From Eukaryota sp. TZLM1-RC (taxonomy: Eukaryota > Protista > Metamonada: BaSk clade), in NCBI GenBank assembly GCA_040285825.1, contig JAUPSS010000004.1, positions 4,493,784 to 4,557,783 on the forward strand: a stretch of 64,000 nucleotides of DNA. Reading direction: 5' to 3'. Both the position numbers and the translations under genes were made by a program. The notes under the pieces are model-generated. The model was given only the letters and a program-made list of their open reading frames with translations, made no database searches and was not told the DNA's origin. Shown piece after piece: positions 1-64,000 of the stretch; position 1 is the stretch's first letter; every line of letters begins with the position of its first letter.

Positions 1-2123
1 CTAGAACATTCAAAGTATCTGTTGATTCAAGATTAGTGACTTCCAAGTAGCCATTCTCTGAAACAGTGAATGTGTTAGCATTAGCTACATCAGCTACGTT
101 GAAATGGGTATCAACATTGACTTTACCATTATTATTGATTGTTAAATCAAGCAAATGAGAACAGGATTCACTTGATGGAACTTCCAATTTACCTGTTTCG
201 TGAACATTTAAAATGGAGGTATGGGCAGTGAGACAAGGAGATAAATTAATCTTGGCAGACAATTCAATGGTCAAGTCATTCATAACAGCATCACCAGCAA
301 TTGAACCAATATCAGAAAGAATCAGTTTGGCACTAGAAACACCTTGAATAGTACCAGCAGTCCAGGTTAATGTTTCAACTGTTAAAACAGAATCTTCAGT
401 TAGGGTGACTTTGCCATCATCTAAGGTGAATGAAGAAATAGTATTGTTTGTAGAATCAATCTCAACTTGACCATTTTCTAAGAACAAGCTATTGATTGAA
501 GACTTTGTAACTTTAACTAAGCAATCAGAACAGTCGACTTTGAGAGGACTAGTAGCGTCAGTGACAACAGTAGCATGATACACCTCCACATTACCATTGG
601 AAGAAATTGTAATACCTTGATGGTTGATATGATCAGTAAAAACAAAAGAACCTGTTTCTAAAACTAAATCTTCACCAATAGAAAGGTCTTCAAAAGTTAA
701 AATACCAGTGGTTTTAATCGTTCCATTAGCTTCCAAATTTGCGGTAATTCTACTACTGTCAGAACTGGTTTCTAATGTACCTAGAACATTCAAAGTATCT
801 GTTGATTCAAGATTAGCGACTTCCAAGTAGCCATTCTCTGAAACAGTGAATGTGTTACCATTGGCTACATCCGTTACGTTGAAATGGGTATCAACATTGA
901 CTTTACCATTATTATTGATTGTTAAATCAAGCAAATGAGAACAGGATTCAGTTGATGAAACTTCCAATTCACCTGTTTCTTCAACATTTAAAATGGAGGT
1001 ATGGGCAGTGAGACAAGGAGATAAATTAATCTTGGCAGACAATTCAATAGTCAAGTCATTCATAACAGCATCACCAGCAATTGAACCATTATTAGAAAGA
1101 ACAAGTTTGGCACTAGAACCACCTTGAATAGTACCAGCAGTCCAGGTTAATGTTTCAACTGTTAAGATAGAATCTTCAGTTAGGGTGACTTTGCCATCAT
1201 CTAAGGTGAATGAAGAAATAGTATTGTTTGTAGAATCAATCTCAACTTGACCATTTTCTAAGAACAAGCTATTGATTGAAGACTTTGTAACTTTAACTAA
1301 GCAATCAGAACAGTCGACTTTGAGAGGACTAGTAGCGTCAGTGACAACAGTAGCATGATACACCTCCACATTACCATTGGAAGAAATTGTAATACCTTGA
1401 TGGTTGATATGATCAGTAAAAACAAAAGAACCTGTTTCTAAAACTAAATCTTCACCAATAGAAAGGTCTTCAAAAGTTAAAATACCAGTGGTTTTAATCG
1501 TTCCATTAGCTTCCAAATTTGCGGCAATTCTACTACTGTCAGAACTGGTTTCTAATGTACCTAGAACATTCAAAGTATCTGTTGATTCAAGATTAGCGAC
1601 TTCCAAGTAGCCATTCTCTGAAACAGTGAATGTGTTACCATTGGCTACATCCGTTACGTTGAAATGGGTATCAACATTGACTTTACCATTATTATTGATT
1701 GTTAAATCAAGCAAATGAGAACAAGATTCAGTTGATGAAACTTCCAATTCACCTGTTTCTTCAACATTTAAAATGGAGGTATGGGCAGTGAGACAAGGAG
1801 ATAAATTAATCTTGGCAAACAATTCAATAGTCAAGTCATTCATAACAGCCTCACCAGCAATTGAACCATTATTAGAAAGAACAAGTTTGGCACTAGAAAC
1901 ACCTTGAACAGTACCAGCAGTCCAGGTTAATGTTTCAACTGTTAAGATAGAATCTTCAGTGAAAATGACCTTGCCATCATCTAAGGTGAAGGAAGAAATA
2001 GTACTGTCTGTAGAATCAATCTCAACCTGACCATTTTTCAATGCTAAATCATTAATTGTTGAATTTGTAACTTTAACCAAGCAATCAGAACAGTCGACTT
2101 TGAGAGGACTAGTAGCGTCAGTG
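1..2123. repeat. 780-bp coding tandem repeat, about 2.7 copies visible
   Basis: ctagaacattcaaagtatct recurs at 1, 781 and 1561. The third copy matches until about 2123. Copies are near-identical with scattered substitutions. Confidence 0.97.
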
Positions 2124-2761
2124 GATAAGATAGTGTTTATCAACTCTAGTGACCCACCATTAACATCAAAATTGCCATTGTATGTAAGCGCCGCCTTGCC
2201 AATCTTGAGAATTCCAGTGTTAACCATTAAGTCTCCGTTAAACATCAGTGTTCCATCCAGATCAAGACAATTTCCTTCAGGACAGTTGACTTTGATTGTA
2301 GAATCAGAATCAGTGTTGGTCGTGGAAGAAGAACTTGAGCTGAAGGGTAGCTTGACAGGGGAGTGGTGACCAATTACATCCATGGTGGCTCCATTAAGAT
2401 CCATTGTTCCACCATGAAGAATGGACCCTTGAATAACAAACTGTGGCACATTGTCTATTTGTAAAACACCCCAGTTATCAATATGGCCTTCGACAATGAC
2501 TTTCGGAACAGAATCAATGATCAGGGTTCCATCTATGATAACTTTCACGTCATTGTGAACAAAAAATTGATCACAGTCCATGGTATGTTCTATAGTAAGG
2601 GTTTCTTCGGTAGGAATTCTATATATGTACGTAGGTGTTGATCCATCTGACTCGGGGTTGTTGAACCAGTCACACGAGGAACGTATTCCTGATACATTCT
2701 CTGCAATGGTACGGGACACTAAAAGCAAAACAACGACAACACAAAAGCGGGAACTCATCAT
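1..2761 (-). CDS. Large secreted/surface protein with 260-aa tandem repeats (3' end outside window)
   Basis: Hand translation from ATG 2761 (MMSSRFCVVVVLLLVSRTIAENVSG, signal-peptide-like) stays open to position 2. It is missing from the ORF track because no stop is reached. The sequence is T/S/N/G/V-rich and beta-strand-like (LTVETLTWTAGT, LTINNNGKVNV). Confidence 0.85.
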   Translation of the reverse strand, partial: MMSSRFCVVVVLLLVSRTIAENVSGIRSSCDWFNNPESDGSTPTYIYRIPTEETLTIEHTMDCDQFFVHNDVKVIIDGTLIIDSVPKVIVEGHIDNWGVLQIDNVPQFVIQGSILHGGTMDLNGATMDVIGHHSPVKLPFSSSSSSTTNTDSDSTIKVNCPEGNCLDLDGTLMFNGDLMVNTGILKIGKAALTYNGNFDVNGGSLELINTILSTDATSPLKVDCSDCLVKVTNSTINDLALKNGQVEIDSTDSTISSFTLDDGKVIFTEDSILTVETLTWTAGTVQGVSSAKLVLSNNGSIAGEAVMNDLTIELFAKINLSPCLTAHTSILNVEETGELEVSSTESCSHLLDLTINNNGKVNVDTHFNVTDVANGNTFTVSENGYLEVANLESTDTLNVLGTLETSSDSSRIAANLEANGTIKTTGILTFEDLSIGEDLVLETGSFVFTDHINHQGITISSNGNVEVYHATVVTDATSPLKVDCSDCLVKVTKSSINSLFLENGQVEIDSTNNTISSFTLDDGKVTLTEDSILTVETLTWTAGTIQGGSSAKLVLSNNGSIAGDAVMNDLTIELSAKINLSPCLTAHTSILNVEETGELEVSSTESCSHLLDLTINNNGKVNVDTHFNVTDVANGNTFTVSENGYLEVANLESTDTLNVLGTLETSSDSSRITANLEANGTIKTTGILTFEDLSIGEDLVLETGSFVFTDHINHQGITISSNGNVEVYHATVVTDATSPLKVDCSDCLVKVTKSSINSLFLENGQVEIDSTNNTISSFTLDDGKVTLTEDSVLTVETLTWTAGTIQGVSSAKLILSDIGSIAGDAVMNDLTIELSAKINLSPCLTAHTSILNVHETGKLEVPSSESCSHLLDLTINNNGKVNVDTHFNVADVANANTFTVSENGYLEVTNLESTDTLNVL

Positions 2762-3365
2762 CTAAAAATTAAGAATAGTGTTCAAAGAGTCATTTGAAGC
2801 AACGCTGTAGACTTTTACAGCTACTGTAGAATTGTTTGCTAATGGTTGTTAAAGTATGACTTGTACATGTTGAACTTCATTTCTGGTGTCATCAGCAGAA
2901 AAAACAGTGGAATATAAGGTTGACTTTTAACTGAGTTTTTCACTTGGTTTAATGAAAGAAGTAAAGTTGTCAAATCGTATTTGAACAGCCGTACAAGTGC
3001 TGAAATTTTTACAATTGACAACACCTTGTAAGAAATGGCTCTTGTATCTTAAATCGGAAGAGAAATCTATTTGAATATGTGAGTGTCAGATTTGATTTCA
3101 GTTGTTGGCAAAATGGAACACTTACTATGGTATAATGTAATCTTCCTCATTATTGGATCTATGTTCACGATGAATCAGTTTTAAGAATGCTGCTAAATGA
3201 AGAACCGATTTTAGGACCTTTAATGAATAATTAACATTACTGAAGTTTGAAAGGGATAGACAGGGGAAACTTCACATTGAAACAACCTACAAACCAGTGG
3301 AACCAGTGAGATTTACTTATTTATTCATGCAAAGCAGTTTCTTGAATTGTTCGGAGCATGTTTAT

Positions 3366-3527
3366 TGATGATCTAGGGTGAAGGTTTAAACCAAGGTAAA
3401 TGTAAAGTATTTTATTACGAAGGAATAAGGGTTTCCTTCAACTTAAGCGCTAGGGAATACATATAAACTATAATAAACTCTATAGTATATATTTAAAAAC
3501 TACTTATAAAGCTAACCAAGGATAACG
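3366..3527 (-). mobile_element. Solo LTR of Ty3/Gypsy family A
   Basis: Reverse complement reads cgttatccttgg...gcgcttaagttgaaggaaac...ccttcgtaataaa...agatcatca, matching the LTRs at 9308, 16161 and 53371. Flanks are TTAT/TTAC (4-bp TSD, one mismatch). Confidence 0.75.
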
Positions 3528-4043
3528 TTACAAAGCCCTTGGAATTTGCTTGTTTTTGTGACAAACATGGAGTTGTAAATTATAAGCTCTGTTTCGTTAG
3601 TCACTCAGAGCCTACATATTTGATTTCTCATTTGGATAAATAAAGATGCATTTTTATCTTGTAAACTTAAGTTTCAAAATGTGAACATTGGTAATAATCC
3701 TTTTAACTGGTGTTTAATAGAGTCCGTTTGTCAGAAAATGAGCAGTTCATAATGATTATAATTTCTTAACTGGAAATCTTACGTCTTAATTCCCGACTGG
3801 CGGAGAGGTAGCGGGCAGCATTTGAGCAACTGACTGATTTTGCCAGAAATAAGCCTGTCAAAAGCAACGAGTAAACACTCCAATCGACTGAAACCGGCAA
3901 TAACGGAGCCGGCTCCCATTCCTGATCGAAGTGGAATGGCAATGGTATTTCATGAAACATGACAATCATGTGATTATCACGTGACCGAGATTTTGTTTTG
4001 TCTCTCATCACCTATTTCCATTCTTCTAAAACAGTAGTTTACT

Positions 4044-5344
4044 ATGGGTTGTACCAACTGCAGTAACTGTCCTGTGCGATGTGGTCAACCGTCCACAACA
4101 CCAGTTCATCAAGAATCTGAGGCTAAATCAACACCCAATAAATCAGAGCAGCAACCAGTCATACCACGTGAAACTAACTTGCCACCTATTGATGTCAATA
4201 ACCTTCCTGTAACGGTCCCCAAACCTGACGAGCCCGTCAAATGTGTTGTTCTAGTCTCTGGAGGCCTAGATTCCCTCTTGGTAACTAAAATTCTTGCCGA
4301 CATGGGATTGCATGTCATTGTTTACCATGGTATAGTATTTCTTAGTTTTGACCAAAGGTGTTCATGCTTTTGAACCATCTAAATTCAACCGTCATGAATC
4401 TGCACAAAAGTTGAAGGAAAAGGTTCTCGGTCTCGGTGCCAAGGAAGTAGTTCTCATTGAAACATCCATGACAATTCTTGACTTTGTCCGCAATCCTCAA
4501 TATGGTGTCGGTAAATCAAAAGCTAATCCTTGCTTAGATTGTCGTAAAATGAACATCACCAATGCTCTTAACATAATGAAAGAACACGGTGCTGCCTTCA
4601 TTGCTTCTGGAGAAGTAATCGGCCAACGACCAATGTCTCAACGAAAGGAAGCAATGGGTCTCCTTGATAGTGAAATTGCTAAAATGGGATATGCTGGTTT
4701 TGTATTGCGTCCTTTGTGTGCTAAGAACCTTGTTCCTACAATACCTGAAAGATTGGGCTGGATTGACAGAAACAAGCTCTACGATTTTTCTGGAAGAACA
4801 CGAAAACCACAACTGGCACTAGCAAAAAAGATTGGTCTTGGTAAATTTCCATCACCTGGCGGAGGGTGCTTGTTAAGTTTGTTTGCATTTTTTCCATTTT
4901 TTAATTTTAGCTCTCGTTGGACCTGCTAAGCGTATATTAGACTATATTGCAAATGAAACTCCAACAAACCCCATCACAATGACGCACCTCGATTTTCTTG
5001 CTCTTGGCCGTCATTTTAGGTATTCTCCAACTCAAACCATTGTGGTAGCTCGTGATGAAGGCGAATGTAAAAAAGTTGTTGAATTGGCCCCTAAGCATGT
5101 TATGTATTCTGCTTATCCTGCTACAGGCAGTATTGCTGTTGTTTTTGGTCCAATTAGCCCAGACTTTGAGGATTTTGTCTCTGGCGTTGTCCTGTATTAC
5201 TCAAAGAGTAAGAATGACGAAGTGGCAAGTGTTTCTAAATTTGGTGGTGAAGATGAAGTTGATTATTATGATGGTATAAAAATTGGTAATAAGAAGGTGT
5301 TGAAGAGAGATGAATTTGTCGATAAATTTATCGGAATGGAGTAG
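4044..5344 (+). CDS. Prokaryote-type PP-loop tRNA thiouridylase (ThiI/MnmA-like); exons 4044-4329, 4358-4876, 4911-5344
   Basis: Motifs SGGLDS, NPCLDC, SGEVIGQRPMSQ, VLRPL, GRTRKPQ, PSPGGGCLLT and GRHFR. The three ORF-track pieces join in frame after removing GT..AG introns 4330-4357 (28 nt) and 4877-4910 (34 nt), which restores GGCLLT. Confidence 0.85.
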
Positions 5345-5594
5345 ATTTTAGTTTCTAGTATTTAATTCATAAATATGTTTTCATAATTTGAGATTTTGAC
5401 ACAAATCATAATGGTTAGGAAAAGAAGATGTTTATCAATAAAAAAATCAATTTAAGCTGAAATAAGAAAAATCTCAAAAAAAAGAGACATGTACAAAAAA
5501 ATTACATTGACACACAATGAAAAATTACCAGAAATAGCAATCAAAAATCAAAAACTTCACAGAACAAGAACACCAAAACTGAACCTAATTTACC

Positions 5595-6506
5595 TTAATC
5601 AAAATCATCAAATTCCAAAACAACTTTTGATTCAGATTTCACAGGAGCTGCTTCGAACTCATTAAAACTCATTTCCAGATCATCAGAAAGTTCCAACACG
5701 GTGGCAACGTTACCACACCTTCCCATATAGTTTGGGGCCGACCAAACAGTAGTAAGCCTATCATCAAACATCAACATGAATCCATTTGGGCATAGTTGGT
5801 GAGCACGAACGACATGTTCAAGACCGTTATAATGTAAAAATCTGTTCAAAACATCCTCCCCAAAAATCCAGCCAGCACCACGTGGACTTTGACGGAAACC
5901 CTCGTGATCAGGGTCAGGGTCAGCCCACAGAAGATCAGAAATAAGAGACTCAGACACAAGACAACCATATCTATCAATAACTCGAAGTTGGTCTAGAACT
6001 GACAATTGTGGAGAGAGGCCACCGTGGACAGCAAACATAGTGTTAGCAACAACAGCAGAGGGAGGCAGAGCATCAAATACAGACATTAAGCTATTCCATA
6101 CCGTGGGCTTGCCAAATTTAGAGAGGCATTCTGTGTAAAAGCCATAAGTACGGGTAACGGTGCGTGTTTCGTGGTTACCTCTGAGCAAAACTATACGTTG
6201 AGGATGTAATAATTTATAACATAACAGAAGGCAAATCAGTTCAACACCATGAGGTCCACGATCAACAAAATCACCAAGGAAGAGAAAATTAGTGTCTGGA
6301 GGTTCACCAGAGACTTGAAACATTTCTAATAAGTCCAGAAGTTGACCATGAAGATCACCTACGATAGATAGAGGGGCAGGTATTTGTACAACATTGCTTT
6401 CGTCAAGAAAAATTGGCTCAACAAGTTTACAAAGAGAAAGCACATCAGACTCGGAAGGAGTTTCAACACGGTGTAGCTGGCTGATAAGTTTGTGTATGTC
6501 CAGCAT
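5595..6506 (-). CDS. Ser/Thr protein phosphatase catalytic subunit, PP2A/PP4/PP6 group
   Basis: PPP motifs GDLHG, GDFVDRG, RGNHE, HGGLSP, DLLWADP, RAHQL and SAPNY. Confidence 0.95.
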   Translation of the reverse strand: MLDIHKLISQLHRVETPSESDVLSLCKLVEPIFLDESNVVQIPAPLSIVGDLHGQLLDLLEMFQVSGEPPDTNFLFLGDFVDRGPHGVELICLLLCYKLLHPQRIVLLRGNHETRTVTRTYGFYTECLSKFGKPTVWNSLMSVFDALPPSAVVANTMFAVHGGLSPQLSVLDQLRVIDRYGCLVSESLISDLLWADPDPDHEGFRQSPRGAGWIFGEDVLNRFLHYNGLEHVVRAHQLCPNGFMLMFDDRLTTVWSAPNYMGRCGNVATVLELSDDLEMSFNEFEAAPVKSESKVVLEFDDFD

Positions 6507-6765
6507 ATAAGGAAAAAATGAAGAGGAGTGGGTAGTAATTGAACTTCAGTTGATTTAGAAGCTGAAAAATAAATCAACTGAGTTCCATTTTCACCCAGTT
6601 GAACTCTTTTCAAAGTAAAAAATTGTTGATATGTAGTTATTGATATTGACAAATAGGATACAAATGTTTGCCTTTGTGCTTAGAATGTCAAATTGCTGTT
6701 GTAATGTTGATAAAAAACATTTACAATTTATAACCAGTTATGGACATAAATAAGGAGCTATATAT

Positions 6766-7569
6766 CTACTTTTTCTTCTTGCTCTTCTGTGCACCAGCTG
6801 ATTTGGCAGCAGGCTTTTCTTCAGTGGGAACCGATCCACCAGCAATGTCAATAGAACATTCTCCCTTGGATGCATCAGAAAGCTCCCTATTCAGGGGATC
6901 GAAATCACCAGGGGCAATTGCCACATCAAAAACGGCTCCAGAAGAACCATAATTTTCCTTCCGGACATTACAGTATCGATGAACTATAGGAAGACACTTA
7001 CCGAGGTGAGCATGAGGTAGTGAAATAGAACCTTCGATTTCACTCTTTTTCATAGGAATCATGGAAACAATTGTTCTTAAAACCTTGTCCTGGACTTGTC
7101 TTTCAGCTGAGGTGTATGGGTCAATGTTGAGGTGTATGTTTTCAAAGGCTTGCTCAAATCTGGTTACAGGAATAGGAAGTTTGGACTTTGGATCAATATA
7201 GTTCTTATGGAGATATTGAATCATTTGGCGTCTTTTGGTTTCAACTAATTCACGGCGTTCAGCAGTGGTGAGTTGAACTTCTCCTTCCTTGGAAATGATT
7301 TCCATAACCTTCCAGCGATCAGCGGTACCAAAAGTTTCAATGAGCTCGCTGTCCCCAGCGCGTTCGCCTTTGGTAGCGTTGGTGAAAACCTCCTCAACAG
7401 TGATACAGTTCTGGAGGGGGACGTTGGAACCGGGCTTGCGGAAGTTCGCTATCGACCCAGGCTTCGTGATCAGTTCAAAAGTAGATTTGCCATGCGTGTA
7501 TCGTACTATAGACTGGTCCTTCACAGAATTCACATGTCTATCTCTGGGGAAAACTTTGCCGGAAGACAT
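6766..7569 (-). CDS. SBDS/Sdo1-family ribosome maturation protein
   Basis: EVFTNATKGERA, FGT, EGEVQLTTAERRE, IDPKSKLPIP and IDPYTSAERQV match the three-domain SBDS architecture. Confidence 0.9.
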   Translation of the reverse strand: MSSGKVFPRDRHVNSVKDQSIVRYTHGKSTFELITKPGSIANFRKPGSNVPLQNCITVEEVFTNATKGERAGDSELIETFGTADRWKVMEIISKEGEVQLTTAERRELVETKRRQMIQYLHKNYIDPKSKLPIPVTRFEQAFENIHLNIDPYTSAERQVQDKVLRTIVSMIPMKKSEIEGSISLPHAHLGKCLPIVHRYCNVRKENYGSSGAVFDVAIAPGDFDPLNRELSDASKGECSIDIAGGSVPTEEKPAAKSAGAQKSKKKK

Positions 7570-7753
7570 AATAGTAGATGAAAATATCGCATTTCAATTT
7601 AGGTTTCCTCAACATTGTGTGATTTCGTGGCAAGTCACATTTATAGCTAAATGATCAACTTGTAACCCATAACCGCTACATGATATTTTAGAGTAATTTA
7701 TCAAACAACGATGATGCTTTTTGTTATTGGTATACTCTTCGTCGGTTATGTAT

Positions 7754-8716
7754 ATAACAGCGAGTCCTAATTTAATTCATGCTCATTTGTTCTCATCTTC
7801 ACAATTTCATGGTGTTGGGTTTACAAAATCTGCAATTCTTTGACAAGCAACCATTTTCGGTGGTGGGATGGGAAAAACTTATTGTTGTTCTGCTTATTGT
7901 TTAATTAATCAAGCAGCAAGGATTTGTGGTTTGTTTATGAAGTAATTTGCATTATATTATCTTTGCGTCTTCGATCGTTCATTTGGCCAGTTAATCTTCC
8001 CCATGGTCTAATTTGTAAATGTGGGGAGACTGTTATTCCAACCCATTTATTTAATTGTAATCGTTTTTTAACTTTTAGATCAAAAGTTCATGATGCAGTT
8101 CGTGGTCACCCTTATTGTATGTGTAAGGCATACAGGATTGAATTTTTTTAGAACCATCGCTTTCAAACTTGGCTGATGAATTTGACGTTCAATTATTTTT
8201 GGTGATAGTTGCGGTGATATGCCAGTTTCAGGTCTTGGTGGATCATAAATTTTATTGATGTCAGATCTACAGATGTATCAAAAAGCTCAAATGAAAAATT
8301 GACACTTTAGAAATTCACCTTTATGTAAAGTTGAAGAAACCAGAATGATCAAGAATTCTGAAAAAATCAATAATTTCAATTTCAACTCACATACTCAATA
8401 CTTTCTTTGTCCCTTTGCTTTCTCATTATTTTGTACCGTGGGTAAAAGTGCTCCATATTTCTTTGACAATTTCTCTACAATTGTCAAAAATAGACTTGGA
8501 AGAATATTTAATCGAACGTTCTGGCAAAATAGAATTGTTGTTTCTATTATTGACGGAATGTATAGCCTAGTTTCTGGCTCGTTCATAATGCTTGAAAGAC
8601 TTTACAAAGAAAATGATGAAGGCAAATTTTCAATGGTAGATGACGAATTTGAGGAAATTGATTTTTATGTTTATCAATTTCGTGTGAATAGATAAAACAA
8701 TTTTGTTCAAAAAAAA
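7754..8716 (+). mobile_element. 5'-truncated degenerate non-LTR retrotransposon (RLE endonuclease end)
   Basis: CKCG...HLFNC...RSKVHDAVR zinc motif and FWQNRIV. A8 tail at 8709-8716. 9-bp TSD GTTATGTAT at 7745-7753 and 8717-8725. Confidence 0.8.
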
Positions 8717-9000
8717 GTTATGTATGCAATGCCTGAATTCTTCTTCACTAAGGCAGGTATCGCCATATGGAGATTACAAAACAGAATTTTGTTTGAATTA
8801 GAAGGATAAAAATGACAATTGAGATTTACCTAAAGTTCGGTGTTGTTTGATTTTTTTACCACACCGTGTGACAATGTGACATAAGATGTGAACCTTTTTC
8901 ATTTGAGTAAACTAAACTCCATTCTACTGAAACCTCAAAAATTAATGATATTATTTTTGGACTTAGACTCACTTCAATAACCTGTGTGGTTGAACAAATA

Positions 9001-9215
9001 TCCTTCAAGGATTTTCTCGATGACATGTTTACCTGAATCAGGGACTGCGAATGCCCTAAGTATATTAACATCGTTAGGATCGTCAGCAGTATAAATTTTG
9101 TAGTAGCTCTCCGATACTTTTGTTTGTTCACCGGTCGTCAAGTTCATTATTGAAATTATAGAGTTGCAAGGATTTACTATAACTAGATATGTACCTCACC
9201 ATGATCTGTGTAATT
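9001..9215 (-). pseudogene. Fragment of Ty3/Gypsy integrase C-terminus (family-B-like)
   Basis: Minus-strand translation HRSW*GTYLV...KIYTADDPNDVNILRAFAVPDSGKHVIEKIL aligns with HGSWNGPFLV...KIYNADNPQDIEFLKAVAAGDAEKHVIEKIL of the ORF at 25463-27256. Confidence 0.7.
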
Positions 9216-9307
9216 TATTTCATTGTTTTGTATTTTGAAGAGTGTAGTCACCATTATTAAATGTGTTTTCTTTAGTTTCTTTTTTATGACTGGGAATGTT
9301 TACTTGG

Positions 9308-12300
9308 TGTTAGCCTTGGATAATTTTTATAATTGATAGTATTATAGTTTCGTAGTGTACTTGCGCCTTTGCGCTTAAGCCGAAGAAAACCATTTTGCCT
9401 TCGTAATAAATTGCTTTGCTTTTACGTATGCTATGTCTAACCCATCCAGCTCATCAATAGCTTTTGGATCCATTTCGTTGGGTTTTGTAAACGCTTCCGA
9501 GCCTGGTAGGACTGATCCTCCTCCAGCTCAAAATATGAGTTTTTCCTCCCGAACTCAGTCGGAAGCACAACACCCCTCTTCAACTGGGACCGAGGGAAGC
9601 TATAATTCTCCTCCTACTACGTTGACGCCTCCTTCTGGAGATATTGTCACACCAACCAGTTTTACGGGTTCTTTCCAAACTGCTCAGTTGGAAACAAAAC
9701 CACCCTCTGCTGGTGAGGAAAGTGTTACTTCCTCTCATCCTCAGGTTCGGGATACTATTCCATTTTCGAGTTCCTGTAGTTCCTATCTGCTTCTTCGTTT
9801 CCCCTTCCAACGTTAAAAATTCTATCCCTCTTTCTCCTCCCCCTGAATCAGTGGAAAAAAATGAAAACCTTCTTTTAGTCCGGAACATTTCAACACTTTA
9901 GACGAATAACTAAAGTACGTTATCCATGAAACTGACCCTGACTCGGCCAGCAATAAAATATCCTAGTGGTTAAAGCTCAAGATGGAAGAGTCTCCCTCTT
10001 CACCCATTGTGCTCCCGTCGTTCCTTCCACTTCTTCTTCGGAAGTCCCTGAGGAAGGTACTCAACATCCGGAACATCCACCTCCTCCTGAATCTCCTGCT
10101 GGCAATTAAACCCCTACTACTCCTTCTTTGGAAGATCCGGTAGTAGTTTCTCAAAACACTTTTGCTCCTACTACGGTACTTCCTACAGCAGCTCATTCAA
10201 CTCCTCCTATTTCTTCTTCGGAGGTTCCTACTAGGGGAGTTATCCATATCCCTCCAACCACTGGCCAGTCTCCTCAGCAAGGTCAGTTGCTTTCTTCTGC
10301 TCCTGCAGCTTAGCAGGTGTTTAGTGCTTCCTAGCCTAACATTTATCGAGCTCCCAGTCAGTCGCAAGAATCAGATTCTCCTCTGTTTCTGTTCAGCACA
10401 GGACTGAAGCTCAAACTTTAGTTTTCAGTGCTGGCATTGATTTAATGCAAGAAAATCCTATTTCGACTCAACCAAATGAACTTATTTCTGCTTTACCCCC
10501 ATTTTGGGGTCCAGAAATAGCTAATAACCACGGCGTTAAGATCCGTAGAAGAATTGGCCCCACTGCTTCTTCACTAAAGAAGTAGATAATTTCACTGTCC
10601 GATGTGACCCACCACCTAACTACCCTCAACGTGATGTCGTAGGATGTTTAAGAACTTCCCATGAAGGAATACAGAGAATCTTCGCTGGCGACGAGCTGAA
10701 TCTCTTCCTCAATCGGTACAATTCTTGTCCTCTTCCTAGGTTTAGCACTGGGTACAACGCATCTTTAAATATTTATAAAACAGAGAATTCAGAACAGGAT
10801 GGTGGTTCACGTATACTACGGATTTTCAGAGACTCACTTCCAGAATTGCTGGCCAGACCATTGCACGTCTTTTTTTGGCCCCGAACACAGAAGAAATGGG
10901 CCTTTTAGGGATGTTCTTATGAACGTCCAAGAGAACACGAGCGTCACCAACTCAAGTTCTCTACTTTGGGTTTATGTCAATGGAACCTTAACTAGTAATT
11001 ATCCTAGCGACAATAAACCAGTAGAACTAAGAACCTCTGATCCTGACCTTGTTGAAACAGACACAGTTTTTTGATCTTTGAGCATTGAGCCTCAAGATCA
11101 CCAACCAGATAAACCCATGAAGACATCAACTGCAAACACTTCTGAGACAGTGCAACAACCTGCAGTAGCCCAGTCCTCAGTTCGTGCGGCTCCTTCCCAG
11201 GTTCTTCAAGACCTCAGGCCTCTAGGAGTTACTCCTTTCAACACCCACATAGCACGTAAATATTCTAACAGTTTACTTATGGTATTTATGGCAGCTACAC
11301 ATGATAAAGATAGAGATAGACAAAGAAGTGAACGTCCTAGAAAACCCACTGTTAAAGCCAACGATATCTCCGACTCCGTTAAAATCTTGCAATTGATCTT
11401 TAGATTCATTCTGTACGCTAAAACTGAGAAGACTATTGAAGAAAGAAACATCAATGAATCTGATCCTACTCAAGTCAGCCTAGCAAAAGAAATGTCTGAG
11501 CTCAGGAAACAGCTAAAAAAACGCTTCCGTACCCTGCTACTTTTCAGTCAATTAGTAGAGAAAACAGTATTTTTCCGCTGAATCAAAGATAATGCAATTC
11601 TCTCCACAAGTGGGATTGATCCAGAGTAGCGGATAGCCCCGCAGGATAGCCTCGTGCGTAACTCTAGAATGTTTAGCCGCTGCGAGAGCTCAAGGTAGGT
11701 TCTCCTCTTTATCAAATAGCATTTTAGCCATCAATAACATTGACGAGCAACAAATTTGGAGAATCAATCCTCCACCTGATTCAATACAGGACCTTAGAAA
11801 TTTAGAGGAACCACTTTATAGAATTTAAATGAATTGAAATATTCAAATTTTAGGAATCGCTGGGGCGACTTTACTGTGAGATTGTCGAAAACAGTTTCAC
11901 GAAGTACCACCATTCCTAATTTCAGATCAACTGATCGAGCCATGTATGGCCAACGCTTCCTTCAGCGTATTCAAAATTGTAGATTGCCACCCATATGATT
12001 GATTCCGTCGGCATCCAAGCAATCAGCGACAATTTGAATACAGTAGGTTCACCCCAAATGTTTGGCAACATCATACTTTACAACAATTTTTGGACATCCT
12101 GGCTGAATACATGAATTGGTGTTCAACAAGATCCTATAACAAGCAAAGGAACAACATAAATGACGGTGACCAACAACATATGGGTCACTATGTCAGAAAT
12201 TACTCAAAGGACAAACAACGCATAAGCAAATTCAAGCCCGCGGGCCCTAGCAATGTAGATCAAGCTCATTTCCGTAAATGGAGCAAGACACAAATAAAGC

Positions 12301-15300
12301 AGGAAAGAAATAAAGCTGGTCTCTGCAGATTTTGTGGTAATCCTGGCCACACCATTAAAGAATGTCCTGACCCTGATTGTCAACGGTCAAAGCAGTGGCG
12401 CGATGCCAGTCCTGAAGCAGTTCAAGCCTAATTGGTCAAAGGTAGTAGCAAGAGTAGAGGCAAATTTAGACGTAGAGGAAGAGGCAAGGAACTTTTCAGT
12501 GATAATAAACGTACACATAAATATTCGTTGTGTTCTGGAGCAAGATGACTCTTCAATAAGCAAAACACAACAGAAGTAGACCTCCATCTCCAACCCATGG
12601 ATAAAGTCTTTGACTAATCAATTCGCTACCCTCTATAACGAACCAGCCACAACTGACGAAACATCACATGGATTCTGTTTCAACAACGAGTTCGACATAA
12701 GCCCAGATTTAGAGACCCACAACGATATCTTCATGATTCGCACCTCAGATAGCGCATGCAAAAAATTTAAAATTGAAATTTTCTATAAATAACCGCGAAA
12801 TAGAAAGGATCATCGACTTTGGAGCCTCAATATCAGTCATTATTGTTGATTCAGCACAAAATGCAACATGGAAACAACAAGACATTGCATAAACTTCCAG
12901 TTTGCAAACAAAATCACGTCTAAGTTTTTAGGGTCAGGAGAAGGCACGCTGAGTGTAACCCATATAGTACATGTGAAACATAACTTGGCCATAATCTCTG
13001 GCAAGAACATGTTACTTATTGGTAGGGACCAGCTTCATCATTTAGGCTTATTAAACGATGAAGGCCTCTTCATTAGGATGGATGAGGGGCATTGTACATT
13101 ATTATTGCCTGAGGCTGAATTCAAACATCGAATCTGAATCTCCCAAGTCTCAGATGTCGTCAACGTCTCAGACGTTGGTTGCAGTACATACAGTCTTCTG
13201 GTTGCACCATTAACTTTGACTGTGACAATGACAAAAAGGCCTTACTTTTAACCTTGAAAGATTTCGAAGAAACAATCACCATTAAGCCGCATGCTAACGG
13301 AATTAATTATCCCCCTATGGAGATCAACTTTTATAATAAAAGGGTTCGAGTGAGACGAGCCTTTCGTAGGTTAAACCCCGAGAAGCAGAAAGTCGCCGAA
13401 CAGATCTTTGACGAACTCATCGAGTCTGGATTTGCTGTTTCATCGAACGATGAGTTCAGCTCTCCAGTATGTCTTGTGGTAAACCCTAATCATCGTAAGC
13501 CTGGCCTCATCAGTGATTAAAGTGGCAAGGACGGAGTCAACGCCAACACAGTTCCCGTTGAACCTAATCATCGAAAAATTTCCGATGGGCTAGTCTTCCT
13601 TTCGGAAGCCAATTTTATCAGCACTCTTGACTTCCCAAAGCCTTTTGACAACTGAAAATTGCAGAAATGAACTGAGAGAAGACCGCCTTCAGCATTCTTG
13701 GAAAAATTATCATGTTCAAACGTGCAGCTTTCGGCCTCAAGAACGTTTCTGTAGTATTTCAGAACGTTATGGCAGACATCTTCTCCGGAGACGGTGTATT
13801 CATCTATATAGATGACATCATTGTAGTAGGTAGAGCATTCAACCAGTTCCTCGAACGTCTCCCATGTGTTGTCGAGAAAGCTCAAACCCGTAGAGCTTGC
13901 TTTGGATTGCCCAAATGCAATTTTGTGTTCTCTAGACACCCCATAAAAATCCTTGGCAAATAATTCCAAAACAAAACCAGGACTATAAATCCCACACATA
14001 CAGAGTCTTTACCCAACCTCCCCAAATTTAAGCCTGTAAAAGACACCCGTAGCCTAATCGGTGCTTGTGGGCTGCCCCAGGTAACCAAAAATGTTGCCCC
14101 GATCATCAAATTAACGCACGGCAAATTACACTGCTTGCAGTGGCCAGACACTCACAACATCCATATAGCCAAAATCAAACGTTTGATCGCAGAGCATATG
14201 CTCTTAAACTTATCTTCAGTGGATAACAAAGTACTCATCAGTTGTGATGCGTTCAATATAGCAGTAGTAGGCGGCGTGATTTGGGAACAAATGAAAGCCA
14301 TTGAGGATCTTGGTACTTCCATACTGAATAGAAAATGTAGACCAATCAGCTTCTTCAGCAAATTGTTGACTAACTCCCAGCAAAATTGGCTCATGGTACA
14401 GAAAATGCTTTATGCTATTCTTCTTATCTTTACCGAAAGTGGCTTCGAGAACTACATCAAAGGAAGGCGTCTGATCATATTCACACATCATCAAAATCTT
14501 ACTTATATGCTCACCGCTCCAAACAAGAATAGAATAGAAGGAGGTGGCTCCCCATCTTTTCCGAGTTCCTATTCGACATTGTTCACACAAAAGGGGAAGA
14601 GAACCATCAAGCGGGCACGCTATCTAGAATAGTACCGCCCCAAGACAATCCCACCATCAACCATTTGGTCCATTCCAACGACCAAGAAATTCACTCTATT
14701 TACATCACAAATAGTATCTATGAAACTGAAACCGAAAGATACTTCGTTAAAGATCTCTTCATCCCTCAAAATAAATGCTCCAATGACCTTCCATTCTTCT
14801 AGCCGTGGCTCTGCAAGATCAGGTCCGTACAAAAGCGAGGTTTCGCTGAACAGGACACCTCGTTCAACAACTGTACTCTGGATAGCCGTTTAGATCTATA
14901 TCTAACACCAGAGCGCAAAATCGTAATTCTACAATCAATGGTTAAGGATACGCTTAACCTCTGGCATGGACTCCCGCAAGTTGGCCACTCCAGTAAGGTA
15001 GAAAGTCTCCTCAGACTTGAGAACAGCGACTACTGGTGGCCTGACATGCTTTCCAACAAGAGCAAGCACGTCCTAGAATGTTTCCTCTGTCAGAAGACAG
15101 CAGTAGTCCCCAAATTGCATGTCCCTACAACTGGTTCCTTGTGGGCTGACAGACCATTTGCAAGAGTTAACGTCGACGTCATTGGTCCTCTTCCAGAAGA
15201 TCAAGACGGCCACAAATACATCGTCGTATTTGTTGACAGCTTCACGAGGTTCACTCTTATAGTTCCTTTTAATAAATTAAACGCCACCCTTACCGCTGAC

Positions 15301-16309
15301 GCGCTCATATTGAAGGCGTGTGTCATATTCGTCAAACCGTTCCTAGTTCATAGTGATAACGGGCCAGAGTTCTCCAAAGCTGTCTTCAACGCTCTATGTC
15401 AGTTTTTGGGTATAGAGGTCTCAAAGTCCGTCCCTCACTTTTCGCAATCCAACGGTTTAGTTGAACGCCGTAACCGCGATATTTTTCAGAATCCGAGGAA
15501 GCTGCTTGTAGATTTTAATGCCTACAACACATGGTCAGAGTACTTCCCATATGTACAATTGTTTATCAACTCTTCTAAGAGTTCGATACCAGCTTACACA
15601 CCAGATGAGCTCATTTTTTCAGATTTTAGCCCAAAGCTGACCCCGACAAAATCATAGAAACTCTTGACACCTCAACGTCTGAGGCAACTTACATCAATGA
15701 CATCCAATCTGAATTCGCTAAATTGAAGAAAAATCAAAAGGGAGCAGAGCGCCGTCAAGCTTCCAAATCTCCTCCACGTGATTCCCAAATCGAAGTTAAT
15801 CCTTTTTCTCCAGGTCAACTGGTCAAGCGAGCTTCGCCTTCCACAGCTAAGTCATATGGTAACGATAGATAATGATTTTTACTCCTGGGCTGCAGCCGGT
15901 GACGCCAAAAAACAGGTGATTCAGAAAGTCCTCAATCAGGATATTGATCATTACCAGGTCCATGGCCTGGCAATCATATCATCACTGAGCAGGTTTCGAC
16001 TATTGAGAACACCTCTGCTTTTAAAAAATTCTTCAAGTCTTTAGTTAATACTCGCTCTCGTCCTCGTCGCAGACAGCGTTGTATTAATAATATTAGTAAT
16101 AACAATTATGTTGATTCTACGCCTCCAAAACATCGACGCTCGAAAAGAAAGAAAGAGCAGTGATAGCCTTGGATAATATTTATAGTTTATTAGTATTATA
16201 GTTTATTAGTATTATATTGTACTTGTGCCTTTGCCCTTAAGCTGAAGAAAACCATTTTGCCTTCGTGATAATTTAATTTGCTTTTACGTATGCTATGTCC
16301 AGGTCATCA
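9308..16309 (+). mobile_element. Full-length but degenerate Ty3/Gypsy LTR retrotransposon (family A)
   Basis: 149-bp TG..CA LTRs at 9308-9456 and 16161-16309, 4-bp TSD TTGG, PPT aaaagaaagaaagagcag. Fragmented gag (CRFCGNPGHTIKEC), protease, RT (YIDD), RNase H and integrase (H-H-C-C, DVIGP, SDNG, VERR), with many stops and frameshifts. Confidence 0.92.
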
Positions 16310-16439
16310 TTGGTGATGCTGTGTTTCTTCCCATTTCTGTTGAAGACGTTCATTTTTGAACTAGAATTCGCGCAAAAGAGGAACGTTGGATTCAAAATAA
16401 AAATTGTGTCAAAAAACGTTAGCACATTCTGATCTGGGG

Positions 16440-16931
16440 CTATCAAAGGACACAAACATCAGTTCATATGGAGTGTGAATTGTAAATTTACTTTGGATTG
16501 AATTGATTGAAGACTTGATTGAAGACTTGTAAAAGAACAACATCTCCTTTTTTTACGCGAAATACGTAAGCTAGTTTTTACAAAATTTCACAAAAAAGTT
16601 AGTGTTACAACTGTGCACAAATTACTAATCAAAAAACAATTTCACTCACAAAAAATGTGCTAATTTGATGATACGAGCAAAAAAACTGATTCAAAACTTT
16701 GAATTAAGTTTTCGAAGACTTTTTGGTGTTGTTATTCAACGACAACTATTATTTATTGACGAAGTTTCGTTCAAATCAGAACACTTTGTAAGAAAAACTT
16801 GTTGGAGACCTAAGGGAGTTCCAATTAATACTGAAAGACCGAACTTCAGGGAAGGGCAGGTGAGTTTCATGGTGGCAATTGATGTCAATGGACTAGTTGT
16901 TGATGGTGGCAATATTCAAAGATCATTTTGA
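16440..16931 (+). pseudogene. IS630/Tc1-mariner-like transposase remnant
   Basis: LLFIDEVSF...CWRPKG...VSFMVAIDVNGLV resembles the first catalytic Asp region. An upstream frame gives an HTH-like LFLREIRKLVFTKFHKKVSVTTVHKLL. Confidence 0.55.
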
Positions 16932-17561
16932 TTGAATAAAGTTTTAAATATGTATTCAAAATAAAAAAGGAACTTTTATCATCAAAAAACCAATACTATT
17001 ATAATACTATTAATCAGTATGCTGAGTGTCTTCAATATGCCATTATTAATCGATTACCTTGGTTTTTCAATCGAATTAGAGAAGCTTTAGCTAGACAGCA
17101 AGCGGATCATGGTTTTGTAGGGGAAACCTTGGCTCAATGATTTTCGTCCCATTAGATATGAGTTGATTTTGTTAAGTGTGGAAGTTCAATAAATAGTGAA
17201 ATTTTACTCCTAGCATCATAAAGTTTATAGACACCATTAAATCTAAAATTTGTAGAAAATATCTCAACTCTTATAGAAATGATTCAACTATGATAGAAAG
17301 TAGCATCGTTTTAGTTAATGGAGAGAACATTTCAGATCCTCATTTCGTCCAAGAAGCAAAAAATAAAACTTTGGACCTCCAAAAAGTTTACAACATAATT
17401 GTTTTGAAATAATTCTGTTTATGTAAACCCTTTAAATAAACAAGCTCATGAACTGCTGGACAATTGAAGATGCTGGTAGTCACTTAAAAGTTCATGTTCT
17501 TATGGTACAGTTAAAATAATCTTCTCACATTAATGAGCTTTGTTCGCTGAATTTGCTACAT

Positions 17562-18386
17562 CTATTGGGGACAAAACTGTCTTTTCAATTCAAAGGTCGG
17601 TATAGAATGCCTCATTACATTAACCTCGTTCAATGTCAGCTCCTGCACAAGAAACCCTTCCTCGTGATCAAGAGACTGAACAATCTGCCCAGAAGGATTA
17701 CAAATCATTGAATGTCCCCAAGATTCAAAAACACTGTTGGTGTCTCGAGCTATTGAAGCTGCAACAACAAAGGACGCACTGTCCAGTGCTCGTGCCCTTA
17801 GCAAAAGCTCCCAATGTAACCGACCAGTGGGAACTGTAAAACAACCAGGAAAGACAAGAACATTGCATCCAGCACAACGATAAAAATCGGCTAAATGTGG
17901 AAAGCGTAGATCAAAGCAAATTCCAACACCTATATTAAACTGCCCTATTGAAAACATAGCTGGTGACTTTCCAGCAGTCAATACTGAAGATTCTGTAAAT
18001 TTGACATTCTCAAATGCAACGTCAAACAAATGAATCTTTCTATACTTACAGATGAGTTCCCCGACTGGGTTCCAAACAGTGCATGTGTTGTAAAGAAAGT
18101 CTCCATCCCTTTCTATAAACGTTCCACCCACAAGATAAATCGAGTGTTTAATGGCTTGTTCTTGTAAAAAGTTTGGTGTTTCTCCAGTAATGATATCCTC
18201 AGCAAAAGACGCAAAACTGTCAACTTTGTAGGGTGTTTGAAAGCACTCGGGAAGAATAACACAGCTGGCATTTTTCTTGACACATTTTTCAATGGCAGAG
18301 GCATAAATTCCGAAGCAGGAGGATTTAGAAGATGCTGTCATGTATTGGCACACACCAACAGTAAGGGTAGATAAACCAGAAGACAT
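17562..18386 (-). CDS. NIT2: Nitrilase-superfamily omega-amidase (NIT2-like)
   Basis: Glu-Lys-Cys triad motifs LPECF, YRKIHLFD and GICFDLRF, plus HWELLLRARALD and WGHSM. Confidence 0.9.
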   Translation of the reverse strand: MSSGLSTLTVGVCQYMTASSKSSCFGIYASAIEKCVKKNASCVILPECFQTPYKVDSFASFAEDIITGETPNFLQEQAIKHSIYLVGGTFIERDGDFLYNTCTVWNPVGELICKYRKIHLFDVAFENVKFTESSVLTAGKSPAMFSIGQFNIGVGICFDLRFPHLADFYRCAGCNVLVFPGCFTVPTGRLHWELLLRARALDSASFVVAASIARDTNSVFESWGHSMICNPSGQIVQSLDHEEGFLVQELTLNEVNVMRHSIPTFELKRQFCPQ

Positions 18387-18879
18387 CAGCTTAATAGTTT
18401 GTTTGTTGGAGAAGGGAAATCATCTTTGTGAATTCTACCGTTTTGGGCCAAAGTTTTTACAAATACGGGGATCAATACTACTACTGATAATGCTCCTAGT
18501 CGTAATTAAGAAATACTGCCTCCAAATCTTTATCTATAATTTTGATAAAAGGGCAAATTAAAAAAAAACAGGCATCATATAAGATTATATCTTTAAAACA
18601 TCTTCTGTCCAGATAAGAGGAACAAACTTTGAATTACGTTTTGCCTCATTAACTCAACTGCAATTGATCAGCACAACAATTGAGGACAAAATTTGTTTCA
18701 GTAAGAGAATTGGTCTCAGAGAGAATGATTACTTTCTTATAAGCAGAGAAAAACTCAGTCCAAGATTTGTGATATCAGGTAAATCTTCTCCTCTAATGAG
18801 ATATGAATAACAAGTGTCAAAAGCATTCAAATTAGGAGACAAATTTATAGGTTTATCAAAGCAAAAAAAAGATTGATAT

Positions 18880-20085
18880 TCAAATAGACACCTTCTCAAA
18901 GTAAACCTTGCCTAAATAACAACTAAGTATAACAAGGGCCGAACTAACACAAACAGACAGAGCAGAAAACCTCAAAAGCACCAAAACTTCCTCCACGCAA
19001 AACAAAACTAGAAATACTGAAGCATAGACATAAATTGGGGAAATGGAGAGCTTAATGCCGGACAGGACCAGCAAGGAGTACACACCAATGATGTAACTAT
19101 ATTTATAAGGAATCTTCTTCTCAACAGTGTAGATGAAAGACGCTAGACAAAATACAAAGTTGACAACGTGAAAGATCCCTGCATCAAACAAATGTATGGA
19201 ATCAGCAAGTCCTGAAGAAAATCTGTTCATCAGGAAATGAACTCCAATTCTGCTAAAAAGCACAAATCCAGAAGATATTAATGAATTAAGTGCGGTTGTA
19301 TCAGAGTTGAAGCCCAGAGCATAACCCATACCAAAGGCTGCCACCACAAATCCCAGTGCAGAAACAAGAGAAAGGCATGAAAGAACACCAAATGCGACAG
19401 AATGACATCTTAAAGTAGAGTAGACAGAAAACACCGTGGTTACCCCAAAATTAAACCACCTAGGACTTTGGTATAACCCTGAGGCAATGCATTGTTGGGT
19501 TATGTTGAGCAGCAACGATAACAAGAAGTTCAGCTGAGAAGACTGGATCTGAGTTAACCAAATTGAAGGGAAGCCAACAATAAGCTGGACGATCAAGTAG
19601 GTACATTTAGGATAATGACTATAGATCTTGATTGTGTAAATTGATATCAATATCCATAATCTTTTGATAACAAAATCTAGATTGAAAAGATAAAACAAAT
19701 CAGTCAAAAAACGGTAAAAAGGCCTGATAATGTGGGAGTAAAAGACTCGAACAAATGCAAATACGAAGAAGAAGGAAGCAATTACTTGTAAGAAGGTCAT
19801 GACATTCAGTAGTCCCTTAATCTTGTTGAAAAATCCCAAATTATTCAGATACTCCCGTAAATCTGCAGAAGAGGAAAACGATCGATCTGCTAGCCGCGAA
19901 GCCTCTCTGAGTGAAGACACTATTGTCGGGTTTCCCTGGTCAGATGAAAGTACCTTCTCATTAACCATTTGCTCAATGGTCTCCATTGATCCCATTAGCC
20001 GATAAAGTTGGTGTGAGGTATTGACACTGGAACAGAGGTAGGGGCACATAGTTAGCAGTAGAACAAGGTATAACCGTTTCGACAT
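18880..20085 (-). CDS. Hypothetical multi-pass membrane protein
   Basis: 401-aa ATG ORF with an N-terminal signal-like segment and many hydrophobic helices. Confidence 0.75.
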   Translation of the reverse strand: MSKRLYLVLLLTMCPYLCSSVNTSHQLYRLMGSMETIEQMVNEKVLSSDQGNPTIVSSLREASRLADRSFSSSADLREYLNNLGFFNKIKGLLNVMTFLQVIASFFFVFAFVRVFYSHIIRPFYRFLTDLFYLFNLDFVIKRLWILISIYTIKIYSHYPKCTYLIVQLIVGFPSIWLTQIQSSQLNFLLSLLLNITQQCIASGLYQSPRWFNFGVTTVFSVYSTLRCHSVAFGVLSCLSLVSALGFVVAAFGMGYALGFNSDTTALNSLISSGFVLFSRIGVHFLMNRFSSGLADSIHLFDAGIFHVVNFVFCLASFIYTVEKKIPYKYSYIIGVYSLLVLSGIKLSISPIYVYASVFLVLFCVEEVLVLLRFSALSVCVSSALVILSCYLGKVYFEKVSI

Positions 20086-20548
20086 TTGTAATCAAATCAA
20101 TTTGGGTGCGCAATCAGACTTTTTAGTGAATATTCCCAGCCATCAGAAGCTTTATGATCGTGGAAATGCCATGGCACAAGTGGTTGCAGGTTCTCATCAA
20201 TAGTTCTCTTCTTTAATAAATGATGAATTTAATAGTTGTTTATCCCAATCGTATAGTTGATTAGAAATGCACTTGTTGAAGGAATTAATTCTTTAATCAC
20301 ATGGACGTTTTTAATCCATTCAGTGCGAGTATCTTACATACATAACGTGTATGGTTGATTTGAAACAATTAACATTCAAATAGATGTTGGCGCCCTAAGG
20401 CTTTTATAATATGAATAGAAAATAAATTATCTTTATCTCAACCACTTTTGCAACCTAAGGCAACAATAATTATTGGCCGTATTAGGTTATAGGTATACCG
20501 TTTACACAACTCACAGCTATCAAACAGAGGATATCTTCAGCAGATATC

Positions 20549-23307
20549 ATGTCAGTCTCTCCTCGCCAGGACACTGACTCCAGCCAAATTTTTTACATTA
20601 GACAGATGCAACAGTACGACAGAGATGCCTTGAGCATATATACAACAACAGCAGGGACTGAAGAGTCAAATAAAGAAGAGGACTCGGGCCCGAGACCACC
20701 CTCCGCCCCTCCTCATGAGAAAGAAATGGAACCAGGCACGGAACCACCTCCCGCCTCTTCCAAATCAAAAACAATGGAACCAGGCACGGAACCACCTCCC
20801 GCCTCTTCCATGTCCAACAAACCAGATAAGGTTTCAGGAACGGGACCACCCCCCTCCTCACCTAAAGAAAATGTTGGGTTAAGCTCGGATACTTCGTCTG
20901 CCCTAAAGGACTACGAAGAACTCCAGTCCGTTTTAGAAGAAATGGACGACGATGAAAAAGAGCTTCGCCAACAGATAATGAAGGACGCGGAAGCTCACCT
21001 TGAACCAACAGATTACTGTCTGTTCGAGCAGCTCCCTCCCCTTTGGAAGCAAATATCAAAATCTGGTAGAAATGTGGGATTCCAGACTCTGGGCCATAAA
21101 GGGGACCCTAATAGAGTCTACGAATTCCCTCAAAATGAGAGAAGAGAACTCATTAACGCGTTGGACACTTTGAGTAGAGAGACCTATGGACGCGGGGCAG
21201 AACGCCGTCCTAGGATAACCGGTATGGATAGAGAGATCCATGTGATTCTGGCAAAACCTATCAAAGATAGGCCTGATTGGAAAGCCATTCATTTAGATCA
21301 GTTCGGGAGAAGGATCAGGTTCTTAGCCATCGAACGAAGGAGCAGAACCGATACCGACGACATCCTGGAAACCAAATTACCGGCATGGATGGACTCGTAC
21401 TTTGATACGATCATTCATAACTACTCAGAGGTAGAGGATGGGGCTCCTACTTGTTTCAGAGAATACATGGAACAAGCAGACAGCACAAATCCAAGTAAGT
21501 TGGATCCCGTCAGTGACTTCTTTGACGCGGACGCCCTAAATAATATACTCACGGAACGTTCAAGCGTATCCACATTTAGGAGCCGCCCAAATAACTTCAT
21601 TCAGCAATTCGGGGAATCAACGACAAGGAAGAAGAAGTTCAGGTTCTTGGTCACGGGTGATCAATCAACAGAGCTCCACCAGAGACCTAAACTTCCTATA
21701 ATTGCCCCCATTATATCTGAAAAAGAGCAACCGGTACAAGTCTGTTCCATTGACGTACTCCCTGATCACATCCCGACAGTAGATGTGACAGAACGAACAA
21801 ACAGACCTACCAGAGTGGTTCAGGGACCATCAAGTCCCTCCCAACCTATGCTCACTAGCGCATCAGAAGACGAAGTCGAGTTGAGAGGACCTAGTTTAGA
21901 TGAAACACCTCCTCCTCAACCCCTCGTAGAAGAGTTACTTCTGAGGAGCCTCCCCGTTTGGAAGACCTCCAAGCTTCTAGAAACATTTTGGATATGAGTA
22001 TAGCAAGTAGTCTTCAGAGACATGTGGACTCTCAGCCTAGGTCAGCTGAATATAAAGCCCCTCACCTATCTGAGAAAGACCCTCTCAACAAGATGTCTCT
22101 CGTCTCCTTCCTCCTCAAATTCCAAACATGGGACAAATACGGACGCAAGATAGCCAATCGAAGCTTTCAAGCCCCTGGTCAATCTGATTGGTCTCGTGCT
22201 ATGTTGATAGCAACCCAAATATTTGGTGAAGGAAAGACCCAGATTACCCCTGAGTTGTTATCATCACTCCCATCTCACATCAGAGAAGAAATAGACAGGG
22301 ACATGAAACAGCCACTCTTAAGGATCGACCCAGAACTGACGAAACGTTTGGGACCTCCTATCCATCATTATGGCTTATTCAGAAGTATGATGATAAGTAC
22401 TTGTCCATCCGGCTTATCAAGCATGGTCGACCCCCATCTCATCTGTAGATGGCAAGGCCAAGGACTTCTAAGACCGGACTTCTCAGACGCTGACTTAATG
22501 GTTTTTCTGCTACGCAGGACACAATTTACCTCATATCACGAGGCTTGCTCTGCCCTAGCAAAACGATGTATAAATTGGAGAAACATCCACAACAAAGTAG
22601 ATGCGGACAACGAATTTGGTAGGTTCGTCGAAGATTTTGGAGACGTCCTGAGGATGACCACTTATATGGTTGATCACTCCATATCTGCATCAATTAGGGG
22701 AAGCAGCGGTTTAATAACCCTCTCACCCGCCCTTATTGCAGAATATTTTCTCTTGGGTATAGATAATTTTGCCATTACCAAGGAGCTAGCAAGCCATTGG
22801 ACAAGAGAAGATCTATGGGACCCTTCAACAGGTACAACTTTGTTAGACCTGATTTCGACCACCAGGAGACACTTTTTAGCTTGGTGCCAAACAACAGGAA
22901 ATAGGCACACTATGGAACTTTTGAGAAAACAAGCTGAAAGAGAAGAAGACATCCCATTAGGCCTTTCGACCATGAGAACGTTCTCTAGAGGAGCAACCCC
23001 ATCTGGTCCAGGTACTAAACGTCGCTCGGGAGGCGGATCCAAAGGAACTCCCCAAAACAAATATGTCCCAAAAAGACATGAACGAGAGGGATCTAAGTTC
23101 TGTACATTCTGTAACGTCACCGAAGGAAATAATCCTATCGGTCACACGGTTTTCGAATGCAAAGACCCCCGTTGTACCAGGAGCAAGGTACCAAAAGAAT
23201 TGAGGTTCAAGATCGGTGAGGCTGATCAGCCTGCGAGAAGTGGCAGCGTAGTTAGAGGCCGAGGTGGCCGTGGTAGACGTATTTCTAGGTTTAGAGGTAG
23301 GGGCTGA
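20549..23307 (+). CDS. gag: Gag-like region of family B (ORFs 20549-21997 and 21958-23307, split by a 1-nt frameshift)
   Basis: Pro/Ser-rich N-terminus with MEPGTEPPPASS repeats, zinc knuckle CTFC-x10-H-x4-C and an RG-rich tail. Confidence 0.75.
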
Positions 23308-26300
23308 GGTGGCCATTTTAGAGGACATAAAGGCAGAGGTCAATATAGACCTATTTATTACATAAACACACAAGAGGATACATCATCAACATCATCCCCT
23401 TCTGAGAACGTGTCAGCTAGTTCGAGCATGACCTCTCACAGACGGATTGACCGTTTCAGCAACAGGGTCAGAAACACTGGAAACTTTCCCAATCGGAAAC
23501 AAATCAACGCAATCAATCATAATCAATCAATTGCCGATTTCGGAAACCCAGTCAACAACTCCCCAACAGCTCAACAATTCTTACTAAATCCTCTACAATT
23601 CCACAAACCCAGCTCTGATATCAACAGTATTTTTGGAATAAATTCTACGGTTAGTGAGAACCACATCAGATCCCAGCGTTCTCCATTTCTAAGATTGGAG
23701 ATTTTAATAAATAATATAAAGATGATTGCAACTATTGATTCGGCAGCGTTTTGTTCGGTTATAACAGAAGATTTGGCTAACAAATGCAACATGTCAATTA
23801 ATAGAGATGATACAATTGAGTTCTTACCAGCCAATAACGTATCAAGTAAATCGCTAGGGAGTGCAAATGGTATTCTGTCGTTCAACGTAGGAAGCATTGC
23901 GCACCAGGTACATTATAGACATACTCTTCCCATAATCCCGGGTTCGAACAAATTATTAATAGGGATAGACATGTTAAAAACACTTGGGCTTCAGACGGAT
24001 GATGGTCTTTTCCTTAGATTAGACAAAGAACACCGCACTTTGTTAAATGCAGAATCTGAATTCGACTCAAGAATCGCTCAACATTCGATTGGGACCTTAG
24101 ATAACCAATCATCGAGTCCTTCCGATTTTGAGGAGCAGTTAACTAGATCTGGTTGTGAGATAAAATTAGATGATGATAATAATAAATTAAAATTAACGAG
24201 TCTACTAAGAATTTTCAGCGATGTTTTTAGTGAAACTCCAAACAGAAAAGGAATCGATTGTAAACCTCTAACAATCCCCTTTAGAGACGAGAATGCTATA
24301 GTACATAAACCTGCTAGACGATTAAATCCCAGCAAAATGGAAATAGCAAACAAAATATTTGATGAACTGATTGAAATGGGCTATGCAGTTGAATCTAATT
24401 ATAAATTCAGCTCTCCTATTGTCTTAGTTATATATCCTGATGGCAAGAAACCCAGGCTAACTGGAGACTTTAGCGGTAAAGATGGTGTTAATGCCCACAC
24501 GATTTCAGTAGAGCCTAATCTACCTAGGATTAGTGATATTTTAGAGTTTTTAAGTAGAGCAGATTACATAGCCACGCTTGATTTACCAAAAGCTTTCTGG
24601 CAAATGAATGTAGCTGAGAAGGACATTGAGAAAACATCAATCTCAATCCCTGGAAGGTCAATTATGTTTAAAAGAGCTTGCTTCGGATTAAAGAACATTC
24701 CAGCAGTATTTCAAAATGTAATGATGGAAATATTCCAAATTGATGGCGTTTTCATATATATCGATGATATCATAATAGTTGGAACGACTTTCGATGAATT
24801 CTATAAGAGATTACAAAGAGTCCTCCAATGCGCCAGAAATAGACGTGTAAATATAGGTTTACGTAAATGTAAATTCGTAACATCCAAACACCCTATTGAT
24901 ATTTTAGGAAGCACCTTCCATGGTAAAACCAGATTTATTAGTAAGAAAAAAATCGAAGCCTTGATGAGAATCCCTAGACCAAAATCAGTGAAAGAAGTTC
25001 GCTCATTGGTAGGATCCATCAATTATATAAGAGATTGGCTTCCAGGTATTTCCGAATTAATAGCTCCAATTAATGAGTTAATTAAAGGAAAACCTAGAGT
25101 AATAAAATGGACCAACGAGCATGACGATTATCTTAAACAAATAAAAGATTTAATAATTAATCACATGCCCCTTGAATTACCAGCTCCGGGCAAGCGCGTA
25201 CTAATAAGTACCGACGCATCAGATGTAGCAGTTGGAGGCGTTATTTGGCAAGAAATTGAACCATACTCCCCTGCAGGAACCCCACTGAATAAAAGAAACG
25301 TGAAACCTTTGTCGTTCTATAGTAGATTACTTACAGAAACACAAAGGAAATGGTCCACTTTACAGAAAGAATTATATGCAATTCTTCTGATTTTAACTGA
25401 AAGTTGTTTAGAAAGCTACCTTTTGACTAGACATCTAACAATTTTCACCGATCACAAAAACATTGCATTCCTGGCCACAGCCCCAGAGAAAAATAGAATT
25501 TGTAAAGAGATGGCTGCCGATACTATCTGAATTCGACTTTGATATAGTCCATGAACCAGGTGAAGATAACCACTGGGCAGATATGCTATCGAGGAATATT
25601 GATTTAGATCAAAATGAGGAAACTCCTTCTATATGTAGTATAAATATACCAGATACTTTACTTTCGAATTACGAGATACCTCCTATAGACGATGATTCTG
25701 ATTCGGACTTCGAAGACATCCCATCAATTTCATCCCTAAGTAGACACCAGGACCTACCTATTTTTTCTTCTTGGTTCTCTAAAATAAGATCTGATCAACA
25801 AATAGCCAAAAATAATAATGACCCTCTATTTGAGAATGCAATTCTAGATGAAAATACTCAAATTTGGAAAAACAATAAAAATAAAATTTTAATTCCAAAA
25901 AGCCTCAGAAAACAGGCACTATTATTAATTCATGGATTGGTTCAATCAGGCCACCCCAGCAAAAACGACAGTCTACATAAACTGTCCAAAAGCGACTTTT
26001 TCTGGCCTAATATGAGAAAGGACCTCATAAACCACATCAAAAGATGCCCAACTTGTCAAAAAACGGCACCAGTTAAAAGAACAAAAACACCTTCCACAGG
26101 TTCCCTTTGGGCAGATCGTCCTTTTGCCAGACTAAATGTTGACACAATTGGACCTCTGAATACTGATAGTGATGGTAATAAATACTTATTAGTATTTGTA
26201 GATTCTTTTACTGGATATTCAATTTTAGTCCCTCTGAAGGAACTCAATGCCTTAGAGACCGCAGACGCTTTGATTTGGAACGTTTGCGCAATTTTTGGCA

Positions 26301-27256
26301 TACCTATGTTAATTCATAGTGATAATGGTCCTGAGTTCGCCAATGAGACTTTTAAGATAGTGTGTAATAGACTAGCTATTGAGATGAGTAACTCAATACC
26401 CCACTACTCTGAAAGTAATGGACTCGTAGAGCGAAAACATAGAGACGTTCTACAATGCTTGAGGAAATTATTAATAGATTTTAATGATTATGGAAATTGG
26501 TCTACTTATGTACCCATATCCCAACTATTAATAAATTCCACTAAAAGCAGAAAGACAGGTTTTACACCTTACGAACTAATGTTTGGATCTTCGATTAGTC
26601 CAAGATCGGACCCTGCAAACATATTAGGAAACTTATCAAAATTTGATTCCAATATACCTTTATTAGACGATACTAAAATGAAAAATACTCGTCTGCAAGA
26701 AAAAAGGGAAGAAGCAGAGCGTCATCAATCATTAAATACTCCGATTTCAGTAGACAATACTAATTCGCGTTCTATAGTATTTAATATTGGTGACTATGTC
26801 CTACGTAAAACCAAACAGAATAATAAATTACATGGATCTTGGAACGGACCCTTTTTAGTAATAGACCATCCTTCCAACTCCACTTTATTATTGAAGAATC
26901 TTATCACTGGCAGTGAATTAAAGGCTGCTAAGAAAGATTGCAAAATCTATAACGCAGATAATCCTCAGGATATCGAATTTCTAAAGGCAGTCGCAGCAGG
27001 CGATGCTGAGAAACATGTTATAGAGAAAATCCTCTCAGAATATAATTCTGACTCAGGTAGTTTCTGTACTGTTCAATGGTTTGGCGGTGAGACAACAGAA
27101 GAGCCTCTCCATTCAGTTAAACATTCAGAAGCTTACAAGTTATTCAGTAGGAATAACAAGAAAGTTGGAAAACGTACTACTAGTCAACATAAAAGTACCT
27201 CCAATAACTCTACGCCTTACAAGAGGCCTAGACGCAGTACTAGAATTAGGAAGTGA
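23308..27256 (+). CDS. pol: Pol of family B: protease, RT, RNase H, integrase, chromodomain-like tail (1-nt frameshift near 25500)
   Basis: IDSAA protease; LDLPKAFWQ, FGLKN, YIDD RT; TDASD/ELYA/TDHKN RNase H; HHCC, DTIGP, SDNG, VERKH integrase; WNGPF motif; HVIEKIL...TVQWFG...TEEP chromodomain-like end. Confidence 0.92.
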
Positions 27257-27819
27257 TGCTAATTCTTAGTTTAGATTAGTTTAGATTATTTGTAGTTATT
27301 TAGTTATTTGTTTATAGTTTAGATTCATATTTATATAAGCCTATTATCTTTGAAAAAGGGGAAGAAGCAGTGTTGGCGCCCTAAGGCTTTTATAATATGA
27401 ATAGAAAATAAATCAACTTTTCCTCATTCACTTTTCCTCATTATCATTATCTCAACCACTTTTGCAACCTAAGGCAACATAAATACAATCACGAACAGCA
27501 TTGTGGATAATTGATCTTTTTTGAGTGAATTTGCAGCAGGAAATAACATAATCAAGTAGTGTCGTTTAGAAAAGGTATCATGGAATCGAAAAATGGATTC
27601 GTTGATGATTATGCAGGGTTTATGTTGGATTAAGAACAACAGTAAACAAAGTAACAAACCTCAGAGACCTGAAGGTAGCGTCTTTTGTTGTTAAAGTACG
27701 GGCTTTACGATTAAAAATATCAGAGGAGCAAGGACCGTATCTTTGCATTGTAGTACAATAATAGTGGAGGTGTAGTTTCTACTCGTAACCTCGTATTTGG
27801 TCGACTTTTCTCGTGCTTG

Positions 27820-28647
27820 GCTCCATAAGGAAGGGAGCTGTTCGAATGGATAAAAGTCCATTGATTCGAGGTAAGGCTCCGTGTCCTTGTTAGGAGTTTG
27901 TAGAATCCATCACTGGAGTCATCTTCCTGTCTTCGGAATTTGCTTCCATGAAGGAGGGAGCTGCTCAAACAAACAGTAATCTGTAGGTTCGAGGTGAGCC
28001 TCCGCATCCTTCATGATATGTTGGCGAAGTTCTTTCTCTTCGTCATCCAGTTCGTCTAAAACGAACTGAAGTTCTTCATATCCTTGAAGGACTGTCGAAG
28101 TTTCAGAACTTGAACCAACATTTGCGTTTTTTGGTGAGGAGGGGGGTGGTGGGGGTGGTCCCGTTCCTGAACCCTTTTGTGGCATTAAGTTGGACTTGGA
28201 AGAGGCGGGAGGAGGTTCCGTGCCTGATTCCATTATTTTGGACTTGGAAGAGGCGGGAGGTGGTTCCGTGCCTGTTTCCATCGGTTTTCCTTGAGGAGGG
28301 GCGGAGGTGGGTCTCGAGCCCAAGTCCTCGACTTTACTTATCTCTACTACTTCTCCTACTACTACTACTACTGTTTGTATGCCAATTGCATTCCTGTTAT
28401 GTTTCTGCATGTTAGTTTTAACGGTGTCAGTGTTTTGGCTGAAAAGGACTGACATGATATCTGCTAAAGATATCCTCTGTAGAAAAGCTGTGTGTTATCA
28501 AAGTGGTATACCTATAACCTAAATGGCCAATAATTATTGTTGCCTTTAGGTTGCAAAAGTGGTTGAGATAAAGATAATGAGGAAAAATGAATGAGGAAAA
28601 GTTGATTTATTTTCTAATCATAACATATAAGCCTTAGGGCGCCAACA
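27820..28647 (-). mobile_element. Inverted, 3'-truncated copy of family B (5' LTR 28538-28647 plus start of gag)
   Basis: The 110-bp LTR matches 27371-27479. ORF 27919-28455 aligns with the N-terminus of 20549-21997 (GTEPPPASSKSK, KDAEAHLEPTDYCLFEQLP). Confidence 0.9.
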
Positions 28648-28655
28648 TTGACGAT

Positions 28656-29171
28656 TTGCTAAAATGTGCTCATCACCCTGTCGGTTTAAAACCACTGTTT
28701 AATGAATTAAATTTCAGTTTGAGCCAAAAACGAGGTGACATTCAATGTGCTTGGTACGATGGAACCGAACTAATAATCAATTATACCACCATATCTCCGT
28801 GGAAAAAGAGTTTTAATTCTGACATTCAACATTTACTTAAAGTTGCAGAACATTCCAAGAAATCAAAATACGAAGTTCTTCTTCACCGTCTCAATCGAAC
28901 AAGAGGTAGAAACATCATATTTGTTCCAATTGCTTTATCAATTTTTGGTACCATTGGAAGTGAAGGTTTTCATTTTTTGGATGATTTAGAGAAAATTGTC
29001 AAAGAAAGTGGTCGCACATTTGATTTTCTGATTTGGAAGAACAGAATCGTATTTTCGTTATTTAAAGCTCTTCCTCGTTATATTAACTCCGTTTTGAATA
29101 ACATTACCGAATTTTATAACAATCGAGTTGCTATACAAGTGAATAGCGAAAATCTCCCGTCATTTAGTTGA
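28656..29171 (+). pseudogene. Non-LTR retrotransposon RLE-domain fragment
   Basis: KRGDI...AEHSKKSKY...FVPIALSIFG...IWKNRIVFSLFK pattern shared with the other RLE fragments in the window. Confidence 0.7.
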
Positions 29172-29260
29172 TGGGGTTCGTAGTAGAAAAAATATTAGTT
29201 GAGGTTTGTTGTTGAGTTGTAAAATGTGACTGTTCCAGGAATAAAATAGATATTTTTCTT

Positions 29261-29807
29261 GGGTGATGTTATACGTGTGCAAATTTGTGTTATCCGTGTG
29301 CACTTGTTATCCGTGTGCAAATTTGTGTTATCCGTGTGCACTTGTTATCCGTGTGCAAATTTGTGTTATCCGTGTGCATCCTTAAAGAGAACGAACTGAC
29401 TATTACTTTTTTGCTTTATCAACGTACGTTGAAATATTTGGAGTAAGCCCTACTGCCATTATTACAGATCGTGAACTGGCGCTAATGAACTCCATTAAAA
29501 TGCTCTTTCCTCAAAGCTTAAACATCTTATGCATGTGGCACATCAACCGAAACATCCAAGTTTTCAAATCTGCAACAAGAGAAGATTTATGGGATGAATT
29601 TTGGAGAGACTATCAGCATTTCATTAAGTTTAAGATTGATGAAGTAACTCATTTGGGCAATTATACGACAGAGAAGGTCACTATCGTTCTACATGTCCTA
29701 ATAGATAGATGCAATAAAGGAAGATATAATTTTTGTAAGTTTGGAGAGGTGAAGTCGAAAGTTTATGCACACAGATAACACAAATTTGCACACGTATAAC
29801 ATTTTCG
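29261..29807 (+). mobile_element. Non-autonomous MULE (Mutator-like) element with TIRs and 9-bp TSD
   Basis: TSD ATTTTTCTT at 29252-29260 and 29808-29816. TIR core tgttatacgtgtgcaaatttgtgttatc at both ends. Internal IITDRELALMNSIKMLFP...LCMWHINRN is a typical MULE transposase segment. Confidence 0.9.
29267..29379. repeat. Three ~38-bp units (six tgttatccgtgtgca-type motifs) in the left MULE end
   Basis: Alternating 21-bp and 17-bp subunits read directly from the sequence. Confidence 0.9.
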
Positions 29808-29838
29808 ATTTTTCTTGTTGTACATAACATTTGTAACA

Positions 29839-30816
29839 ATGACGTCTGTTGTTCCAACAAATCCTGCAGCAGACGAAGCACGGAGACTACTAAAGGAACA
29901 GTATCAACAGCGACGGTCACCTCAAGAGAAACTCGCCTCTTTCCGGGAATCTCGGTCACGGCTGCAGAACCAGCAATCCCAGCCAGATCTTCACCCAACT
30001 ACAACCACAACAGACACTTCAACCCCATCCAGCAAATCTTTACTTGGATCAAGGGGTCTGAAGCTGTTACAAAAACGAAAAGAACTTCTCAATAATCGTA
30101 AAAAGAACCGTATAGTAGTTGAATCAAAACCTACTGATTCGGAGGACCACGTCATCTCTAGTGAACCTCCAACTGCCACAACTTCCCATCAGTTGTCTTC
30201 AGTGTTTTCCCCTGAACAAGAACTTCCCTCTCAAATAGAGGAGACACCTCTTGAGAAGATTGAGAAGGAAGAAGAAAGAGAAACAACTTCTCCGGTTCAA
30301 GTAGTTTGTAACTGTAATCATGAAGTCTTTGAAGAAAAATTATCAGAATTTAATAAGAAATTGGAAGATGTATTTGAAGAGTTTAGGAGTTCTTTGAACA
30401 ATGTTTGTGTACAGCAGGAATTAATTGAAGGTAAAAACAGAGAGTTTGATTTAAAAATAAGTGAAATATTCGATCATATATCGAGATTTGAATCAGAAAT
30501 TCAATCAATCACATCATCAATGACCGATAATCAATCAAATCTACTTTCTCAGTTAAAAAACCTCGAGGCAAATCACCAAATGTTGGAATCTTTATGGAGA
30601 AGTTCTACTGATTCTTTCAAGAACAGACTTGCACATCTCGAGGATTTGGTTGATAAGAGTCATTCGAAAATGTTCAATAATCTATTTTGGCTGATGGTGA
30701 ATTATTTTATCTCAGGACTGTCTACAATTTTAGTTCCAGTTACTAGTATCACTTATTCTGCACTAGGAGTAATGAACAAGACTTTTTCTTTTCTAAAACG
30801 CAAAAAAGAAGAATAG
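29839..30816 (+). CDS. Hypothetical coiled-coil protein with C-terminal hydrophobic segment
   Basis: ATG at 29839. E/K/S-rich heptad region followed by LFWLMVNYFISGLSTILVPV and a basic tail. Confidence 0.75.
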   Translation: MTSVVPTNPAADEARRLLKEQYQQRRSPQEKLASFRESRSRLQNQQSQPDLHPTTTTTDTSTPSSKSLLGSRGLKLLQKRKELLNNRKKNRIVVESKPTDSEDHVISSEPPTATTSHQLSSVFSPEQELPSQIEETPLEKIEKEEERETTSPVQVVCNCNHEVFEEKLSEFNKKLEDVFEEFRSSLNNVCVQQELIEGKNREFDLKISEIFDHISRFESEIQSITSSMTDNQSNLLSQLKNLEANHQMLESLWRSSTDSFKNRLAHLEDLVDKSHSKMFNNLFWLMVNYFISGLSTILVPVTSITYSALGVMNKTFSFLKRKKEE

Positions 30817-30896
30817 AAGCTTTAAAAAAATCAGATGATGTATATAAAATTGTAATCACAATTATTTTATTAAAAAAAGTATAAACTTCAAAAAAC

Positions 30897-32363
30897 CTAA
30901 TCTTCGTCAGAAAATTCTTCACTAGAGTAATCTGGAACCAAGTCGAGAATTTCTTGAGGTAAATCTATTCTTTCCTCCAAATAATTAATAATCTCAATCA
31001 TTGCTGCTTGTGCATCTTGCATTTCAATAGTGTGCAATTGTTTCAAAATTGCAAACATTGCCTTCTTCAATGATGATACCACACTCTTTTGGCCAGCCAG
31101 CATGTTTGCAATCATAATAGCAAAGAAATCAAATGTACCAAAAGTGGATGTAATTGCTTTCAAATCTCCAGCAAGAGTGTTGATAAACTCCACTAGGGAC
31201 TTCAACTCCAATTTCCTATGAGAAAGACCTGAAGCAATAGAAGCCTTTATCAAAGCTCTTATGCACGGGTCCACACCAACATTACTGATTATCCTGTCAG
31301 TAAAGACTTTAAACTCCAGGAGATCTAGTCCTTCGACAGTGAAAGCAAGTAGACCTCGTGCGTATTCACAATGAAGAGAGGTGTCATCAGTTGAAGTGAA
31401 AAACTCGTTGATGGCATCTGCATGAAATCCTCGGGGAAGGGAATCATAAAGGGTTGTGATAAGAGTCAAACTGTCTGGTAAAACAGAATCGTCTTCAGCA
31501 AGTCGTTCGTATAGTTGTGGGCTCTTGAACAAGCTGACAATGAACTTGCCGGCGTTTGAATGCTTACTGAACTGGGGTTCCACTTCTCTAAACACATGAA
31601 TAAATGAAAGCAAGGCAGGTCTGTTGAAGGTTTCCAGGGCTTCCAAGGCAAGCTTAACTGTCTCATCAATAATGCCATAAACGATTTCTTCACTGGCTGA
31701 AACACTGTCACAAAACGCTGTGGTGAGCTCATCAACGAGTTCGACAGCAGTAATGTCAAGGGACATGATCTGAGGTAAAACCAACTCAAACCATGGCTTT
31801 ATCATGCTTGCTTGACTATCAGAAGGGATGAGATGTACTCTAACGGCTTCAACAACAGACACCAGAGCATCCTTTTGGTAAGCTGAAAGATCGGAGAACT
31901 TCTCCATCATTTTTGTAATCTTTTCAGGTAGATCCGTCACATCTACCAAGGAGTAGGTTCCATTATCTACGATTCTAGATTCAATAACAAACATGGGGAA
32001 CAATGAAGGATTCTCGGGGTTGACGGCCTTGACATCTTCTTCCAGAGTCCGTACTTCTTCATCGTGTATATTGATGTACTCGACAGCAGCAGCATAAAAC
32101 ACTGCAAGTGTACGATAAACCTCTTTTTCTTCGTGTTTCATGGATTCAATTATTGGTGGAATTGATTCAGATATTTGTTTTGCCTCATCAATTGACTTGA
32201 AGATAGAGCGCAGGATCGAATCTTCATCAGCTCCACTGTCTTCTGCATTTGCAATAAGAGCTTCGATGGATCCAACAGCAGTATCGATTTCGGCCGGGAT
32301 TTGAGTATGTGTAGGGTCAGATTTGAGGGTATCGATGTATTGAATTACACTGGTCAGGTCCAT
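30897..32363 (-). CDS. Hypothetical acidic alpha-helical (ARM/HEAT-like) protein
   Basis: 488-aa ORF from the first ATG at 32363, with helical amphipathic composition and an acidic tail. Confidence 0.75.
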   Translation of the reverse strand: MDLTSVIQYIDTLKSDPTHTQIPAEIDTAVGSIEALIANAEDSGADEDSILRSIFKSIDEAKQISESIPPIIESMKHEEKEVYRTLAVFYAAAVEYINIHDEEVRTLEEDVKAVNPENPSLFPMFVIESRIVDNGTYSLVDVTDLPEKITKMMEKFSDLSAYQKDALVSVVEAVRVHLIPSDSQASMIKPWFELVLPQIMSLDITAVELVDELTTAFCDSVSASEEIVYGIIDETVKLALEALETFNRPALLSFIHVFREVEPQFSKHSNAGKFIVSLFKSPQLYERLAEDDSVLPDSLTLITTLYDSLPRGFHADAINEFFTSTDDTSLHCEYARGLLAFTVEGLDLLEFKVFTDRIISNVGVDPCIRALIKASIASGLSHRKLELKSLVEFINTLAGDLKAITSTFGTFDFFAIMIANMLAGQKSVVSSLKKAMFAILKQLHTIEMQDAQAAMIEIINYLEERIDLPQEILDLVPDYSSEEFSDED

Positions 32364-32762
32364 TTTAAGTGTTGTTGGAGTTGGAAGCAAATGAAAGAAA
32401 TTACACCTTTTTGCATTCACAAATGAAAAAATATTCGTTTTTTCCAAAAAAAAACGTACTTTTGTTGATTTGGGGTAATTTCAAGTTACAGACTATCACC
32501 AATTCACTACACTAAGCTTGAACGTATATTGAAGTTTTAGAAAACATGGACCAAACAATGCAATATCCAAATGCATGTCAATTCAGTTGTTCTCTTCAGT
32601 TTAGCTCATGCTGTCACAGATTGATGTCAAATCAAATCCATATTTCAAACAAATCATTCAACATGATCTTTATTTCTCTATGAGAATAATTGCAGTGTGT
32701 TAAGTACTAAATTCGCACGCAATACCCATTAACCAAAAATTTGTGTGTTTTTATTGTATACA

Positions 32763-34244
32763 TTAAAAAGAATTCTGCCGTTCATAAATAATTAACTTTG
32801 GAGTTAAACGTATTTGAAAGAAAGGAAATTGCCTAATAAAAGAGTACCCATCAAATGAAAAAATAGTATCCACAACCCTAAATTCAGAAAGATCTTTGAA
32901 TTCGGCCACTTCAATAATCAAATACTGGAATTGATTAATATCTTCTTCTGTTATTTCCTCCTTATAGTAATCAATACCCCTCAAAAAAGTGTTCCATCTC
33001 GACACCCCTGTTTGAGTTGCAAGATTGGTAATGTAAAGCTTGCCCTCAGACTCGCTGAATTTACTATTAAATGATTTAATGGCTTTGTAACCAGGATAAT
33101 TCAACATTGACACATAACAACAAAGAAGGGAGAGAGAAAAACAAGCAAAGAAAAACAAAGAAAATGTAAAAATTTTGATCCTTCGTAAATTTATGAATGT
33201 GTATGATTTAAAAAGCAAGTCAACAATTAGTTGAAAAGATCTGGCAATAACAATATTAAAAACAGGAACAATATAGAAAATGAAACGAACTTCCTTATGT
33301 GAATTAAAAGAATAAAAAATAATAAATAAAATAGAGGACACAAATAATCTAATTAAAACAGGATTAAAATATCGAATAAATATAGGAGAAAAAACTAAAA
33401 TTAAAATCCAAAAACTAAACAATTTAGGAATAGCGACTGTAAAATACCAGTGAAAAGGTGACGTTCCCCACTCTATGGACTTCCCTTGAATTGCGTTGAA
33501 AATGAACCCACCAAATTCTGGCCATATTAATACATTTTGATAATGAACATCCAGCCAGAATCTACTATCAATCAAAATAGAAAACGTTATAGCAATGATA
33601 GAAGTTAATGCTGCAGAAAATGTAATAAGAACAAGATTTGATCGATGTTTAGGATATAATAAAATAAAAAACACATAAAGAAACCCTGAAATAATTAAAG
33701 CTTCTGATCTCAAAACAAAAGTAATTATTCCTAATAAAGAAAAAGAAATCTCTAATTTTTCCTTAAGAAAATAGATTAACGCAAAATTAAATAAAATATT
33801 GGCTGGGATATTGGGTAACATTCGGGAAGAGTAGAAATTCAAATGAAACTGAGAAACACTTATTAATAGAAAAAGGTTAGCAGTACCAACCCCAAAGCAA
33901 AGGCTTACTTGTTTAGCAAGCGACAAAAGAGAAAATGTGTAGATGGTGGCCTGAACGAGTCTGGGGATGAGGATAAGGTAGGGTTTTGGAACAGAGAAGT
34001 GCTGTGCTACAGCTACAAAAGGTGCTGACAGGGTAGCGTAAGTGAGAGATGGTAGAAAGGTCCTAGGAACAGGCCCTGGAAAAGATAGGTGATCATATGA
34101 ACTGATATTAGATCGAAGAAAGAGTATGTCATGTATAGCTTGCGTAGTCAGAGATTCTTCTACCTTAGTTCCAGGTGCAAGAACAGTGTATGACACAATG
34201 ATAATGAACAGAAGCAGTGTTGATGCATATAAAGAGCGTGACAT
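32763..34244 (-). CDS. ALG12: Dol-P-Man alpha-1,6-mannosyltransferase (GT22)
   Basis: TKVEES..QAIHD, YDH.SFPGPVPRTF, FYSSRMLPN, WGTSPFHWYF, HKEVRFIFY and NYPG. Confidence 0.92.
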   Translation of the reverse strand: MSRSLYASTLLLFIIIVSYTVLAPGTKVEESLTTQAIHDILFLRSNISSYDHLSFPGPVPRTFLPSLTYATLSAPFVAVAQHFSVPKPYLILIPRLVQATIYTFSLLSLAKQVSLCFGVGTANLFLLISVSQFHLNFYSSRMLPNIPANILFNFALIYFLKEKLEISFSLLGIITFVLRSEALIISGFLYVFFILLYPKHRSNLVLITFSAALTSIIAITFSILIDSRFWLDVHYQNVLIWPEFGGFIFNAIQGKSIEWGTSPFHWYFTVAIPKLFSFWILILVFSPIFIRYFNPVLIRLFVSSILFIIFYSFNSHKEVRFIFYIVPVFNIVIARSFQLIVDLLFKSYTFINLRRIKIFTFSLFFFACFSLSLLCCYVSMLNYPGYKAIKSFNSKFSESEGKLYITNLATQTGVSRWNTFLRGIDYYKEEITEEDINQFQYLIIEVAEFKDLSEFRVVDTIFSFDGYSFIRQFPFFQIRLTPKLIIYERQNSF

Positions 34245-35209
34245 AAACTGAGAATGACGAAGAGTTTAGTTGAAGTATGGGAAAATTGGGATGTTAGTTT
34301 GTGTTATCAGGTGTCAATCTCTAAAGTTTAGACTTGCTTTTAACCTAATTTTGTGTAGTTGAAAGGAAGGTAATGAACAAGTTTGACCAATGTTGGGTCA
34401 TCAAAAAAGCAATCTTCTTATTGGAAGCAATTGGGACACCCTTTTTCAAAATATTAGTTTGGTTGAATTTTAGGTTGAATACAAATCCCTTTTTTTCCCT
34501 TCCCTCCCTAATCCCTTTTTTGTGTTTCTGACCTATTGAGATAAACACTTGCTCAAAACTCTGGTCTTGATGCTGAAGAGACTATTATCAACTTGCAAGA
34601 AGAAGCCGAAGAGGTTGTTATTTCTTCTCAATTATTGTTGTGTGATGAAATTATAGCTGCTGGTTTGTTACCATATGATCATTCTGTTAACTTTAGGAAG
34701 AAGCTTGTCCATGAAAGCTCAACAACAAGGATAGTTGGATTTGTATTGCATAGAAATAAATATGGCTTAATTATTTGATTTTAATGTTTTAGCATTGACA
34801 TGCTGTCACAACAGTGTAAATATGTGAATCTTTTGTTGGCTGTTTTAATGTTTTTTCATTAATAGAGGATTTATAATTGCTGTTCATAAAAGGATGGTTG
34901 TGTGTTCATCAAAACAACTGAAGCTTCATGATAACATACATACAGAAATCTTTTCACTGTTTCGCAGAACTCAATTATTATTAACAAACTTCAATCATTA
35001 TTGATAGTATCATTTCTGTGGAATTGTCCCGGATACATCACAATTGAAGCAAGTAGCTAATCAATAATAACATGAAATCTCAGTAGATGATGAACACTAA
35101 CTACCTTTATGCCACTTGACAAACCTTATCCACACGTGTCGTATAGCATTTCGACTTTTGGTTTTCTCCAGGGTTCATTTAGGATAGATAAATTGATTGA
35201 ATTTCTAAA

Positions 35210-35612
35210 AAATCTTAGGAAAACGGTTTGAAAGTGCTGCTTTGGGGGTAGTTGTTGCCTAATTGGTAGATTTGTTCAGACCAAATCCATAGCAATCACC
35301 ACAAGCAGTGAGTGTCAATGTATGATGAACACCTACACTACAAGAAACAATGTTAGAGAAGAAGGGTAACTGGAAATTCTTTCTACCAGTAGCATGAGGA
35401 GGAAAATATCGGGAGAGAACACCAGGTGTTGGAGATGAGAATAAAGAAACAGAAGGTGCAACAGAGCCAATAAGGTTTATTCGTTTTGTGCGAGACCAGA
35501 GAATTGAGTTTCCTTTAGATAAGGCAAGAAAATCGTGAAGAGGGAGGAAGAATACACCTAGTTTATGAAGTGAAGGGAAAGTGTGGGAATAGTGAAAACC
35601 TCCCAAAACCAA
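35210..35612 (-). pseudogene. RCC1-repeat-like fragment
   Basis: IVSCSVGVHHTLTLTACGDCYGFGLN, continuing as YQLG after a 1-nt shift. No ATG start. Confidence 0.45.
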
Positions 35613-35706
35613 GTTGAGGGTTAAAAACCTCCCAGAACAGGCAACCAGAAGTCGAAAATAGGTGACAAGTGTAAAATTTGATAGATGAGCTCTTTATTCT
35701 CACTAC

Positions 35707-37667
35707 ATGTCAGACACCCACTCTGTGTCACGTGTATTCACTCGTTCTTGTGCACTTAACTCGCTGCTGACCCCTGCAGCGGTGCAACAAATTCGGACTG
35801 ACCTTCCTGTGGTCACCGAGATTTGTCATGAAGCTTCTTTATTACTTCAATCTTTTCTTCTAAATTTTCCGTTGGCATCTAGAGCTTTAGTGGAACAGGA
35901 TGTATGGTATCTGTTTATGACCGTCATCACCACTGGTTCTTTTCCTAAGCCTTCCACATCTAAAGGCCAACGCCAATTACTCCATATCTTTTACAATGGA
36001 TTTCCTGAATGCCTGAATGCCCACAAGACAGGTCTCTTGTTTCTGTGTGGGAAAATTCTTTAGTGCCTTACAGAAATTCATTCAATCTTTTCCTCAATGA
36101 TTGGCTGCAGTCCCAGAACTGTAATTTTATCAATAGAAAAGGGCTTTCTCCTTACCTTGCTTGTCGGGCTCGTCAATTGGCCTCCAACGTTAAGACACGT
36201 TTACCTAAAATTTGTCAATCCTGGACAAAAAACTTTATTCGTGCTCATTGTAGAGCCCTGGATAAAACAAATGTCTTTGCAAATAATATTCTTTCACTTT
36301 TGCCAGATGAACCACTAGCCCAACCCGAGGAAGTAGTAGTTGATTCTGTTCTTGAATACCTCATCAATTTCAATTTGAATAATTCAAGAGAAAGATTTTT
36401 TTTTATTGAATGCATGTAAGTTTATCTTGAATCTCTTTCAAAGATTTCCTACCACTGCCTCCCTACTGTCCTCACATGATAAAATCACTTTTTCATCAAA
36501 GGAAATTAGTGAGCTTTTTCTCTTCAATCTTAAAATTTCACAATACTTATTCACTTTCTTTTCTCATATGCATTGCTGAAAGAAATTTAGAATAATACCT
36601 TTAGCTTCTCATAAAGGTTCTAAATTTATTGAGGTACCTTCACAAATTTTCCACTCTGTGAAAAAATTTCCAATTATTGAAGGATCATCTTCCAAAACAA
36701 AGTTTATCAAAAATACATGTCTGAAACGAATATTCAAACAATGTCCTTACCAAAAATTCAATATCAACAGAAAAAGTTTGAAAAATAGATTTAACAAAAT
36801 TTTATTGAAAACTAATGGTAATGAACTGCTTTTGACCTTTGAAGGTAAAAATAATGACTCAGAAAACACAGATGAGCTGGATGAACCACCGAAAAAGAAA
36901 AGAAGATCAAAAAATGAAATGAAAAGTGACCCTAATGCCAACAAAACCAGAGAAACACAGTTGAAGGGTACTAAAAAATGCCCCGTCGAAGACGTAGACA
37001 TCCAGTCGAAATTTTACCTGAAAGCCCCCTTATCGGCGTTGATCTTGGCCAATCTAGATTATGTGGTTACTTCTTAAATGATAATCAATGTGGAGTTATC
37101 CCTTGTCCAACTGGCAGAAGATACATGACAAAACCTTCACCCAGTAAACACTCTCCCAACCAATATTCCGTTCAAAATTTCAACCAATATTTGAACCATT
37201 GGAATTTGGTCAGGAGGAAAGTGTATTTGGAAAGTAATCGCCAGAAATGGAAAATAATTAAATTTGATAACCGCAGACAAAAAGAAAGACGGTTCAGAGA
37301 GAGTCTCAACAAATTTCAAAGGCTGGCTGGACATCCTGAAAAACTCTATCTTGCTGTGGGTTCTGCTAATTTCCCTTCTCATTGCCGAAAAGTCAATCGA
37401 TATGGATCAGCAAGGGCTTTCAGAAAATGGTTGTGTTATCAAAAGGACGTGAAGCACTTGTCAACCAGTGAATTTAATACAAGCAAAATGTCAAGTTGTT
37501 GCATGGCCGAGAATATTCAAGCAGGCTCATGGCAGATGCGTATTTGTACTGAGTGTCAAATAGTATATGACAGAGATATTTCCGCTGCAAAAAATATTCA
37601 AATTAAGAAGAAAGCGGAATTGTGGCCGGAAAGATACATTTGCCCAGATGCTCTGCTGAGGAGATGA
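35707..37667 (+). pseudogene. Fanzor1/TnpB-like RNA-guided RuvC endonuclease, ~650 codons, four lesions
   Basis: RuvC-I IGVDLG (D at 37041), Gly at the canonical RuvC-II position (LAVGSANF), alternative Glu in SEFNTSK (37470), SSCC...CTEC zinc finger and RuvC-III YDRDISAAKNI (D at 37575). Upstream Fanzor1-like segments KKFRIIPL...KFIEV and LKTNG. Lesions: 8-bp duplication at 36004-36019, T9 slip at about 36400, TGA at 36577, 1-nt shift at about 37010. Confidence 0.85.
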
Positions 37668-37760
37668 ATAGGGAACGTGAGCATACAGAAACAAAAACTT
37701 TTGAGACCGATCTACAAATACCTTAGTAGCATTTGGTAGATCCACTTAGATACATCAAGT
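37640..37760 (+). ncRNA. Candidate Fanzor omegaRNA scaffold / element right end
   Basis: Overlaps and follows the nuclease stop codon. Inverted repeats ATGCTC(37648)..GAGCAT(37684) and GATCTACAAAT(37709)..ATTTGGTAGATC(37742). Boundaries are inferred. Confidence 0.4.
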
Positions 37761-38529
37761 CGCGAGGCTTTGTTCTGTGAATGCAGTAGGTGTATTTAAG
37801 TGAGGTAGCCCATTGATGAAGATCATGATTGTCTTTGTCAAATGATGCTACATGTCTCTTACAGCCTGTGAGTAGACATTGAGAAAGTTGAAAACAGGAG
37901 TGAATTTCACAGGGGAATGCATGATAAGTGAAATTCACAGTAGTTTGTTCACAAGCCAAGTCACCAATACATAAAACAAAATATATTTGGATCACCATGT
38001 TTTCTTAAGAAGTTTGAAAATTAAACATGGTACAAACATGAACCATGGCTACACTCGCAATGTGTGGATTGTGTTCCTGGAGATGGAACGCAAAGAGCTC
38101 TGAAACAATTAGTGTTGTAGGCACCCACTTAGCATATCAACTACCGTATCTCCATTTACCTGTTTAGGGAGTGCTTCTACACATCAACACCATTTGACGA
38201 GACATTCTGAATTTAAAAAGGAAGTCGCCAATGCACCACACGCTTCCATGGAGCCGACATCTCAGAGCTGCGATCTTGAATATGTCTGAATTGTAGGTTT
38301 TGAGTGTTCCTTGATACAGGCCTCCTCCTTTCCCCACAACCAACGTTGAGGTCCAACTGCCATTCGACAGTGTACCACAACGACTCAGTCACATCCAAGA
38401 CAACTCGTCGTCGATGACAGAGAACCACAGATGACAGTATATTACAGAGGCTTCCACTACCGAGGCGGATCCATCACAGATCAGCACTTATATAGGTATG
38501 CGAAAGTGAAGAAATTGAGACCTGGAAAA

Positions 38530-39110
38530 TGCAACTCCATTGCGTGGGAAAATTATTCCTCATTGTTTTCATTCACATTGAAGACGGTTGTTTGAAATGA
38601 TCGATCCACTCTGTTGAGTGTTCCTCCTCGTGTACTACAATTTGAATTCCGTGATTCATAATGCACTGATAAATATATGGTATGATTTGTGTCAAAACGG
38701 AAAAGCATCAATAACATCAACTATGAATAACAATTCTTCAATTTTGTGTCTCAATTTTCCAATAAGTGACAAGTTGACAAGTGACAAAATAAACTTCCAT
38801 ATAATGGGACGAAATTCATTGATCCATGATTCTCTTTACGAAATCTTGAACTGCTGGTTTTCTCACTATACTTCTTTGATTTGATAAAAAGGCAATGGTG
38901 ATCTGATGATGATGGCAAATTGAATTCAAAAATGGAATAAAGAAAATCAAATCTCCTCATTGTTGTTTCTTGAATTATTTTGTGGAAGTTAATCAAAGAA
39001 TCCCCTACTAATGATAGTTGTCCATATTTTGAAAATGGGACAATGATGAAATAGAGTTACTTATTTCTAACAGCATTTACTTCTTCAATATTATTAGCTT
39101 CTTCTCCATC
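38530..39110 (-). pseudogene. Degenerate non-LTR RLE fragment
   Basis: FDFLYSIFEFNLPSS and flanks are homologous to 43114-43430 and 59700-59960. Confidence 0.55.
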
Positions 39111-39322
39111 CAGATATAAGAAAAAGTGAATAGTGAATAAATAGTGAATAAATAGTGAAGTAAATACTTGAGAAAACACAAAAAAGCATTACTTGTCAAT
39201 CATTATAGACGAAATTTGATGACTTAGTGGATAATTTAAGCCCAATAGATTGTTCCAAGGAAAATATGAAATGTTCCAGTCAATAGTTAATAACGAATTC
39301 CATTACATTCTTCATAGAAAAG

Positions 39323-42253
39323 ATGCCACCTACACATCCTTGCATAGCCAATGATGGAATTCCTGAACAAGAAACAGTTACTGTCATGTCTGCAAAGCAA
39401 ATCAAACAATTCGTACGTCCCCGATTTGAAGCAAACCCTGAAGAATTCTATCCCACCACCACCATGACAGATCATGGCTTCTCACGTGCTCAATGTGGTT
39501 CTTGTAAGCACTATTATTGGAAACATTCCGATAAAATGACCTGTTGTGGAGACAGTAATTGTGTCGGCGAATATCAGTTCATCGGGACTGGTGTAGGAAA
39601 GGGTGCTAACGGGACCAAGATAACCTATCAAGAAGCTTGGGCAGGCTATGAGAGAATCTTCACCACCAATCCTGTTCCCTGCACTGCCATCGATCGCTTC
39701 CCAGTCGTCGCCAGGTGGAGATCTGATATTGACTTTGTTGCTGCTGGAATCTTTTGCTTCCAACCTTACTGTGTCACTGGTGAACTCGAACCCCCTGCCA
39801 ACCCACTTATATGTCCTCAATTCTGTCTTCGTTTCAATGACCTTGACTCTATTGGTCTCTCTGGTCGCCATCATTCAGGATTTGTCATGATTGGTAACCA
39901 AGTCTTCAACTACCCTGATAACTTTGTCTATTTCAAGGAAGAAGTGGTGGCCTATCATTTAAGATGGCTTACTGAGGAGCTGGGTATTGACCTTGATGAC
40001 GTGACGTTGATTGAAGATGTTTGGTCTGGTGGAGGTAATCTGGGACCCTGCATTGAGATTTTCGTCAAGGGACTAGAAGTTGGTAACTTGGTTTTTATGG
40101 AGTATAGATACGGTCAGGATGGTTCCCTTCATAAGTTAGATGTTCAAGTTGTTGATGTTGGTATTGGGCTTGAACGAATTCCCTGGCTTATTAATGGTTC
40201 TCTCACCTCCTACCTCGATGTTTACCCCTCTACGTTGAATCTACTATCCTCCATGGTCAAGGTTGACCCTATTAACGAATCCTGGAAGAAATACGCTCCA
40301 TATTCTTGTTTGCTCAACATTGATGAGTGTGAGGATGTTGATAAAGCTTATGAATCAGTAGCACAGAGAATGGGATTGGAGAAGGAAGAATTGATAAAGG
40401 AAATCATGCCTGTCAGAGATCTTTATATTGTTTGTGATCACACGAGAACGGTTTTAATGGCCATTCAGGATGGTTGTCTTCCTTCTAGTGTTGGCGGTGG
40501 TTATAACTTGCGTAATCTTCTAAGAAGGGTATTTTCCACTTTGCGAAAAAGGAATTGGTGGGATTTAGTTGGTTTGGAGGGCTTGTTTAAGTTATTCGAT
40601 TCACATAGAGACGAATTAGCAGGTATTTACGGACCTTTTGGTCAATATTCTTCATTTAATTCTATTATTGAAATTGAATATGAAAGATGGAGAGCGTCTG
40701 ACGATGAAGCAAAGAAGAAGCTATCTGCAGTATTGAAGAAAACACCACAGTTAACATTGAATCATTGGATTCAACTAGTAACTTCGCAAGGGCTTTCTCC
40801 TGACAAAATTGCAGAAATCTCTAAACAAGAAGTTCCTTCCAATCTCTATTATGAAATTGCTGAAAGACAAGATAAAGTAGCTAAAAAGGAACTTCAACAA
40901 CTCTATGAAACTGCTTCTTTTCCAGCAACTGATGAATTGTTTTATGAACTGGAAAGCCAAGACGAATGGGAAGCAAAGGTCGTTGGAATTCTTGAGAATG
41001 CCGACCCTCATCATACAGGAAAGCGAAACGTGATACTTCTCAATCAAACCTGTATTTACCCTACTTCTGGGGGTCAAGATCACGATACTGGAAGACTTTT
41101 ATTTGATAATGGAGTTGAATTGTTTGTTCAAGATGCTATCAGGGTTGGAAAAGTGGTTTTGCACGTAACAAGCGAAGAAATTCCTGACAGTATCACGGTT
41201 GGGGCAACTGTGAATGGGGTTCTTGACCGTCATCGACGTAATCAACTACGTCAGCACCACACCGCAACTCACATCATTCATGCTGCTTGTGTTGAGACCT
41301 TGGGTCCTCATGTTTGGCAGAATGGAGCCAAAAAGACTGAGGAAATTGCTCATTTGGATATTACTCATTACAGATCACTTACTAGAAGGGAAGAATTAAA
41401 TATTGAAATTAGGGCTAATGAGATTGTTAATTCCTGTATTCCAATTAATATAAGTAACCGGTCAAAGAAAGAAGCTGAAGCTCAGCACGGCTTCTCTTTA
41501 TACCAAGGTGGTGTAGTCCCAGGAAACACCCTCAGAGTGGTTGACATTAATGGAGTTGACCAAGAAGCTTGTTGTGGAACTCACTGTCAGAATACAGGTG
41601 AGGTTGGTACTATTAGGTTGACACGATCTAATAGAATTTCTGATGGAGTGGTTCGTTTATATTTCGTTTCGGGAGCAAAAGGTAGGGAATACACTGCTAA
41701 CCAAGCTCAACGTGAATACGAACTGTGTCAGACAGTTGCAATGCAACCTGAAGATCTAAAGAGCTCAGTTGCCAAATATTTCGAAGGTTACAAGCGTTTT
41801 GACAAGTTTGCAGACTCTTTTGTTCGTTTAGTATTGAATCATTTGACAGTACCCTCTGTTGATCAAGGTAATGTGTTTGTTCGGTTCGATCCTCCTAACC
41901 CATCTATGTTTTCAATGCAAGTACCTCCTTTTTCTGAAAAACTTAAGGAATTAGACAGATCTGTTGTTTTTGTAGGTTCTACTTTTATTTATGGTTTAAT
42001 TGGAAATTCAGAATTGGTTGAAGCTGATAAACTTAAAGAAATGGCAGTTTCCCAGGCAGAGAAATTGGGAGTAACTAATGCAAAGAAAGCTTTCAGTTCG
42101 CGAAATAGAATTCAATGGACAATTAAGGAAGGGAAAAAAAGGGTAAAGAAGGTTGTAGAGGGTGTCTTGGAAGTTTCCTTGCCCACATTGTCTAATACTG
42201 CTCCTTTTGTTGACTATCTCTCTTCCAAAGGATTTACTGAATTTTTGCCTTAA
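39323..42253 (+). CDS. alaS: Alanyl-tRNA synthetase, archaeal type
   Basis: N-terminal CGSC...CGD..C zinc-ribbon, RFPVVARWR, PPANPL, CLRFNDLD, WSGGGNLGP, VDVGIGLER and DHTRT. Editing domain HTATH...CCGTHC. Confidence 0.96.
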   Translation: MPPTHPCIANDGIPEQETVTVMSAKQIKQFVRPRFEANPEEFYPTTTMTDHGFSRAQCGSCKHYYWKHSDKMTCCGDSNCVGEYQFIGTGVGKGANGTKITYQEAWAGYERIFTTNPVPCTAIDRFPVVARWRSDIDFVAAGIFCFQPYCVTGELEPPANPLICPQFCLRFNDLDSIGLSGRHHSGFVMIGNQVFNYPDNFVYFKEEVVAYHLRWLTEELGIDLDDVTLIEDVWSGGGNLGPCIEIFVKGLEVGNLVFMEYRYGQDGSLHKLDVQVVDVGIGLERIPWLINGSLTSYLDVYPSTLNLLSSMVKVDPINESWKKYAPYSCLLNIDECEDVDKAYESVAQRMGLEKEELIKEIMPVRDLYIVCDHTRTVLMAIQDGCLPSSVGGGYNLRNLLRRVFSTLRKRNWWDLVGLEGLFKLFDSHRDELAGIYGPFGQYSSFNSIIEIEYERWRASDDEAKKKLSAVLKKTPQLTLNHWIQLVTSQGLSPDKIAEISKQEVPSNLYYEIAERQDKVAKKELQQLYETASFPATDELFYELESQDEWEAKVVGILENADPHHTGKRNVILLNQTCIYPTSGGQDHDTGRLLFDNGVELFVQDAIRVGKVVLHVTSEEIPDSITVGATVNGVLDRHRRNQLRQHHTATHIIHAACVETLGPHVWQNGAKKTEEIAHLDITHYRSLTRREELNIEIRANEIVNSCIPINISNRSKKEAEAQHGFSLYQGGVVPGNTLRVVDINGVDQEACCGTHCQNTGEVGTIRLTRSNRISDGVVRLYFVSGAKGREYTANQAQREYELCQTVAMQPEDLKSSVAKYFEGYKRFDKFADSFVRLVLNHLTVPSVDQGNVFVRFDPPNPSMFSMQVPPFSEKLKELDRSVVFVGSTFIYGLIGNSELVEADKLKEMAVSQAEKLGVTNAKKAFSSRNRIQWTIKEGKKRVKKVVEGVLEVSLPTLSNTAPFVDYLSSKGFTEFLP

Positions 42254-42473
42254 TTTAGTTTTAGATTTTGTTAGTTTTTCATAAAGTTCTCTGCTTTATC
42301 TTAAAAATATTATTCAAAACAAAAATATTGTACGTAGCATTCAAACATCTAAGTCATTGACTGCTTCATGGTTACATTCTTTTGAAAAATAAATCCACAA
42401 AACACCTATAATTTCAAGTCAAACAAAAAAAGAATGAAGAATGGGAAAAAACAAAAGGACAAAAGGACAAAAT

Positions 42474-42809
42474 CTAAAGATCAACAGAGCCCATAATATC
42501 AACAACAACCCTACGTACCTGCTCGTAATCAGAATTTCTCAAGTCATTGAGCATGATATGAGCAAGAGATCTGTGATGTGAACTACTGACATCCGCAACC
42601 AGTATTATTTTCAGTATTTCAGCTGCTTCAAGAAAACAGGCTGGATCCTCAAGACAACGGATCTCCTTAGCTATAAACTGCTCTCGTTGAGGGTCTGTCA
42701 GAACTGCAAATGTAATAAGAACATCTTTGGGGTTACGATATACCATTGATTGTAGTTCCGCATGAAGTTTTGACTCAAACTGAGTAACTGATTCAGGAAC
42801 AAATGACAT
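42474..42809 (-). CDS. Small hypothetical helical protein (111 aa)
   Basis: ATG-initiated ORF with coding-like composition, convergent with AlaRS. Confidence 0.55.
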   Translation of the reverse strand: MSFVPESVTQFESKLHAELQSMVYRNPKDVLITFAVLTDPQREQFIAKEIRCLEDPACFLEAAEILKIILVADVSSSHHRSLAHIMLNDLRNSDYEQVRRVVVDIMGSVDL

Positions 42810-43113
42810 GGGCTAAACAAATGACCAATTGAGATTGCTAATGGATGTAGATGAAATGAGTCAAGATTGTTCTAAACTTGACCTCTTTCATTTCCCTTGA
42901 AATACTCCACCATTTTAATCGTATGAACATCAGCATTATTGTTTTATGATCCCGTAAACACCCACACTTCCTGCAAGTGGGCATTCCATGTTTAAGAACT
43001 ATCTGAGTCTTTGCTCTTGTGTGAGCATTTGGTTTAAAATACTCCATATTTCTTTCAATCTGTGACTTTTTCCCCTCGAGTACACATCCGTGACATCGAC
43101 AACTTTTCTTTAT

Positions 43114-44490
43114 TTAAACATCTAAATCTAGGTCATAAACCTGACCTGGAGACAGGGTACTTTGGCATTGAAGAAAGTGGAGGCAAAAGAGAGAGATTTT
43201 CGCTAATTCAATTGAAAAAACGAGGCAATCTATTAATGATGGCAAATTGAATTCGAAAGCGCCATAAAAAGATATCAAATCTTTTCGTTGTTTTTTTTCT
43301 TGAACCATTATTTGGAAATCATTCAAACAAGTTCCTGCTTCTACTTATAATTTTCCGTCTATAGAAAATTGGAAAGCATTAAGAACAAGTGGTCTATTTC
43401 TACCAGCATTAGCTTCTTTGTTATCTTTGTCATTTTTTTATGTTTTTCTTTTGCTTTAAATTCAACAGCATCACATGATTAAGTTTTCTTCTTTAAACCA
43501 AAGTTTCATTTGCAACATTACAGGAGACAAAGTCAACATCAGCTTCAGAGTTCTCAATCCAATCACAGTATACTTCACCTCTATCATCAGAACCAAAATT
43601 ATTCAATGACAATGTTTCTTTCAGCAGAGGCTCTTTGATACACGAAATTCTTGCATTTTGTACCATATTGAAAACAGTGTCTCTAACAGCATCATGTAAT
43701 GAAGAACGATAGGTTATCAATTTAGAGCAATTCAGAGCATGGCGCAAAGTGAGTTGAGGTGAATTCAAACAAATACATTTTTCTTTTGATAATAATTGAT
43801 TAATGGGAAAATTCAAATATAATCTCATTTTTGTTACAAACGCTTCATCATTAGCACACAGTCCAAAACTTCGTGGTACAATTGTCAGAAACAGTGAAGA
43901 AACTGGTGACTGATTTTCACAAACACCCTTTTCCGATAACAATGAGTGAAGATCTTGATTTAGAACAGCCGATCTGCTTATAATTTTATAGAGATCATCT
44001 TCATACATTCCAGCCAGTTGTTTCGGTAGTTTTTGAAGAGTATATTTTAAATTTAAATAATTCTTGTCGGGTATTTTCCAATTATTTTTTTATTTGTTAT
44101 TTGATAAATAAATATTCAAGCAAAAACTAGAATTCAATAATCTCAATACACGCATCAACATCATCAACACTCTTAAGTGCGCAATTTTCATACTCTATTC
44201 CAAATTATAACAGTGCTTTAGTTATCATTTCTGGAATTGCTTTAAGTATACGAAAAACAATTCTAATGTGCCAGAAATTAAACTTCAATTTTTTTCCTGT
44301 TCTTTCTTTATATAACTTCGAAAAAAAATTTAATACCAGAAATCCCAATATTACCACAAAATGCAACAACCAATGGAACTAACAGATAAGTTAAATGCTC
44401 AACACACCCAAGCTTTGATAAAGGCTCTTTGTACTTTTTGATTTTGCTCATTTCTGCAAAGCAAAGTGGAGTTTCATCTGTTTTAGCAAA
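43114..44490 (-). mobile_element. Degenerate non-LTR retrotransposon RLE fragments (two)
   Basis: CIC...HALNC...RSSLHDAVRD...KEPLL...DRGE...VDF at 43493-44008. A second 3' fragment (KIKKYKEPL...VPLVVAFCGNIG) lies at about 44150-44490. Confidence 0.7.
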
Positions 44491-44505
44491 ATCAACAGAA
44501 TTGTT

Positions 44506-46565
44506 AAAAAAGCTGGTAAATTTTTGTCGCCAATGCAATTTGGTATTCAAACAATTGATGGAGCCTCAGTCGCTGCTCTGACATCAGACTTGTTTTTTAA
44601 CGGCACAGAAAACAATTTTATTTTCAATTTAGATTTTAGCAACGCTTTTAATAGTGTAAGAAGAAAAGCAATTTATGAAGTAATTCAAAAACATTTTCTT
44701 GAACTATCAAGTTGTTTCTATTTGTTTTACGGTAAACCCAGTGAATTAGTAAATGATGTTTTTTCTCTCAAGTCTTCATCAGGAGTAAAACAAGGGGATC
44801 CTTTAGACCCATTATTATTTCGCATAGCAATCCAAGAATCATTGATTGTTATTAATGAAAAATACCCTTCTCTCCAAATTGTAGGTTACAGGGTTGACAT
44901 CTCCCTTATCGGTCCTTTTAGTGTTGTCCAAAAAACTTCAAATGAAATTGCTGAACAATATGAAATCATTGGTTTTCACTTGAACCCAAAAAAAATGTTC
45001 ATTAATTGGTAATGCTTTCACAGAGTTTAAAATTAATAATTGTAAAATTCCTTTTACTAATTATTCACAAGAAGCTTTTCGTTTTCTAGGATGTTGGTTA
45101 GGAAATGTTGATGAAATTACTAAAAATCTTAACGAAATTGTTGCAAAACTTGGCAATGAGCTTCAATTAATTTCTGAATTAGAAATTGAAAAAACATATT
45201 AAATTTTTGATTTTAAAAATTTGTTACTCCGGAAAAATTACTGACTTATTGAGGTCGACAGCACCGTCATTGTCTATCGATTTTTGCCGATCATTTAATC
45301 AACTTCGTGCAACTTTCTTTGCTTCCCCATTAGAAGTGAATCCTGAGCTAATTCGGGCTCACTTGTTCTCTTCTTCACAATTCGGTGGTGTTGGTTTTAC
45401 CAAATCCTCTATTTTTTGTCAAGCAGCTTTTGTTGGTGGTGGCAAAAATTTGATTTTTGAATTTTTGATCTATTCCCTGAAAATATTCATTTGCTTAGTC
45501 CATCATTTTCAAAATATTTGCATGACCTTGATGTTGCCATTAATAAAATTGCACCACAAACTTGGTGTCAATGTTCTCCCGACTCAGTTCAAGATATTCC
45601 TCCATGAAATTTAGTTAATTTAAGGTATTGTGTGAAGAAGCTTCAACAAAAACTGACAGTAATATTTGAAAGGTTGGATTATGAAGTACGTCTTGGTAGG
45701 GCCAAGCAAAAACTCCCGCTTTTGCAAATTTTTTACTGGATGTTTGTGATAGTTCTGCCTCTTGTTTAATTAATCAAGTACCAAGAATTTATGGTTTTTT
45801 TCTCAATGACTCTTGCTTTTTATTATCTATGCGTCTTCGATCTTTTATATGGCCTGATTATTTTCCTCATGGATTAATTTGTAAATGTGGAAAGACTGTC
45901 ACTCCAACCCATTTATTCAATTGTAATCGATGTATTACTTCTAGATCAAAAGTGCATGATGCAGTTCGTGATCAGCTTTATTGTATGTTTAAATCCTACA
46001 ACATTGAATCATTTTTAGAACCTTTGCTTTCAAATTTGGCTGATGAATCTGACAGAAATTCTTTTGGTGACAGCCGTGGTGATGTGCTAGTTCCCGGACT
46101 TGATGGATCAATGATCATTATTGATGTCAGATCTACTGATGTATCAATCAGCTCAAATGAAAAACTGGCACAATCTTATAACTCACCTTTACGAAGAGCC
46201 GAAGAAGCGAAAATTATCAAGTACAAGAAATAATCAATAACTTAAATTCCAACTCACATACTCAATACATTCTTTGTCCTTTTGCTTTTTCCTTATTTGG
46301 AACCTTGGGTAAAACTGCGTTATCTTTTTTGGACGATTTCTCATCTATTGTCAAAAATAGAACTCGAAGAATATTTGACCAAACGTTTTGGCAAAACAGA
46401 ATTGTATTTTATATTTTTAAGGGAATGTATAGATTTGTCTCTAGCTCGTTGTTATCACTAGGAAATTTTTATGAAGAAAAAGCTGTAGGTAAGTTTTCTA
46501 TAGAAGAGGTGGAGTATGCGGAGATTGATTTGTAAATTTTTTATAATTTTGTTTGAATAAAATTA
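44506..46565 (+). mobile_element. Degenerate non-LTR retrotransposon with RT and RLE domains (CRE-like)
   Basis: QFGI..DG, LDFSNAFNS, GVKQGDPL, degenerate YxDD (YRVD), LNPKK and FLG. Downstream CKCG..HLFNC, HDAVRD, RGDV, IIDV and FWQNRIVF. Several frameshifts. Confidence 0.85.
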
Positions 46566-46632
46566 GAAAGAATTTGGCTTCAACCGAAAATCCTTCACTC
46601 TCAACACCTCTTCTTTGAACCACACTTTCTCC

Positions 46633-49600
46633 ATGTTTGAGTCTCTTCCAGTCACTCAAACTGTTCCTTTCGCCGGTACACAGCCACTTGCTGATGATGA
46701 AGACGCATATGACACCTTTGTTGAACAGGAATTCGACCCCTGGATTATCATTCGTTCCTATTTCACTGAGCATGGTCTCGTCAAACAACAAATAGAATCT
46801 TTCAACAACTTCATGGACTTTGACATCAACGAAGTCATCAAAGAAGAAGAGAAGATTGTTGTTGAGCCGAAAGCCCAACATCGTCCTGGTGAAGAGAACT
46901 TTACCCCTCCCCGCTATGAGTTCCGGTTTGGCGAGTCCTTCCTCGAAAAAACCCCTATGTACAAGGACGCAGAAGGTCTTGAGTCTGTTCTGTTTCCTGC
47001 CGAAGCCAGGCTCCGTAACTTGACATATGCCACCAATCTTTACATTGACGTCCATAAACACGAGTTTAACTTTGATGGATACCACAATGGTCAACCTCAG
47101 TGGAATGAGCATGTTGAAACCTTCCACAAGGTCCCTGTAGCTTCCATCCCAGTCATGCTCCGGTCAAAGTACTGTACACTTGCTGACACCGATGACTACC
47201 TCTTCGTCAGAGGTGGAGAATGTCAGTTTGATCAAGGTGGTTACTTCATAATTAAAGGTGGTGAGAAGGTGGTCATTGCCCAGGAAAGGATGGCTGCCAA
47301 TAAGGTATTTGTTTATGATAAAAGTAACCAACCCTCCGTCAGTCATTATGCCGAAATACGTTCCATTAGTGAGAATGTAGTCCGTCCCCCCTCAATGCTT
47401 TCTGTCTCTATTAAATCTAGATCTACGACTGATGCTTTCTCTGGCCAAACCTTAGTTGTTGATATAATGCCTCTAAGGGAAGAAATTCCAATTATTATCT
47501 TTTTTAAAGCTTTAGGTTTGGAATCTGATAAGAAAATTATTTCTAATATTGTTTATGATTTCAATGACACAGAAATGTTGGCTGCTCTTAAACCTTCTTT
47601 ACTCCAAGCTGAGTCAATTAAGGATCAAGAATCTGCCATGGACTACATTGGTAAGAGAGGGCCAACTATTGGTGCTTCTTATTCAGATCGTATAGCCTAT
47701 GCTGCTGATTTTCTCCAAAAGAACTTTCTCCCCCATGTGGCTGGTTCTTTGGATGAGCCCAGACCTGGTGAGAGTAGACAAGAGTTTTTTAGTAGAATGG
47801 AAAGAACCTCGTTCCCCCAAAAAGCTTTGTTTTTTGGTCACATGATTAATAGATTACTCAATGTTTATTTAAAGCGGGAAGCTGCAGATGATAGAGATCA
47901 TTACAGCAACAAAAGAGTTGACCTTACGGGTAGTTTAATGGCGGGTTTGTTTCGAAATTTATTTAGAAAAATGAAAGAAGATGCTTCGAGAAAACTGTTA
48001 AAGATTGCAGAGTCGAGAAGCACTATTGATTTTGCTACGTTCAATAACCTTTTTGCCGGAAACTCCATCTCACACGGACTCTCCTACTCCCTCTCCACTG
48101 GGAACTGGCAAGCTGTGCGAGATGCTCCTGTTCGAACTGGTGTATCCCAGGTGCTTGCCCGACTTACTTTTATGTCGGCAGTCTCCAACCTTAGAAGAGT
48201 CAATGCACCGATGAGGAGAGAGGACAAGCTCCCAAAACCCCGACAGCTACATAACACCCACTGGGGAATCATTTGTCCAGCCGAAACCCCAGAAGGTCAA
48301 GCTTGTGGCTTAGTCAAGAACTTTTCTCTAATGTCGTTTGCTTCCACTCGAACCAATCCAGCAGAAGTTCTTCAAACCATCACTGATCTGTGTGGAATGG
48401 AAGGTCTTGAAGAGTTTGACCCGACAAGACTTCAAGACCCTGATATGGTCAAGGTATTCTTGAATGGTAATTGGATTGGAGTTAAGAAGAATCCAAACAG
48501 TTTTGTAGCAGACCTTCGGGACTACAGGAGCAGTGAAATCATTCCCCCGATGACCACCATTGCTTATGATCGGATTCACAAAGTTGTATCCATCTTTACT
48601 GATGCTGGTAGAGTCTTGAGGCCTTTATTGGTTGTCGAAAATAACCGTTTGAAACTAACTGCGGACGTTTACAATCACCTACTTGCTGAAACTGGAGAGG
48701 AAGTTGACTGGGAGCATTTAGTAAAGGGAGGTTACGTGGAGTGGTTGGATACTGAAGAGAGTTCTAATGCCATGATTGCCATGTCCTTGGGTGAGCTTCA
48801 AGATGCAAAAGTCTCGTACACTCATGCTGAAATTCATCCTTCAATGATCCTGGGGGTTTCTGCATCCATTATTCCTTTTCCTGACCATAACCAGTCTCCA
48901 AGAAACACTTACCAATCAGCCATGGGAAAGCAGGCCATGGGTGTCTATGCTACGAACTTTAGATCTAGAATGGATACTCTGGCAAATGTATTGATGTACC
49001 CACAGAAGCCTCTCGTGACTACTTCTTCAATGGAACATTTAAAGTTTAAGGATCTCCCAGCCGGACAGAACGCTGTGGTTGCCATTGCTTGCTATACTGG
49101 GTTCAATCAGGAAGATTCTGTAATCATGAACCAATCAAGTGTCGATCGGGGGTTATTTAGGTCAATCTTTTTCCGATCATATAGGGACACGGCACGTGAA
49201 GATCGTGCGAGGGGTGTTATTGAAGAGTTCTCCAAACCAACACCTGATGATACCCTGCATATTAGAAGGGGTAACTACGATAAACTAGAACCTGATGGTC
49301 TTGTTCCAAGTGGAATTTTTGTTTCTGGTGAGGATATGCTTATTGGAAAAACTTCTCCTCTCCAAGGACCACAGCTAGAGCAGTATGATGCCAAGGCTGG
49401 AGCCTCACTAAGAAGGGCAACCAAGAAGGATGTTTCTACTCCGATGAGAAGGACAGAAGAAGGCATCGTGGATCAAGTGTTGTTATCAACTGATGAACAA
49501 GGCCACCGATTCACCAAAGTTAAGATTCGGATGACCCGAATCCCTCAAGTTGGAGATAAATTTTCCTCCCGTCATGGTCAAAAAGGTACTGTTGGGATTC

Positions 49601-50286
49601 TTCATCGCCAGGAGGACATGCCTTTTACATCATCTGGTGTCGTTCCTGACATTATTATCAACCCTCATGCTATTCCATCACGAATGACAATTGGACAGCT
49701 GATAGAGTGCCTTTTGGGTAAAGTTTCTGCTCTGACTGGACGGGAAGGTGATGCCACTCCCTTTGAACCAACTTATACTGTGCAATCAATTGCCGAAAAC
49801 CTCCATGCTGCAGGTTATCAACGTCATGGTAACGAGGTTTTACACAATGGTTACACAGGACAGAAACTAGATGCTCAGATTTTCATAGGGCCTACTTATT
49901 ACCAACGCTTGAAGCATATGGTTGAAGATAAGATTCATTCGAGGTCAACTGGACCTTTACAAATCCTAACCAGACAACCTGTTGAGGGTAGAGGTCGTGA
50001 AGGAGGTCTTCGCTTTGGAGAGATGGAAAGAGATGCAATCATCTCTCACGGAGCTTCTGCCTTGCTCAAGGATCGACTTTTCCATCAATCAGATCCATAT
50101 AAGGTGTATGTCTGTGATATTTGTGGTTTAATGGCAACTGCTAATCTACAAAGGAAACAATATTCATGCAAGGTCTGTAACAATTTCCACAAAATCAGTT
50201 GCGTCAATATGCCCTATGCGTGTAAGCTTTTGTTTCAGGAATTGATGGCGATGTGTGTTGCTCCAAAAATAATTTCAAAGTCGTAG
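46633..50286 (+). CDS. RPB2: DNA-directed RNA polymerase II second-largest subunit
   Basis: GLVKQQIESFN, DQGGYFII, KPRQLHNTHWG..CPAETPEG, DHNQSPRNTYQSAMGKQ, GDKFSSRHGQKG, GGLRFGEMERD and a C-terminal zinc site. Intronless; first ATG at 46633. Confidence 0.98.
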   Translation: MFESLPVTQTVPFAGTQPLADDEDAYDTFVEQEFDPWIIIRSYFTEHGLVKQQIESFNNFMDFDINEVIKEEEKIVVEPKAQHRPGEENFTPPRYEFRFGESFLEKTPMYKDAEGLESVLFPAEARLRNLTYATNLYIDVHKHEFNFDGYHNGQPQWNEHVETFHKVPVASIPVMLRSKYCTLADTDDYLFVRGGECQFDQGGYFIIKGGEKVVIAQERMAANKVFVYDKSNQPSVSHYAEIRSISENVVRPPSMLSVSIKSRSTTDAFSGQTLVVDIMPLREEIPIIIFFKALGLESDKKIISNIVYDFNDTEMLAALKPSLLQAESIKDQESAMDYIGKRGPTIGASYSDRIAYAADFLQKNFLPHVAGSLDEPRPGESRQEFFSRMERTSFPQKALFFGHMINRLLNVYLKREAADDRDHYSNKRVDLTGSLMAGLFRNLFRKMKEDASRKLLKIAESRSTIDFATFNNLFAGNSISHGLSYSLSTGNWQAVRDAPVRTGVSQVLARLTFMSAVSNLRRVNAPMRREDKLPKPRQLHNTHWGIICPAETPEGQACGLVKNFSLMSFASTRTNPAEVLQTITDLCGMEGLEEFDPTRLQDPDMVKVFLNGNWIGVKKNPNSFVADLRDYRSSEIIPPMTTIAYDRIHKVVSIFTDAGRVLRPLLVVENNRLKLTADVYNHLLAETGEEVDWEHLVKGGYVEWLDTEESSNAMIAMSLGELQDAKVSYTHAEIHPSMILGVSASIIPFPDHNQSPRNTYQSAMGKQAMGVYATNFRSRMDTLANVLMYPQKPLVTTSSMEHLKFKDLPAGQNAVVAIACYTGFNQEDSVIMNQSSVDRGLFRSIFFRSYRDTAREDRARGVIEEFSKPTPDDTLHIRRGNYDKLEPDGLVPSGIFVSGEDMLIGKTSPLQGPQLEQYDAKAGASLRRATKKDVSTPMRRTEEGIVDQVLLSTDEQGHRFTKVKIRMTRIPQVGDKFSSRHGQKGTVGILHRQEDMPFTSSGVVPDIIINPHAIPSRMTIGQLIECLLGKVSALTGREGDATPFEPTYTVQSIAENLHAAGYQRHGNEVLHNGYTGQKLDAQIFIGPTYYQRLKHMVEDKIHSRSTGPLQILTRQPVEGRGREGGLRFGEMERDAIISHGASALLKDRLFHQSDPYKVYVCDICGLMATANLQRKQYSCKVCNNFHKISCVNMPYACKLLFQELMAMCVAPKIISKS

Positions 50287-50387
50287 TTAAGGGATTAAAT
50301 AAAATTAAACTTTTTTGTTTTTTCTTTTGATAAAACTAGGTAATTTCTCAAAAAAGTTATAAAACAAAGAAGAACAAATAACCTGTG

Positions 50388-51287
50388 TAAAGCTTGGATT
50401 TTGATGTTAGACTTGGCTTGGCCAAGAAAAAGAATCCCGCTTTTGCAAATCTTTTACAAGATATGTGTGACAGTACTTCTTCTGCCTTAGTAACAACAAT
50501 TCCACAAGTTTATGGTACTCTCTTATCCGATTCTGCTTGGGCTCTGAATATGAGATTTCGTTCCTTTATCTGGCCTGATAATTTACCTCATAATTTAATT
50601 TGTAAATGTTCTCGAGAAATTACAACTACTCATTTGTTAAATTGTAAACATTTTATTACTTTTAGAAGCAAGGTTCATGATGCTGTAAGAGATTAGTTAT
50701 ATTGTATGTGTAAATCTCATAGAATTGAATCCTTCTTGGAACCTCTGTTGTCAAATCTGTTTGATGCTGAAAATGATTTTCATAAGAATAATAGAGGTGA
50801 TGTCATATTACCTGGATTAGATGGAAGCTTCATTTTATTGGATGTAATGTCTGTTGATCCTTGTAATGCCTCAAATGAAAGGCTTGTTAATTCTGAAATT
50901 CATAATCCCCTTTCAAATGCTGAAAATTTTAAATTCAAAAAATACAATGAACCTTTGTCCAAATTGGCCAGTCTACAGCATGCAAAATACAATTTGTATC
51001 CATTTGTATTTTCCCTTTTTGGTTCACTTGCACCAACTGCTTTACGTTTTTTGGATGATTTTGAAATGATTGTAAAGAGAAGAACTGGCAGAAATTTCAA
51101 CAGATTGTTTTGGCAAAATAGAATTGTGTTTTCTATTTTTAAGGGGATGTTGAAGATGGTTTCTGATGCTTTGCTTTCTCTTGGATCTCACTATGAGAGA
51201 GTTGCATCTAGTGTTTTTGTTTTGGGAGAGATGGATTTTTTAGATGTTGATTTATAGGTTTAGAATAAAATTAAATTTAATTAAAAA
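50388..51287 (+). mobile_element. 5'-truncated non-LTR retrotransposon (RLE end) with TSD
   Basis: 12-bp TSD AAATAACCTGTG at 50376-50387 and 51288-51299, with an A-run tail. CKC..HLLNC..HDAVRD*..RGDV..LLDV..FWQNRIVF, one premature stop. Confidence 0.9.
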
Positions 51288-51586
51288 AAATAACCTGTGA
51301 TTTTCAATTCAAATGAATTATCAACACATTGCTTGTCTTTTCCTCAGCCAATAAATTCATGTTTTCTTTCCTCAGTATAGCCAATGCATCCTCCATCAAG
51401 GTACAACTGATGCTACAACTGTACAAAGGTGCCCGTGCCTTCTTTCAACAGGAAATATCTCTTTATTATGACAACTGCTTTACCGCAGTAGAACTTCAGG
51501 AAGCTGCTCATCAATTTTTCCACTCCCAATTGTCTGCAAAGAAAAAGAAGTTTAACAGTGACTGGCAACTTGAAGTCAAATACAAG

Positions 51587-51901
51587 TCAACCGGCAGCCA
51601 GTTTCGTCCAAAAGTAACCTCCACGATAGCTGGATGGATAAACAATAAAGGATACCTCTGCAGTTGACAACATTAGGCGTGAATTTGGAGTTTCGTCATT
51701 GTTGATTGATTTGTTAAAAGCAGCCTGTAACCAGCGACTAAGAAATGACTGTGAAACGCAGAAGTATTGAGCTATATAAGTTTGTGGTTTGTTAAGAAAC
51801 ATATAGGTATAACAGGCCCTAACCTTAGTGTCCTCAGATGCTTGGACCCTTAAGGACGCAAGCTTTTGTGAAGACAACAACATGTCGTATGTATACCCCA
51901 T
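51587..51901 (-). pseudogene. Possible Tc1/IS630-like transposase N-terminal HTH remnant
   Basis: ASEDTKVRACYTYMFLNKPQTYIAQYFCVSQSFLSRWL has an HTH pattern. No catalytic domain seen. Confidence 0.3.
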
Positions 51902-52315
51902 AAATAATAGTGACTGTCTGTTTGTTAGTTTTGTTAAATGTTATGGCAATAAAAAGCTCAATACTACAAAAGTTAATTGATATAGACATTCTGTCCCAAA
52001 AGAAAGCAGGTTGATGTAAGACGTATAAGGTCTCTGCTTATGAAGTTGTTGTGATGACATCATATCTCTTCTGTTACAAAAGAAGCAAGGTTGATCTTAT
52101 TGTGTACAAAACGAACTGATATAGAATTACAGACGGGTTTAGCCCTACTTCTTTGTTAATAAAGGCTACGTATAACTTGTGAAAGAGCGTTCTGTGGGGT
52201 GAGTGAAAACCCAGTGAGTAAAAATAGTTTGTACTGACAACCCACTGAAAAAGCGATCCTCAGACTAAATAACACTATTTATTATATTATCCTGGCGAGT
52301 CATACACAATGAACT

Positions 52316-53527
52316 CACCACAAATCTACTCCACCTGTTCCTTCTTCGGAAGTTCCTACAAGAAAATTATTCATATCCCTCCAACATCTGGCCAGACTTC
52401 TCAGCAAGGTCCCGTTGTTTTTTCTACTCTTACAGCTTGGCAAGTGCTTAATGTTACCCAGCCTAACAGTTATCAACCTCCAACTCAGCCGCAAGAATCA
52501 GATTCTCCCTTCGTTTCTGTTCAGCAAAGGACTGAAGCTCAAACTTTAGTTCTTAATGTTGGCATTGAATTAATGCAAGGAGATCCTGCCTCGATTCCTC
52601 CTAATGAGCTCATTGCTGCTCCATTCCCATATTGGAGTCCAGAAGTAGTCAATGACCACGGCGTAAGGATCCGTAGAAGAATAGGCCCACACTTCCCTAC
52701 TGAAGAATTAGATAACCCTCCACCCAATTTTCTTCAGCGGGATATTGTTGGAGGTTTCAGAATTCCTCGAGAAGGAGTACGGAGAATTTTCGCTGGTGAT
52801 GAGCTGAATTTCTTCCTCAACCGCTGCAATCCGTGTCCTTTCCCTAGGTTTAGCCCTGGGTATAACGGATATCTTGATATTTCTATCAACCGAAGCCAAC
52901 CCTTTCTCTCCTGGCCAATTGGTCAAACGAGCTTCGGCTTCCACAGCTAAATTATATGGTAACTATCAAGGACTTTTCAAAGTTATATATACACCATCTC
53001 CCTCCACATTTGACATTAAGAATTTGTCTACTGGCATGGTAGTCAAAGCCAGTGTGAAGCACCTTCAACCTTGGCATTCCAGTTAACCCGCAATTGATGA
53101 TTTTCACTCATGGGTCGCAGCCAATGACGCCGAAGAACAGAAAGTTTTCAGTCAGGATGGTGGCCATTACCAAGTCCAATGGCCTGACAATCATATTAGC
53201 ACTGAGCTGGTTTCGACTATTCAGAACACCTCTGCTTACAAAGAATTCTCCAAGTCTATATCTGATACTCACTCTCATCCTTCCCGCCGTAAACGACGTT
53301 CTAATAAAATTAACAATACTGTAAATTTTACTCCTATCAGGCCTCAACGCTCGGAAAGAAGAAAGGGCGGTGTTAGCCTTGGATAATATTTGTTTTAATA
53401 GTTTAATTGTAGTTCATTGTACAAATGCGCCCATGTGCTTAAGTTGAGGGAAATCCTCATTCCCTCGCAATAAACCTCTTTACATATCTTATAGGTACAT
53501 GTCTAGTCATAACCCCGCAGATCATCA
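52316..53527 (+). mobile_element. Internally deleted family-A LTR element remnant with 3' LTR (53371-53527)
   Basis: 52316-52880 matches the gag region at ~10190-10770, then jumps to the integrase tail matching ~15795-16160. PPT gaaagaagaaagggcgg precedes TGTTAGCCTTGG...GATCATCA. Confidence 0.85.
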
Positions 53528-53999
53528 CTAGGGACCAAGAGTCCTCAAAGGAAAGAAGTGCGCATAATGAACCCAGTGTCTGTCTGAGCACCCAAAAAAA
53601 CAGGCCCAATTGTTACCTCAAATTCTGGTAGTGTTCTTCATTCAGTTTTTATTACTTTCCAAAAGGAATTTTATAACAGTAGAAATTTCCCTCAAACTCA
53701 ACATCTATTATCGAAAACTCACCAACAGGCCTTTTCGTCATAATATTTTCCAAGTGATAGCAACGAACTAGAAACAAGGCTGTACAATGCCTTGGGAAAA
53801 GAAAATACAATTCTATTTTGCGTCAAAGTTTGGTCAAAGATTCTTTTACTTCTATCTTAAGAATTTGAAATATATCATCTGGAAAAGCAAAATCAAATTT
53901 ACCCAAGGTTTCCAAAAAAGGAGAAGGCAAAAGGACAGTGGAGCTGTTGTGTGTGGCAGTTGGTATTTAAATTATTATTATTTTCAGCATGCTTGATAA

Positions 54000-54520
54000 T
54001 TTTGGCCTTTTCACCTCTACGTAAAAGTTAACAATAAAAGGGAAAAAATGTTTATTTGAGTTATTTGATACATCTGTAGATCTGAAATCAATAATTACAA
54101 TAAAATACAATGAAACAGATTAAGGATTGCATCATGATCTTTTGACCTAACAGTATTAAAACTTTTTCGTATTATTGAAATAATATATACAAATTTTACA
54201 ATTAAATTCATCAATTTGAGTGACAGTTTTTCCATATAAACAAAGTGAACCATGTCAAAGATTATCAGGCCACATAAATCCTCCAAAAGGCATGAATAAT
54301 ACAAAACAAGGGCCATTCATAAACAAACCATTATTCTTGGTACTTGATTAATTAAACACTAAGCAGAACCAACATCCATTAAAAATTTGCAAAAGGGAGA
54401 TTTTTGCATATGTCAAAAACCAAATCTTCAACACTTACTGTATGTTTGTGAAGCTTCTGTAATGGTAGTGTTTAGCATCAAAAGCTTATCTTCCGTTTAT
54501 GAAAATCAGGAATGTAATTG
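54000..54520 (-). pseudogene. Highly degenerate non-LTR RLE fragment
   Basis: Minus-strand VRSKDHDAI and a ...tgatttcagatctacagatgtatcaaataactcaaat segment homologous to 8254-8300 and 46118-46160. Confidence 0.5.
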
Positions 54521-54851
54521 AACAAATTGTCTATTTCCATCAGTGTATATCCGCCATAAACTTAATTAATTCATTTGTTATGATTTTGATGAATCCACTC
54601 TATTGATCATCGTAATCAATCTTTTGATTGATGTCATTATTCTTTTAATTCATTGTCGATAAAAGTAACCTCTCTCAACACTCTCGGTCATCTGAAGCTA
54701 CATGTTTTAACAATTGTATTTAGAAGGCGTTGACGTTTGTAGGTGGAAGCGGAGACCAACAAATGAAAGACTTTGACCTGTAAAACAGACACAAAAACAA
54801 TAAAAACTTAAAGAAAAACTTTATTTTATTAAATAAACCTTATAATACAAT

Positions 54852-56564
54852 TTAAGCACACCGATCACCAATATCCTCACACAAAATTCTTATGTCTTCT
54901 AAAGAACGTTCAGTGTTGACCAAAAGGGAATCAAATAAATCCAAAGTTTTGTTATAAAAAGTTCTTGTATCTCCCAATTCACCCTTCTTGAAATCAACAG
55001 AAATATCTGCAAGATTCCTAAAGACTTTTTCAAAAATGGTCAAACAAAGCCTGCACATCCAGTGAGCCCCTGAAAAGAAATCATTTGATTGACAATCTAA
55101 GGTTGAAATTGATGGAAGATCAGAATTTTGCAATTGATGTTTCAATTTTGAATTTTCATTGGTTAATGTCTCAATCTCATCCTCCAACTGGTTTAACGTA
55201 ATATTCAATTCAGTGTCACGTTTGGTCTTCTTGACTCTTGTTGACTCAGCCCTTCTTTTTTGACACTTTGCATTTTCTCCTTTTAAAGACTTAATTTCTG
55301 CTTCTAGCCTATTTGTCCTTGCATCCATTCTGGACATCCAAACCGCATTGAGAGCCAATAGTAAATTATTCATCACTTCGGGAGGGTTATTTGGCAAGCA
55401 TTTCCTAGCCCATTTACGAGCAACAATGACGGCATCAGTAGGAACGAACCATTTGAGCTCTTGGAGTGGAGAGCCATCGGGAAAATATGATAAAGAATTA
55501 TCCAACAAGTTTGATGTGAGGTAACGCAAAGGAACTTCAGAGGGTTCTTCAAAATCAATATCCTCAGGAATCTCGTGGATTAGGAACTTGTATTTTGGAA
55601 CTTCCGATAACATTTTCATCAGCCGAAGACAATCATGTTTGCTGGCTTCTAATTCATCCTTCAATCTGGAGATTCTCCTTTTTGTTCTCAGATCTTTCAT
55701 TTCTTTTGATCCTTGGACTTGCACCTCCTCTTCAGCTGCCTGTAGTTGGGCTTCCAAGGACAGAACTTGATGTCGAAGTTGACTGGAAAGGTGATTTGAT
55801 TGATCGAGTTGTGTCTGAAGTGATTGTTGTTCGACTTCCAAATCTGTTATTTTTGATTGTAATTCATTTTCTGTGACGTCATGATGACTATATTTTGATT
55901 GCAATCTATCAACTTCTGATTGCAATCGTAATATCTCGTCATCTCTAGACACTATTTGATCACTCTTTTCTCTCATCTTCTTCTCCCAGCCTGCAAGATC
56001 AAAATTCAGCTCATCAATCTTATTTTTAAACTCCTTCTCCTTATTGATACATCCTTTATGTTGTTCATAAAGCTGGTTGAACCTTTCTTCCGTCTTTGTT
56101 AAAGATTCCCTGGTTGATTTTAACTCGTTAGTTTTGGCTTCAAGGTGATCTCTGAGCGTTTCAGCCTCAACTGATCTTTCTGCAAGCTGCGACTTGGTGG
56201 TTTCAAAGGAGCGTTTGACAACTTTGAGTTCATTACGAAGAGTTGAGCAGACCTTCTCAGAGGAATCGAGTCGTTGGAGGAGGAGAGCTTCACGTTCGGC
56301 GAAAGAGGAAGCTTCAGCCACATCCAGTGAGGCCATGCGACGAGCTCTATCTACAAGACTTGTTTTGAGTGATGTCCAGACTTTGCTGTCTGAAACAGAA
56401 GGAGAGCGGGTACGACTAGATGCTGACTTATCAAGGTTGGATTTAGATATGATAGGAGATGTTGGAGGTTTGGTTATTGAAAGGGAGAGATCATCATCTT
56501 CATCTGAAGAGTCAACCTCGTTATAAGGTACATATCGCTCTATTTTGAGCGATCTGCTGCTCAT
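54852..56564 (-). CDS. Hypothetical coiled-coil protein (570 aa)
   Basis: Long ATG ORF with extended E/K/L/S heptads. Confidence 0.8.
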   Translation of the reverse strand: MSSRSLKIERYVPYNEVDSSDEDDDLSLSITKPPTSPIISKSNLDKSASSRTRSPSVSDSKVWTSLKTSLVDRARRMASLDVAEASSFAEREALLLQRLDSSEKVCSTLRNELKVVKRSFETTKSQLAERSVEAETLRDHLEAKTNELKSTRESLTKTEERFNQLYEQHKGCINKEKEFKNKIDELNFDLAGWEKKMREKSDQIVSRDDEILRLQSEVDRLQSKYSHHDVTENELQSKITDLEVEQQSLQTQLDQSNHLSSQLRHQVLSLEAQLQAAEEEVQVQGSKEMKDLRTKRRISRLKDELEASKHDCLRLMKMLSEVPKYKFLIHEIPEDIDFEEPSEVPLRYLTSNLLDNSLSYFPDGSPLQELKWFVPTDAVIVARKWARKCLPNNPPEVMNNLLLALNAVWMSRMDARTNRLEAEIKSLKGENAKCQKRRAESTRVKKTKRDTELNITLNQLEDEIETLTNENSKLKHQLQNSDLPSISTLDCQSNDFFSGAHWMCRLCLTIFEKVFRNLADISVDFKKGELGDTRTFYNKTLDLFDSLLVNTERSLEDIRILCEDIGDRCA

Positions 56565-57365
56565 TGAAAATTAAGGTTGCTTCAAGTTGCAACAAAAGTG
56601 GCCGAACAATTTTATTTTTGGACTTGCAACATCTTTTGATATAGATACAACCCCTACAATGCATTGTTACTAGTTGCTCTCTTCTTCTTTTTCACATTCT
56701 TTTGTTCTGGATTTTGTGTCACTTATGTCAGGCCTTGTCTGTAGTCAACAGTTATTGTGAAATTGCGGAATTATTGTTTTAGAAATTCAATAAATAGTAG
56801 ACTGCTTCAACCAAGTAATACTGAATAAATATGGAAAAATTTCGCTGAAAGCAAAACAAACAAAATGAACTGCAAATCTCATCTTCTCAGAAAATGGGTT
56901 CATCATCAGGTGAACGAATTTCAACTCCAAATATCCATAGGTAGACAAGATGCTATGCTTCAGCTTTACAGCAAATTTTAAAATCACCAACATACATTGT
57001 TTTAACAGAAAGAGTTGCTGAACTATTTACTTCGATGTGATTTTTCCATTTTTTGCAAAATCAAAAAATTGCGCCAAAAATAAGACTTCATATCTGTTAG
57101 ATTACGAAATTTTTTCATCCTTTAAGGGGAGTTATAGCAAGGAACATACCAGATCAAAATTTTGTAGAGGAATTCTTGGTTTCGACCTATATGAGTGATC
57201 TTTGCGAAGCATTAGCGTTTAATAAAAATTCACTATTGAATCTATATTGGAATTTTACCATTAGGGATCACAGCTACATTCAATTAAATGACTTTCATAT
57301 AATCCAACACTCCAACAACAGTTCTCGCTCAGTTAAAAATAGAATATTTATTTACAAAAAACTAA

Positions 57366-58031
57366 TTATTTGAGACGTTTGTTGCTTCTGTCTTTTGAAT
57401 TGAGTGATCTGGGCAAATTTCGATCTCTGAACCTTTCAGAATAGCCCAATAAACGGCGACTACGGTCAGACCAATCTCTGTCAAAAGCTTCGGCATCTTC
57501 AACGTTTTCCATTCTGGTGGTAACGTTGTCGTGACCGTCCCTGTCTCGTTCCCTATAATAACGCATTGTCTTATCACCAATCGTGCGACTTTCTTCAAAC
57601 GTCTGTTTGCCTGTACGTGAGTCGTGGACGGCAGTCGATGTATGTTTAACCCCACCAGGGCCTGAAGAATGACTGACTGTTTTTGAATAGAAGACTTGAT
57701 GATTTCCAGAATTTGGGTTTGTGAAATCACCAAAGTCCATATCAAACATTGATGAGTCAAACAAACTGCCAAATCCAAATCCAAGACGATCACTGGGGCC
57801 TCGTCTAGGACGGTCAGCCCTATTGCCTACGTGACGATAACGATCTCTGTCTGTAGATGGATCATCAGGGTGTTCAACTTCAACGTTTTGATGCGAAGAA
57901 TGTTGATGAGATTGTTCATTATCGTCTAATTCTTCTACGACAGGTGATTGATGACGGTTTCTCTGAGAAGAGCGGTGTCTGTCACGAGAGAAATGAGAGT
58001 CGAAAGGATCGTGGAAAAAGTTGTTGAACAT
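57366..58031 (-). CDS. Myeloid leukemia factor (MLF)-like protein
   Basis: GPGGVKHT...DSRTG...RTIGDK...AEAFDRDW matches the MLF core. Probable start is MFNNFFHDPF at 58031. Confidence 0.8.
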   Translation of the reverse strand: MFNNFFHDPFDSHFSRDRHRSSQRNRHQSPVVEELDDNEQSHQHSSHQNVEVEHPDDPSTDRDRYRHVGNRADRPRRGPSDRLGFGFGSLFDSSMFDMDFGDFTNPNSGNHQVFYSKTVSHSSGPGGVKHTSTAVHDSRTGKQTFEESRTIGDKTMRYYRERDRDGHDNVTTRMENVEDAEAFDRDWSDRSRRLLGYSERFRDRNLPRSLNSKDRSNKRLK

Positions 58032-58332
58032 ATTTCTGCTTATATTTTTGGAATCATAGAATTTAAAATAGTGCCACGTCATTATGCGTCATAACCACCT
58101 GTTGTTCAGACAATAACAACATCCGTTACGTTATACAAGAACATATTCCTGTTATGTCACTTAGCATACCTTCTACATTAATTTTCTTGTTATATAATCA
58201 CTTCATTGATATTGTTTTGGGGACACTACATTCTATAAATTCAGTAATGTAGACTGTAACATTAAATAGTATATACGAATATTTATTTTTGAACAAGATC
58301 TCTACAATAATAAGACAAAAAAGACTCTAAAA

Positions 58333-59029
58333 TTAACAAGAACATCCAGATACTTCACGGCCTTCATCAATAGCAATATTATCACCAATGGTACCAGTAA
58401 CAGGTTGACTGTCTAGTCTCTCCTTAATTTGCTTGGCCAACCTGAGGAAAGCACTTTCTACATTTTCAGCTGTTTTGGCAGATGTTGGAGTGTATTCGAT
58501 ACCGCGTTCAGCAGCAAAAGCACGAGCCTGTTCATCAGTAACTTCACGTTGCTCTGTGAGATCAGTCTTGTTTCCAACCAAGAGAATAGACACGTTTTCA
58601 CTGGCAGAGTCTTCGATTTCACGTAACCACATTTGGACATTTTCAAAGGACTGACGTTTGGTGACATCGAACACAACAATAATGCCCTGGGCACCGTGGT
58701 AGTACGAGGCAGTGATAGTACGGAAGCGCTGGGGTAAGTACAAAGGGAGAACACACTTCTTGTCCGGCGGTATCCCATATCTGCAGTTTGATGGTCTTTC
58801 CATCAATTTCAACGGTTTGGATTTTCTATCGTTAGAAGCTAGGATGCGTCATACGAAGTCGACACCAATCGTGGTTGTGAAAGTGTCACTGAAGTCCCCG
58901 TCGGCGAAACGGACAAGAAGGCAAGATTTACCTACGGCTGAGTCACCAATTAAGAGAAGTTTGTATAAATGGTCGCTGGTGTAAGGTCCAGAACGAAGAG
59001 GTGACAAACTAGTCAGTGGAACGGCTCAT
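58333..59029 (-). CDS. RAB1: Rab1-like small GTPase; exons 59029-59010, 58975-58855, 58825-58757, 58728-58333
   Basis: Spliced protein [24 protein letters not shown]...[39 protein letters not shown]...GNKTD...SAK...CSC. Introns 58976-59009 (34 nt), 58826-58854 (29 nt) and 58729-58756 (28 nt), all GT..AG. Confidence 0.92.
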
Positions 59030-59679
59030 AGTTGATTATGGTGGGATTCAAACGAAAGTACCTACTACTGCCTACACTGCATAATTCCTCCTTTTCAAAA
59101 TCCTTCTCCCTTTTTCTCTCTATTTGAATGGTTTCTGCACCAGGGTTAGATTAAACACTGGGTTTGTTGAAGATAATCACGTATGGTTGTGCTCTTCATT
59201 TTGTTATATACACTTGTTGAACAAAACTTTCGTTGCATGTCATTTGTCACTATACAAGCTTGATGAATAAGCTTAAAAAATCGCTGTTTGTTAATCATAA
59301 ATTAAAATTGTCCATATTACAACCCAATTCTATCACAATATTTGTCACACTGGTTTTCTTCATGCAAATCAATAAAATTCATTTTTTTTTCATTTGCACC
59401 AAAGTATTTTGTTTTATTCCGAATGTGGAAAAGTCACACAGAACTAAATAACGAATATCGATTTGTACAATGTTTTGTTAGATTTGACAAAATAGAAAAG
59501 TAGTCATAGACAGAGAAACATAAGCAAAGATCGTTTGTGCTCATCTCAATTGAAGGAATTTCCATTTTTTGTTCTAGGCTGTTACTTCTTAGTGAAGTAG
59601 TTATCAAATTGCTAAAATGCATAATAGATCTCAATAAAGCAATATTTTATTGATCTTGCACATTTAACAAAATAAACTC

Positions 59680-61790
59680 ATAACTAATGGACCGAAATTC
59701 ATTGAACCAAGATTTCCTCTACAAAATCTTGATCTGCTTGCTGTCTAGCTAAAGCTTCTCTAATTCGATTGAAAAACCGAGGTAATCTATTAATTATGGC
59801 AAATTGCATTCGAAAGTACCATAAAAATATCAAATCTTTTCATTGTTTTTTCTGAAACCATTGTTTGGAAATCATCCAAAAAAGTTCCTGCTTCTACTGC
59901 TAGTCTTCCGTTTATCGAAAATGGGAATCTTTGTCATATTTTCTATGTTTTTCTTTAGCATTAAATTTAAGTGCACTTACAGGATTAAGTTTTCTTCTTT
60001 GAACCAAAGTGTCATTTGCAACATTACAGGAGACAAAGTCAACAACAGCCTCAGAATTCACGATCAAATCACAGTATATTTCACCTCTATCATCAGAACC
60101 AAAATTATTCAATGACAATGTTTCTTTCAGCAGAGGCTCTTTGATACACGAAATTTTTGCAGTTCGAGCCATATTAAAACAGTGTCTTTAACAGCATCAT
60201 GTAATGAAGAACGATAAGTTATCAATTTCGAACAATTCACAGCATGACGTAAAGTGAGCTGTGGTGAATTTGAACAAATACATTTTTCTTTCGATAATAA
60301 TTGATTAATGGGGATATTTTTTTAACTGGAACTTTAATTGAGATAAAAAAACCCATCTAGAATTCAATATCCTCCAAACAAGCGTCACTATTACTGAACC
60401 TACTCACAGCATTACGTTCATATTCTACACCAATAGCTAAAAGTGCCTTTGAAATCATTGTTGGAATAGACGGGAAAATGCAAAAAACAATTCTATTTAA
60501 CCAGAAAGTGGAATTCATTGTTTTACCAGACCTATTCAGTAACACTTTCTTGAAATTTTCAAAAAAGTGCAACCCTGAAGATCCAATATTGCCACAAAGA
60601 GAAAATGCAAGCGGCACAAACTGATATTTCACATGTTCTACTCTACCTAACTTGCCAAAGGTTCTTCATATTTTTTTATCTTCTTTTTTTCGGCGTTAGA
60701 TAACGCCGAATCAGCGGAATACACTAAACGAGCAGCAGAATTTTTGCAAACATCAACTGAGACAACATCCACAACATTGAGAACACCATCGATCCCTGGA
60801 GCTACTAAATCTGCCCTTCTTTTACCAAAGGAATCATCAGTTTGATCTGAAGACAGCCAACGTACTAATGGCGCAATAAATGCCTCTATATTGAAACTTT
60901 TGCACATGGCATATAATTGATCACGAACTGAGTCATGAACAATTGAGCGATAAGTTATAAAGTACTTACAGTTAAAAATATGGGAAAGCGTAACAACACT
61001 CTTGCAGCGACAAATTAAATCATTTGGTAAAGAACAAGGCCATAGAAAACATCTCATTCTCATTGCAGTGGTCCAATGATGATCATTGAATGGGGATATT
61101 CAAATATAATCTGATTTTTATTACAAATGCTTCATTAGTGGCACACAAACCAAATCTTCGTGGTACAATGGTTACAAACAGTGATGAATCTGATGACTGG
61201 TTTTCACAAACACCCTTTTCCAATAACAATGAGTGAAGATCTGGATTTAAAACAGCCGAGCTGCATCTTGTATTTATAAAAATCATTTTCATACATTCCA
61301 GTCAATCGTTTCTGTAATGTTCGAAAAGTGTATTTTAAATTTAAAACATTCTATTCAGGAATAATGCCATTGAATGATTGGGGAAAGCATCGACTCCATT
61401 TTTCTGCATTAATTTTAGAAATTTCTTCATTTAATGCAAAAACAGTAAAGCGCCATAATGTGGACTAAGATAAGCATGATCTGGAATTTGGAACATTTTA
61501 CATCCTAGTAATTGTGACAAAACTTTTGCTCGTAAATCATTAAACTTTTAAGCCAAACGCCTAGTGATAAGAGGATCTGTAGATCGAAATACATGATTAA
61601 AGTTGGAACTAAAACACAGTCTTATAGAGGTAAATTTGATATGTTTTTGTATATCTAAAGTCATCATTTGGTCAATTTTTTCGGAAATTGAGTTTAACTT
61701 TTCAAACAATTCTTTCAAACGTGAACATCTTAATTCTACACAAGCAAGGTCTATGATGCTGTGATAGACCAATGATATTGTATTTGAAAG
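59680..61790 (-). mobile_element. Degenerate non-LTR RLE element (same family as 43114-44050), split by a nested insertion
   Basis: KEPLLKETLSLNNFGSDDRGE and SAVLNPDLHSLL...RLYLN match 43493-44008. Upstream RLCFSSNFNHVFRS is an RT-thumb-like segment. Confidence 0.75.
60319..61088 (-). mobile_element. Nested 5'-truncated non-LTR element (second RLE subfamily) with 12-bp TSD
   Basis: AATGGGGATATT at 60307-60318 and 61089-61100. T-run (A tail) at 60319. CRC..HIFNC..HDSVRD..RRAD..VVDV. Confidence 0.85.
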
Positions 61791-61866
61791 TCTCAATTAG
61801 ACTTAAGCTAGTCTTTGTTTTATTTATAAATAAGACTTATTTTACATTGGATCACTACCTCAATTT

Positions 61867-64000
61867 ATGTACAGTACTGCCCCTCTTCTTTCCTTTCAAG
61901 GATGTACACAGATCAATGAACTGACAGTTTCATCATCTGATACATCATCTAGTTCCAGTTCTTTTAGGATCGAAACAAGTACCCCTAAACCTTCCTCCTA
62001 TTCACATTCATTAGCAGCATCCAGGTACAACATTATCATCACGGTACGATCTATAGGCAACACGGTCTTTATCTACGAAACCAATCTTCATCATAATGTG
62101 ACCCACTCAATCAAGGTTACCACGACCTCAGAAGTACTTCCTTCAGTCTCTATAATAGAGCACAGAGGACGAGCTATTGATCTCACCATCCTTTTCTCCT
62201 CATCACATGGCTTCATCCACAAACTTGAAGCCCAAATCGACAAGGATCCTCTCCGATCCTCTACCTCTACCGTCTTCACTACCCCGATCATCCTTCCCCT
62301 TCTTCGTTCTGTTCAATCTTATCCCCTTCCTCTTTCCAAAAAGTTTTGTCCTCGGCAGGTACACTTTGTTGATGCAACCAAGTCAATCATCTCTACAACT
62401 TCCCACCAACTCTTCATGGCAACTCTCTCCACTCTCTCCACCCCTCCCTCTCTTGCTGAACTCACCACTTCCTCTCTCCTCTCTAGAGCTTCTTATTCTG
62501 TCTATTCTAAGCTCAGTGGGGCGAGTTCTGCTGTTCTTAATAAATCAATGGTGACGTATAGGTGCCTGGGAACTGATTATTTGATTGTAATCAATTCTGA
62601 TTGCCTCTTAACTTTGTTTTCACTTCGCACTAGATCTGCTATCGTTGAATCAAAACTATATGAATCCCGACCAGAGTTTATTCTCCCAGATGCCAGCGAA
62701 TGCCACGTGTCACTCTGTGTTTTGAGTGAACCAACAGACCCTTGTAATTTACAATTAGCCGTTTCGTTTACCCCCAATTTGGACCATTTGCCAATCATTT
62801 CAGTATTTTCATTGAAAATTCCGACTGATCCCAAAAAAGTTAAAAAACCTTTATTAATTACTGACTTGGCTTTACCTGACACGTGTCAAGGGTTGTCAGT
62901 TGACAATTTGAGCTCTTCTCATGGAGAGGTGATTGTTAGTCTTTTTGATTCTGTTTTGACCCGGGTTTCCGGCATTTCTGATCTTGATCACGTGATATCC
63001 ACCGCAGTGATTCCAAAGTTTTCAACTGTTACTATTCCTGGTTACACAGTCACGCCAATCACAACATTCACTGATTGGATAATAACCTGCCTGAGCAAAC
63101 TGCCAAATTTAATAGCAGTCAAGAATTTTCTCCGTGATTTCGACCTTCCATCCGACCTATTTTTAGAAACAATCAAATCTGTTGCACCTTCTTTTCCTCT
63201 TCCATCATCCTCAATCTCAGCTGATTTCCTTCCTCATTTGGGATGTTACTTGGTCTCGTTGGGAATGAGTGAAAGGGAAGCTTTTGAGAAAGTAGTCGTG
63301 TCTTTCAGTATTGGTTTGTGGAGGATTTCCAAAGTGGATAATATTTGTGGTGATTTGAAGTTGAAGCAGGTATTTTTTATTGAAAGTAATGGTGTCTATG
63401 GTCTTCGAAGACTCTCTCCATGTGAACATGGTAATTCTATGGAGAGGGAAATGCGAAAGGTCTGGAGGACGAGCAATGAGTTCATTAGTAATGTGGATTA
63501 TGGAATAATTTGTGAAGTATTTAATCAACTGCTATTATCAAATACTCATAGTATTATAGAATCTTTTGGCTTTCAGTTATCAAACTTGTTTTTTCATAGT
63601 GATTTTGAATTCTTCCCTGTTTCAGATATTGAAGAATTTGTGAGCATGGCAGAGTTTTATTTGGACCAATTCAGAAATGTTGCTAATTATATCCCTCAGG
63701 AATTATTAAATATCCCAACTAAAGGCTATTTTCTATCAAAATCATCAATCAAATCATCGCGTCACCCATCAATTTTGATTGCAAATCACGTGGGATTTAA
63801 TATAATTGCCAATTTGTTTCATTTTTTGCTTTTTATTTCTTCATTTTCTAATACAGGGTCGATTATTAGTTCTTTAGTCAGACAACAATTAGTTCAAAAT
63901 ATTATTGTGCCTGGTTGCAAGACTTTAAAGGGTTTTCTTGGTTCTTTTTTGACCCTTTCGGGTATTTTGTCCAATCATTCTCAATCAAATCACGTCACAG
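61867..64000 (+). CDS. Probable Nup160/Nup120-like nucleoporin (3' end outside window)
   Basis: Frame read by hand is open from ATG 61867 to the window end (>710 aa); it is absent from the ORF track. EVLPSVSIIE...ILFSSSHGFIHKL and ELTTSSLLSR...YLIVINSDCLLTLFSL resemble Nup160 beta-propeller segments. The product call is from memory only. Confidence 0.55.
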   Translation, partial: MYSTAPLLSFQGCTQINELTVSSSDTSSSSSSFRIETSTPKPSSYSHSLAASRYNIIITVRSIGNTVFIYETNLHHNVTHSIKVTTTSEVLPSVSIIEHRGRAIDLTILFSSSHGFIHKLEAQIDKDPLRSSTSTVFTTPIILPLLRSVQSYPLPLSKKFCPRQVHFVDATKSIISTTSHQLFMATLSTLSTPPSLAELTTSSLLSRASYSVYSKLSGASSAVLNKSMVTYRCLGTDYLIVINSDCLLTLFSLRTRSAIVESKLYESRPEFILPDASECHVSLCVLSEPTDPCNLQLAVSFTPNLDHLPIISVFSLKIPTDPKKVKKPLLITDLALPDTCQGLSVDNLSSSHGEVIVSLFDSVLTRVSGISDLDHVISTAVIPKFSTVTIPGYTVTPITTFTDWIITCLSKLPNLIAVKNFLRDFDLPSDLFLETIKSVAPSFPLPSSSISADFLPHLGCYLVSLGMSEREAFEKVVVSFSIGLWRISKVDNICGDLKLKQVFFIESNGVYGLRRLSPCEHGNSMEREMRKVWRTSNEFISNVDYGIICEVFNQLLLSNTHSIIESFGFQLSNLFFHSDFEFFPVSDIEEFVSMAEFYLDQFRNVANYIPQELLNIPTKGYFLSKSSIKSSRHPSILIANHVGFNIIANLFHFLLFISSFSNTGSIISSLVRQQLVQNIIVPGCKTLKGFLGSFLTLSGILSNHSQSNHVT

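Follow-up and report, generated by a model that had tools for sequence, protein, structure and literature searches.

The 64,000 nt window (the whole stretch of DNA analysed) carries one copy, in damaged form, of a mobile element that is present many times over and contains a gene for a Fanzor-type nuclease, a eukaryotic RNA-guided enzyme. The gene is broken in this copy (nt 35707–37667, plus strand), which is itself dead and no longer yields protein, and its family frame of 651 codons was established from the reading frames, a consensus of sibling copies and an intact sibling. The family is a new, divergent member of the already known and widespread Fanzor family, and is too diverged for detection by profiles of the solved Fanzors.

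The host, Eukaryota sp. TZLM1-RC, belongs to Skoliomonas (metamonads, BaSk clade) and is an anaerobic protist kept in culture; its genome is a Nanopore (R9.4) assembly with Illumina correction (10.1101/2023.05.03.539051). Both the 229 aa ORF at the 3′ end of the gene (piece 5, below) and the neighbouring ALG12 gene are present in that assembly, and the metamonad host claimed in an earlier, sequence-only reading of this DNA is borne out. A protein search with piece 5 returned 22 proteins of 78–99% identity, all from Eukaryota sp. TZLM1-RC. The sequence cluster containing the window copy has 82 members, including KAL0223451.1, and about 50 more Fanzor-family fragments occur in further clusters, so the family numbers at least several dozen copies. 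KAL0223451.1 (P0086), annotated at 651 aa in the same genome, is an intact sibling of the kind that had been predicted. It aligns gap-free to the sibling consensus at 98.5% identity and retains every catalytic residue; as an annotated model it may hide a predicted intron. Relatives were absent from the IMG/VR, JGI metagenome and phage records searched, protein searches (one of them exhaustive, with the C-terminal piece) gave no relative beyond Skoliomonas, and a literature search found no paper that names Fanzor together with metamonads.

Reconstruction of the Reading Frame

Three-frame translation of the region gives four ORFs and a segment at nt 36397–36576, with three frame switches and one in-frame TGA (nt 36577). 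A majority consensus of ten near-full copies (the window copy and nine siblings) is 1956 nt long and forms a single open frame of 651 codons with no internal stop. Compared with this consensus, the window copy has 21 substitutions, a stop at codon 289 and three indels (+5, +1 and −1 nt); all five of its pieces align collinearly and without gaps to P0086 at 95–99% identity. The sequence-only reading had joined four ORF pieces and an unlisted segment into one frame of about 650 codons by correcting four small lesions; the consensus and P0086 agree with that frame, the four lesions are found against the siblings, and the gene can be reconstructed as was proposed, the repaired or consensus frame being open across 651 codons.

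Piece 1 (nt 35707–36003, residues 1–99; this and the following features are on the plus strand unless stated otherwise) is 99% identical to P0086 and 47% identical to P0061 of the sister isolate TZLM3-RCL (E = 1e-20), and by analogy would comprise the N-terminal WED strand and the beginning of the helical REC region. It ends at break 1, an 8 nt tandem duplication (nt 36004–36019; net +5 nt relative to siblings), followed by piece 2 (nt 36012–36395, residues 101–228), a probable helical region that matches P0086. Break 2 is a run of nine T (nt 36396–36404), one more than in siblings. Piece 3 (nt 36397–36576, residues 229–288), the short segment outside the ORF list, also matches P0086 and is closed by break 3, a TGA (nt 36577–36579) where siblings have TGG (Trp289). 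Piece 4 (nt 36580–36975, residues 290–421) leads into break 4, a run of six A (nt 36973–36978) in place of the seven in the consensus, and piece 5 (nt 36978–37667, residues 423–651) holds the RuvC and TNB (zinc) regions. Basic runs at residues 394 (KKKRR, in piece 4) and 425 look like nuclear localisation signals. The N-terminal pieces, as had been claimed, are part of the same gene, since they align both to P0086 and to P0061, which is 31% identical to the window family from end to end.

Majority short-read contigs from three public runs differ from the window at the identical four positions; these contigs are collapsed across copies and define the state of the family, not that of this particular copy. 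The loss in the A-run was found again in 4 of the 10 assembled copies, and siblings L005 and L010 are broken in homopolymers only. Assembly errors could explain both homopolymer changes (T-run and A-run). Neither the +5 duplication nor the TGG to TGA change is of the homopolymer kind; both are private to the window copy and in all likelihood are real mutations. It is highly improbable that the breaks are small introns, or all of them assembly errors, and that the window copy is really intact. Two of the breaks can be bracketed by GT..AG pairs at a suitable distance, and two breaks do fall in homopolymers of a Nanopore R9.4 assembly, but the siblings differ by indels of 1–5 nt with no insert of intron size, which rules out introns behind the frame changes, and the duplication and the stop are unlike homopolymer errors. 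Two other placements were also ruled out: a slip at the C-run at nt 37025 for break 4, where siblings point to the A-run, and a slip at nt 36049–36053 for break 1, where they point to nt 36004–36011.

Active-Site Motifs and Family Assignment

Members of the Fanzor/TnpB superfamily share the C-terminal motif D-x(125–275)-[TS][TS]xx-zinc finger-x(5–50)-RD (PMC3627910). In Fanzors the RuvC domain is rearranged, the canonical RuvC-II Glu being lost (Gly or Pro in its place) and an alternative Glu lying before the zinc site (PMC10530073, PMC10711439). The spacing taken as diagnostic was an alternative Glu about 40–45 residues past the Gly/Pro and immediately ahead of a zinc finger of four cysteines, the first of them seven residues past that Glu.

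The RuvC-I Asp444 of the window family (nt 37041–37043) lies in GVDLG. Gly550 (AVGSA, nt 37359–37361), at the inferred site of the canonical RuvC-II Glu, is Gly in all RCL relatives, and is followed after 37 residues by the alternative catalytic Glu587 (SEFNTSK, nt 37470–37472), likewise conserved in these relatives. The zinc-site cysteines are residues 596, 597, 612 and 615 (SSCC...CTEC, nt 37497–37556), with Ser594 replacing the first canonical Cys, and the RuvC-III Asp622 (RDISAA) is at nt 37575–37577. The superfamily motif is fitted by D444, TS 590–591, the Cys cluster 596–615 and RD 621–622. The motifs are therefore those described from the sequence (IGVDLG, a Gly with an alternative Glu in SEFNTSK, a Cys cluster and RuvC-III), and the acidic triad D444, E587 and D622 is retained, as had been stated, and is kept in most siblings. 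Two positions deviate from the usual signatures. The RuvC-I motif, DPG 'near exclusively' in Fanzors (PMC10711439), is DLG here, and the zinc site has Ser-x-Cys-Cys, also seen in the RCL relatives, where CxxC is usual. These natural changes probe how strict the Fanzor active-site signature is.

The Pfam model Cas12f1-like_TNB matches piece 5 at 29.9 bits (gathering cut-off 26.3), and no other piece is recognisable alone by profile. With D444, G550, E587 and D622 in place, this match supports the earlier call of a TnpB-family nuclease with a Fanzor-type rearranged RuvC. NCBIfam TnpB models match far under cut-off and within the C-terminal ~60 aa, and neither sequence nor profile comparison reached a solved Fanzor at E < 10. 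Among PDB sequences, Cas12m and TranC match best, in the zinc region only (~60 residues). AlphaFold2 models from two shallow alignments reached pLDDT values of 38 and 32, and Foldseek with the better of them gave no meaningful match.

Relatives in TZLM3-RCL are, besides P0061, P0065 (34% identity) and P0054/P0069 (28% across the C-terminal half). Their RuvC-I motif is DPG in P0061 and P0065 and DPN in P0069; the DPG of the first two indicates that the DLG of the window family is a derived change. In the ESM Atlas, the neighbours of P0045 and of the Fanzor part of P0061 are DUF8286 and DUF8286+TNB clusters of 500–800 aa proteins from Mucoromycota, giant viruses and chlorophytes (scores 0.95–0.97, 182–201 shared features), all this being one source of evidence, protein-language-model features. 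These three groups correspond to the host range of Fanzor1. Fz1 proteins are 600–700 aa long (PMC11423790), a range that includes the 651 aa found here; they owe this size to an enlarged N-terminal half, and their WED/REC fold has a REC insertion of ~150 aa. The serine recombinase TnpA (IS607), which in Fanzor2/IS607 elements lies next to a compact protein, is absent from the called genes of the 11 sibling loci and from the window ORFs.

Four features underlie the label Fanzor1: the length of the protein, its rearranged RuvC, the missing IS607 recombinase and the language-model neighbours. The protein probably works like a Fanzor1 and, in view of its DLG, is filed as Fanzor1-like, membership in Fanzor1 itself being probable; the earlier assignment to Fanzor1 stands on those four features, and the DLG and Ser-x-Cys-Cys motifs deviate from it. 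It is quite unlikely that the protein represents a TnpB/Cas12-like or Fanzor2-derived lineage that was acquired independently and has a long N-terminus of its own, or that it is a binder without catalytic activity. DLG is a TnpB-type motif, the best PDB matches are Cas12m and TranC, and the first zinc ligand is missing; against this, the close TZLM3-RCL relatives have DPG and the identical alternative Glu, the PDB matches span ~60 residues of the zinc region, the Atlas neighbours are long eukaryotic and giant-virus proteins, and most siblings retain the three acidic residues.

The 3′ Region and Right End

Similarity between copies continues for 273 nt beyond the stop codon and ends sharply at nt 37940. 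The last ~250 nt (nt 37693–37940) form a conserved multi-stem region with several long stems (−79 kcal/mol, z −3.64) and, in the consensus, two GNRA-type tetraloops; there is no covariation because the copies are too alike, and an Rfam search of the region gave no match. It includes two end motifs, each an 11 nt palindrome followed by AG, that can pair with each other. The second (nt 37928–37940; CACAG, then T[A/T]) closes the element on the right. The first (nt 37900–37912) serves as the end in a stand-alone copy of the 3′ region without the gene (L008:5927–6146, minus strand), which stops at this motif, before TA, and resembles the ghost loci of SpuFz1. All 12 right ends examined read CA[C/T]AG, followed by T and then by A (eight ends) or T (four ends). 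The right flank (nt 37941–37960) differs between copies, and the 8 nt at its start may be a target duplication. By analogy with related TnpB-family systems, the 3′ region is a candidate omegaRNA scaffold and the variable flank the candidate guide. With the full-length KAL0223451.1, a bounded candidate omegaRNA and dozens of flanks, the guide boundary and TAM should be readable from the genome.

A TCACAA target motif beyond the right end, seen in the first three loci, was not upheld across the 12 ends. The next start codon on the same strand is 19, 37, 61, 75, 114, 199 and 252 nt away at seven ends and absent at five; since only 5 of 12 ends lie within 120 nt of such a start and the distance is not fixed, no targeting is claimed. 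Tight docking at host start codons was likewise not upheld and cannot be separated from gene density. One of the five ends that lack such a start, at L011:10737, directly adjoins the stop codon of a tubulin gene running the other way.

The Left Side, Co-Mobilised Genes and Target Duplications

The range nt 35707–37667 given in the sequence-only reading is right for the ORF and too short for the element, which spans at least nt 34450–37940. The left end is not common to the copies. A core starting near nt 35556 is shared by all full-length copies, and its part upstream of the gene (nt 35556–35706) is the probable promoter and leader. The subfamily of the window copy extends further, taking in a divergent gene with an MJ1316 domain (Pfam E = 1e-10) and, beyond it, the 3′ portion of a gene for a CCT/TCP-1 chaperonin (E = 8e-25). 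The co-mobilised MJ1316 gene, originally of 140 codons, is a remnant in the window (nt 35262–35558, minus strand), its start and first 31 codons being gone in a 148 nt deletion and a 30 nt deletion being present besides. The co-mobilised CCT fragment (nt 34543–34778), which from its motifs we take to be zeta-like, is internally deleted, and the left-most segment (nt 34450–34537) is common to sibling L005. Copies stop at differing left points and have differing internal deletions, one of which, in the window copy, sits at a 3 nt microhomology. The upstream DNA is different in other subfamilies. Across the copies it amounts to as much as 4.9 kb, in which the promoter, intergenic DNA, an antisense gene and, in L002, nested elements are found.

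Target duplications, in which the opening nucleotides of the right flank are repeated upstream, were found at 3 of 12 ends, L002 (11 nt), L004 (13 nt) and L008 (11 nt), against 0.3% of control flanks (nominal p = 5e-6; cross-locus control 1/132), and a clear duplication was not seen at the other nine. In L002 and L004 the upstream duplicate lies 26–45 nt from the left homology boundary and is followed by short, repetitive, templated-looking filler. The candidate left duplicate of the window copy (nt 34295–34302) is not significant alone, as 18% of control flanks reach 8 nt.

Two further features of the upstream DNA were noticed. The MJ1316 gene (RNA cyclic-end recognition) is full length in several copies (L004:3372–3794, L009:3205–3627) and ends in a small Cys/His-rich segment. 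At L006:6459–6548, a segment about 80% identical to the promoter of the Fanzor gene with its start codon (window nt 35624–35715) lies before an unrelated ORF of 108 codons.

Selection on the Copies

Substitutions were counted against the sibling consensus. Those private to one copy have an N/S ratio of 2.4 against a neutral 2.88 (p = 0.13; omega-like value 0.83), with 12 stops among them. For substitutions found in at least two copies the N/S is 0.86 against the same neutral value (p = 1e-9; omega-like value 0.30), and none of them is a stop; the two classes differ from each other (Fisher p = 7e-6). Copies decay neutrally after insertion, and the lineages that produce copies have kept a working protein. 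Selection on the source lineages, set against neutral decay of the copies, directly indicates that the carrier gains from the protein, and because the host is in culture, the long-standing question of what it gains, retention of filled sites or help in making new ones, becomes open to experiment.

Comparison with Known Fanzor1 Elements

The family resembles the Fanzor1 proteins SpuFz1, GtFz1 and PpFz1 (PMC10432273, PMC11423790) in its length (600–700 aa), long and probably helical N-terminal half, rearranged RuvC with an alternative Glu, zinc/TNB region, and conserved 3′ region that reaches the element end, with no IS607 recombinase. It differs in having DLG and Ser-x-Cys-Cys (not DPG and CxxC), in lacking terminal inverted repeats, in a candidate RNA of ~250 nt compared with 75–150 nt in the three solved Fz1s, and in being too diverged for an HMM match to them.

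The one-ended pattern resembles that of Fanzor1 elements of Chlamydomonas and Mucor. CRe-1, -2 and -3 of Chlamydomonas are non-autonomous, Helitron2-linked Fanzor1 elements (PMC3627910) that likewise keep their 3′ end intact, with a hairpin at a fixed place, are often truncated on the 5′ side or deleted internally, make target duplications of varying length (7–19 bp), have extra sequence at the 5′ junction and prefer a T-rich target. Unlike these, the present family shows no Helitron partner or asymmetric terminal repeats in the loci covered, and has an intron-less gene, captured host-gene cargo and a duplicated palindromic end motif. MCi-2 of Mucor circinelloides, an unclassified Fanzor1 element (PMC3627910), shares near-identical 3′ regions, subfamilies defined by the 5′ region, duplications of 11–12 bp and the lack of inverted repeats, whereas the family described here has no Crypton fragment and a shorter core (2.4 kb). 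Replitrons (PMC10288648) are similar in their copy-and-paste movement, short target preference, right-end hairpin and repeats, and variable duplications in one host, but here no Rep gene and no terminal direct repeat was seen, and the fuzzy side is the left, not the right.

Proposed Mode of Movement

The window copy is probably a decayed copy of a young, high-copy, non-autonomous Fanzor1-type DNA element that is retained and copied as follows. In intact copies the 3′ region would be transcribed into the flank, giving an omegaRNA. The variable tail of this RNA would lead the protein to the sequence of the flank where it adjoins a short motif, and so to the empty allele. Cutting of the empty allele would be followed by break repair, by which the element is kept or copied back. 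New insertions, about which we are less certain, would come from copying of the element from one end only, the right, by a transposase acting in trans, most likely of a HUH/rolling-circle (Helitron2 or Replitron) type. Copying would run leftwards for a variable distance, dragging along pieces of host genes, and the left junction would be sealed by host end-joining. The window copy may still supply omegaRNA.

No transposase was found beside the gene in the window or in any of the 11 sibling loci, in agreement with the earlier report that none is adjacent. Helitron1 elements have 5′-TC and CTRR-3′ ends, an A|T target and no duplication, whereas the ends here are CA[C/T]AG|T[A/T], with duplications at 3 of 12. 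Of the Helitron2 features (hairpins at both ends, asymmetric terminal repeats and a RepHel partner), the 3′ stem is present and a RepHel partner is absent from the fetched loci. A DDE cut-and-paste element does not fit, as the end motif is at the right end only and duplication lengths vary, and there is no poly(A) or simple-repeat 3′ tail of the kind left by non-LTR retro-copying.

Retro-copying in trans by non-LTR retrotransposons of the restriction-endonuclease type, with the transcript primed at its 3′ end, would be an alternative source of copies. Target-primed reverse transcription typically leaves a fixed 3′ end, 5′ truncation, duplications of variable length and junction filler, all of which this element shows, and retroelements of this type are everywhere in these loci. 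We consider this unlikely, given that a poly(A) tail is absent while local retroelements have A-rich tails, that the copies bring up to 4.9 kb of upstream DNA, promoter and antisense gene included, that no source flank is carried along beyond the scaffold end, and that the two alternative ends share one palindromic DNA motif.

A cis role of the Fanzor in new insertions was also weighed. There would then be no dedicated transposase, and the Fanzor would make or complete the target break that yields variable duplications, for example through a second-strand cut beside a HUH nick or through break-primed copying, and would do more than guard existing insertions. The lack of an adjacent transposase and the purifying selection on source lineages, in which copies with a working protein left more descendants, are in keeping with this, and variable duplications in Fanzor-bearing HUH elements have tentatively been put down to such a double cut (PMC10288648). 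Retention through cutting of the empty allele would yield the identical selection signal, however, and new targets are unlike the flanks of other copies beyond T[A/T], when guide-directed insertion would need likeness. Fanzors are also not known to be required for transposition. The cis role is unlikely; if true, it would make this a Fanzor-driven, gene-capturing element and answer what Fanzors do for their carriers.

Other Elements and Genes

TZLM3-RCL (GCA_040285805.1) carries a multi-copy element of 4.55 kb (L012:5470–10016 and L003:3481–8024, 96% identical) with one ORF of 1323 aa, P0061 (KAL0209630.1), and a right end merely ~45 nt past the stop codon. The protein comprises a 2A-like motif (DVEPNPG), an EXO1/XPG-family nuclease (XPG_N and XPG_I) and a complete Fanzor with DPG and an intact triad. 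A literature search found no paper on such a flap/exonuclease–Fanzor fusion, which is possibly more novel than the window finding. A third Fanzor family, also in TZLM3-RCL (P0054, P0069 and P0072–P0076), has seven full-length annotated copies of 592 aa with DPN at RuvC-I, and makes a good candidate for an active system.

Elsewhere in the window, a Ty3/Gypsy-like element (nt 20549–27256) has gag, protease, RT and integrase pieces in near-contiguous ORFs, and decayed copies of this type occur at about nt 13500–16300 and 52300–53400. Many 5′-truncated fragments of non-LTR retroelements, with a restriction-like endonuclease motif and A-rich tails, are found at nt 28656–29171, 43493–46233, 50706–51257 and 59600–61400. 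A short element (nt 29266–29802) has 37 nt inverted ends, and its 38 nt left end is triplicated. To the right of the Fanzor element is about 0.8 kb of unexplained DNA (nt 37960–38770), with a weak multi-copy signal at nt 38214–38430, and an alanyl-tRNA synthetase gene (nt 39323–42253; Pfam tRNA-synt_2c and tRNA_SAD) lies beyond it. The left end of the window (nt 1–1860) is a tandem repeat with a 780 nt period, its three copies being 95–96% alike.
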